DNA of 62,559 nucleotides, the filler included, from Sphacelaria rigidula (lineage: Eukaryota): the NCBI GenBank assembly GCA_964200075.2. It is 10 parts of 10 records of this genome, joined end to end, with 100 filler letters (N's around TTAATTAATTAA, not from the genome) between each part and the next. Parts side by side here need not be neighbours in the genome. Positions count along the whole stretch, not along the records: positions 12,534 to 18,699 come from CAXNAA020021800.1; 9 more parts are not named here. One strand, 5' to 3'. Below, in pieces: positions 1-62,559 of this stretch (position 1 is its first letter; each line of letters opens with the position of its first letter). A program made the translations under genes and the position numbers. The notes beneath the pieces are model-generated. The model was not told the DNA's origin, searched no databases, and was given only the letters and a program-made list of their open reading frames with translations.

Positions 1-639
1 ACATATCAAAAGAAAGGAAAAAAGCCCCCCGTACTGCGCCCCTCTTTCAATGTAGCGCCCCCCCCCCCCCCCCCCGCTCTCCCAGCAACTCAAACCGAAC
101 AAGCTGGAGATACTCTCGAAAGAGATCGAGAGAGAGAGAGAGACGGTCACAACGGGTGGATGGAGGAGTAAAGAGTGGACGGGTTGAGTTTTAGTAGTGC
201 TAGTATTTGGAGTCCCTGACGATATGATGAGAGTAGAGTTCAAAAGGAGATTTGATGAAGGAGGGCTACACTGTTCGACAATAGGAAACGTAGAAAGGGA
301 GAGAGAACACTTCCGAGTCACGCAAAAACAGAGAGCGAGTGAGGAGTGAGAGAGGATAGAGACAAACATGGTTTCGGCATGGGTTAGAAGGGTAGGGTGG
401 AGAACGTACATAGCCAATGGAACAGCGAGCCTGGGTCGTAGCCCTCGGGTAAACAGGGGAACGGGGAAGCAGGAAGAAGGACATGCCCGGAAGGGGATGG
501 GGAGGGGGAAAAGCGACTCAAAGCAAATAGACAACGATCAAACCAGAAATAGGAAGAAAAATCAAGCAAGGGAAAAATAGAAGTAATTACGACGGAGAGA
601 AAACAAAGGACAAGATGAGAGTGGGTAACGATTCGAAAA

Positions 640-1880
640 GGAAGTTGAGATTAGGATCGTGGGGCGTGTGTCGGTTCGTCATGGACGAGCCCAAAAGAAT
701 GGAGGTAGCCGCGCAAGAAAGTAAGCGCGACCTAGATACAGTGGGAATCCAAGAGTCATGAGAGAAGAAGAGGGCGGAAATAACATGAAAAGTTGGAGAG
801 TACGGATGGATAGGGAAAAAGCGGAAGGGACATAACCCCAAGAACAGGGGAGCGATGGAGTAGGGCTCTTGGTCACGGAATACCTGTGTGACATCATAGA
901 CATGATTAAAACCACACAATTCGATGAGAGCATATGGATGAGGTTACCATGAGAGCGTGGAACGAAATACGTTTTTGTAGGGAACATCTCCATGCCCCCA
1001 GGATCGAATAGTACGGTAACAGGAACACAGATATTTTGGAGAGATAGCAGCAGATGTACAAACGTAAAAAAGGCCAGGGGAAGTAATGTCAGAGGGAGAT
1101 TATAACGCAAGGATCGGAGAAGCAGGTCGATCGGATCAGATCACTCGGCGATACGGGGAAACGAAGAAGAGTAAGAATGGGGCAGAGGTGCTGAAGTTTC
1201 TTAGAATGACGAGATGATGCTGAACGATAGAGCATAAAAGCCAGAGACGCAATGCACATGGACTAGAATATAAAGAAGATAGAGGAAGCCCCATTCTTGA
1301 CTACATAGTGGTACGAGCTGGGCCAGCAGTGAATCCCGCATTCGCTTTCCACACCACAACTTCTCAAGTTTCCCAAATCAGCGCGACTTAAGAATAACGC
1401 TGCAAACTGCAGACCAACCTGGTAACACACGGCATCGCCGCTGGTGGGTTGACGCAGTTTTGGCGATGATGTTTTCGTACTGCATTGAGTACCGGGTACG
1501 CCTTGTGTCATTGCGTGAGAGTGTGTCTGGAGATGTTTCGTTTCACAAAATGCGGTGGAACGTACGGTAGACAGTTGCGCCGCACAGGCACGCGAACACC
1601 CGATATGCGCGCAAAAGCACACTGGTGGTGCTGCAAGATGGCATCAAGCTCGTCAACAGCTCCATGATGCGGAAGGAGCCGACTGTCATATATCACCATA
1701 CGAGGGAGAGTGCTCAGTACTACTACTTGAAACTGCGCTACACCTCCCCCCCCCCCCCCCCAACGCAAGACTGTCACCAAAAACATCGCGACCCTTTGCA
1801 ACCCGAGANNNNNNNCGGAAAGAGCCCACTGTCATAATTCCCCCTACGAGGGAGAGGGCCCAGTACTACCACTTTAAACC

Positions 1881-1912
<32 letters not shown>

Positions 1913-4900
1913 CGCAAGACTGTCACCAAAAACATCGCGACCCTTTGCAACCCGAGAGGAAGGAGAGATCATGCAGTATACGGTATGCACAAAAACAGAT
2001 TGTCGTGTCGGGATTGGAACTAGTGACCTGTGTAATCAGAGGCTGTTGTATCAGTTTGACTAGCGGGGTGCAGCCGTGTCACACGAAAAGTGCCATGCGA
2101 CGCCCAATTTAAGGTATTCTCGGCCAAAACTTTAGCGGGATCTCCTGGACGCAAGTGCCCACGACATTGTTGGATGTGCAGCCGTATTCATCAATTTTTC
2201 AGGGAGTTAAAGCTTCCCCCCCTGATGTTGCTGAAACTTCAAATCGCTCTAACTTCCTTTTTTTTTCCCATGGCACCCCCAACAATGTTGCGCGTGTTGA
2301 TGATGAAAGGATTGTGTCAAAATTTCAGCGCCCAACTCTTCGGATTACCAATCGCATCGCCAGGACACATTAGGAAAAAAAAAGATCGCTGTCAGCTCGT
2401 GGGAAGTGGAAACAGTAGGGAAATGAATACATGTACGCACAGCGGACGTCGTCACTACAGGTCACTTCTTTTTATGGACAGACAGCCAACAGACGAGAGC
2501 CATACAAAAAGGTGGGGTAAGAAGTTGTACACATGGGGAATAAATGAACTAGAAATGGGGGGAAAAAAAAAGAGCAAGAGGTCCAAAAGGAGATGACCGA
2601 AGATGCAGTGGAATTTTCCGAGCTGTCGGAAAGCGTGGGTACACTGAATACTGAAATTAAAAGAGATTGGGCAGGAGCGAAGATTATAGCGGGATGGGAG
2701 CAATTTGTCACGACCACAACAAGTGAAGTCATGAGAGGAAGAAACTGATAGTATGCAATAGGGCAGTAAGATGGTGGGATGAAGTGAAAGAGGCTCTAAG
2801 AGTAAGGAGATAGGTCCACGCAAGATATACATCGAGTCATACTACGGTAGGATGGGAGAAATACGCTGACGCTAGAAGGAGGGTTAAACATATGATAAGA
2901 GATAAAAAGCAGGGAATGTGAGGAGATGTAGTTGATGAAACAAAGATGTTGATGGCGGTATAAAGCAAAAATTGAGTAGGGATAAAAGGGATACTGTGGA
3001 AACAGGCAGGAGAGACGGACAAGGGGATAGCTACACTGGGAGCACAGAACGGCAAAATAGTTAGTACGTCGAAGGGGAAGAGAGAAGTACTAGCAGAGCA
3101 CCACTGGATACTAGGGATACCAATTACCAACGACAGGTTCGACGTGGAATTCGATAAAAAAAATCAACGCGTGAGCTAGGGCGAGCAGAGACATTTCAAA
3201 AGGAGTAAGCGAAGGAGTGTGTAGCTAAACTCAAGAACAGAAAGGCAGCAGGGGCAGACGACTTAGTGACCGAATTTCTTGAGTACGGGGTAAAAGGAAT
3301 GATCACCATGACAGCTATGCTGTATGATTGGATAAGGGAAAACGAGAACACACACAAGAGATGGGCTAATGGAAACAGTAGGGAAATTTTTCAAGAAATG
3401 CCATACGGCTGTACCGTATGGAAAACATTATGTTGCAAGATTCTGAACGAAAGGGTGGGGATGATGCTAGAGAAGGAAGAAAAATCAGCGAGGAGGGGCT
3501 AGCGGGGTTTAGATAAAATAGAAGTTGCGCAGACCGTATGGGCACTTTAGATAAGGTTTTTCAAGGTAGGAAGGACGCTGGGCTGACAACGTACTATTTC
3601 CTTCTGGACGTAAAACAGCTCTGTAACAGTATGGAGATATGGGATGTGTAAACAAGATGTGGGAAACCGGGACCAGAGAAAAAATGTGGAGAAGATGCCA
3701 GGACGTGCCAAAAGTGCTAGGATGTTAGACGGGAAAATATTTTTATATTTTAATATTTTACAGGAGTTGCACAAGGATGAACGCGATCACCCACTTCATT
3801 CAAAGTCCTTATAAATGATCTGATGAGAGCAACAGCAATAACGCAAGAAGTCAAGGTGGGGGGAGATACGGTACGGAGACTTGTGTTCGCGGATGATTTC
3901 GTGGAGATATCAGAAACACCAGAAGGATTGCAGAAACAAATAGAGAAGGCGATAGAGTTCACTAGGAAATGGAGAGCGACAGCGAACGTCAACAAATGCG
4001 CGGTACTTGCATGTAACCAAAGATAAGGAGAACCCGGTAGAGTTTAGATGGAATTGGGGAGGAGAGGAAATGTCGATCGTAGACCAGTATACCTACATAC
4101 CTTGGCGTAGAGATATCAACCTACCGTTCTTGGGATGCACACATGATTGAAGTAATAGCAAAGAGTAAGGCACAGATTGGCAGGATGGACGTGGTCCGCA
4201 GAGGCTCGCACCTAGATACTAGGGTTGAGATATGTATTCTGATGACTGTGATTGTTCCAAAGCTGTAATATGCAGGAAGGTATGGGAGGGGAGCGTGAAG
4301 TTGGTGAAGAAGTTAGAAACGGTACAAATGGTAGCAGCTAAGAAAATACGTAGATGCTCGAAAAACGACGACTAATTCAGAATTGAGAGCAGAATTGGAC
4401 ATGTACCCACATGACACAATTAGACATGGGAAAATTGAAATGGCAACGCAGCGTAAGGAGTATGCCAAGGAACATATTGTCAGTCATAGTTGATAGGGTT
4501 GTATGGAAGAGAGTGACGAAAAGGCAGGCCGGAATAAGGTGGCATAGCGTAGTCGAGAGGGTGTGGAAGGTGGTGAGATTATGTTCATTTTTGGGACTAT
4601 ACCTATACCTACACCTACAGTACTGTGCTTGGGAGTGGTACTGTCCCGGGTTGCGCAATATGGGCCCTGTTTTTCGAGGTGAACATCAAGAAGAGCGATT
4701 GTGTTCCTCAAAGACGGCTGAGGAGAGTCGAGGTCCCACTGCGTCAAGCCGTGCAGCAAGCGCAAACGCAGGAAACACGAAATACACGACATAGGAGGCA
4801 ACCAAGACGAGATAATGTCCATAGGCGAATGCGGGGGACACAAGACAAAAAGTAAGAGACATGCTAGAAGTAGGGTGAAAACAAGCGCTCAGACGGAAAG

Positions 4901-5149
4901 TAGACGAGAAAGAGCGCCTGAACATATGCCGGGGGTTCAGACAGGGGATGGGGATGAAAAAATATCTGCACGGCTCAAAGGAACCCGCGAAAAAATTGAA
5001 AGTGCGATTCCGGGTGGGGGACGTGCATCTGCCAGAAAGAAGAAATAAGTATACCAGGAGTCGAGTGTACGAGGAACTACATGCACATAATTGCTCCCGT
5101 AGCCAAGCAATACAGAGTAGACCTCGTATCGCCGCAGAATGTGAACTGC
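640..5149 (+). mobile_element. Decayed non-LTR retrotransposon (LINE) ORF2: APE endonuclease, reverse transcriptase and C-terminal region, split by a MITE at 1312-2400
   Basis: Frameshifted translations give the APE motifs VGIQES, GDYNARIG and ILDYIVV, then after the MITE a DVVTTGH (SDH-like) motif. RT motifs are GVAQG and LVFADDFVEISETPEGLQKQI (ORF 3823). The C-terminal part reads KLKVRFRVGDVHLPERR (ORF 4948). Many stop codons. Confidence 0.9.
1312..2400. mobile_element. TA-type (Tc1/mariner-like) MITE carrying a tRNA-like cassette, copy 1, nested in the LINE APE domain
   Basis: Starts TACGAGCTGGGCCAGC. Its internal sequence is colinear with the copies at 5150 and 45883. The right TIR is shortened to CAGCTCGT. 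The LINE reading frame resumes at 2401. Confidence 0.8.
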
Positions 5150-5660
5150 ACGAGCTGGGCCAGCCGTAAAACGTACAAACGCACATCACACAACAACTTC
5201 ATCAGTTTCCCGAATAGGCCCGATTCAAGCATAACCGCCGTAAACTGCAGATCAACCTGGTCATGCACGCTCTGCCGCTTAATAAAATCACTAAAAAAAC
5301 GTACCACATAATATATGACCGTAAAGACGAAACCAGATTCTGCGACAAAAAAGAGGATGTGTCGGGATTCGAACTCCTGGTCTTCATAGCTGGAGTCTAC
5401 TTCATCACTTGGATTACTGGGGCACAGCGGTGTCACACAAAAAGTGCTAGGCTGGGCCCAATTTTAGGAGTGTTCGGCTGGATTTTTGCCAGGTTCTCCT
5501 GCACGCAAGTACGCACAGTATTTCTGGGGACGCGGCCGATCTTCATTTTATTCACGTAGTTATGGTATTTTTCCAGTTTTTGCTGAAATATCAAATCGCT
5601 CCTACTTTCTCTTTTTTTTTTTTTTCTGGCATCCCCAAAAATGTTGCGCTACGGAAGATG
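5150..5660. mobile_element. Same MITE family, copy 2 (right end truncated)
   Basis: Starts ACGAGCTGGGCCAGC. Contains GGGATTCGAACTC (B-box on the minus strand) and the shared CAGCGGTGTCACACAAAAAGTGCTAGGCTGGGCC segment. Confidence 0.75.
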
Positions 5661-6167
5661 ATTGCCTGGATGCAGGAAATCATGATCACATACTGCTTTG
5701 TACAGCCTCCTTACGTCGCGCCCTGGCAGGGGGGGAGGCGATCGGCGTTCCTTTCTCGGGGACCGATACTGTCGCTTAGCCTGGTGTCCATGTTGAATCA
5801 ATCTGTCTGTTTGTTTCCTTACTTATTGGCGAGTGTTAGTCGCTTAATTATTTCTTGTATCGTCATCTTGCGAACACGGCTAGAGTCGTAGCGGGGTGAA
5901 GTTGATGTGCGACAAATCACCAAACCGAATCAACCAGTGCACAAACCAACACTAGGTGAGCCGCGTTCTTCGCAATGACCATGCAGACGACGGTTACTTT
6001 GAGGTCACAGGCAAAAAATATGCAGATGCTCGTGGAGTTATTCATTGAAAGCGATAACTTGGCTCAATGGCGCCATTTTACTCTTCTTGCAAAGTGTGGT
6101 GGCGCATGGGGATGTACTCATGATCATGCACGCCATAGTCATAAGACCACTGACCTCGCATCCCTAC

Positions 6168-6267
6168 NNNNNNNNNNNNNNNNNNNNNNNNNNNNNNNNN
6201 NNNNNNNNNNNTTAATTAATTAANNNNNNNNNNNNNNNNNNNNNNNNNNNNNNNNNNNNNNNNNNNN
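6168..6267. other. Artificial contig spacer (N44-TTAATTAATTAA-N44). Identical spacers at 12434, 18700, 24966, 31232, 37498, 43764, 50030 and 56295
   Basis: Nine identical 100-bp spacers, each with a six-frame stop linker, spaced 6266 or 6265 bp apart. The intervening contigs are 6167, 6166 x7 and 6165 x2 bp. Confidence 0.98.
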
Positions 6268-9200
6268 CGCATCCCTTTCGAGACGGAACACCAGAGGGAT
6301 GGGGGCGGGGGGCGGGGGGCGGGGGGCGGGGGGCGGGGGGCGGGGGGCGGGGGAGTAGATAGGTGTGCGGGATACCTCACTATTTCTTCGTACGACCCTG
6401 AAACGTCGTTTTGGTGTGCGTATAAGTGTGCCTACCCGGAACTATGAGACACCAATTATTTTGATAGTAGAGTTTTCGGGTCACGGGCAGACGGCAGATG
6501 GTATGATCAGGCATTTGTCCCGGACGAACCACATGTCGTGTATCTAGGTGAAGTGGGCAACATTCCTCGGGGTAAGTGGGGCGATATTGCTCTCTAACAA
6601 GGTGCAGTATGAACAAATAATTAGTACAGTACGCGTATATACGTTGAGTTCTCGGCTCACGTGGGAATGACTCTAACGCAATAATTTGTCTTAGAAGACC
6701 TCGCTACTCTCCTTGAGGTGCTCTGGCAATAATGAAGTCAGTTGATAGCCCGGGAAAAGTCGCTAGATGAAGTTTGCGTTGCGAGACCTCGAATCGGCGT
6801 CTCCGGCGCCGTTTTTGGACGAAAATACGATCTGGACCAGCTAGGAGCACTTGGGGAGGTTACTTCACCACTTGTTGGTATCTGTGGGAAGTTTCTCGGA
6901 AGTTCATGATTTCGAATAACTCCAACTCTAACCCTAACCCTAAAACCCCACCCTCAACGAAGGCATACCGAGAACCGCGGGGAAGAGGGGCGGTGCAAAG
7001 TCTATCCCAGGCAAAGTGGGCGTTGTCAAACCTCAAACCGGCGCCCCAGGCGCCGATATATTGCAGACAAAAAAGCGTCCTGCGCATGCTGGGAGCACCC
7101 TAGGAGCACAGCACCCCCATTGAACATCCGGATTTACACCACACCAGCCCCTGTAACGATCCGAATATCGGTGTTTACTCTAAAATCAAGTAAATCAAGT
7201 ATCAACCATTGCTTACGACCAATAAGGAATATCTACTGTAGGCCCGCGCGGTGGGATTGTCATCACAACTACGTTGTTAGAAGCCGAGAAGCTACCAGAA
7301 CTTTCTCCAGCATGCACGCCGAGATACGACCACATATTACAAGGTAGGCCCAAATTTCATTTTTGTGTTGGTCGTTATACGTATCCCCTCCTCTTCTTGA
7401 GGTTATTTCAGAAGGGAGTCAGTTGATAGCCTCCGGGAAGGATCCCAATGAGGTATGCCCGGGCTAGTTCATCGTGTGGGGCGACTGTAGGCTGTAGTCT
7501 AGGGTTACGCGCCCGCGCGGCGGGGCTGTCACAAATGCGTTAGAACCGAAAAGCCACAAGAACTTTCTTCACCATACACTGCGAGATGGGGACCATATAT
7601 TATTCCAAAGTAGGCCCGACCTTCATTGTTGTATTCGTCGTGATACATATCATAGTCCACGGTACACCACATGTATGTGCGGCACGGATACACACCCATC
7701 ATTACTCTCCAGCTCGTCTCCCACCTCCTAACAGCATAAAATACCAAGTTCAATAAGGGATCGGGTCAAGCGCACGCATCTTTCCTCCCGCCAGGTAAGG
7801 CCTGCGAGAGTATACTGTAGTGTAATAATCCACAGCGAGGGAGTGATCTGCAAGATATAAGTCAAATATACGCATTCTTTATACGAGTACCTGCCCCCCG
7901 CATGTTTTTTAATTGAAAAGGCTTAGGGTCGTGCATGTCTTACCGAGATCTAAGGAGACGCGGGGAAAGGAAGAATCATCCAAAAGCAGCACGCTGATAA
8001 GTCGCCACAACAACGAGGCCCGCTTGTCGTATGTCATCGAGACAACAAAAGAAGTGAGAAACGAAACAAGCGCCCACAAGAAGCACGTTGATTTGTCGCC
8101 GGGCGGGTCTGTGTTTGCGACGAATCGACAGGCTGCTTTTGGACGCTTGCTTCGACCTGTGCTTCTTTTTTGGCGTCTCGATAAGACATACCCGGCCCAA
8201 CTGCTAAGGTTTGGCACACACATGCTGGCTTCCGTCCGCGCGCGAAGAATTTTCAATACGTGAACGTATATCAGATCGAAAAGTTTCTTTTCCGTGGCAC
8301 TTTTTTTATTACAAAGATGCCTTGAGAATGTGCCACATGGCATTTTGAGCGTGACAAATATTGCTCGCAAATTACCGCATCATCGGAGACGATAAACCGG
8401 AGTGTGCGAAGTAATTCAGTTCAATGTCACATGTCTCGAACACCTCCGCTATATCTTCTCAATGACATCCTTCGACCGATATTATAGCACTCGAGATATC
8501 TGACGGAGAATGGAGTGCGCACCCTGTCTCCTCTCCGATGATTGCCGTACGGTATTACTCTCCATGCAAAACTCACTTCCTGACCCGGATACCGCATAAA
8601 CGCAATCTCCGCATAGAACTGGCGTGTGTGTTGTGCCGTGCTCACGACAAAATATTTCCGCAAGGGATAAGGTGTGCATGAATCTGCACTCACCGGACGT
8701 GAAGCTCAGAGAAGCAGTTCGTTTTCGGGCATGATGACAGCGAGATATGATATATCATGCAGTTGTTCGCCCGCCAGAATCAATCGTGTCGTTTGCGACC
8801 GGTCCCGGATAGCTATCCGGGATAGAGGGAGAACGGTGTTGTGTGTGTGTGTGTTGTGTGAGATGGAGCACGAACGCAGAAGATCGTCGAGGCGTACATC
8901 ACAGTGACTGCTGTGGTAGTATTCCGAGAGCTCTCTACTATTAACAGAGTTCTGCTTTAAAAGTAGCAGGGTAGCCTTGGGGATATGTACAGTACACTAT
9001 CTACATTATTATGGTTGCGACATCAGATACCCCGGAGAGCAGGTTCGAGCAAGGTTATTCTCCACACGTAAAGTATACTACTATTGTAGTGTATTCATGG
9101 GTGAGTTTATCGGAGGATAATAAGGTCCCTTGTATACAGTTGCCAAGCGATCGGGCGAAGAGCGAGCGAGCGTGTTGCTACCCCGTGATTGATATTCATG

Positions 9201-9946
9201 CTGTACTCTTCCCTTTGTGTCGGGGCGGGTAGCTCGAGGGAGCGTGGGAGGGCAGAGCACGAAGATCACGATTATTTCAAGAAGGGGTGCTACATGTCTC
9301 TCCTTTTATTGCGAACCGGTCACCCAGAGCGACACCCTCTACGAATAAAGATTCGCTGCTAATTGCTGTAATGAATAACAGCGCACGTACTGCTGTACAT
9401 GTCTATATACTTTAATGTGCGAACTCTCTCATCAGAGTCCGTGAAGACTTCAGCTGCCGTCTGTGCTGAGGTGCTTTCGACTTACTCAAACTCAGTACCA
9501 TGGAGGACTCCCGAAATCATGAATATTCCGGGGACCAAGATTGGTGGTATATATATTTCAAGTGTTCTGGGTTCTATGAGTTCACCGATGTTGACGGTTC
9601 GCGGCAGCGGTCTAGCGGCACCGTCGCGGCCGATGACGTGAGGTATGTCCATGTAGAGCAAACATATCTCTATACGCCACCGCGGTCAATAGAACCTCGC
9701 GCTAGTGTAAACCTAGGCATCCGACTGTGCCGTCGCTCTGCTGTACAGCAAGGCAGCAACTGGTCCCAATAATTGTAGGTTGGTGAGTACTCGCTCTGAC
9801 ACGCTAGAAGTCGATGATTGCGGAGGTGAGTGCAGTATAGACGCATTATAGTAATCTACTTCAAATATTGTGGGTTACGCATATGAACCGGAAGAAGAGA
9901 CTCGCCTAGGCATGCAGGTATGTTGAGGCTAGATGGCGATTTGTGC

Positions 9947-10247
9947 TCAACCCTTAGACGGCAAGGGCAGTCCATCTGGACTACGCGCATTTTATTTTCA
10001 AGTAAAGTTGATGCCGATTCAACGAAAGACCTACCCTCGTCGTCTTTTGACCGCGAGGGTAGTCCATCTGGACCACCAATACCTTTTTCAAGTGAAGCTG
10101 ATGCCGATTCAATAGATGACCTACTCTCGACGTCTAAGGGTTAACCCTTAGACAGCGTGAGTAGGTCATTTGTGGAATCGGCATCAATTGAAATTGAAAA
10201 AAATTATGCATGGTCCAGGAAGACCACGCTCGCGGTCTAAGGGTTAA
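9947..10247. mobile_element. Cluster of three ~100-bp piggyBac-type MITEs (TTAA-CCCT...AGGG-TTAA)
   Basis: Units 9947-10043, 10045-10144 and an inverted unit 10141-10247 share GTCCATCTGGA, TTCAAGT, GATGCCGATTCA and GACCTAC. The junction is AAGGGTTAACCCTT. Confidence 0.8.
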
Positions 10248-10794
10248 GCACAAATCGCTACACATGACTACCATCGCTACTGTATTCTAATCGTATCAGC
10301 ATGGAACAGATGCGCGTGACGTGTGGTTCGGGGTATATTGTGTACGCATTGTTGCCCCGACTTCCTAAACCAAAATAAGAGCCCCATGGATTCGGGGCCT
10401 TTTCATGGCATAAACCAGTTCGTTCCAAGAGAGCGATATTCAATATCCATGGTTTGGACATGACAGGAGTATGGTATATGCTGTACTCTGGCGATGGTCA
10501 CAGAAAATTCAACACACGGAGGGAATAAGGAAGAAAAACGTGTTTTGAATGAAACCTCAACCGGGCAGGTGTTATCCAAAGATTGGCGATCTCTTGAGAA
10601 TATCGTATTTTCGTATTTTCCCCTGGTGCGAAGACCCCCTAAATTTGTTTTTCCCGCCATTCCACCTTTACCGGAGGTCAGTCTATATATTACAGTGCAT
10701 TATGGCATACAAGCCGGGACACCGGAGGATTTCCCTGGGGTCCCCCACATCCTTCGATTTTTCCCTTCAATTTTCACTCAAAGAGGGTTCCAGC

Positions 10795-11244
10795 TAGTAG
10801 TAGTAGTGTTGGATATCGAACTATTTACAGCACTTTGATGCGGATGTTGAGTTTTGCTGTGCTCGATAACGATAAGTTTCGATAAATTTCGGCGAAGGCT
10901 AAGCGTGGCGAGCGCATCGAGCGGGCGAGCGCAGCGAGTCCGTTCGCTGTGCGAGCCCCAGATGGCCCTCCCCGGCTCGTGAGGCAGCCCCGCCGGAGGC
11001 GAAGAATATTGGGATGTACTCCGGAGTATGGCTTTATTTTATAATAAGAGCTTAATTCTATATTCCCATCGAAATTCGCCTGATCAAGGTCTCAGCTTAT
11101 TATAGGAGAAAACGCGTCCAGATTCGATAAAACCCGATAATCACACCGCACGTTTTGTCGTTTCATCGACATGTTTTCGATACGATAACGACAATGATAG
11201 TTCGATACGATGTATCGAAACTTTCGATACGATATCCAATACTA
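10795..11244. mobile_element. hAT-like MITE with 15-bp TIRs and an 8-bp target-site duplication
   Basis: TIRs TAGTGTTGGATATCG (10804) and CGATATCCAATACTA (11230-11244). GTTCCAGC occurs at both 10787-10794 and 11245-11252. Subterminal CGATA repeats. Confidence 0.85.
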
Positions 11245-11273
11245 GTTCCAGCAGTCAGTTCCCTAAAAGAATG

Positions 11274-12433
11274 TAGTACCCGTCAACAGCCGATCGCCAA
11301 AATTGAGAAAGGAATTTTTATTGAGAATGATGATATCCCGGAAAAATAAAAATCTTCGAGTCCCGACCAGCTCATCGAAATATGGGCATTCTTTATTAAC
11401 CTACTGGCGCTTGTCGACAACTACTAACATTCCTGCCATACACATTTGGATTCCGATAACCGAAGTTTTGGGGTCCTATTAATGCGTGCAAAAACAATTA
11501 TGGGGAATTGACGTGACCAAAACGGTCCCCAGGATAGTTTCTCACCTAGGACCCGCCCCCAGAATTTCAGTTTTCGGAAACCAAATTTGCGTGGCGTGCA
11601 GTACACGTGTATGTCAGTAGGTCGCATTATTAGGTGAAGGAATGGTGCCATATAACAGCTGATTTTAAATTTTGGGGTTCAACACTGGAATGGGGCTAAA
11701 GTCCCATTTCTCTCTTGCAGGGAAGATACGAAAGAGCAAGACAGAGCGAAAGCATCTTCCTACCCAAACCTCCGCAGGAAGACTTGACCGTCAGACCGCG
11801 AGAGTAGGTCACCTGCTGAATCGGCGTCAATATTCACTTGGAAAAAGTACACGCGTGGTCCAGATGGACTACGGGCACCGCGGTCCAAGGGTTAAGCAAC
11901 TTTGGCTAGGTGCACCCAACGAAATGTGGTGTAGTACACGCGTGTCGATGACGATATCACCAGAGAGAGAAGCAACGACAGAGAGGAAGCTCCTCGCCCG
12001 TGCCCTTTGTGTGTCCCCGCTCGGTGATTACCAAACTCTCGAGAGACTGGCATCCTTGATCTTACCAGCATGTGCCAAATTTTTCATATGCCAGAGCATC
12101 GACGTGCGGAGAAATTCCGTGTCTTTTCTTGCCTGTCGCCAGCGCGAAGATCGATTTCTCTCTGCCTCTCCTTTTGGACAGGACGTGCCTCTGTGCGCTG
12201 AAAACCATGTTGAAAAAATGGGGCAATGTTCCCGTCACCGCTACTCCTGTTCTCTGTCACACACATATGCCAGCAAGGACGGTGCTGCGGCAATAACAGA
12301 TATATCCAATTTGAACTTACGGGGGTGTTCTTCATCATTGAGTTGACCCACACCTCCCCCGCCAGCCGGGCTTCCGGCCTGAACACGCCAGTTGAGAGGG
12401 GTGCATGAGAGATCAAACACTTGTAGAAACCTA
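11274..12433 (+). mobile_element. Probable 5' end of a DNA transposon (candidate Academ family): TAG terminus, internal inverted repeats and a Cys-rich ORF fragment
   Basis: Inverted pair 11428-11477 / 11548-11600, with a related sequence at 15035-15125 downstream of the XPG ORF. The ORF KQLWLGAPNE...STRVSMTISPEREATTERKLLA is duplicated at 18990-19657. Confidence 0.5.
11784..11895. mobile_element. piggyBac-type ~105-bp MITE, same family, inserted in the duplicated Cys-rich ORF region
   Basis: TTGA-CCGT...AAGGG-TTAA ends with the same internal motifs. It is absent from the homologous segment at about 18990. Confidence 0.75.
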
Positions 12434-12533
12434 NNNNNNNNNNNNNNNNNNNNNNNNNNNNNNNNNNNNNNNNNNNNTTAATTAATTAANNNNNNNNNNN
12501 NNNNNNNNNNNNNNNNNNNNNNNNNNNNNNNNN

Positions 12534-14551
12534 CGATGCTCTTGGACGCACAGAGGGGGGTGGGGCCCAGCAGTGGGATGCGACAGTGGTGATGGGCGAG
12601 CTGCCGGGGGGGGCGGTGGACACGGAAACGGCGGTAGAGGCGTCGAGTGCGAGTGGTTACGGCGATAGTGTTTCGATGGGGGCCAGCGGGTGCAATTCAG
12701 CGGCGGCATCGGTCGGGGGGGGGGGGGGGGGACGGCGGTGCCGCGGGTGGCGGCAGCTGCGACCGGCGGAGGTGTCGATTGCAGTGATCTGGCAAGGGCG
12801 CCCCCGCGGACATATCTTGAGGTGGTGACAGGCAGGGGAACAGGTGAGGCGGCGGCAGCGCCGAGGAGGGCGCCACGCACTGGTGTCGGCGCCGACGGGG
12901 GGGTCTGGACGACTCCACCTTCGTCTCTCGCGGCGTCATCAGAGAGCGGGAGCGTGAACACAGCGGCGGCAGTAGAACCATATTCAACACGTGCGGGGGG
13001 GGGCACCGTTCAATTGGTGACTTGCAACCCCATCTGTTGTGGTGGCGTGATGGCAAGGGGCCTGACCGGAGCATCCATAGCGCAGTCGGACCCGGCATAG
13101 GTGAGGGGGAGATGTCCGCAGTGCACTTCATCATTCACTCCGGGACGTTATTTCAGAAGCATTTGAAGAAATGGCTCATGACTTCCACTGATACTGATCA
13201 GTGGATACTTGTCCTGTTGGCCATGTCCTGCGGGCATATCGAGCCACAAGGCTCCAACGCGGTGCAGGTAACTGTCAAGCGCATTGTGAACGAAGGCCCC
13301 CGGTACATACTGGTGAACAGGGTGTACCGCGCCATCGTGACTCCGAGAGACGGGAGCGAAAGTGCGTGGCCTCCCGACGGACTGTATGATTCGGCTGACG
13401 CATTCTGTAAAGGTGGCGCCGTTCGTTTTCACATATCTATTGGCTGGCTGTGACTTCCTGCCGCGTGTATCTGGGATTCCCTTCCCCAAGATGTTGGAAT
13501 TCGTTCTGAAGGCACTGAGAACGCCGAATCTGTTCACGAAAGCGATAGTGGTGATCGACGAGGGTAAGGCGAGGGTAGAGGTGGACGAGGGGGTCAAGTT
13601 ACTGGCCACGATCGTTTTCTTCAGATACGAAAACGCTTTTGCCGCGGGTCCTGGACATTTCTTCACCGCGACCGGGCAGAATCTGGTGTCTTTCGTGAAC
13701 AAGATTCGTCTGTGCATCACCACAGTACATAGGCACATGCCTTCCCGGTGCTGCCCGGACTTGGACGCCTGCCAGAAGTACGTGGATAAGGCCGACGCAG
13801 TATTGGAATAATGGGGAGGGGGGGCTTTGGGATGAGCATGCCCACATTGAACTTCAACGGGCGCGGACGGGGCGTTGAACCAGAAAAAAAGATTCACCAC
13901 AAGGGTGTGGTAAAGGCCGCGAGCAGAGGAGCGGTGGAGCTTACACGGGACAACATAGTTGTATACTTGTCAAGCCACACGTATGTCGATACATTCGGGA
14001 TTGTGCGCACCCTGAGATGCGCGCGCAAGCCGGAAAGGGCGGCGCAAAGACGCTACCGGTGCCAAAATTGTACGTTAAGCTGCGGTTGCCAGGGCCGCTG
14101 CTTTTTTCCGCCACCCCCTGACCCAGCGGCCGACGCTACTGCTACAGGCGATTCCGCCCAAGGAAATGTGGATACGTCCCGCCGACGTCGTAAAGGGAGG
14201 GGCGGATCCACGGCCAACCGTGAAAGGGGCGGGTCAGCGGCGTTGCGTGGCGGGGGGCAGGGGAATGGAGCGAGGAAGGCCCCGGGGGCAGGTGTTGATA
14301 GTAGTCGTGGTGAGGATGGCGAGGGTAGCGGGAGGAAAATCGGATCCGGGACCAGATCCTAGCTGTCGCAGTTGTTGCGACGGCGGTCTAGATGATCCGC
14401 CAGTGGGCGGATGGATCGAAGCATTCAGCCGGGATCTGGCTTGGAGATTCAGACTCCGAGTGTAGCGACTCAGAGGAAGAGGATTCGGCACCGGAAGCGG
14501 GCAAAGACGACGACGACGAATTCGCGTTTCGATTGCACCTGTATCGAAAGT
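12534..14551 (+). pseudogene. AcademX-like transposon ORF, 3' part: Gly/Ala-rich linker, XPG/FEN-like nuclease, Cys-rich finger and acidic tail (frameshifted)
   Basis: ORFs 13022, 13362 and 13811 give GIGEGEMSA, STDTDQW, YLLAGCDFLP, CPDLDACQKYVDKADAVLE*W, MPTLNFNGRG, RCQNCTLSCGCQGRC and AGIWLGDSDSECSDSE. Confidence 0.75.
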
Positions 14552-15585
14552 CGTAGACATGTTTCTTGCAGATGAGTTGCGTAGGTATATAAGTAACCGT
14601 GGGAGATATCTTCAGCGGACGGAAGTTATAACCTTGCGTAGGGTTGATGGGGACGTTGTAGAGTGCCTGGTGCAGTGCGCCCTTGTGTACAGGCGTCTAC
14701 GGCGGATCGTCCGGCGACACCCTTGGGCAAATCGCCGGTTGTATCTCAAGATTATGCGTGATACTATAATAGTGGAACGAACGACTCATAAAGCAAAAAT
14801 GATGATCAAGACGTGGTGTTGGAGAAAACCTTATGGAACACTTTGCAACACGACCACCACACGCACGTGGACTCCAGTCGCGAGGCGGCGTTCATAGCGC
14901 TCTGCACAGCAGGCGAACCGCCACGAATATTCGGTTTGATAACAACTGATCTTGAAAATTGAGGACAACGGTTTTCATTGACGATGATAAGTCGGTTTAT
15001 TACAATCTTCATATATGTGGACCATTTGGTTTTAGTATGCCTGCATTCCTTCATGTACCGATAGCTATCACCAATTTCTGTATGCCATACAAGATTGAAA
15101 TCCGATAACCGAATTGCTGGGGTCCGATGTGTATATGTTCTGTGGTCATGGTGGGGGGGGGGCGGGCACGTGATAAAGATGGAACACGTAATCCATCCTC
15201 CATGTCGCAGAACATTGGTTCCAAGTGCTACACGCTGGAGGAACATCAGATGATGTTTTCCGTCCCTAATTCTTCAGTATTGCCCACCAAACCTCGGCCC
15301 CCATCACGCCGCACAGTCGATGTGACTACGTGTGCTTCGAAGCAAGCCCTGAAGCAGTTTCCGTGGTATCTCTCTTTTGTTTCCGATAGCTTACAGTATC
15401 ACTGACGACACAAGGAATCGGCAGACCGTAAGTGTTCCTTGTCTTTCATTTTTTTCATTTTTCTCCTTTTTTTTCTCTGACCACGAGCTGGAGTGTTGCA
15501 ATCAGCTACGTAATGCGCGGTCATCATATTTTTGTGTTGCTCGTGCTTGTGTTTGTGCTGGTGTATGTGTTTGTTCGTCGTTATT

Positions 15586-15586
<1 letters not shown>

Positions 15587-15623
<37 letters not shown>

Positions 15624-15651
15624 GCTTGGTGGTGGTGGTGGTGGTGGTGGT
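15587..15651. repeat. (GTT)n/(GGT)n microsatellite, followed at 15760-15830 by a probable retroposon 3' end with an (ATCA)n tail
   Basis: Trinucleotide runs are directly visible. GTGAGATAATCAATCAATCACTCAATCAA at 15801-15829. Confidence 0.8.
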
Positions 15652-17858
15652 GTTTTTTGTTGTTATCGCTGCCCCCTTTCTTTCCTTTCTGAGGTCGTTC
15701 CTCCTGTCTTTTTCTGGTCCTTTCTTTCTTCTTTGTTTTTATTATTCTGTTCTATTTTTGCTGCTCCTGACCACAGGCCGGATTGTAGCAACCAGCTAAC
15801 GTGAGATAATCAATCAATCACTCAATCAAGTGTGCGTTTACACCTTGCGCGGCGATCCCGTAAGCACGCTTCATGCGCCGCCCCAGCGACAATGACAAGC
15901 ATATGTCTGGAACATCTTTGCCACTGGCGGGCAATGTTAATTGTTGCATGTATGCTTGCGGGAGAAGATATTCCCCACGTTGTAAATCAAATGGACGCCG
16001 CGCAATTACTACCTGCTCAATGTGGATATCACATGTTACCCGATGGGTTTTCACGCCGCACCTCACATGTTATAACACCCGCCTCCGAGATGGCAATATC
16101 TCGACGCACACGGCAGCTATCGATACAAATCGAATTGCTCTGTGTAGAAAAAACGCGTACCTATCAGTCCTCCACTTCTTGGCAGCCAATATCCTTGTCA
16201 AAAAATTGGAAGTTGGGGTTAAGTGAATATCATCTAATTCAGATATTGCACTGTTTTGACACTCATTTCACGTCTGCCAGGGCTTGAGCGATGGCTGGTG
16301 TCCAGTAGTACCTGCCTGTAGAGTTTCGGATTCGTGACGTCCGTCAGCGGTGAGAAATCTTATGATGCGTAAAGGACGGATATGTTGGAAAATTACTTTC
16401 TCGCTTGTACAAAAAAGCAGTACTTTTTTTAGGGATATCCATCGCTGGTTTGTGAGCTGTACCGGGTGGAATCGACCCGGACTGGGATGAGAAGGTAGCT
16501 TCAGATACATACTACAGCCGTGTATCGCTTTAGTTGCTATATTATCTTCTGTACACTTCTTAGGCTCCGCCGCGTCTTCATTTTGGGGGTGGTGGTGGGA
16601 AACGTGACACTAACCCCCGGCGTAACACTGGGTGCTCTGGAACGGTCTCGGCGAATAGAGCAAGCCATTCCAAGGTGTCAACATCCGTTGAGCCCTCTTT
16701 TCGGGGCAAAAACGACGAAGAAGGGAAAAAAGAGCGCTTTCAACAAGTTATATTTCTCGATACATGAGAAGTAGCCTAACAAAGGAAAAAGAAAATAGAA
16801 AATTGGAAGCGCGATGCAAAGCAGAGCAACCTATGAAATTATCAGCTATGGTGAAATATAACAACCAAGTACTTCACCACGAAGAACAACCCTTCAACAA
16901 TCTCCATACCCCATCCACCCGGAATATTCCACGCCGTTCGCAGATAGTCAACCGTCAAATCACCACCGAAGATAGATGCACAGCCCAAACCGAAACACGA
17001 AAAGTGTAGGTGCGTATTGCAACTGGGAATGAACTTGTACGTGGGCACTCAAAGACAAGGGAAAACGCTTCCAGAATTGAAAACATGACAGTAAAAAAGA
17101 TGCCGTCATTACTTCATATTACGACAAAAAGCAAGGGTGAAATAAAAGTACAATGCGAGCATTAGTCAGTTTAGAACCTTTCTTGATACAGTACACATCC
17201 CCTGGCTACAAAGTACATTGAGTATTGAATACTCGGGATCGAGCCTGTGCGGGAGGGGAGGTGTCGACGGGGGTAAGTGGGTGGTATGGAATAGCACTTA
17301 ATGCAGCATCAATACGCTTTGCTGCACAGCGCATCGCCCGAGCGAAACACAGGCAGACAATGGCCTCCCGAGAGTGGTTGTGAGGTCACCATCGCTCTTC
17401 ATGCCCTTTTACGTATCTGCTCCATACGCTCCTTTTATTTTTATTCTTCGGCCTTTGGAGGGGAGGAGGGGGGGAATTTTGGGTCATGTTTCGACGAAAG
17501 TTTTGGCCCCGTTTTATTCGTTTTTGGTACTTTTCTTTACTCCAATTTATCTTCGAGTTTAACTAGGCCAACCAAGAAGCCATTTTTTGGCTCCAACAAA
17601 AAAAGGCTTAATCGGCTGAAGTCTACGGAACACAGGCCTGAACGAAGCAGAGGGGAACAACAACATCAACATCTTGAAACACGACGAGGGGGGAGGGGTA
17701 GGGATAGGGGGTCTGGCCTCGCAGAGATGGGACTCCGAAACAAAAAGGCTGCACGGCAGGAGAATTGGCTTGCTAAGTCCGTTCATCACGACGAAAATAA
17801 AAAATGTGGGTGAATTTTTGGAGCCTTTAAGTCGTTTTGCGCTCCAAGAGAGAGCTAC

Positions 17859-18144
17859 GCGGAATTTGACACCTTGGACTGCGTTGCTGCACTCTTTGAG
17901 ACAGTTCTGGCACATTTCTGCGTTTTTCCAGTGGCCGCAGCTTTTTTCTTGCCTACTCTTGTATTTTCCTTGGACACCGGCCAAGTTCACCAAAACTTCG
18001 GCGATTTTTATTGTGGACTTTGCCGGTCGCCGAGAAAAATGCAAGGTTGGGCCAGAGAAAAGCTGCGGCGACCGTAAAAATGGACAGATGTGCTAAAAAC
18101 ATCTCAACCAGTACAGCAACGCATTCCAAGATGTCAAAATCCGC
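17859..18144. repeat. Long imperfect inverted repeat (~140-bp arms), with a third direct copy of the arm at 18310-18440
   Basis: Left arm GCGGAATTTGACACCTTGGACTGCGTTGCTG matches the reverse complement of the right arm, GCGGATTTTGACATCTTGGAATGCGTTGCTG. Pairing continues to a short loop near 18000. Confidence 0.85.
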
Positions 18145-18799
18145 CCAGCCCTTTTTGAGGGAGTAACATGACGTCGAAGCTCCTAAAAGGCTCTTTCTCG
18201 GAATTTGTTCTTGTCTGATATAAGAAGCTACCTTACAGTAAAACATGAAAGTTCTGTAAAAAATGTCTTGTTTTTTTTCGGCCGTTTTACGTCCTGAAGA
18301 TATAGCTTGGTGCAGTTGGACACCTTGGGGTGACTTGCTCTACATGTTAAAGCGGTTCGAGGACATTTTCGCGTTTTCCGGCGGCCGCAGTTTTCATTTT
18401 TCCAATTAAGCCTTATTGTACAGAGGCGGCCAAGTCCAAATAAAAAAAGACAGTTTTCCCTAGATTTGGGCACAACGCCCGTACATGGGGATATATTGTT
18501 GTAGTGCAATGTGACTTTCAACCAATCAGATGCCCTTTAGTGAGGAATAGGCGGAATCTAGTGCCAATGTAATGCGACCTTCGCAGTGAACTATGTAGTG
18601 AAAAATGCGTGTGATTGGCTCGTGGACTCAAGTCACACCTAACAGCCGATTTTCGAAAATGGGGTTGAAAAAAAAAATGAGGTTCAACTCAAAAGCCGTN
18701 NNNNNNNNNNNNNNNNNNNNNNNNNNNNNNNNNNNNNNNNNNNTTAATTAATTAANNNNNNNNNNNNNNNNNNNNNNNNNNNNNNNNNNNNNNNNNNNN

Positions 18800-19657
18800 G
18801 TTGCTGCTTTCAACGACGATCTGACTAGAAATTTCGAGCAACAAATGGCTCAAAATACCCCCCCCTCCTATCGTAGGGTGACTCTGGGGTCCATCTCAAA
18901 AATGAGGTTGATGTGGCATTTCCTTTTGCAGGGATGTCGGGGAACACTTACGACCGAGCAAAGCCCTCTTCCCCCCCCAATGTCCGTAGCAGTAAAGCAG
19001 CTGTGGCTAGGTGCACCTAACGAATGCGGAGTACACGCGTGTCGATGACTATATCACCAGAGAGAGAAGCAACGACAGAGAGGAAGCTCCTCGCCTGTGT
19101 CCTTTGTGTGTCCTCGCTCGGTGATTACCGATCGCTCAAGAGAATGGCATCATCGATGTTACCAGCATGTACCCAATTTTCCATGCGCCAGAACATCGAG
19201 GTGCGGAGAGATTCCGTCTCTTCTTGCCTGTGGCCAATGCGACGATGGATGTATCTCTGCCTCTCTTTTTGGACAGGACGCGCCTCTGTGCGCTGGAAAA
19301 CATGGTGTTGAAAAATAGGGCAATGTTCCCGTCGCCTCTACTACTGTTCTCTGTCACACACATGCCAGCAAGGGCGGTGCTGCGGCGAAAACAACAGATA
19401 TATCCAAGTTGAACTTGGAGGGTATTATTCATCGTTGACCTTACCCGACATGTGTGTGAGCGACCCTCTGTGTGCCCAACGACAACAGCGTGCGGGACGC
19501 CAGTTGGGGGGGTTGTATGAGACGTCAGACACTTGTGGGGACCCTCTTGACATGCGGAGTGAAAAACAATACTTATGGTGGTGATCTGACCGTTGCGAGC
19601 GTGGTGCAGAGGGGTGCGTCCATGCTGCAATCTGGAGCACGCGCGCTGGCTGCGTGA
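18800..19657 (+). mobile_element. Second copy of the Cys-rich ORF segment, interrupted by a gypsy LTR at 19658
   Basis: Colinear with 11700-12433: conserved TTGCAG|GGA acceptor, KQLWLGAPNE, STRVSMTISPEREATTERKLLA and ACGQCDDGC..GQDAPLC. Confidence 0.7.
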
Positions 19658-19939
19658 TGTGACGAAATCACGCCGTCACGTAAATCACGCCGTCACGTTG
19701 AGTATATAGTGATGATTGGATGATGACTTGGGATCTGTAGTGATAGTATGGATGATGACATGTACACACGGATGATACTCTGATGTGGTTTATGGAGCCG
19801 CCTGGGAGTCACTCCGGGAATTATAAAAGGTGTTGTGAAGGCTGACAACTAATGACCTGAGGCCAGTGGAACTGGGGAGTCCCTCAACAGCATTAGACGT
19901 AGCAGTATTATCAACCTGCTCACGTCAAAATATCGATAT
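19658..19939 (+). repeat. Probable 5' LTR of gypsy element 1, followed by a degenerate PBS-like sequence
   Basis: Starts TGTGACG, ends near CGTCA (19923-19927) and contains TATAAAA. TAGTGTTAGCAGTG at 19940 resembles a TGGTGTCAG-type PBS. The element interrupts the Cys-rich ORF. Confidence 0.6.
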
Positions 19940-20214
19940 TAGTGTTAGCAGTGCTAGTCGTGCTAGTTGTGCTATCCTTAGAGGCTGCTGGAATTATTTC
20001 AGCAAGGAGGAGTTTAGACAGCTTGTGACAGCTTCGGGAATATAGCTGCACGGACGCGTGAGGAGGGTTCAGGCTGAGGTAGCTGCAAAGGCGGCTGGCC
20101 CGTGATTGATCCAGACTGGAAACTTGCTGAAGCTGCGTGCAGCGGGTGTCTATAGGACCCAGGGCTGTGTGGAGCGGCGAAGAAAGTAGGTGTGAATTGT
20201 GGGTTCGAGAAGGT

Positions 20215-23200
20215 TCAGAATCTTCGATTGTCCCCTCGAGAATGTTGACTACAGAGGTATCGGCAATATAGCCAGCGGAGACGACTGTATCCCCAGCCGT
20301 TCAAAGGGAAGAGTTGCGGCCGCCCAGCTACGGGAAATTGTATTCTGAGTGTTCTTCTCGTTCGTTCTACATTAAATACGCGGAATACAAGAAGAGGGTG
20401 GAGCATGCGAATGCGGGGGGTGCGGTAGGGCATCAGGTGGTTTCCATGGCGCAACTCGTGCCTCCCCCCCCTCCAACGCGTCTTGGCGAAAAGATTCCAT
20501 GAGAAGCATGCCATACCGCCGCTGCAATTGGCCGCAGCGATCAAGAAGCATGCAGGACATGCGACGGGCGCGGAGATAGAGCTAACACAGACGTCCGCGG
20601 CCGTGGTCAGGGCTGTCGCAATGAACCACAAGGGGAGGAGCATGCGTAAGAGGGTGGAGCCCACAATGGGTATCTTGGAGACGTATTTTTCGGGAAATCC
20701 CAACGTCGAGATGGTTTATCGTTGCTCCGATGACAAATTTCGCCCAGGGCCCGCTGCGGTGATCACGAAAGCGATGGTCGAGGGTCTGGCACCGGCGGAA
20801 TTCAAGCAGGCCGTGCTTGTGCAGTTACAGCGCAAAACAAACTGGAAGTCAGACCCGTATTTAGTTATGGATACCGTGGTGACTGAGGCTCAGGCATGGC
20901 GGAGGGTTGAAGTATTCGGAAAAGCATCCACTTCGTCGTCGCAGTCTTCGAGCTCGCGTAACCGCGGATCAAAACCCGCAGGCAGTGCCGCCGCCAATAT
21001 TACTTGTTATCAGTGTAGCCAGGTAGGCCACTACGCACGGAAGTGCCCAACGCCTTCTGAGGGGGAGTCCGGGTAGATGAGTGCCGCGCGCCCTCGCAAT
21101 CACAAAGGAGGGGAAGGTAACCGGGGTGGTGGCGGAGGCGAATCCTCCAGCGGTGGAGGTGTACAATCGAGTTCCTAGCAGTAGCAGTAGCAGCAGCGGC
21201 AAGGGCAGCGGCGTCAGCAGGGGTTCGGTTCTGGGTCCAGTTTAGCCGCAGGGGCTGCTACTCCGGAACGGGCGGTGCAGGTGGGACCGACCTCTCTAGT
21301 GTCGGGCTCGGTGCCGGCGCCACCGGCAGCAGAGCAAGGCGAGACGCCTGCGGCGCCGCCGGCCGGAATTCAGCTGAAACTTGGCTCCGTAGCTGCGCCG
21401 GCCGGAGTACCGCTGCAATTTGGGTCTGCGGGCGGGGCTTCGTACCCGTCGGCGGTGCCGGTGACTCCAGCGGGGGCGTCTATGCCTGCGCCGCGTGCGC
21501 AGCCGTGGCGCCAAGTGGGGATCACGAACAATCAGTCGGCAGAGCAGGTACCGGTCGAGGATCAAGATGAGTACATTCCTGCAGAGTTATATCTCCCCGA
21601 TCAACGGGCGCGGGAAGCTATATCGGTCAACGCTGAGTTGCACTCCGGCGCCCACTTCACGAGCGTGTCGATGCTGATTGTGGAGATGCTGGAGCGTCTA
21701 CTTCCCGGTGAGTAAATCCGAGTTCCGTTCTCGCTCGGGGCGCGGCAGACGATCACCGCATCGAAGCGACGTATAAATGTGACGCAGCGTACGATTCCCC
21801 TACAATTGGCGTTCAGGACTATCTGGGGGCCAGCCAAGTTACCCCCGGTATCGTTTGCGATCATGCCGGGGACGGATGGTGTCCTTCTGTTGGGCTTACC
21901 GACGCTCCGGGGACTCGGAATCGATCCGTATGATCGGCTGTTAGAGGCCCTAAAAACGCAAATGCCGTCGCCCGGCTCGAGTGTCGAGACGCCTGCTTTT
22001 TTGGCCAGCCGTCGCGTGAGCTTGTCGGTTGATGCTCTCCAGGAAGCAGGAGGGCAGGTGTCCGAAGAGCGCAATGAGCCGGTGGAACGCTTGGTGGAGA
22101 GTGGCCCCGACATATTTATGGAGCCGGCGGAGGAAGATTCCGCGCGAAAGGCTGCGCATGAGGAAAGCGTGACGGATCCGGTGGCAAATTGCCTCAATGT
22201 CTCAAAAGCGGAGCGCTTGCGTGGCATATTGAATTGCCACGTTAACGCGTTTCGTCGTGCGCTGAGGGATGATGCCCCTGCGCGCGTGGAACCCATGAGG
22301 GTTACACTGAAGCGCAGGGGCGGCCGCGGTGAAGGCAAAACCGAGGAGGTATGATCCGGTAAAGTCCAGTTGGTTAGCTTCTTGCATGGGAGCTCTTGTA
22401 GCGTTTGGGTTGGTGTTCAGGAATCTACGGGCGGCGTGGTCCAGTCCAGCGATGGCGGTGCCGAAGAAGGACCCTTTCCGTCTTATCAGCGATTACGGAG
22501 CTATCCATGATCAGGTGGAGAAGTCGCCGGGTGTCATGCCCGATCAGGAATCCGACATGAATGTCCTGTTGAGTGCACGATGTTTCGGTAAGTTGGACCT
22601 CCTACAGGGGTACTGGCAGATGCCGTTGGCCGAAGAGGCGCAAGAGATATTCACAATCACGACTCCGTTTGGCATGTTTACCCCGCAACGAGTACCGCAA
22701 GGCGTGTTGAATGCTACTTCCTATTTTGAAGGTGTCATGCTAGACCTTTTAGATGGCTTGAAATGCAAGATTTGGGTGGATGACGTCTTTTTCTTCGCGG
22801 ATACGGAAGACGAACTGTTGGATACGCTTGATGCAATCTTGGCTTGCTCAGAGAGTGTTGGTCTGTTTGCAGCTGCCCAAAAATGTATTTTTTTTATAGT
22901 GAACTAGTGTGTTGTGGGAAAGCATACTCACACGGCCGCGTCTCGCATGACCCGGTCCGCTTGCAAGGTTTGTCTGACATGCGGCGTCCAGAAACAGCCG
23001 CAGAACTAATGCAATTCCTGCTCGCAATGAACTGGTTGCGTACCTCGCTGCCACGTATGGCCGAAGTAGTGGCGCCCTTGCGCCTTTTCCTAGGAGAACT
23101 CATGGTGGGGGCTGCAATGCGCACGAAGCGGGTGGCAAACAATCGTGTTATTCCACCCGCCTCGTGGACGGTGGGCAGGCTACATGCATGGGCGGTAGCG

Positions 23201-24965
23201 AAGGATCTGGTGGCTCATGCCGTGACGCTGTTCCCTCCCCGCCCCCGTTGTCAGGTGCTGATGTTTCCGGATGCACTCGACTGTCATTGGGGTAGTTTTG
23301 TAACGCAGGTGCCTGATGCAGAAAGGCAACAACGGTTGCCGGTTGAAGACATGACGCATGAACCGCTGGCTTTTCTGAGAGGTAATTTCAAGGCTTCACA
23401 GATGCGTTGGGCAACCATTGACAAGGAAGGTTTTGCTCTCGTGAGCACTTTTCGTCGTCTCGAGCATCTATTGTGGAGTGACGTACACATTTTTACGGAT
23501 CACCGAAATCTAGCGTACATTTTCAACCCGGAGGTATGCGTGACGTCTGTGTCGAAGGCGTTGGCACAGCGATTGGAGGGGTGGAAAGGTGTATTAGGCC
23601 AGTATCGGTACACGATTTGACATATTTCGGGTGAACGTAACGCGTAGGTTGACTTGCTGTCGCGCTGGGTAAATATTCCGACTTTGCCGGCGCGCGCTGT
23701 GGCCATGTATGGTCCGTGCGAACCTGATGACTCAATGGCGTCCAAATCTGTTGCCCGCCAAGCGCAAGGAAAAGACGTTGGAGCCGAAGTGCGGATGTGA
23801 AACATTTCGAGTCGGACGTTGGTACTGCTATTTTGGACAATGAAGATCTGTTTCGTGTGCATGTGCGTGGCCGAAACGTTTTGTGGATTCCGAGTTCTGA
23901 CAAGCAGTTGCAGGTACGTCTGATGATTTGTGCGCACATGCGCGACGCCAGGCATCGTGGTGTGGCTGCGATACTCGTGCGCTTGCAAGAGTTTTAAGTC
24001 TGGCAGGGGATAGAAACTAATGTGCGCGACTTTGTCCGCCAGTGTCTTCGCTGTGCTGGCACGAGGGCAGGCGATGTTGTTCCCCGCCCGCTCGGTGAAA
24101 CGATCCATGGGACCACGCCGAATAAAGCCGTTCATTTTGACTTCTTGCACGTGGGCGAGAGGGGTTCGCTAGGTCCCCAAGGTTTGTCGGACGATACTAG
24201 GTTCCGATACATTTTGGCAATCATGGATGATTTGAGCAACTTTGTGGCCCTGGAACCAGTAGCAGTGTGTACTGCTGAATCGACTGCTGCGTCTTTGCTG
24301 AATTGATGCAAACCTTTGGGGGTACGCCGTGTGTGGGTGAGTGATACCGCCACGCATAGAAAGAATGCGATCTTGGCCCGATTGCGAGAGGCTTTGCGCG
24401 TTGATCGCCAGTCTGTGGTAGCGTATCGTCCGTGGTCTAACGGTACGTGCGAACGCATGGTAAAGGAAGTAGTTCGTGCTCTTCGCTCGATTCTTCTCGA
24501 GCAGCGTCAAGAGGTGACCAAGTGGGTGGATGTGTTGCCCGCGGTGCAATGGGCGCTAAATACGGCATATCGCCGTCGGTTCGGTTGTACGCCATATCAC
24601 GTGATGTTTGGCCGTGCCCCTCGGACGTCTTTCTCGGTGCTGGTGTCCTCGTCGGCGGGGGAATGGAAGTGTGATGTTCTGGACAACGTCCAAATTAAGA
24701 GTGCATTGAAAGGAGTCTTGGACTTGCAAGAACGTTTCCCCGTTCAAGTGCAGGAGCGTGTTGCAGCTGAACATGCGTGTAGGAGTGAGGGATCTTCGTC
24801 AGGGCTGAAATTGCCGAATTGCGAGGTAGGCGATTACGTTTTGTATGCACGCGTGCCTCACCCGGGAGTTACGTCTAAATTATTGGCGACGTGGGCTGGT
24901 CCGTGGAGAGTGGTTGGTGCTCATCACCCGCATGTCTTTGAGATCTCCAAAACATTATTTCGGGT
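20215..24965 (+). mobile_element. Decayed Ty3/gypsy LTR retrotransposon 1 (gag-CCHC, protease, RT, RNase H, integrase), truncated at the contig end
   Basis: Zinc knuckle CYQCSQVGHYARKC. Protease AELHSGA (catalytic D mutated) and LLLGLPTL. RT KLDLLQGYWQ, PQG and WVDD. RNase H FPDA..., WATIDKEG and FTDHRNL. Integrase HFDFL, VSD, WSNGTCER and WAGPWRV. Several stops and frameshifts. Confidence 0.95.
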
Positions 24966-25243
24966 NNNNNNNNNNNNNNNNNNNNNNNNNNNNNNNNNNN
25001 NNNNNNNNNTTAATTAATTAANNNNNNNNNNNNNNNNNNNNNNNNNNNNNNNNNNNNNNNNNNNNGACAGCCACGGCTTACGCACTGCCTCATGGGTGTC
25101 TCACCATTTAAACACTACGTGGAACGACCATCCCCATGGGGGGGGGGAACACATAGTTTTCCAACGACGCGACGGTGCAAGACAAGCGACTCGAACACGG
25201 TACACTACGTAAGGTGAATGGGGAAGCAGACTCGGGTGCGGCA

Positions 25244-28200
25244 TCATGAGTCAACTGCATCCCAAGCGGTGTCCGTGTTCCGTAGAACGGCTGTTTCGAG
25301 TTCGCCTTGGTCGTGTCGTTGGAGGCACCAAGATCCCCTCCGAGCGGTCGGCTCCTCCGTGTAGTAAGCATCATCCAAGCGAATCTTGAGGGGGCTCGGG
25401 TCATCGAGGAAACGGATAAAGTAGGAGTGGTCAGACGCAGGATCGACCAAATGGATTTTACCCAACCACCACAGTGAATCCAAGGCCGTATACCAAAAAT
25501 ACGCCCCTTTCGGTAAACGTTTTCCGTGAAAACACTGCATGTATTGTGAACGCGAAAGAAGTCTATAGGCTGTCACAACAAAACGCGCTGAGTGTTCACG
25601 TGCCAGTTCCCGAGCAGCAGCTCCCTTGCGCATCGACCGATATCGCTTATTCAACAGGCGGTGTTGGACGGTACCTCCTACCCAGTACAGCAATATTTCC
25701 CGACGAAAATGACGCAAATCAACTTCACGCTCCCATGCAACACGCATGACACCCTCCCAATGTGTTTGATACATTACCGCTATCTTACCTCGACGACCGC
25801 GAAGCAGTTGATGGCCCGAAATCCTATTTACCTCAACGCGTTCTAGGGGTGCGTCCGCATCCTCGACCGTCATATGATACGGCGGAGTTTTGATCGCATA
25901 CTTGATCAACACATACTGGCTAAGCCCTACCGGCAGTTGTTTGGACATGTCAGAGGAGTCATGAGGGGGGATTCACGGTTTGCATCGGAGCATCGAGACG
26001 CGATTCTTCGGTTTCAAACCAGGTTCATCTGTGGGAAAATCCAAATACAGAAGTTTCGCTCCCACTGGACTCTTGTCGGGTGCGGTAGCGCTTGGACCAA
26101 CAGCTAAAATTTCCCAAGGACCAGTCCGATTCAAGGATAGGTTCGCCTTCAACACTTTGTCCAAAGATGATGATTCCGAGCTAGCCCCTTGATTGATGGT
26201 CTTCACATCGTTACACACCCATGCCCATTGGCCTACCTTCCACATCATCCAACATCGAGTTCGCCCTGGCCATCTTGGCCAAATTGATTTCGTTCTGTTC
26301 TCGTACCACTTCACATGCAAGACGAAGACGATTGCTAACCGACAAATGATATTCTACAATATAACGATCTAGACACTGATGTCCGCCTATATTTTTGCGT
26401 TCGAATACCGTTAAAGGTAACCTAGGCATGCGTCCAATATGAATTTCATTCGGCGACAATCGCGTAGCGGCATTGACTGAATTGTTGTAGTTCATTTGGA
26501 CAAGGGGCAGGTGCAGGTCCCAGTCCATCTGTCTCTCATTTGCTACAGCAGCAAGCATCTGTGTCACTGTATAGTTCACTCGTTCCGTTCCACCATTGGT
26601 GGAAGGGTGATATGAACTAGTAAAAATACGATGGGCACCCAAAAGGCCACTGACGGCGGCTGAAAGTTTGCCTGAAAAATGCGGGCTATTGTCAGACAGG
26701 AAGCGTTTGGGCACACCCCACTGTGGGATGTACATGCATACAAGAACGTTGGTGGTACCTTCCGCGTTATAGCTACTGACGGGAACAGCGTGCATCACCG
26801 CATGTCGACTAAATCTATCCGTAAACAACAAAATAAACTTATTCCCACTATCCGTCAGGGGCAAAGGACCAAAATAGTCCCACGAAACTACTTCATCAGG
26901 CCCGTTTGGGAGTGGCATGGAAACAATCGGCCAACGAACTGTTTGACGGGATTTTTTTCGCGGCTGACACAAAAGACAGCGCCTCACCCACCAACGACAG
27001 CACTGATCCATACAAATCCACTACTATAAAAAGTTCCAACATCTGGGAGGTCCTAGTGGCGCCTAAATGAGTCGATGTCTGTGAATGGCATTCGTGTAGA
27101 ACTCATGGGCACAGGAGCATCGGGACATAGATGCGGATGGGTTCATCACCTACCGAGCGGGCATGTCAACTTGTAGGCTTCCCCCTGGGGAGGGCTGCTG
27201 TGGGCCGGCCAACTAAGAGAACTATACCATCATCATGCGTATGTAGCATACCTTTCCTTGAAAGTTCAGTAACTTCATCCTGTGTGGGCGCTTTGAGAAT
27301 CCCGACTGGCAAAAGGAATTCGGTTTCTGAGAATGGACATGGGCAACCTTGAGATAGACAATGGATAGCTGATTTACAAGCAGATTCTGCTTGTTGTTCT
27401 CGGGCCCAATCGGCGTGGGAGAAGGGAGTCAAACGTCCCTTGAATACACCATCTGTTGAAGCGTCGGCTTCGTGTTGGGTCGGTTCGGGGCGGGGTTGGC
27501 ACCAAGCGGTGATTTCGGAATCAAGGGTGAGCCTACCAGTTGGTGTACTCTCAGACGGAACGTTAACGTCTACTCCTACGTCGATTAGAGTGGAGGGTGT
27601 TGTGGTGGTGTTTGCAATATCATCACCAAGGGAGAGGGGTACAGCCGTGGTTTCGGCTATGGTTGACAGGGGCACGGTCGGGGTCGATTTTCTGGGGACC
27701 TTGCGTCGTGGAGGTTGAGGAGGCGCAAGGAACCTATCGGGGACCGGGGTGGTGGCAGGAAGGGGAAGGTCAGGATCAGATACGGCTAATTTGGTGACCG
27801 TTTCGGCGGTTCGCCGTCCACGAGTCCTACTCGAAAACAAATCTCGAACTTGAACTGGTAAGACGGAGTCAGCAAAGGACGGCTCTACACCTGCTGCGAA
27901 AACCATGCGCTGGCCAGTTGCACGAAAATAATCATAGCCAACAGTATTCGTAGACAGTCCATTCTAAACTGAGTACAATTATTGAGGTCGCAAGCTGTCT
28001 AGAACTGATGCGTGGGCTGTGGTCGTCAGCCCATCCATGCCTAAAGCCGGCGTTTCTCTCAGTAAAAGTGGTGTGTAGAGACCTCTATGTTCATTCCTAC
28101 TTATGAAATATACAATGTCTTCGGTGAGATCTGTGATACGTCCCATGGGGGATTCATCGATAGGTTGAGCTGGTGTGGGCAAGCGTGACAGAAAGTCGGC

Positions 28201-31200
28201 GTTTGCATTCTGGGGACCTGTGCGGTACTTCAGTTGAAAGTTGTAGGACGACAGGATTCCGAACCAGCGTTGGACCCTAGCGTTGTGTTCCCCCATTCTG
28301 GCAAGGCTTTCCAAAGACTTATGATCGGTGTAAATCACAAACGAGATGTCATACAAATACTGACGCAGATGTCGCACACCTCAAACAACTGCGCCGGCCT
28401 CTTGTTCCATGACAGACCAATTCTGTTCATTCGGAAAAGTGGTGCGACTCAGATAGACGATGGGACGAACAGTAGCATCGATTTGCTCCTGGTCTAATGT
28501 GCAGCCAAACCCAATTTTGGAAGAATCTGTGTGGAGGCGGAAAGGGCGGGAACCCTGCTCCGCGGCCGACTAGTCGGGGAAGACGAGAATCGGCGGGCGC
28601 GAAAGGTTGTCAAGGAGGCGGCGGGCGGTTTTTTCCATCTCCAATGTGAAGACAAATTTCACCCCTTTTTTGAGGAGGGTGGTGAGGGGTTCTAGCGTTT
28701 GGGCAAGGTTTGGCAAGTTCTGTCTATAGTAGCTTAGACCTCCCAACAAGGAACGCAGTTGAGACATGTCCCGTGGCATGGGCATATCGGAGAGTGCGGC
28801 GACCTTGTCGAGGTTTGGGTTACGACCTTCGGGGGCGATGCAATGACCCAAGAACTCAATCTTCGTGGCGCCAATGCGGGATTTGGAGGGGGCGAGTTTC
28901 AAGTTGTATTGTTCAAACCGATTGAAGAATGATGCCAACTGTTCGACGTGTTCAGCCGGTGTGGAGTCGTGGCACACAGCATCATCAAGGTACATATAGC
29001 ATTTTGGCAACCCATCAGTTACACGGAACATGACATGTTGAAATGCACCTGGAGCTCCGGCGGTACCTTGTGCTGTAACCAGCCACTCGTACAAACCTGA
29101 CGGCGTGCAAAACGCTGTCAGTTCGATGAAATTTGGATCCATCAGGAGCTGGTTGTAGCCGGACTGCATGTCAAAGTTCGAAAATACCTTACCCCCGCCA
29201 AGAGAGTCAATAATTTCATCAACCTGTGGAAGTGACAGCCGGGCGATTTTGATGAAAGCGTTCAATCGTTGATAATTGACCGTCAGCCTGATTTTGCCAT
29301 TTTTCTTACGGACGACTACTGAAGACGAGGCCCACGAAGATGTCGAGTGCCGAAAAACCGGCGGATAAGTAACCATCGAGAATTACCTGGATCTTATCCG
29401 CTCAGAGGGGGTTCGTACGTTACGGACGCATAGCGATAGGCGGAGTGCCATCAGAAATCTTGGTCTTGAACGGTGTCGTGGTACATCGACCTAAATCCAA
29501 GGATGCAGTAGAAAACCGTCCAGAATATCTAATAATCGAGATGGATCTCAATCTATCGATTACAGTGAGTGTACAACTATCACCAGATAGATAAAAAAAA
29601 AAATGCCGCAAGTGATGGGGAATGCCATCCTACCACTTTTGAAAACTGGCGCGTTGTTCTGGCAAGTATCTATCCAGTAATGCAGTTGGGGGTTGAGATT
29701 CAGGCGCATCTAGTGGGTGCGTCACCACCATGGGATCAGGCATATGTAGCGGAGGGGGGCCCGTGGATTTCGGGGGTGTCGGTCGGCGAGTTATTGTCCG
29801 CAGGGGGGCACACATCTGACAGGGTGGATCGTATGAGAGGCGCTTGAGCATAACCCAACAACTGACCGTTGAGTATATCAAAACATGCAGGGGACGCGAG
29901 GTAAATGGCCTGCCTACCTTCGTAGCCAAGGACTTCGGTCTGTTCAAACGGACCAACCTGTGCTTGGTCAGGTTTGAGCAATTCGACCAAATAATGCCCT
30001 GTGAGGGCGGGCGATCCATTGCGTCTCACGAGGTTCACTTGGGTAAGTTGGGGTTCACGAGAAAGCGAGACTACAGGTTAACCAACATAGTACAGACGGA
30101 AAGCGTTACCTGTTTGCGTGGGGTCACCCTCATAAGCATGAGCTCCCGAATCAGTGTCGAAATGGCCTAGTGACAGTTTGCCTGTGACTGGACGGTTCGC
30201 GACAGGTGTGTCCGTCGTATACGTGTGCGTGGAAAAACGAAGCCAACTATCTCGACCCAACAAACGTCAAAAGACATGGAACCGTCGGGCACAATTAGTA
30301 ACCGAGCAGTGGGAGTACTATCTTGTTAGAATTGTACACTTAGTCTCACCGATTGATTGACCGTATGAAATGTGGAGGAACCAAAGCCACCAAACACACG
30401 AGGGTGCACGGTGGACAGACAATGCTCGTCCGCCGCACCCACGTTGATCATCTGTTGCCAGCAGCTGGCTGTAATGAACGTGTGAGGTGAACCAGAGTCT
30501 GGTAGTGCAAGAGCTATCAAATTACAGTTTGCACGCGCTCCACCCTGTAAACCTATCTTGGTCGTAAAAGAAGCATCATCCATAGTTACAGTACCACTGA
30601 CGAGATCGGGTCCGAATTCGGGTAAGACATCTGACACATCCTGCTTTGCATTTTGAACGAAGGTGCTAAAATACACCGGTTGATGATCGTGTGGGACAAG
30701 CTTTTGGTCGGAAGGATGGTGCGTGCATCGAGTGTCAGTGTTTGTGCCTGGAATATTTGTCTCATCAGTCGAGGGTTGAATGTCATATACTGCAACGGAT
30801 GGGCGATGCCGGGGAAGGGCAGTTGTCGTGGTTAGACCCGATATACTGATCTGTGCGTGGTGTTTGACCCTTTTTGGCCAACAGCGGGGGCGAATCGTCA
30901 TTGTGCAAAGCGGGATCAATTACATTATCCAGCTTGGTCGGAACAGGGGATGATTCATCGGGGCGCGGTGTTGAGTTTGATACGCCAATCAACTCAATAC
31001 CATCACTAGTTGGTAAAGCTGCACTGTTCAACCCGGCGTCTATTAAAGGGGCCAACGTGGGCGATTTAGGAGATGAGTCGTCTTGCGTAACACTTTGTTT
31101 GCCTGGTGACGAATACACGATTGAGGTACCTTCATGACTGGGATGCGAACGTCCATGACTCGGCGAAGTCTCTGTCCCTACAGACGGCAACGCTTTAGAG
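25244..31200 (-). mobile_element. Decayed Ty3/gypsy retrotransposon 2 (protease, RT, RNase H, Pro/Thr-rich spacer, integrase, chromodomain, Tudor-like domain)
   Basis: Protease LPDSGS (ORF 30326). RT FDMQSGYNQL, AQG and YLDD (ORF 28570). RNase H YTDHKSL and NANADFLSR. Integrase WDYFGPLP, TDRFSR, SDN and YHPSTNGGTER. GPWEIL motif, then C-terminal ORF 25244-25948. Confidence 0.95.
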
Positions 31201-31331
31201 TCATCCTACGATAGGGGGGGGGGCTCCTACGNNNNNNNNNNNNNNNNNNNNNNNNNNNNNNNNNNNNNNNNNNNNTTAATTAATTAANNNNNNNNNNNNN
31301 NNNNNNNNNNNNNNNNNNNNNNNNNNNNNNN

Positions 31332-32008
31332 ATAGCTGGCAATCTCTTTCTCTGCATGTTCTTTACGCTATATTGCCATCGCAATTCCCTCATGTCTCTC
31401 AAAACTGTACTACTCGTCGTTTTCGAGCATCCAAGTATTTTGTTAGCTGCTGCCATCTGTACTGTTTCCAACCTCTCCACCAACTTCACGTTCCCCTCCC
31501 GTACTTCTCCTGCATATTCCAGCTTTAGTACGATCACGTTCATCAGGATACATATCTTGATCCTAGTGTCTAGGTGCGGGTCTTCGAGGATCACGTCCAG
31601 CCTGCCGATCTGTGCCTTCCCCTTTTCTATTACTTTTTTCATGTGTGCATCCCAAGAACAGTTTTTTTGAGATCTCTACGCCAAGGTATGTGTACTGGTC
31701 TACGATCGGCAATTCCTCTTCTCCCCACTTCCATTTCAACTCTACCGGATTTCCCTTATCTTCGTTACAGACGAGTACCGTGCATTTGTTGATGTTCGCT
31801 GTCATTCTCCACATCCTAGTGTATCCTAGCACGTTGTCTATCTGTGTCTGTAATCCTTCTGGTGTTTCTGAAATCCCCACAAAATCATCCGCGAACATCA
31901 AGCCTGATACCATATCTTCACCCACCTTGACTCCTTGCTTTGCTGCTTCTATTTCTATTATCAAGTCACTAATAAATACCTTGAACAAAGTGGGTGATAA
32001 CGCACATG
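31332..32008 (-). mobile_element. LINE reverse-transcriptase fragment (same family as 640-5149)
   Basis: CALSPTLFKVFISDL, GLMFADDFVGISETPEGLQ, DQYTYLGVEI and KLEYAGEV. Confidence 0.92.
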
Positions 32009-32176
32009 CTACTCGAGCATTACCGTAAGCTAGGAACACCAGAAACAACCACGGAGTTCGACAAGGAATTCGAAAAAGAAGTCAACGCGTGGGCGGAGGC
32101 AAATGTAGAGACGTCGAAACGGGGGGATAGAGGCTCGAAAGAATTGCATAGAGAGTTTACTAGAGATGAGGTAAAG
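32009..32176 (+). mobile_element. Inverted upstream segment of the same LINE ORF2
   Basis: LLEHYRKLGTPETTTEFDKEFEKEVNAWAE...FTRDEVK is homologous to 3090-3230 (LAEHH..LGIP..DRFDVEFDKKINA). Confidence 0.8.
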
Positions 32177-32281
32177 GGCGCAGGGGGGGGGGGGGGCGAG
32201 GGGGGGTTTCGAATTCGGGCAGGGGGGGGCTGCCGTGGCACGGGGGNNNNNNNNNNGAGAGAGGAGGGGAGGGAGACGTGT

Positions 32282-32322
<41 letters not shown>

Positions 32323-32542
32323 CACGAGGGATTTCGAATTCGTGCTCGTGGAGACTATCGTAGCAAGGAGGATTCATCAGGGGGCATGATCACCCAACAG
32401 TTGCCAGTAGTCAGTGGGGACCTTCATTGAGGAGAGATTGCCGCGGCAATATCGACCTAGTGTCAGGGGGAGACACCGTGATACCTTCACACGTGCGAAG
32501 CGTGAGAAAGTGAGGAGAGTGTAGCTATTTCAGAGGAACGCC

Positions 32543-32734
32543 TTAAAAAATGTAGTGACATCTCGCCTTCTTTATTTCCTCCGTAAGCTTGAGTCCTTCC
32601 ACGTTTTGTTTCGACTCCAGTACCGTCTGAACGTTACGGTTCCGTTGAAGCAGTCGCTTGCTGTCCAAATTTCTTTGCTTGATGTGCTCCTTGCGCCGGG
32701 CGTCGATGCGCTTTAGCAAGGCTTGCAGCTCCGA
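32543..32734 (-). CDS. Coiled-coil protein exon D (SELQALLKRIDARRKEHIKQRNLDSKRLLQRNRNVQ...EEIKK). Ends at TAA 32543 or at a GC donor at 32566
   Basis: CAG acceptor at 32737-32735. In-frame continuation of exon C with heptad-like composition. Confidence 0.8.
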   Translation of the reverse strand, partial: SELQALLKRIDARRKEHIKQRNLDSKRLLQRNRNVQTVLESKQNVEGLKLTEEIKKARCHYIF

Positions 32735-33258
32735 CTGCGGTGGGGTTGTCAGTCGAGAGACGAGATGCGCTTGTAAAGATAAATTAGGATGTGACGTACA
32801 CCATTGTAGTATTTAGTACATCCAACCGCTTTTCAAACAACCACAGTGCATGAGGTAGCGCGCGCTGACAACTTCGGAGCGTTTGTGCAATGTGCTTACT
32901 CTACGATGCAAAGCTATCATTACGCCAAGCAATGGGGATGAGGCGGCATGGAGCGAGGAACGTTGTGGATTTTCTGGCGCCTTCAACGCTTGAAGTCGCT
33001 GTGGTCACGTCTGTTTGAGGATGGAGGGCGCACTTGCTGCTGAAGCTCATCATGTGTGGAAATAATCACCTTCCACCCCTTCGTCGCCCCTCATTTCGCA
33101 GCATCGCGAACCAAGCTTGGCTAAGTTAGTGTAAATTAGGCTATTCTCTTATGTTCAAGTTCGGTGATGGTGTGATACTAAGTAAAAGCGGTTTGATATG
33201 AGTGACGAAGATCGGCTTCGAGAAAAAGAGTTTCCAGGTAATGTGTCGTCAGTCCAAC

Positions 33259-33366
33259 CTGCTGCTGCGCGCGGAATGCCGCTTCTTTCCTCGCGAGGAA
33301 TAGTCCCCAGTTCTCCGTCGTTATATTTCGCTCCGACGCCTCCAGCTGATCCGCAATTTTCTTCAC
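33259..33366 (-). CDS. Coiled-coil protein exon C (VKKIADQLEASER...KEAAFRAQQQ)
   Basis: CAG/GT boundaries, 108 bp, phase 0. Confidence 0.85.
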
Positions 33367-34361
33367 CTGTTGTTTTAGGAATTGAATTACATATGGCAGC
33401 GACAGACCCAAGATATAAGTAGCTGATGAAGATGTCACAGCTCACGCACACACCCCGCAGGCATTGTTCCCATACCGAGATTTACGAGTCGATATCGACG
33501 CTCAGTATCACAACATTCCATGGGGGCAATATGTCGGTTCGGCAGAACGTCGATGGGTTTCGGTGGAAGTTTGTCTCTGGCGGACGATTTGATAGAATTA
33601 CCGTGAACATGGTGAACTCAGTCCGTACGTTGTTTAGCACCCCCTGCTATACCCGGGTGATAGGTTTCTATATATTCTTCCTTAGAGATAGCAGTACCTT
33701 AATACTGTGCCAGGGTACGCAGGGGGGCAAGTTGCGATCTTTGCCGCAAGCCATATCCCCAAAACCTTCGAAGCGAAAAAACGGTGGGAGGGGCGGGGGT
33801 TCCACAATGCACAAACTACGGTCTCTTTTTTACCGCATCACAGTTGTACTAACTTGCTATCCAGAGAAGGTAACAGAGTACGCGTGGGTGTTGCGTGGGC
33901 TGCGGAAAATTCATTTTCGGCGTGGAAATGCTGTGATAACACCGTTTATGTTATGTCCCAAAACATGCTATATGATGCCTGGGTCCTGCCTGGACTATGA
34001 GAAATCCTTACACGGCTGGAAACCGTAATCCTTATTTTGCCTAGAATCAGCCGTGAGAAATCCGTGTTCTTTGCCCTAAAAACTAAAATTTGGGATGAAG
34101 CTGAAGGGAGAGAGCTGTTGCTTCTGGGAAGGACGTTACGTGCTCTCTGGGGTACTACGTAGTATATCATGGCCTCATATATACGCAACCCCCGGGTGAA
34201 CCGTTTCGGAGTCCGGGCTGCAAGCACAATCTATAGTATGGCAACATGGCACCGGTTGTTCAGGATTATTTCAACGACAAAGTGCGACCATCGCACCCCC
34301 ATTCTCAAATTCACCCCTGCAAGTGTGCTCTTCTGTCTCTCCCATGCATCTGGCTTCGTAC

Positions 34362-34430
34362 CTTCTGAGCTTCTGCGTAGTTTTTTTGCCTCGCCAGTAT
34401 GTGCTGCCGCCGTCTCCACTCAAGCAACTC
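34362..34430 (-). CDS. Coiled-coil protein exon B (ELLEWRRRQHILARQKNYAEAQK)
   Basis: CAG/GT boundaries, 69 bp, phase 0. Confidence 0.85.
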
Positions 34431-35257
34431 CTGCGGGAAAGTCAACAACGCGATGGTACGTTTAGCGGCCCAAGAACAACGGCCTTCACGTACATGTACT
34501 TCCGCTTTCACTCGCGCGTTGATGGCAACCTGGCGATTCGAACACTTGATGCTACAGTCGTGTGCCGCGCCTTGGACACTTTCTACGATAACGCCCCCCC
34601 CCCGCCCAAAACCAGCCCAAACCTGTCACTAAGAAAATGGCCATAAAGCGCCTGATGTATGGTTTCAGGTTGCATGAAGTGCCTCATATGGGCGACACTG
34701 GCGAATACAAACCAAAGCGCGGGAATTTTCAGCTGCTCGTTGTGCTCGGCTGCTTTCATTTCAATTTACGTTGAGATATCGCCTCTCCAAACCAGCCACT
34801 TTTTTGGGGGGGGGGGACTTACGATCATGCACACCATAGTCATAATACTATTGACTTCGCATCCCCCACTTTTGGGGTGTATTCATGATCATGCATGCCA
34901 TAGTCACCAGACCATTGACACTTTGGGGGCGGCGGGGGGGGCTATCGTAGAAAGTGTCCTCGGTGGTTTCGTAGGTACAAGAACGATCGGACAGGGTGGA
35001 AATTGCGGATTCGAATACCGACATGTTTTGAGCAAAGTCTGGTTGCCGTGGGCGAAGACATGAGAACGTGACTACAAAGACGTTTTGACGAAAATCAACA
35101 CAGGGAGAGGAGTGCTGATAGTCATGGTCCAATCCGTGATACCAAAATGTCTGGTGCACCAGGGAAGAGACCGGTTGATCCCTTGAAACTATGGAGTCGC
35201 CCCGAGGAAGCGAAAGGACTGATAGACGCGACACAAAGTGCGATTGGGGGTGGTTTT

Positions 35258-35377
35258 ACGGTAGGGGTGCACAATGTTTCTGAGGCTCTTCACTTCGGGA
35301 GACTCTCGATGACAAACATCTGGGCATTATTGTGCAGCCTCAGAAAACATTCGGACTCGAAAGTGCACCCCTACCGT
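35258..35377. mobile_element. ~120-bp MITE with 15-bp TIRs. A second, inverted copy lies at 36458-36580
   Basis: ACGGTAGGGGTGCAC...GTGCACCCCTACCGT. The internal CTCTTCACTTCGGG appears inverted in the second copy. Confidence 0.8.
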
Positions 35378-35590
35378 GGCGTCACTCTGGGAGAAGATCA
35401 TGGTAGGCCTTCAGCAATCCATACTCAAATCATTGTATGATACGAAGAAAAAGCTTGAGGGAACGATGTACGGCGTCGTACACCCTCTGTGTATGGCTGT
35501 TGTTTGTGGTCGTGTACGAATAGACTACGCACAACAGACCCCCGATAAGCAGTAGTTGAGGGCAGGTTTTGCCTACACGCACAAGTTCAC

Positions 35591-35752
35591 CTTCGACCAC
35601 TTGGGAGGTTTGTCCCTTAACTCCTGCTGTAACTTTCTCTGTTGCTCCATCAGCCCGATGGCGTGTCTCTCTGTCATTTGCTGCACGTACAACTGCGCCA
35701 TCCGGTCGTACTCCTCGAGGTACTTGTTCCACGCAGCATTAAAGTCTTGAAA
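35591..35752 (-). CDS. Coiled-coil protein of unknown function, exon A (FQDFNAAWNKYLEEYDRMAQ...KPPKWSK). Upstream exons not identified
   Basis: CAG acceptor and GT donor, 162 bp, phase 0/0. Joins in frame to the next three exons. Confidence 0.85.
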
Positions 35753-38631
35753 CTGCATATTATGCGCTACCTAAGAATTCAGAGCGAAGCAGATGTTCAA
35801 ACAATTTTCGATCGATACCTTTCCGTTCACGTTTTTGCCAACATCTTCGATCGAGTTCATGTGAGCAATATTGTTCTGACTTGGAAAAGTACCACTTCGG
35901 TTGTCGTCTGAGACACAGGGGCAGAATTGTCACAATATCCTGGAGGTGATGTTTGTCCGGTTGCACTGAAAACGTTACTCACCTAATAGTAAAAGTTGTA
36001 GGTGCTGACCTTTCTCTTGTCCAATCTTGTCCAAATCTTGGAGCTGAATGTGAACAGGGGTAGAATCGTTGCACTGTACTATGCTGTGCTATACCTCGTT
36101 AAGCAGTATTTGCGAAAATAACGACGCTATTCAAATAACGTCTAACCTATAAGACCAGCATGTTAAATATCCTGGAAGTGTTGTCTATACAACATGCAGG
36201 TACTGCTGTCGAACCGTTGTGGCGCATCTCTCTCGCTTGTTCACGGTTACGCTTGTGGTAGGGCATATTCTTGAACATTTGTTCGAAGCTTGATCACTAT
36301 CAGTGTTTCTAGAGACGCCGTGTTTGGACTTCAGAATATCGTAAAAAAAAACACTAAGCCGCTCCGACCCCTCGACGTGCATGCTACACGGGCTCCCTCA
36401 CGCAGTACCCCATATCAGGTACATAATCAGGCCTGCGGAGGTGGTAACGGATGGTGTCACGGTAGGAGTGAATCGATAGGCCAAAAGTTGTCCAAGGTTG
36501 CACACTTGGGCCCGGCTGTTTTTTATTGAGGGGTTCCCGAAGTGAAGAGTCTGAGAAATTATTTGTGCATCCCTACCGTGGCAACACTCTAACGAGTCTG
36601 CAGCAGGGGCCGCCGGAGGCCCTCTCCGAAGCCCCCCCGGAGTACGGAGATTTGGAGGATAAGGCGCCACTTTGCATTGGTTTCTCCCCGTTTCTGATGT
36701 GCTGGCGGCCTTCCCAAGATGTGGCTTTTATGCGAGGGACCCCGGAATGCTTGGTGAAGACATGCACGAATCATGCAGTAGTTCGAGGTATTATACTTCT
36801 TTAGGTGCAGCACACAGCTCTCGCACATCCAACTACTTGAGTTGAGAAAATATAAACCAGCCGAAAGCGACTAGTCAGTCGGGTGCAGCCTATGGTGACT
36901 GGCATAAAGCCTGTCATTCACGATAGGCTGCACCGTAGGCTGCTGCTGAATACAGGGAGCATATTGTGCCTTTTTTGCGTTGAAATTCGGATACATTTCA
37001 CGGCCAGACCCCCTGTGCGGTGGGTGATTTGTTCTATACACCTCTACGGCGACGGGCAGTAGCCCAGCAAGCGTGCTGAATCAGCAGCCTCAAGTCTCAA
37101 AACACTCGAGGGCCGCTAAAACCGGGTTCGACGACAAGCTGCCGATCACGAAAAATATTTTGCTGCGCTAGGCGCCAAAAGGGCCCAGAAGATGGCGTGC
37201 CGCCGCAGCATCGCACCTATTTACATCCTTATTAGGTACTTCATAGAAGTGTTGGACATGAACGTGGGGCAAATTATCAGCACGGCTACGGTAAACCAAT
37301 CTCGCATCAAACGTCTGGCTCAACTTCGACTGCGCGCAGGTACAACAAAACCCCCTCAAGTCTTGCTTTTCCATCGTTTTCGGTAACACGACCAATTTCC
37401 CCGTCTCTAGCCCCCCCCCCCCCCCCCCCCCCCCCCCACTCTCTCCCCCCCCCCAACTCTGGCCGTCCCGCGCCCATCGATGCGTCTCGCAACCGTGNNN
37501 NNNNNNNNNNNNNNNNNNNNNNNNNNNNNNNNNNNNNNNNNTTAATTAATTAANNNNNNNNNNNNNNNNNNNNNNNNNNNNNNNNNNNNNNNNNNNNTTA
37601 TTTTTTTATTTAAAAAAATTTAGAATAAAAATAAATTTTCAATTTTTAAAAATATACTTTTTAAATAAAAAAAAAAAAAAAATCGTTGGGATCTCACAGA
37701 CAGCTTTTCTTCATGCCCTGTTGATTGTCCATACCAAATTTCATTTTCCAACTCCAAGAAGATTGCGAATTCGCCTGCAAGGTACAAATCCGCTTGTAGG
37801 CTGGCCCAGCCTGTACTCACCAGATATTTGGAAGATCCGTCTCGGGGAATTTTTGGCCACTTCTTCAACTGCACTACCTGTCCGAGCACGATGAAAAAAA
37901 ACTGGTGCAAGAATACCTTTTCTAACGCCCCCAAGTGCGAAACCGGACTTATTTCTGGAAAATCAAAATCGGACTTATATTCTGGAACAGAGGGAGGATA
38001 TATAGCAATACAGATCTGCATACACGCCCTGCTGGGTGAGCAATTAGTTATAACAATGCAGAATCGGATTGCTATGTGTTGATATCCTACGAATTGCCAA
38101 CCGATCGTCAGGTATCACCAACGTATGATCTGTACATACTTCCGTCTGTATGTGTACATCATGGCCTGCGTGCATCTTCGCGATCTCACTATCGGATTAT
38201 CGTGCATCAAGAGTGTACTCATGTATTTCTTTTGAAATTGCAACGTGTGAGTCAGGGACGCGTGGGCCGTTCACTAGCTGAAACCTGTTCTTACAATGTC
38301 AGAATAGCGATCAGAAGGCGCCTCATGGTCGAACAAGGCAGCCACCGTGAACCTCCCGTACCCAAGTTACGCTACATGAAACGTTTACAACGTCGTACTT
38401 ATCGTTCAGTTGCTCTCAACGCGGTCGAAGTGTGTGACGTTTCATTTTACGTTACACGTCACAATAAACGTTTCGAAACACGTTACTGTTGTGACGCGTT
38501 CTGAAGATGGATTTGGAGAGCCGGGTTGCAGTGACATCTAGTGAGTTATTTTACGAACTCGGGTAAACCTCTTCCCCCTTGTGACTGCCTCTCTCTTGGA
38601 CTGTCTTATCGATATTTCGGCATAAACGCAG

Positions 38632-38737
38632 TGCGGATGAATCTTTCGAAACCGTTTCTGTGGACAAGATCGGGATGTACATCGCCATGGGCCGCCTGCG
38701 GCCGAAGGAGGGCCTCATCACCATGAAAGATCTACAG
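38632..38737 (+). CDS. MRPL15: Mitochondrial ribosomal protein uL15m, internal exon (5' exons lie outside this contig)
   Basis: ADESFETVSVDKIGMYIAMGRLRPKEGLITMKDLQ. CAG/GTGAG boundaries. Confidence 0.85.
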
Positions 38738-40567
38738 GTGAGTTTTATTCACGGGGGCTTGGCCTGGTTGACTTACCACATACATGCATGCGCGCGCGAA
38801 AAATGAATGCGCCTGTGCTTCATGTGCTGGGGGCAATTTCCCTTATTTATAAATGATGGTGATGGTACCTGCTGCAGCTGCGTAAGATCTTACCCATTGG
38901 GAAGTGTCTCCCTATATACATGCGAGATGCGCACACGAATTAGGCTGGCTGGTCGTCTGAACCCTTTTGGGATTGGGCCTCCAGAACGACCAATGAGGCT
39001 GGCGAGGAATGACGTGTTTGGTCTCTGCACGAAAGAGTGGCGTCATGTTGCTGAAAATCCACGCATGTAACCGGAGAGTTGGGAGGAAGACCGAAAGTTT
39101 CATCCAACCTATTTCGAGGTGCAGGCACAAACTGTAGTTCGGGTGTTGTGCGCATCAGGTAATGTAGAGATGTATCAAGCAGTGTGGGTCGCCGTAGAGA
39201 GCTTCCAACAGGATTTGGCGACCAGTGGGCCGCCCGCCACTTGTGGCTCTGGATGATATTATTGTCCCCATCACCTTGCCACAAGGCCACCATTTGTGAT
39301 CGGGGTGGGCCGCGATTCCCCGCTTTGTTGCAAGCGGCAAACTCTCTTCGAAGGTCATGGGCATTGCTGCGCACATACAGTGCAGTACAGTACAGTACGC
39401 CTCTCCGACTGCAGCTGCACCGCCTCAGTACAGGGATACGCAGAACTCACGCCTCTAGCTCCGTCTCTCGTTTCATGACGTTGCTAGATTCCGTCGCCTT
39501 GTGAAGATGACCACATATATAGTAGGGTACGATACGCTTTTCCCGTGTAGCCCCTGAGCACCCTGTGTTTATGTAATAACTACGTTTTACTGTAGGATGG
39601 TGACCCCGAAAACAATCGGGGTAATGGGGGAGGACCCATAAATACAAGTAAATGACAAAAAAATCGGGAGAGAGAGCCCCGACCATCGCAGCTTTCATTT
39701 GCTTTGAAGGATTTTTTGTGGACCAGGGATAGGGTACGCACAAACTCGGCAGTGACATCACTCCCGGCGACAGCCCCTCCCCACTGGTCGTTCGGATGTG
39801 ATCGAAAAATTTCGCCTCGCCGTGATTGGGCAGGTCGCTCCCAAGTTCATTTTATTTTATTGTTTTACTAACACATGGTGGAGCCCTTGTTACTGAAGAT
39901 GAGTCCCAAAAGGATCAAGGGATCAACCCGTCTACCTCTCCCCAGGTGTACACGTGATACGGGTTGGATAATGACTTAACACTTCTCAAATGCATCTACC
40001 CGTAATCGAACCTTCAGTTCTTTCAACCTACTGACATTGGTTATGCCAGTAGCCCACCAGATCACGGTGACGTCTGTGCACGTTGAGAGGTGCGGAGTGA
40101 TCAACCATATGTACAATCCCCCAAGCCTTCCACGGTTGCGCGGGTTCGACAACCCCAGCTATACGTGAACATATAAGGGGTGGTCCAACTGGTATACGTC
40201 TCGGAACGGGGCAGAGGTTTGAAATCCCGGGCAAGTACTTGAATGTTTTTGTTTTTTTCTTATTTGGGAGTACCTGCTTTCCGTCATTAATATCGTGAAG
40301 ACGCGGGAGTATTGGTCATTATCCACTTCGCGATGAAGCAAAAAAAATACCAGGCACGCGTACAGTACCTCCAAAGGATACTACAATCTCGGGGGGTATG
40401 TGCAGTTCCCCTCGCAACTACTACATCACAATTACCACGGACCCATCCCGAGGAAGTGGATATGTTGAAGTTGAAAGTAAGGCGTGACGAAAAAATGTGA
40501 GAGAAGAGAAGGTTTTGGTCCTGGCATCCACACACATCCGTCCACCATTCATGCATCCGTTCCGCAG

Positions 40568-40891
40568 GATTCCGGTGTCGTCCAGGACATCAAGTTCGGG
40601 GTAAGCTTGGTAGCCGGGAAGAAGCCGAACTCTACCCCCAATCACCGGCGCGCGATCCTCGCGGGTCTGGCCGGCCAAGTGGCCGGCCAGGACCTCGTGG
40701 GCGGCAGAGGGGATGCAAGGCGTGCCCGAGCTGCTCTGCCTGGCGCAGCCGCCGCCGGGGAGGGTGTTCGGCCGCTTCCGGCAATCCACGTGGAGGTCAG
40801 TCGTGCCTCGGCGGCCGCAATTGAATACGTGGAGTCCAGCGGCGGAACGGTCACGTGCACACATTTCAACCGCTTGGCGCTACGTGCCCTG
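40568..40891 (+). CDS. MRPL15: uL15m exon with the L15/L18e core
   Basis: DSGVVQDIKFGVSLV...IHVEVSRASAAAIEYVESSGGTVTCTHFNRLALRAL. 324 bp, CAG/GTGAG. Confidence 0.9.
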
Positions 40892-41592
40892 GTGAGTGGG
40901 TGGGTCATTTTTGCGGAGGCAGGGGGGGAGGGGGTGGGGTGTGGGGGGGGGTTACTGCAGTATAGGCACACCCACTTTGAGCAAAATAGCCAAAAATATT
41001 GGACGAAAGAGGTTTTCTGACACGTTAGTGGTGGATGCACGTAACCATGCATGGGGCATGACCCATTACTGCGTGTCTGAATATGGGTATTTTTTCACGT
41101 GACCGTCCCAAATGAGTCACTGTTGTTTCGATGGCGGCAGTGAAAAATGGGGGTATCATGGGAGAAGCTCGGCGGTGTGCACTCCGAACGAGCGCTGGTA
41201 CTGTTGTGGTTGATGACCCCAAAACAAGCAGGGAGTAGAAAAATTCCAGTGGATTGAAAGTTGTTTGGTCTGATGGTGTGCTGCTTCGATTTTATCGTTT
41301 TCGTGTTTTTTTATTCTTCCCCCTCGTCCCCTCCCCCCCCCCCCCCCCCCCCCTGGTATTTGTGGCTGTCTAGGGTCAAACTGTCCGTGGTTGCTTTTCC
41401 ATCACGAGGATTTGCACGCGTCTTGCTTGCCACCTCGTTCAACATATCACGTTTTTGAAACATGACCAACATAATACTTCGCCTTTGAAGTAAAAATGTA
41501 GCAACATCTTTCTACTGCATAAGCTGTCGTGTTTTTCTTTTCTTTTTTCTCCGCTTCTCGATGCCGTTTTTCCTTTCTTCTTCGTGCCACAG

Positions 41593-41697
41593 CTCAAGCC
41601 GCACAAGTTTGAGCAGCTTCCTATGAGAGCGCGACCGCCGCCGAAGCTCATGCCCTACTACCTGGACTATGGCCGTCGGGGGTATCTTTCACCTGAG
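41593..41697 (+). CDS. MRPL15: uL15m exon
   Basis: LKPHKFEQLPMRARPPPKLMPYYLDYGRRGYLSPE, the typical mitochondrial L15 C-terminal extension. 105 bp, CAG/GTGAG. Confidence 0.9.
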
Positions 41698-42011
41698 GTG
41701 AGCACGCGACTTGATTCATAACAGTATGCCTTGTGAAAACAGTCTCCTGTGCGTGCTTTCTCCTTCGGATACCCCTTTTTTTCATTTGGCCACGAAACAA
41801 ATCGCAACTGGCTTTGGGACATCATCTCCGTTCTCCCGCAGACTACCGAGTCTTACGATGAGATTTGATTGTGCATTTTGGTGTTATCCTTCAGCGGCCC
41901 CATGTCTGATGTTATCTTATTTTCCCGTATATTTTTCGTCCTCTTTTGTGTCCATACGTATCTCTCTGTCGTGTGCCCTTGCGTCGGGCCGATCTAAAAT
42001 AAAAAAAACAG

Positions 42012-42101
42012 GTTCAACTGCGCAACCTCCAGCTCTTCGGCGCCCCTACTTCGGAAGCAAGGCCAGAAATGCCGGAAATTAGCACTGCAAACGAGATGTA
42101 G
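42012..42101 (+). CDS. MRPL15: uL15m last exon
   Basis: CAG acceptor, phase 0, VQLRNLQLFGAPTSEARPEMPEISTANEM*. Confidence 0.7.
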   Translation, partial: VQLRNLQLFGAPTSEARPEMPEISTANEM

Positions 42102-42673
42102 TAGAATAGTCAGCGGAGACTTGTTTTGATGATGACGCCCTATCCACGAGAGAGAACTTGGATGATGGGTTGATGGTGAAGACGTAACTCATGAGTCGTG
42201 ACCTTGTAGAGTTACACAACATTTAGGTTCCGAGCGGGGTATGATGACGTATTTCCTCGCGGTCTATTATTGTGATTTGATGTAGCATCGTTGTATGGGT
42301 GGGTGTAACCCTGTAATGTCGCGAACTATGGTACGGAGAACATGCTGGAGTTCAGCGGTGATTACCACTTTGGGCGTAAGAGTAAAAACCAGATCCGGAT
42401 CTTCATGAAGGCTTTTACTTGGCCACTCACTCCACGAGGTTCGCTCGGATGCAGGAGGGAGGTATGTTTGTGCTACAGCGCGCCGCAACGCGTTTTGGAG
42501 CCGCCGATTTGAGCATTAGCAACGCACACGTTGATCGAACGGACTACCGTGGACACCTTTCCCTAGAGGGTTCACGTCCTGTCTCCGTTGGAGTTTGGGT
42601 TACGGTCAACGTTCAAGTTTAGTTGGGTTAGCCCAATGAAGATCCAGATCTGCCCGTTTACGCCCGGGATGAA

Positions 42674-42976
42674 CAATGTTCGCGTGAGATTGAGAGTAGA
42701 GGATGTGATCGAGAGTGAAAAGCGATCAATTAGTGAGTGATTCGTTTCAGTTCCGAAATACTTTCCCACGAGACCCAATATGCCTTCTGTAGTAGCGTGC
42801 CACTGAGGCCCTTGATATCTTGATATCCCTGAGTAGGATATCGATGTGTAGCTGTAAGCACACGCCAGTGATGGAGGCAAAAAAAAGCTCACACGGGATG
42901 AAAAATGGTTGAATCAAAGCGAATGATGAAAGCCACTCTCAATCAGCGCTCTACTCTCATTCTCTCGAAAACGTTG
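42674..42976. mobile_element. ~300-bp MITE with ~45-bp imperfect TIRs. Further ends of this family at 43692-43763 and 50130-50198
   Basis: CAATGTTCGCGTGAGATTGAGAGTAGAG versus the reverse complement of the right end, CAACGTTTTCGAGAGAATGAGAGTAGAG. No clear TSD. Confidence 0.65.
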
Positions 42977-43473
42977 TTGATGATGAACAACCCTCGTTGA
43001 TTTTAGGACACGACATTTTCAGAGCATGATGATTGATTTACCCCTATGTGTTCGACAAAATAAAACTGGGACCTTTGAATTTTGGAAGCGTGCTGAATGT
43101 CTCTGGGCTGGGAATATGTGGCTAGCCGTTGACGCGACGTAGCGCGGACCAATCTTGGGCCATGCCGTATCCATACCGCGTTTTGGAGGGCTGCTGTGCG
43201 TGAAACGTCCTGCTGACCCGCTCGGGAGTCGACTTCATGGTGCACGGTGGTCAGTAGTGCGTGATGTAGTGGGCGCGCTCCTGGCTAGACTTTCTCGTGA
43301 GACACTTCCAAACACACATCGTTCATTTCGTGGGCTTTCCGACTGTTCCGCGAACAGGCACCCACTTCCCTGTCATGAACCAACCCGTCTTCCCCTCGAA
43401 ACCTCTGGATGTCCCTGGACTGTCAGCGGGCAAAACTTTTCCGAGGTGACGCTCGCAGTCAAAGGGTTAAGGG

Positions 43474-43583
43474 TTAACCCCTAGTCCGCGGTGCGGTTAG
43501 TCCATCTGGATCATGCATACTTTTTTCAAGTGAGCGTTAATGCCGATTCAGCTGGTGACCTACCCTCGCGGTCAAAGGGTTGA
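43474..43583. mobile_element. piggyBac-type ~105-bp MITE, same family, next to the AAGGGTTAA end of another element
   Basis: TTAACCCCT...GTCCATCTGGA...TTCAAGTG...ATGCCGATTCA...GACCTACCCTCGCGGTCAAAGGGTTGA. Confidence 0.75.
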
Positions 43584-44303
43584 AGGCATGGGAGAGCTCA
43601 TGAACCGTCTTGCCTGCGTAGCGATGCATCAAGCGGTGCGAGGTTCGCACTGTGGGCTGAGGTCAGTGTCTGGTAATCGATAGATGAAGAACAGTGTTTC
43701 CGTGAGATTGAGAGTAGATGATACGAGTGAGAGTGGCTTTGATCATTCGCTTCAAGTGAGTCANNNNNNNNNNNNNNNNNNNNNNNNNNNNNNNNNNNNN
43801 NNNNNNNTTAATTAATTAANNNNNNNNNNNNNNNNNNNNNNNNNNNNNNNNNNNNNNNNNNNNTTTCTTCATGGGCTATCGGCCGAAACGAACGCACCCG
43901 GCCCAAACATCCCCCCTCCTCCCCCGCTCCCGGAAAAGAGGGGGGGGGGGGATGGAAAAATGGCGAAAAACGCAAAGAATGTGCAAAAACGTTTTTTTGT
44001 TTCCGCTTCATCACTTATAGACAATACCGTCGACTCGTCTGAAAGCATGTCATCATGTTGTCAGCTACGTTTAAAACAAAGACAGGCAACATTCGTGAAA
44101 ATTTGGCCGAAAACGGTACAAATTGGTCGAAAGTGGCCTACATCTGGTCAAATTTGACCCACATTTTCCCCATAATACCAAACCCGAGTTTTTTTCCTCA
44201 CTTTTTCATGAGAATATCCGTGACTGCATCGCTGCAACGAATCCAACTACGGGCTTGGCCAGCCTGGACGCAGATTTGGAGTTTGCAGGTCCATTCGCTT
44301 AGA

Positions 44304-44518
44304 GTTGGACCCTTAAATTTGGCATGGACGATCAATATGGCATAATGAAAATACAATACCCGTGGACCCAAAGATTTGTTTTTTTCATGATTTCACGGCA
44401 TTTTACTCAAACCTAATTTTTTGCCTTCACCTCATGAAAAAAAACTCTTTGGGGAAACGGGTATTTTTGAATTCTATTATGCCCTATTGATTATCCATAC
44501 CAAATTTTCGGGTCCAAC
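44304..44518. repeat. Imperfect inverted repeat (~95-bp arms) inside a probable DNA transposon end. A related sequence lies at 37690-37830
   Basis: GTTGGACCCTTAAATTTGGCATGGACGATCAATATGGCATAAT versus the reverse complement GTTGGACCCGAAAATTTGGTATGGATAATCAATAGGGCATAAT. Confidence 0.8.
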
Positions 44519-45882
44519 CCTAAGTATTCAATTGCGAATGCCCCGTTTAAAAAACGGGTCGGTAGAATTTCGGAGCAGTATTTTGCAGGCAACTTACCGG
44601 CCCACGTTTGGTGTTTGTATACCGTGTTGGACTTGTGTGTGGGACCTCGCTAGGGCATCATGAACAAAAAAGTGGGTCAGGTTGGTATCATTTCATTTTC
44701 ACTGGTTTAGGGCGTTTTAGTGTGGTAACGACCATTTTTTACGAGAACGCCCGAACCTCTCCAAAGAAAAACATTGAAGGCTCATCTTTTTTTTTCCCCA
44801 GTACACCTCTGTGGTTCTGCATGCTAAGTTTCAAATCACAGTTGCAAAAATTGAACCAAAAAGATTAGATCAGGCTCAAGAGCAATGTTCATTTCTCCTC
44901 AAAACTCCCTCAAAAACACGAAAAGAAAAAGGAAAATATGAGAACAGCAGGCTGATTTTCATTTTATTATGCGCTAGCGGTTCCCCGTACAAAATTTTAC
45001 AGCACAACTCTCAAGAACTGAGACGCGATATACATATCCAGATTTAGTTCATCTGGTGCCTCTGCTTGTAATATATTGATTTTAGAATAGGACCTTATTT
45101 GCGCCGTATCTCGAGAAAGATAACGGCTGAATTGACGGGGGGTGTTATCGACCGTTTTTTGTTCAAAGTCATATTCTTTTCTGCTCTTGCACAGTGAAGA
45201 GACAACAATAATATTAATATATGGGTTTGTACAATTGCTCACGAGAGCGGTCGAGATTGGTCAACACCCCCTTCTCCCCCCAAATGCGAGGTCAACGGTC
45301 ATACGGCTACGGCATGCGACATCATAGTACACTCCCCACCCATTAGAAGTAGGAACGGTGCTCCGTCTCGAACGGGATGCGTGGACAACAATCAAACGAC
45401 TGAGGCATGCAACTCTCAGTACCCCCCCTCTCGCACACTTTGCCTGGTTCACCGCATGTGTACATCCCCTGTACCCCCGAGGGTTCTCGATATTCCCTGA
45501 GTTGGGGTTAGGCTGGGGTCAGAACTGCATCCAAAATGTGTCAACCGTGGTGATTTCACGAACTCGGGTAAAGCCCGCTACGAGGCAGGCCAGGTGGTAC
45601 GAAAAGTGAAAGCAAAAAGTCCTACGGTGGAACAGCAGCCTCGTTCTTTCAGCACACTTGAAACTGATTTCGTTTGCTGACGAAATAGCGAAGGGGCAGC
45701 AGGAGTCACAAGTGGTCACACATGATTGGTTGCAGGTCACCTCTTTTACCACCCACCCTCTGGAGAAGCAAGACACGGCAAAGTCAACGAACAGACTCGA
45801 TCAAGCATGGACTCACCAACCACCGGAGTTGGCCTTCCTCCTGTATGACCCCGGCTGATGCCCCCACATACATCGAAAGGTG

Positions 45883-46520
45883 TACGAGCTGGGCCAGCAG
45901 TAAATCCCGCATTTGCATGTCACACCATGGCCATAAGCTATCGAGTTTACCAACTCAGCCCAACTTGAGCATATCGGTGTGAGCTGCAGACCACCAGCAC
46001 CCTGGTAAGGTACGGCACCACCGCTGAATGAAGAAAAGAGGGAAGAAAAAATGTAAATGTACTGCAGCATAATGTACGACCTTACCGACGGAGCAACGAA
46101 AGAAGGAATATCTCAGGATTCGAACTCGCGACCTCCATAGCTGGAGTCTCCCGTATCACTTGGTTTAAACGAGCGCAGCGGTGTTACACAACAAGTGCTA
46201 GCCTGGGCCGAAATCCAGGATTGTCGGGCCAAATTTGCACCAGGATCTCCTACACACAAGTACACACAACAGCACAAGGGATGCCGATGTATTTCTTTAT
46301 TTTCACGGAGTCCTTGCGGAGTCGTAACATTTTCCTAGTGTTTGCAGAAACTTCAAGGCGCTCTGACTTTCTGTTTCGTTTTGGTTTTGTGGCATCCCGC
46401 CTGATGTTGTGCGTATTGATGATAAAAATGGTGCCTCAAATTCCAGCGCCCAATTTCTCGCATCACCCACAGTCAAGCCCGGAAACATTAAGAAATCACT
46501 GTCAGCTGGCCCATCTCGTA
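45883..46520. mobile_element. Same MITE family, copy 3 (complete, 638 bp including the TA duplication), inserted in a SINE tail
   Basis: Ends TACGAGCTGGGCCAGC...GCTGGCCCATCTCGTA (15/16 inverted match). The joined flanks match the uninterrupted SINE at 47745-47840, which has a single TA at 47785-47786. Confidence 0.9.
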
Positions 46521-47411
46521 GACAGGCGTGCAGAATAATAGATGGGACGACAACACACACAACACACACCCTAAGTAATACATGAGAACACCCATGAGGA
46601 GCCCAAAACGGATAGATGGCACGAAAATGTACAGTATGTAGACACCATTGGGGAAGTCGGATTTGGACGGGGGCTGCATGGTGGCGCAGGAGACGAGAAA
46701 CAACCGTCCCCGGGGTTGGTTTGTACCGTGAATTTAGGGGTGGTATCCACCGTTTTGGACTGTGCCGCGCAAATGGCAATGCGTTTCGATTGTGAAAAAG
46801 TGTTCCTGGAAAAAGTGAAAATAATGAAAAAAAAACAGAAGAGTTCGTTACCTGGGGGTTTCATGAACGCACCCCGCCCCTGAACACGATTACACGGGCG
46901 GTATTCGCTGTTTCGGCGTGCTACACACAAGAACGGTCATGCACCTAAATACACGAGCGCATCGATCGAACGTGTCAACAATCAAGTATCTATCCCCGAT
47001 CCCATGTTTCTCTCCACCCGGGCTATCCCCTCCCCAACCACGATGGGGGTGTTATCTACCGTTTTGTCGAGGCACACAAACATTGACATACGAATGGCGA
47101 TGCACCTGAACACGCGGGAGGAATTGTTGGAACGAATGTACCCCATCCTGTTGTTTTATGACCCCTTCCTCGCCCAATTCCTCAACCAGGAATCGAAATC
47201 AACGCATCTCCTCCCCGAACCATCCCAGCGGGAAGGAGGTGTCATCCAACGTTTGAGTCATTTGCAGCCGGACAGCGATGGATCTGACCACGTGACCAGC
47301 AGTACCAAAAGAAAGCCTACAGTCTACTCTATCATACCTTCCGCTTTTTTTTCAAGGGAACTACAGACACCGCGGGGCAAATACTTTTTGATCCCTCCCT
47401 CAAGTACCCTG

Positions 47412-47740
47412 TGCTCCGTCTCGAAAGGGATGCGTGGTCAATGGGCAAACGACTAAGGCAAGCAACAAATGAGTACGCCCCCCCCCCCCCCCCCCCCCCA
47501 CCCTCAAGTACCCTGGACGCGGCGACAATTTTGAAACTGCGATTCCGGGTGGGGGACTTGGACCTGCCAGAAAGGAGGAAGATATATACCAGTAGTCGAG
47601 AGGAGACGAAAGCACAGTGGATGGACAGAACTGCCCCTGTGGCAAAGCATTAAAGAACATTACTCATGTAGTGGCATAATGTGACCTATACAAGGAGGAA
47701 CGGGACGTGCTAGGAGGGGAAATGCGGGACGTAAACGAAG
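47412..47740 (+). mobile_element. LINE 3'-end unit with a poly-C tract, followed by a LINE ORF2 C-terminal fragment
   Basis: TGCTCCGTCTCGAAAGGGATGCGTGGTCAATGG...TGAGTACG(C)n, then LKLRFRVGDLDLPERRKIYTSSR, homologous to 4990-5070. Confidence 0.75.
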
Positions 47741-47744
47741 CGTC

Positions 47745-48096
47745 TGTGTGTGTGTTGTCGTCCCATCTATTCTGAACGCCGGTTTACACCTTTCGGTATA
47801 TGTGGGCGCACCAGCTGGGGTCACACAGGAGGAAGGCCAACACAGGAGTTTTCTTTTGTTTGCTTAGATCTCCACCTTCCTTCCGCGGTGCTTGCTTTTT
47901 ATTCTTTATCGCGAGAGGGGTTTCAGCAGTCCCTTTCACTCGTCGACCATCAAGTCGAATTTTCCGTACCCACGGCACAATCGCTCTCCACTATTGGGCA
48001 TTTTGGGAGAGAAAATCCCAGATAGTTTCGAGATTTGAACCCACGACCCAACCTTCAGAAGGTTTCGAGGTTACCAACTGAGCCACCGGGGCGACC
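47745..48096 (-). mobile_element. tRNA-derived SINE with a (CA)n tail. Tail remnants at 45826-45884/46521-46570 and 51884-51907
   Basis: Minus-strand head GGTCGCCCCGGTGGCTCAGTTGG (A-box) ... GGGTTCAAATCTCG (B-box). Tail ATAGATGGGACGACAACACACACA. Confidence 0.85.
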
Positions 48097-48767
48097 TGTG
48101 TACTATGGACGTACCCGATTTAAACAAGACGGAAACACTGGCTGAAAACAAGTAAAGACAGCATGAAGGTAGAACAGACGAGCAGGGTAGACTATAAATA
48201 AAGAAAGGGGAAAACCCAAACATACAAACAGAACAAAACAAACACAAGAACACAGGCAAATCAGAAATGGCCGGCCTCCGTAACACGGCTTCAGGTGGGA
48301 AAGGCTGTGCGTCAAAGCATATGCATTCATAGCCATACGGGAACAAGAAGCCGTAGTAACCGATTGTGGCTCATCTCCTCTGGCCACACCTTTTTTGGCA
48401 TGCGCTCTCACCCATGAACGCTACGGAAGCGACGCACCAATACCTACGACTTGCATACACCTGTACCGGGAGGAAGGAAACGAAGAGAGACATGGAGAGA
48501 TGTGGAGAGAAAGGGAAAACAGAAAAGAAGGAAGCTGCGGAAGTGATGAAACCCAGGGAAACAGTGGGGTAAAGCAAACACAAACGCACAACACATCCAG
48601 GAAACACCGCGAGATCCCCGATGATGGTAAAGGACCAAATCGACAACCGATGAGAAAAGACAGGTCTATATCAGTTTCCGTGTTGACCCGACTCCCCCCA
48701 CTCATCCCTAGTCGAGTACAAAGCGGGTCACTTTCTCAGCCCTCTCTATTCTGGATTCCTCACGAGC

Positions 48768-48833
<66 letters not shown>

Positions 48834-49030
48834 ATTAGAGGTAGCAGCTAACTCCAATTAGCGACTCTCGGTTCAGCAGCCTCTCGTTTGTGGCGAAGGT
48901 CCAATTCGCATTTGCATTCGCGTCGCCACTTCTCCTCGAGATCTTTCCCCCATTTCTCGATTCCAAGATGCCATCTGCCCATGTTCTTCGCGGCAATGAT
49001 CCAACCGTGTGCGTCTTCAACCGTTAAACC
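48768..49030 (-). mobile_element. Probable 3' fragment of an RTE-like LINE ending in a (CAA)n tail
   Basis: Minus-strand ORF end GLTVEDAHGWIIAAKNMGRWHLGIE...LEEKWRR, followed directly by about 21 CAA repeats. Confidence 0.55.
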
Positions 49031-51678
49031 GTTATGGTTGGAAAAAAAATAGTGTCCAACCATCGGATTCCGGAGCAGAGCTAGTGCAAACTCCACGAAG
49101 GCGCTCGGGACTGTTTGAGTCCCCTAAATACCCAAAAGTGAACATCTACACGATCAACCAAGTATACATATTCAACTATCGGGTATCGGGGCCTATAGCT
49201 TCCCCCAAGGATCGGAGTCGAACTGTCTTCACGAAGCATGAAGCGGGTATTTGACCTTTGGGCCAGCAGTGAGCGCTCACTACTTCAGAGGTCAAATGGC
49301 CGCTTCATGAAGACAAGGTACGTTGCGGACGGAGTCAGCCCTGGTCGCATGAGATATCGCCGGGGCCGCACCCCTCGCCAACCTCCCTGCTATCGCATTT
49401 TCTAGCCCATGTTTCAGATAGAGCTATCAAATATCTACCCAAGTAACAAAATATCGGGGGTTGGAGTCCCAGGACGATCGAGTGGAAGTGGAGTTGGAAC
49501 GGTGAATAGGGCGGCTTGTGAGTGGTGTGGTCCCGGATATATCTGATGTGACCATGGCGGACGTGGCTGACAACAAGTCGTTTGTTCGTAACGCGGATAT
49601 TTGGCCTTTGAAACAGTCATGAGCGCACTGGTTCAACGATCAAATACCCGCTTTACCAACGAACTGAGACACACCGTAATACTGAACCCTTGTGCCATTT
49701 GCCGATCGTGCGACTCCATGAAGCGTAACATCTTTGAGGTCGAGAGTAGGAACTGACGAAGTTATGGCCGGTCAGCGAAAACTCACCCCTTGGATGCTGT
49801 CACCACAGTGATGCGTGGGGCACACCAAGCTTCGAAATCGTACAGGGGCGCCCGGCCAAGCACCAGCTGCAAGTAAAACGTTGATACCATCAAGTGTTTG
49901 AAAACGAATTGATCCTAAACCAGCTGCAGCTCTCCCCCCATTCGAGCTTGATGTAAACAATTCACGGTTAGGACAAATCATCACGACTCAAAATCACCAA
50001 ATTCACGATTTCTTCTGCCTGATTGCCCGNNNNNNNNNNNNNNNNNNNNNNNNNNNNNNNNNNNNNNNNNNNNTTAATTAATTAANNNNNNNNNNNNNNN
50101 NNNNNNNNNNNNNNNNNNNNNNNNNNNNNGTTCAATCACTGATTGACCGCTTTTCACTCTCAATCGTATCATCTACTCTCAATCTCACGAAAACACTGTT
50201 TACGGCGTCTAGTTTGGTGCCGCACGTCTTTGGACCTACTCGTATACATAATCAAAGTGCGGGGCCAGAAATTATTGTGTGGCGATTCGTGCTGCACTGC
50301 GAAGTGGTACTTTGTTTTACACCCGCTGCGCGGAATTTTCAATAGGACAGTCATCCTGATACCCTTGCATTTGTGCATGTTAATTTGCGATCGCGACGAG
50401 CAAAGATGCAGTGGCGCTTCTCTGGTATTCACCGTTCCTTTTTTTGAGAGCGTACGAGTACGTCCTCGAGCCCTTTTGGGAATAACATTTTTTGCAATAA
50501 GCGCGTCGGCATTTCCCGCAGAGGACGTCGATGGATTAATCAGACCGCGCGAGGTATTTTCGTTGTGTAATCCGAGTCGTATTGGGGTAGTTCATACGTG
50601 AGTACGAAATCTATGTGCGAGCATCTCGTACTGTAGCCCCTAACGCGGCAACATGTCTATCGAGGCACACTAGATGATCTCGTTTATCTTCCACCAGTAG
50701 CGGTTGTCGATTAACTCTGGGGGGGGGTTGCAGGGGGGGGAGGGGGTCCTGCACAAACTCTACCGCGACTCCCCAATTCCCCCGCAAGACTGATTTGAGC
50801 CCTGATTTGTTTCACCGCTGCCATACCCAACCCGTATGCTGAAAGGGGAAGATACCTGTTTCCCAAAATGTGGATATCGTTGACCTTCACTCCTTCACCC
50901 GTTTATGCCAAGATCAAACACTCGACAAAACAGACTATTAGTAAACGCCAGAAACCGGACAGAATTGAGGTCAGACCAAAAGCTTCACGAAAATCACACG
51001 CTCCCGAATCTTCTCCTCGCTTGCCTGTCGGCAAGGAAGCCAAGACGGACATATCGGGTGTGCTTACTGTAACTCCCAGGATATATCCTTGTCTCAACAC
51101 GCCCACACACATGCGGCAACACATGTCACATGTCGCCTCCCAGCACATCTCATGGGATGTTCCCGTGAACGAATATCCTCGAGTCATCGTCCACTCGCGT
51201 CACCGGAGTAACTTCATACTCGGGCGATGGTCAAGACAGGTAGCTTGTCCCCTCCATCACTTCTCTGCACCCAGGCCCACGTCTACATGCACATCTACAC
51301 ACAAGGACGTACACACGGGTCCGTTCCAGTGGCTAACGACCCCTGTGACCCACAAGGTTGCCACCCCCACTTCTAGGTATGGTAGCATTATACATGGCCA
51401 CTTGAAGTTCATCTTTGCTGTTTGAAAACTGCGCGAAAACAGGAGCACGCCGACAGTCATCCTCTCCTACTTATGCCGTACTGAAACGGCATTCAATTTG
51501 TTCGGGGAAGGAGGGGGAAGGAGGGGGAAGGGGGGGGCAGGAGAACGAAGAAGAAAACGAACGAACTCTATAAAGAGTTGAAATTTCAACACCAAAACGA
51601 GCGTCGTCAGCACTAAGGTAAGGCTCCAGCTCTCTGTTCCTGGAGACACCGGGCAACAAAATTTAGAGTTCACTACTT

Positions 51679-51792
51679 TCACGCAGCCCCCTGCTTCTCC
51701 ACCCAACGCGTCAGAAGCCGCACCCCGTAGCCAGTTGCACCCACATCATCGCTCCAAACGGGCCCGGCAATGTCCAGGTGTGCCCAGGGGGT
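51679..51792 (-). CDS. LAP: Leucyl aminopeptidase (peptidase M17), last exon
   Basis: CAG acceptor. [37 protein letters not shown] contains the M17 WAHLDIAG and ATGYGV motifs and is in frame with the previous exon. Confidence 0.95.
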
Positions 51793-54078
51793 CTGCCGAC
51801 AGCGTACGAAAGGGAAGGAAGACGGAACACATGAAAGTTGCGCATCCCTTTTGAACACGAAGCCCTTTCAAAATTTGGTAGTGATAGATGGGACGACAAC
51901 ACACACAATCGTTGGAGTATTCGTCAAGCACCTGGTCAAGGTATACCTTCAATCACTCACTGAGTGTCGGCCAATAGTGTGTGTGCAAGGACCAATATAT
52001 AAAGTATTCATTATACCGTATCATGCTCCCAGTATCCAGGCGCTGGGTCCTGTGTCAGGATGTGGAGAGTGAGAATCCAAGGACAGAGGATAGAGATGTG
52101 GACTCCACAATCGAGCAATTTGGCAAAAAATCGGTCCATCAAATCCCGAAGCGCCACGATCCTGCGCTCATGTTTGGATACCAATGCGCCGGGCACGTGG
52201 TTCACGTGGGTGTGCAGGGAATGTTTGAAAAAAAAATGTTCAGGACAGCAAGATGCGACGGGTGAGAAACTCATGCACGCCGGTGCCCTGGATGAGAGAG
52301 CACCCCACCATAGCAGTGAAACGGCAATCCGTATTGACTGTTTTGGGCGTGTTCTACGCGGAGATCATGACCAACTGCAGCAGCAGCAGTAGTTAGCGCA
52401 CGAGTAACACACGAAAAAGCAAGACCACCTCGCGAAGACATAGTTCACAAGTCGTAATTGAACAATAACGCCCACGTAGGCGACATTGTAAGGCGTTCCT
52501 CGTCACAACGGCCTGCTGGCAAAGAAGGGAGTATTGCATTTCACAGGTGCGGAAAGGAGCCAGACGTTGGAGGGGCGCACCGCTGACGCCGTTTTGTCGC
52601 TGCTCTGCTGCACCCGGAAAACGAGTACAACCCTTTTGGCGCCACGGTGGATCATCTGGGTCTTGCCCTTATTGTTTTGAGCTGACAGAGGTACACACAT
52701 GAAATCAACACCCCCACATAAAAGCCTGGTGTAAGCTCACAAGTGGACACAGAGACAAAACGAATGGAACCGTGGCGCGAGGAGCTCCCCATCACGCAAG
52801 CCCGCTACCCAAGGTAAAGATAGAGCTAATCGCCTTCAGAATTGGGGAGGGGGGCGTCGGAGGGTATACTGCTGTGTTGGGGGTGCTCTGTGCCTCTGCC
52901 TTACATCGTTGCCACAATGCGGCATCTGGGGACAATCACGTATTTGACCACCAGGGTAGGTCATCCGGGCTTGACGCTCACTTTTCACGTGAGAACGCTG
53001 TAAACTCGACAGATGGTCCACCCCATTCGTCTAGCTCTTCGATCACCAGAAAAGGTAACCGGCATCATTCGCTATTTTTAGTTGAAAGATGGGTGTAAGA
53101 CCCGAATGACCCAACCTGACGAGAAAAGGGTTAATTGGAGAGGCATGGCGGCTACTGCTCTATACTGCACTGACTGTGTACAAGTAGAATGCTGCGCAGT
53201 GAGCGTTGTACTATCCTGTGGTGTACTGCAGCGCCGTGCAGAGAGTCAGCGTATAAACACACATGAATATACACACACACACACACACACACACACGATG
53301 GGGTTCAAACATGTCCGGGCCCGCCGCGACCACATTGCCTTGCTGCACTTCGCATGCCGCATTACAGGCAACACTGTAGATTGTTCAGCACAGCCAAGAA
53401 CGACTAAATCCCCCTCGTGTTCGCTGTGGACGTCATGCACAGCGCAACAGGATAGTAATACAAACGACATACATTTGGTCCCGCGACTTGGATTCATCAA
53501 CAAGCACATACCCCTAATCCACTCTTGAACTGTGTAGTCTGTACTATTATACTGTGTGTACCTATTTCCCCGTTTCATCCATCAGTCCCGCCGGTTGCCA
53601 GCTGATATCCTGCAACACAATACTGGCCATCAAATCGTTTCTGGCTGCTGCGGTGGGTCGTGCTCTGCGATCCAAGATGCTCGGCCTACAATGCATGGAT
53701 ACCAAAAAGTGTCTCCACGTGAAACGATCAATACATCGTGGGGCATCCCGAAATCCATCTGCGGTGGTCCAATGCATTCACGTGTTGGACCTTCATGCCC
53801 ACTATACTATTTGCACAAACCGAGCGAGCTGGAACTAGGGTTAGCCCACCGATGCATCTTGACTCGCGAACGACGGCAAACAGGACACAGAATATGGGAT
53901 CAAGATCGGTTTTGATTGGTCATGGTAACCGAAAAGAAGACGTAACTGTAGGATTTGGCATTTGTTCCTCCCGCGGCTCACCATTCTCATGCAGTCGCGG
54001 CGAATGCCCACGATTGGACACGTTTTTCAACACAAGAAACAGATGTGAAACGGGGGAGAGGTAAGGAGGCGTCTTCAC

Positions 54079-54234
54079 CTTCTCCACGAACTCCTTCAGG
54101 AAAAGCGCTGCGGTGATGGCCGACCCCGGCCGCGCGCCCACGTTCTTCAAGTCAGAAATCTTGGACTTCACTTGATCACCGTACTCCTCTGCGAGGGGCA
54201 TCCGCCAAAGCTTCTCTCCCGTCTCAGCGCCGAT
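54079..54234 (-). CDS. LAP: Leucyl aminopeptidase (peptidase M17), penultimate exon
   Basis: [57 protein letters not shown], 156 bp, phase 0. Confidence 0.95.
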
Positions 54235-56394
54235 CTGCACACAAAAAACGCGCCAGGCATCAGCGAGCAGGGGGAGGGGGGGGATTCACATCTCCACCAC
54301 TGAGAATGCATCATTTGGGAAAACAGCTTCTTGATGGAATATGCAAGTCTGAGAGTATTATACAGTGAGGGGTGGCTAGTTTTTCGAAAGGGCTGAGCAA
54401 ATTCATCTTACGAAATAGAAAAAATGATCATTCGGGGGAGGGGGGGAGGATTTTTCCACGTTAGCATTCCGTCGGACCGACTCGTGGAAACTCGTCGTGG
54501 ACAGGCGGAAGTATTGCCAAGAAGTACAAGAACCATATCCTTTAATGGCCGAAACGGGCTTGCCCATTTCATACAGGAATACGCTTGCATCCATTTCCGT
54601 CAGGCACGTTCATCTTGTCATTATGAATGGATTCAATGGGTTCCTAGCGGGTCAGCTAGTATGCGACAACCATGTGCGCGGCAAAGGTTTGAGCCGGATT
54701 TCGAAAGACGCATCGACTCTGCCAATGAACTGTTACCGCGACAAGAAACAAGTGTCTCTGAAGATAGCCACTTGACCTCCGTTCTTCATGTTTGTCCTAA
54801 GGTGATGGCGAAGGATACTCTAAATCCAAGCGATTTACCACCAGACGTAGTCAGATCTCTCAACTAAAGTCCTTACTTGAGTTTGTTGCTGTATTTGGAG
54901 TACAGATACACAGCTTTGAGATCTCAACACAAGTTGACCGCGAGTCAGAAGAATCGAGTTGATGTGGTCGCAAAGACAACGCAAAAAATCGGCCGAGTGG
55001 TGGAGTTCCGTGAAGATCACACCCTACACAACCACAAAAAAGGGCAGCAGGAGAAGGTGTGGATACCAAATAAACGTCTACATGCAATTCATCACTCCTG
55101 CACAATCATACCGCTGCCTGCAGAAACCTTCAGTGTGACTGATTGTCGTGCATTAACCGATCCCCCACCAGCCCTGTAGTGGTCATCATCCACGAGATGG
55201 ATTTACCCCCCCCCCCCCCAAAAAGCACTTCTTGTTGAGATGTTTTTTGTCAACGCAGATGCTTCCCAGTGGGGGAAGGACGTAGAGAGGGCGGGGGCGG
55301 AATGGGCTGGGGCATGGTGAGAGTGGTCAGCGGTGTCAACTTCAAAGTAGCCCCTACAGCACCAACATGATCACCAATCACAATTTCGCTGAGACATCCA
55401 TCGGTTGGTGTCCGCGGACTGGGATCAGGGACCGAAATATGTTTGGTAAACAGACATTCCCTCGCGCAAACCTTCCAATCAGCGGACGACAAACTTGGAG
55501 CGCTGAGACGCAATGGTGTGGAGAACGCCATCGAACACTGTGGTATAGTATGCAGAAATAAACAACTTTCGGTTCACGGGTGATGGACATTTCGCAAAAT
55601 CTACTCGGAAAAGTGATCAAAATGGTAAGGGGGGACAGCTGTAAGCTGATAAACACCATCCCAAGTGCAGGCAGACAAGGACGCGTGTCGAAACGCCGGT
55701 AGACGAATCTGAGAGCAGTTCTACGTGATGCGTGTACTTTTTGGAAACCTCCGGTTCACTTTTCCCATTTCACCTGCAAAAAGTTGAAAAACATCTCTTT
55801 TTATGCTAAACGGTTTGGGGCCCGCGTCGACGTTCCGCATCTACCGTCACACCGTCTTATACCAGCAACGCGAGCACCCACCATCGGGATCATCCCCAAA
55901 AACCGCAAGTCATATCTAGGTGCAGTATAGTCATGGAGTGTGCAGTACTGGGGACGAGCGTGCCCCGAACTACATGACACAAGCAACAGTGCTGATTTTT
56001 TGGTGTGCCCGTTTTTCGACTCATAGATGGGAACTAACAACCGCGGTGGGGAAAACCAATTCACCTTCCTAAATTGAAAAAATAAAAAAAAGGGAATGTG
56101 AACGATAGACGCGCAGCAATGGCAATACGAGTAGTGTCTCTATTTTTCGGTGAGATCAGCCTCGACAATAACACGCAGCTGGCTGTCATCGCAGGAAGCT
56201 GGGGCGGCCAGGAGTTGGGGGAAGTGGGTGTACTCATGATCATGCATGCCATAGCCATCAGACCATTGACCTCGCATCCCTACAAAGCTGGGACNNNNNN
56301 NNNNNNNNNNNNNNNNNNNNNNNNNNNNNNNNNNNNNNTTAATTAATTAANNNNNNNNNNNNNNNNNNNNNNNNNNNNNNNNNNNNNNNNNNNN

Positions 56395-56502
<108 letters not shown>

Positions 56503-57680
56503 CAATGTTACGCCCAGTAAACAATTCTTTTTTTTATAGTTTTTTAGACGCCTCCTTATAAAATGCTGGATGATGGAAAGTATCCCGATTTCGCGTGGAG
56601 GGTCTGCGCCTGTTTTTCACACAGCAGCGGACCGAACAGCATCGCTCTGGCGGAAAGCGGGGACGCGAGGGCGATCGAGGTGTGTTGAAATACAGACAGG
56701 CAGCCCCTCTTGCAAGTTTTAACGGTAGCAGTAACGGAAGCAACGAGTAATCGCAGGATCCGCGTGGCCGAGGGTGAACACCACCCCCCCCCCGTGAAAC
56801 CTGCCCTCCGGTGTTTAGGGAGAGCACCGTGCTCGCGCTACACCTTTGGCAGAGATATGGAGAGTTGTTTCCCCATCTAAAACAAATAGGCTTTCCATTG
56901 CAAAATGTATATTGAAATCCATCCATGCTAATAAATAAACGACTTGGCTGAAGTTTGAAAAAATCACGTTTTGCTCCGTACCCGTGCACGTCTGCTCTGG
57001 AGTGCCAGATATGGTGAAAACAGAACTCCTAACTTCAGTACAGCACAGTACAGTATTGCACCTGGTACAGTGCAGTAGCAGTACAGCACAGCACAGCACA
57101 GCAGAACATGGTGCTGTGTATTACACTACCACCAAGGGCATGGTGCAGTCCGCCAAAGATAAGGGTAGTTGCTGAAGTGTATCCACGTAAGGGCGGTCGG
57201 GTCGAATCCTGCAAGAATCAAATCCTGCGCACTGTGTGCGTGGATAATGTGTATGTCTTTGGGTTGCGTCGTCCATCACCCACATCGCTGATAGTGCTCC
57301 TGTTGGCTCCTGGAGCGTATGTTCGGAACCCCCGTCCGGATTCTAACGGCCGTACACGTTGAGCAACACCCACGGAGTCGACGTAGACATACAAACCTAC
57401 TTGATTAGTTGAACGGTGCTACAGTACCACGATCGAACGCTGTAGCATCAGATGTAAGTATCATATGTCAAAACCACAGCTCCGCTGGCGTAGGCCGGTA
57501 TTCCACGAGTGTTCTTGACTTCGTACTCTCGGTGCCTTCTCCGGGTCAACCCTTGCCAGCGCTGCCGAAATGATCAGGGTGGGCGTGGATGTTCTGATAT
57601 ATTTCCACAACTATGGGAAAGATATTTCTTCGAATATGGGAAAGAAGAAGTGATCGCGCCGAGAATCTACCTCGCACTTC

Positions 57681-57770
57681 TTTTGTTCGTCTGAACGAAT
57701 TCCATCACTGAGCCACTCAGTCAGCGCTGACTGAGTGGCTCCATGGTGGAGTTCGTTCCGACGAACAAAA
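57681..57770. repeat. 90-bp loopless palindrome with a 32-bp perfect core
   Basis: Arms match at 40/45 positions. Core GAGCCACTCAGTCAGCGCTGACTGAGTGGCTC (57710-57741). Confidence 0.92.
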
Positions 57771-58014
57771 CACACGATGGAAGGCACGCTATGTCAAACG
57801 CACTGATCTCAACCCTCCACCCATTCACCCCCCGGTCCATTCTCTCCCTTTTGACGGTAGACGTGGAGGATCCCCAAAACTCACTCACGGGGTGCAACGT
57901 CTGGATGCCTGTTCGAACGTCGGCGGGGGCAGTCCGAATGTTGCATACGACACCAGTGTCGATCCCGAGGTAACAGCGCCACGAGTCCCAGGTCGCTGCA
58001 TGGTTCCAAGGTTG

Positions 58015-59110
58015 TGTTCTGTAGGATACGGTTCTCTGTATACCGGGGGTATTTTCCCGGGTATTTACCATCCCCGACAGTTCTGTGACTTCTGTAAGGC
58101 GTTCATACCGGCACCCGGCAGTTTTGTAATCTCTCCAAGACTTTCATACCCTTACCCAATAGTTTTGTGAGTTATGTAAGCCTCGCGTACCGTCTCTGGG
58201 GGGTACGGGTACGCTTTTGATCAGATACCCGATTGCGGGTACGGTTTTCTGGGCAACCTGCATACCCTGCCCAACAGTTTCTGTGAGTTCTGTAAGCTTC
58301 CCATACCCTTACCCGACAGTTCTGTGAGTTCTGTACATAATGTTTACCCGCACCCGGAGCGGAGGTATGCTCTTGAAGACGAACCCCATTGTCGGTACGT
58401 TTTTTCTGTAAGTCTCACATACCATACCCGACAAGTTCTGCAATTTCTGTGAGACTTATATTCAGTACAGGTGCCCGACAGTTCTGTGAGCTCTGTAATC
58501 CTCCCATACCCCTACCCGGGGTTAGGGTATACCGTTGTAGATATACCCGATTGTAGGTACAGCACAGGTATCTACGTTGGAGAGGTATGAATATAGGCTC
58601 AATCCAAACACAACCTCATGACCTGAACATGTACCTCCCATCGAGCAACTCACCCTACTCCTTCATTCAACACTGCACACTACCAAAAAATCAATGTAGG
58701 AAAGTTCTTTAGTTTATAATTTGACGGGATACGAGGTACTGCTGAGTGGAAACACGAAACATGAGCAGCACTGCAGACCGTCTGAATGGATCACCCCCAG
58801 ACTCGAGTGAGGCGGCTCACCTGCGCCACCAGGGGAGCAAGTAGCAAGACGCACGCCATCGATGTTGATGGTGGTTGTGTTGTGGTCATCGATTCCCAAG
58901 CCGTTATGCTCTTGAAGACGAGCCCCATTGTCGGCGCGGTTTTTCTGTAAGTCTCCCGGACTGTACCCGACAAGTTCTGCAATGTCTGTAAGATTTTTCA
59001 ACCGGTACCCGGCAGTTTCTACATTTCTGTGAGACTTTCATACCGGTACCCTATATTTCTTCGAGTTTTGTAAGGAGTCTCGTACCCTACAGAACATACC
59101 CGCACCCTAT
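58015..59110. repeat. Degenerate repeat element built from TACCCG and TTCTGTGAGTTCTGTAAG modules, with an internal ~90-bp duplication
   Basis: Repeated TACCC(G/A)ACAGTTCTGTGAGTTCTGTA units. TATGCTCTTGAAGACGA.CCCCATTGTCGG occurs at about 58366 and 58905. Confidence 0.75.
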
Positions 59111-59399
59111 AGGACACAACCTTGCATGATTCTGCAAAGCGCAATTGCTTAATGTAGCAGCATCTGACTCTTGGCTCATGTTTGTGATCATGGTTGTGAT
59201 TTTGTTTGGAATCAATGGCGCCTACAGTTGTGCTTTTCAGAGCTTGGTACGAGTATTTGATTCCGACGCTCCCAATTTTAAACCGCCGAAACAGCTGACA
59301 TATTGTATCCATATATCGATTTATCTCATGTCCTCCAGACCGGTGGTGAAGCAACTGTATCACTCGGGCCTCCATTCCTCTCAACTCGTACCACATCCG

Positions 59400-61299
59400 T
59401 TGTTGGGAGTGGATCTCGACGGACAGACTCCGAGTGAGTCAGCCAGATGGCGCGGGGGAGGAGCGGCGACGCTGCGGACGGCGGCAACTGCGGAACGTGG
59501 AGGTTTCGACGGCAAAGGTTTCGCAGGGCCGACATAGCGGACATATCTTGCGGTGGTGACAGACGGACGGCGGAGCGGGGCTACGTCGGTGCCGACGACG
59601 GTGAGAAGGGTGGGTGTTGGCACCCGTGCGGCGGTTCGGAAAACTCCACCATTGTATATTGCGGTACTGACAGGCAGCGGGGAAATAGCGGCGGCAGCGG
59701 ACCAAGGTCTGCGTGGTGCGGCGCTTCCCCACCCTTCCAGTCTTTGCTGTGGTGGCGTAATAGTAGTGGGCCTGATCAGAGTATCCACAGCGCAGCTGGA
59801 CCCGGGATAGGTGAGGGTGAGATGTCCACAGTCCACTGCATCATCCACCCCGGGCGGCTGTTCAAGAAGCACTAGAAGAAGTGACTGGTGACTTCGATCG
59901 ATACTGATCAGTGGATTATTGTGTTGCTAGATATTTCCTCCGGGTATATCACGCCGCAGGGCTCCGACGCAGTGCAAGTCACTGTTGAATGATTGTGAGC
60001 GGTGGCCCCCGGTACATTCTCGAGAACAGGGTGTACAGCTCCACCGAGAATCTGAGGGATGGGAGTGAGAGCGCTTGGCCGCCCGCCAGACAGCATACGT
60101 GATTGACGTCATCTATGAAGGTAGCATTATATGTGTTGACCTACCTTTTGGCTGGATGCGACTTCTCACCATATGTGTCTAAGATTCCTTTCCTCAGGCT
60201 GTGGGATTTCGTGCTGAAGGCCCTGCGTACGCCGAATCTGTTTACAGCATCGATATTCACGGAAGAGGACGGCATCCTGAGAGTGGACATCGATGAGGGC
60301 GTGAAGCTGCCGGCCGCCATGTTTTTTTTCCAGGGAAGAAAACGCTTCTGCGCAAATCGCCACGGAGCCGGGGCTTCTCTTCGCCACGGGGGGGTGGGAC
60401 TTGGGGTCGTATGTCAACAAGACCCGCCTGTGTATCACCACAGTACATGAGCATATGCCTTCCCGGTGCTGCCCAGACTTGGATGCCTGTCGGAAGCACG
60501 TGGGTAGGTCTGACGCGATTTTCGAACACCGGGGAGGGAGATTTCAGAAGAAGATGCCCACGGTGGACTTCAACGGCCGCGGTTGTGTTGTTGAACCCCA
60601 GAAGACTCACCACAAGCGAGGCATAAAACTGAAGAGTAGAGAGGCAGAGGCGCTCACGCGGGACAACATCGTTTCTTATTTATCAAGCCACACGTATGAC
60701 GATGGGTCCGGGAACGTGCGGACCCTGACGTGCTCATGTAACCCGGCAAAGGCGCCACAAAGAGACCACCGCTGCAAAACAATTAGGTGTCTGGGGAACT
60801 GCACGCTGAGCTGCGGTTGCCAGGGTCGCTGCTTGCTATCCCCGCCGTCCTCTGGGGCAACCGAGGCGACTTCCAGTGGTGATGCTGACAGTAGAAATGG
60901 CGGTGCACGTGAACGATCTATTTCTGCCAGGGGCGGATCCGCGGCGAACCGTGGGAGGCGCGGATCCACAGCGAAGCGGGGAGGGGCGGATCCACGGCGG
61001 ACCGTGGAAGGGTCAAGGCGAGTGGAGCGACCAGCGCGTCGAGGGCAGCAGTCAGCGTGAGGCACAGCGATGAGCCGCGCCGGTTTGGCGGTGGGGGTAT
61101 GGTGGGAGAGGGATGGGGTCTAGGAATATCCCCGAATAGTCGTTCTTGTCGCGACGGTGGACATGAAGACTACAACAGTGTCGGGTCAAGAAGTGCAGCC
61201 GGCATCTGGATTGGATATTCCGATTTGGAGTGCAGCGGGTCGGAGACAGATGGCCCGGCAACGGAGGCAGAGAATGAGTATGATGATTTCATGTTTTGA
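59400..61299 (+). pseudogene. Second diverged copy of the AcademX-like XPG + Cys8 ORF (frameshifted)
   Basis: GIGEGEMST, SIDTDQW, YLLAGCDFSP, CPDLDACRKHVGRSD, CSCNPAKAPQRDHRCKTIRCLGNCTLSCGCQGRC (8 Cys) and AGIWIGYSDLECS. Colinear with 12700-14551. Confidence 0.75.
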
Positions 61300-62559
61300 T
61301 TGCGCCTGATGGAGAAGTTGTAAATATTATTTTGGCTTGTAAAGTGGATTATTGCATTTGCGTTATTGAAGATTGTCTTCTCCAGGAGGTGGTCACAGAG
61401 CTCGCCTCGTGTACATAGCAATGTTGTTCTTTGCATGGTGCAGTGTGCCCTTCGGAGCACAAGTGTGTTGAGGTTGGTGCGCTGACGCCCTTGGGCGAAT
61501 CTCCGGTCGTGCGTGAGTGCAGGTATTTATGAACACCGGACGACTTCAGATCAAAGATGACTAGGTCCACTTCTGAACCAAACCACGATCTCCAAGTTTG
61601 TCTTTTGTTAATCCTACATGCGTCTATCATTGCACAGTCATCACCGCTAGTCTGTGGCTGGATTGAACGGTGGTTTGACATCGAGCGAACCGCCGGCAAT
61701 CGTTGCTGTGACGAGTTGTGATGAACACTGAGGGGAGGGAAGTCCGAACGCGTTCTCCAATGCTTCCTCTTCAACAAGCTGAACCACTCTGCAGCGCAGC
61801 GGATGATCGATGTGACCACCTTGCCTCCAATTCGTACCACAGTTTCCCTCCGGTAGTACCGCCCCCTTTTGATGCGGAGAAGTGACGGTATCGCAAACGG
61901 TGGAAGCTATCGGCGCAGTACAGGTGGCGACATTACTTCAGAAGCCCTAATCTGAGGCGAGGACCGTTTATTTATCAGCGCCATTCTCTTGCTTTCCGCA
62001 CGCGTGCAATCAATAATGAATCTCCTAAAGGCCCTCCCGGATTCGTAAAAAATGATGGAGCTCTTGAAAACAAACGTCTTTTTTTGCCTTGAAAGGTTAG
62101 GTAATATATGAAATATTGTACAATAGTTGTTGTACTGTACACAAGAGTATGTACTGACTACTGTACCGTATTCAGCGGCGAGGGAGGTAAATAGGGGTGG
62201 GTCATCCTTGCGTCGAGCGGCTCATGGGTCTGCTACCAGTTTCTTATTTCCCAAGGTTGCAGTGTCGATGGCAGATTTCTTATTCGCTGGGCCTCTTGAA
62301 TCTCTCGATTTCTCATCCTTATTTTCGTCTTGATCTGAGCAAAATTTGTTGTTATCGACTTCTTAAAACCTGGAGAATCTGAGCCTCGATTTCTTAACTG
62401 GTGACTTCTGGCGCAGCTCGGAACTCCCGTGCTTGCATTATTTCCGCCAGTGTCGCTCACAGTTCACGCTTGTTGCAATCTGAAACCAGTTATCATGTGC
62501 TGTATGACCGTATTCTTCCCGACAGCTTGCAGGGTGGTCTGGGGGGGGGGGGGGGGGGG

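Follow-up and report, generated by a model that had tools for sequence, protein, structure and literature searches.

Polyproteins that combine a DUF6589 transposase with a nuclease and a TCR domain are, we take it, the products of AcademX DNA transposons, DUF6589 being presumably linked to Academ in general. The AcademX lineage goes back to Kojima 2020 (Mob DNA 11:15). A Cys8 finger label, YR..YR ends, long terminal inverted repeats (TIRs) and a red-algal record are associated with the group. AcademX generates target-site duplications (TSDs) of 3-4 bp and encodes a nuclease, whereas AcademH encodes a helicase and generates TSDs of 9-10 bp, a difference in length apparently tied to helicase versus nuclease (PMC10045372). 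Passages of other papers place Academ in fungi and bivalves (PMC5751038, PMC10799480, PMC10294476), and those of a further set contain nothing on algal Academ (PMC3627910, PMC5753468, PMC11071193, bioRxiv 2025.02.11.637652). A curated Ectocarpus sp. 7 library comprises ten DNA superfamilies, Academ not among them, and 51 families labelled DNA/Unknown (PMC12477816); the Academ column is blank for Ectocarpus in the PMC4438587 supplement. The literature searched, with Repbase/Dfam and most subscription papers lying outside it, contained no report of Academ from brown algae or from any other stramenopile, and an earlier record may exist. Unannotated Academ-type proteins occur among the gene sets of Ectocarpus sp. 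CCAP 1310/34, Pylaiella and Nemacystus. Academ, mainly animal and fungal so far, has several families in the brown seaweed genome analyzed here.

The window (the whole stretch of 62,559 nucleotides from Sphacelaria rigidula that was analyzed) consists of ten ~6.2 kb contigs joined by N-linker-N spacers, and contains two copies of the element on separate contigs of genome G000, copy 1 on C21800 and copy 2 on C21807. With a probability of roughly 0.9, both are dead copies of a brown-algal cut-and-paste DNA transposon of the AcademX type. Their features are as follows.

12534..16630, plus strand: copy 1 of subfamily A, covering the transposon 3′ part from contig start to right terminus (91% identity to copy L023)
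12534..13099, plus strand: Gly/Ala-rich spacer, located between the nuclease N and I halves in full-length copies (ORFs of L023, L036 and L038)
13100..13990, plus strand: C-terminal (I) half of a predicted FEN/XRN-fold 5′ nuclease, frameshifted, stop at 13809-13811 (GEGE, STDTD, GCDFLP, CPDLDAC..YW, NGRG)
Motifs of copy 1: GEGE 13100; STDTD 13184; LLAGCDFLP 13437; CPDLDAC 13752; MPTLNFNGRG 13838; Cys finger 14009-14101; acidic tail 14446-14523
14009..14101, plus strand: damaged CXC (tesmin/TCR-like) finger, six of nine Cys remaining (nine in L024 and L027; TCR matches in animal relatives)
14102..14530, plus strand: polyprotein tail, Gly/Arg-rich, then acidic
16619..16630, minus strand: right TIR of copy 1, the minus strand reading CAGTGTTACGCC
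56503..62559, plus strand: copy 2, a member of non-autonomous subfamily C, extending from its left terminus to the end of the contig (~90% to L039, L040, L041, L045 and L050)
56503..56518, plus strand: left TIR CAATGTTACGCCCAGT of copy 2, inserted within an (AAC)n tract
57509..57770, no strand: ~260-bp insertion, fixed in subfamily C but not present in C4632, a copy that carries the DDE
58007..59124, no strand: nested MITE-like insertion fixed in subfamily C, with 25-bp inverted ends and 41-bp subrepeats
59433..59435, plus strand: 7-kb deletion junction (bases 1778 to 8804 of C4632), identical in 6/6 subfamily C non-autonomous copies examined
59435..61295, plus strand: I half of the copy 2 nuclease, followed by the remnant of the finger (eight Cys) and the acidic tail
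Motifs of copy 2: GEGE 59810; SIDTD 59894; LLAGCDFSP 60145; CPDLDAC 60470; MPTVDFNGRG 60554; Cys finger 60722-60832; acidic tail 61216-61290

The first-pass annotation had described two diverged, frameshifted copies in independent contigs with a fixed series of motifs, and this description was confirmed: every motif was found in both copies in the order given, distributed over three frames. The two copies share 68-69% DNA identity (68% in an alignment of 1566 columns, E=0), and the 1.1-kb core yielded a dN of 0.22, a dS of 0.95 and a dN/dS of ~0.23. The predominance of synonymous substitutions indicates genuine, once selected coding sequence. Within the same core, copy 1 carries one stop and two frameshifts, and copy 2 carries three stops and two frameshifts. 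The proposed 8-Cys finger holds for copy 2, but copy 1 retains six cysteines, following an 18-bp deletion and one C>R change, and intact sister copies have nine. Likewise, the motif regions first delimited are real, but the elements are larger, spanning 12534-16630 and 56503 to the contig end. Six window ORFs had no match in Pfam, and a profile of 25 animal-like polyproteins had no match in five window ORF fragments; the class assignment of copies 1 and 2 therefore rests on sister copies. One of these, L023 (G000:C7294), is 91% identical to copy 1 across all 4097 bases, with homology ending at the TIR, and GGTG adjoins the right TIR of copy 1 as the expected target duplication. A candidate second ORF at 14466-14897 was rejected, since L021, L023, L024, L025 and L026 all have the same interruptions of its frame, which marks it as 3′ non-coding sequence. 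A 46-bp sequence in the second contig (window 11434-11479) resembles the copy 1 3′ region at 15083-15128 (80%).

Searching the 244-Mb genome with a 126-aa piece of copy 1 gave at least 150 matches (150 of the 150 scored, from 236 candidates), in agreement with the high copy number suggested earlier, and these fall in identity bands near 85-90%, 60-73% and 30-40%. Since frameshifted copies yield two rows each, these are matches and not copy counts; the same reading applies to the 77 matches obtained for the DDE region among 86 candidates. In a set of 80 genomic stretches, homology stops sharply at CAGTGTT(A/T)CGCC on both sides of the element. TIRs had been expected to bound related copies, and short inverted ends were indeed found; the prediction of long TIRs beginning with TAG failed, as the repeats are 12-16 bp (CAGTGTTACGCC) and start with CAG, giving CA..TG at the outer ends. 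Scans for the terminus patterns yielded 39 and 55 matches for right ends and 15 for left ends, against none in each reversed control, and no inner motif common to left and right ends rose above shuffles in 36 left-right pairs. Among 12 two-ended copies, the TSD was an exact 4 bp in six, 5 bp in one, 4 bp with one mismatch in two and absent in three, one of the latter having a degenerate end. None of 132 cross-pairs matched at 4 bp. The anticipated 3-4 bp duplication was found at 4 bp. For the distant families D and E, two ends plus a TSD were not found.

An Academ-type DDE domain had been predicted upstream of the nuclease, and many sister copies contain such a region, with DN.D, GDEET, GDWH and DERQE motifs. 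The first-Asp (D1) motif is spelled WDNCD, IDNCD or FDNND, and GDEET, GDWH and DERQE align with the animal polyproteins; the order in own-genome contigs is colinear (D1, DDE, nuclease N, nuclease C). The domain is missing from the window, as originally stated, because the 5′ part of copy 1 lies off the contig and because copy 2 belongs to a subfamily in which it is deleted, which is more than an effect of the window edge. In a Pfam scan of 11 element ORFs, DUF6589 was matched in L038 at E 1.6e-7, passing the cut-off, and in L028 at 5e-4, below it; eight of the 11 had no match at all, and no helicase family appeared among them. In L038, the DDE lies in the frame of the nuclease, from which one stop separates it, and in L028, L035, L036 and L093, a putative intron at the same codon (donor GGAG/GTGAG, acceptor CTCAG/G) would join the two and restore the frame. 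A second intron is predicted from the sequence after the first Asp region of the transposase. None of the joints displayed in four public runs, whose contigs are of uncertain kind, was a splice joint of family contigs. In three public runs, a family contig continues into CCCTAA telomere-like repeats at L028:5555.

Copy C4632 links the left TIR to the whole gene in a contig that stops before the right TIR, and the 6.7-kb copy C1503 has both TIRs, DDE remnants and the nuclease but is internally deleted, with flanks GAGT/AAGT differing by one base. None of the 19 DDE-bearing contigs examined contained an intact autonomous copy in which an open gene is flanked by both ends; summing C4632 and the 3′ part of L041 suggests an autonomous form of ~12.5 kb. 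The DDE of subfamilies A-C contains a long low-complexity insertion between GDWH and the catalytic Glu (L028:3460-4270, L035:4415-4900), absent in families D and E; the insertion includes a single EsV-1-7-like Cys motif, with a sub-threshold Pfam E of 0.2. A 761-aa open frame with 13 EsV-1-7 cysteine-rich stretches lies just outside one copy (L029:7138-9420). An EsV-1-7 repeat gene next to a copy and the relatives described below both point to a brown alga as host.

The contig of copy 2 ends ~0.7 kb before the right TIR. Its 7-kb deletion took out the N-terminal region, the DDE and the nuclease N half of the subfamily, and all six copies examined share, at ~90% identity, the deletion junction, the two nested insertions and the same 1-bp nuclease frameshift. 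Both ends are present in three of the six, where the 4-bp TSD is exact in two and has a mismatch in the third. The common deletion and frameshift indicate that subfamily C multiplied after its death as a gene; having lost the DDE and half of the nuclease before multiplying, it was mobilized in trans, with the nuclease remnant as a passenger. Breakpoints differ in other defective derivatives, some of which lack the nuclease altogether. The idea that non-autonomous copies selectively keep the nuclease was considered and rejected, given the frameshift in 6/6 subfamily C copies, the absence of the nuclease from L044 and L061, and a sample that was itself drawn with a nuclease query. The MITE-like insertion at 58007-59124 has 8-bp flanks (CATGGTTC/CATGATTC, one base different), a length that we take to be hAT-like, and an insertion of this type is duplicated in L041. 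The ~260-bp insertion contains a near-perfect 90-bp palindrome (window 57681-57770). One subfamily C element sits 272 bp within the right end of a subfamily A element (L041:8397-8668, G000:C747), an insertion into a relative, and a LINE-like reverse transcriptase is inserted in another subfamily C copy (L039:5406-7091). Elsewhere in the window, LTR-retrotransposon remnants with zinc knuckle, RT-RNase H, integrase and RT domains were observed at 20429-23620 and 26211-29382, and large imperfect palindromes, probably other MITE families, at 9936-10258, 17815-18188 and 44298-44524.

Relatives outside the genome were found with both domains. Of three longer proteins retrieved with the DDE query, two come from Ectocarpus sp. 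CCAP 1310/34 and the third from Nemacystus decipiens; the latter (P0001, predicted 1802 aa) combines DDE and nuclease in one protein. The nuclease query gave 213 representatives, of which 150 were listed; among nine of these and P0001, Pylaiella littoralis and Ectocarpus were identified. A profile search for wider taxonomic range returned at least one protein. One distant match led to P0157, a 1599-aa DUF6589+nuclease+TCR protein with 24 relatives; two of these 25 polyproteins bear animal names, Acanthaster planci LOC110990766 (P0180) and Owenia fusiformis (P0182). P0180 shows a weak OTU protease match ahead of the DDE (E 6e-4, below cut-off). The 25-row animal-like profile matched own-genome ORFs in the DDE at E 5e-30 to 5e-37 and in the nuclease at 1e-13, 9e-11, 3e-7 and 0.014 (E-values stated for 1000 sequences). 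Conversely, the algal nuclease profile, with two outlying rows left out, matched 21 of the 25 polyproteins at E 1e-4 or better, and hhalign gave 99.8% over 269 columns between the two nucleases, with one animal-like row among the 49 in the algal alignment (A3). Identity between algal and animal-like polyproteins is 18-22%. In a quick tree of 38 nuclease halves, which is unrooted, has two long branches and excludes five C-terminally incomplete animal-like rows and any fungal or red-algal rows, five own-genome rows and three named brown algae belong to a single group of 17 rows (SH-aLRT 99) that sits on a long branch and within which our families interleave with other species. By sequence, then, the nuclease joins the animal DUF6589+nuclease+TCR polyproteins and not the solved XRN/FEN proteins. 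Taken with the upstream DDE, the TIRs and the 4-bp TSDs, this grouping supports the stramenopile lineage of AcademX type proposed at first sight.

Between subfamilies, the nuclease is under purifying selection (pN/pS 0.35-0.41); values within subfamilies are 0.47-0.72, inflated in subfamily A by two partly deleted copies. The predicted structure of the L038 nuclease has a pTM of 0.68 and a disordered spacer (residues 167-371, pLDDT <50). In Foldseek, the model gave no match at E 0.001 or better; XRN1/XRN2 occupied the top ranks in PDB (best E 1.5e-3), and giant-virus XRN proteins were at the top in BFVD (E 3e-5, 9-12% identity). VIA-align ranked Exo1 at Z 15.8 (273 residues, rmsd 3.9), FEN1 at 14.7, Xrn1 at 14.4 (364 residues, rmsd 4.9) and XPG at 12.6, with XRN proteins aligning over ~360 residues at Z 13.4-14.4. 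The animal-like nuclease model (pLDDT 85) behaved similarly, with XRN first in Foldseek (1e-7), Exo1 at Z 17.0 in VIA-align and XRN at Z 14.6 with more residues aligned. The 14 PDB rows matched by a sequence profile at E values of 10 or less included no XRN or FEN, and no XRN-family Pfam match occurred among element ORFs, in which the nuclease carries GEGE/DFLP motifs. Compared with FEN-like PIN 5′ nucleases (Exo1, FEN1, XRN1/2, XPG), the algal domain has the same predicted fold and seven acidic positions (VD, YD, GEGE, DTD, GCDF) at 9-16% identity. In the algal and the animal lineages alike, the models thus identify the domain not specifically as XPG but as a FEN-like 5′ nuclease that bears an XRN-like extension. 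Of the PIN/XPG-I fold and CXC-like finger initially expected, the finger was recovered, with nine cysteines in intact copies that align with the animal TCR/CXC finger, and the fold was recovered in a FEN/XRN form. GEGE and DFLP had been suggested to look more Xrn1-like; the XRN resemblance extends to the animal protein, and because that relative gives the same fold ranking, only the GEGE spelling is alga-specific, and an alga-specific capture of XRN was discarded.

As an alternative to the AcademX reading, the elements might be an Academ-related lineage in their own right, distinct from both AcademX and AcademH and worthy of a separate name. Short TIRs of 12-16 bp, introns, a spacer-split nuclease, GEGE/GEAE in place of EEAD, the well-supported 17-row algal group with its long branch and the 18-22% identity to the animal-like polyprotein all point that way, but domain order, colinear polyprotein homology and fold ranking are as in the animal polyproteins, the TSD length is within the AcademX range, and the tree is quick, unrooted and without fungal or red-algal rows; we consider a separate lineage rather doubtful. 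A more specific proposal appears unlikely: that the Academ accessory nuclease, labelled XPG, is XRN-like, with a helical C-terminal extension that aligns to XRN1/2 and, in the algal lineage, the GEGE..DTD..DFLP spelling of XRN, and that, fused to a transposase, it could act as a processive 5′-3′ exonuclease whose substrates at the element ends might be RNA or RNA-DNA hybrids. If true, the brown-algal families would represent a third lineage of Academ, in which one could test how an accessory nuclease determines TSD length.

Two further readings were considered. The CAGTGTT end presumably resembles hAT ends, and several two-ended copies (L044, L061, L062) move without all or most of the nuclease-finger cassette, as cargo of a hAT-like element with no part in transposition would allow. 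However, hAT target duplications are 8 bp and those found here 4 bp, the transposase is of the DUF6589 type, the same transposase-nuclease fusion occurs in animals, and purifying selection acted between subfamilies; the fusion in particular largely refutes a cargo role, which we judge highly improbable. The structural ranking of XRN1/XRN2 in PDB and of giant-virus XRN in BFVD could suggest degenerate host paralogues of XRN/FEN/Asteroid or nucleases encoded by a giant virus that had inserted into the genome. TIRs, TSDs, the DDE fusion and more than 100 dispersed matches contradict this, as does the profile search without XRN or FEN in PDB, and a single query, able to detect close relatives, revealed no relative in viral contigs. 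Element anatomy refutes host or viral genes, to which we assign next to no weight.

For the AcademX-type transposon, the anatomy of the element, its ends, its 4-bp duplications and the spread of its defective subfamilies are demonstrated. One intron-containing gene would be translated into a polyprotein composed of an N-terminal region, the DDE, a spacer-split FEN/XRN-fold 5′ nuclease, a 9-Cys CXC finger and an acidic tail. As general DDE chemistry suggests, the DDE domain would cut at the CAGTGTT ends and insert them at staggered target nicks. CXC domains bind DNA, and the finger may do so here. The 5′ nuclease may trim 5′ flaps or overhangs during excision or insertion, leaving the short 4-bp duplication; we lean slightly toward such a trimming role in shortening the target duplication. 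Since defective subfamilies still make 4-bp duplications, the nuclease is dispensable in cis.

Collectively, our findings extend a little-studied transposon superfamily to stramenopiles, and the ends, TSD and domain map allow these repeats to be masked and classified; they widen the range of the superfamily and refine an architecture already known, the mechanism itself not being new. The element resembles AcademX in its single polyprotein of DDE, nuclease and Cys finger, with no helicase seen, its 4-bp TSD and its 5′-CA..TG-3′ ends. It differs in its brown-algal host, at least two putative introns, GEGE/GEAE instead of EEAD, one 5-bp TSD, a nuclease split by a 180-300 aa spacer and TIRs of merely 12-16 bp, as against the reportedly long TIRs of Academ. 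With the animal DUF6589+nuclease+TCR polyproteins (P0157, P0180, P0182), it shares colinear homology over D1, DDE, nuclease and CXC and the same structural neighbours, whereas identity is ~20%, the animal nuclease is compact and spacerless, and the animal-like proteins lie on the opposite side of the tree. AcademH of fungi and animals has a DUF6589-type transposase in common with it (clusters in Mollusca and Basidiomycota), but our element combines a nuclease with a 4-bp TSD, whereas AcademH combines a helicase with TSDs of 9-10 bp (PMC10045372).
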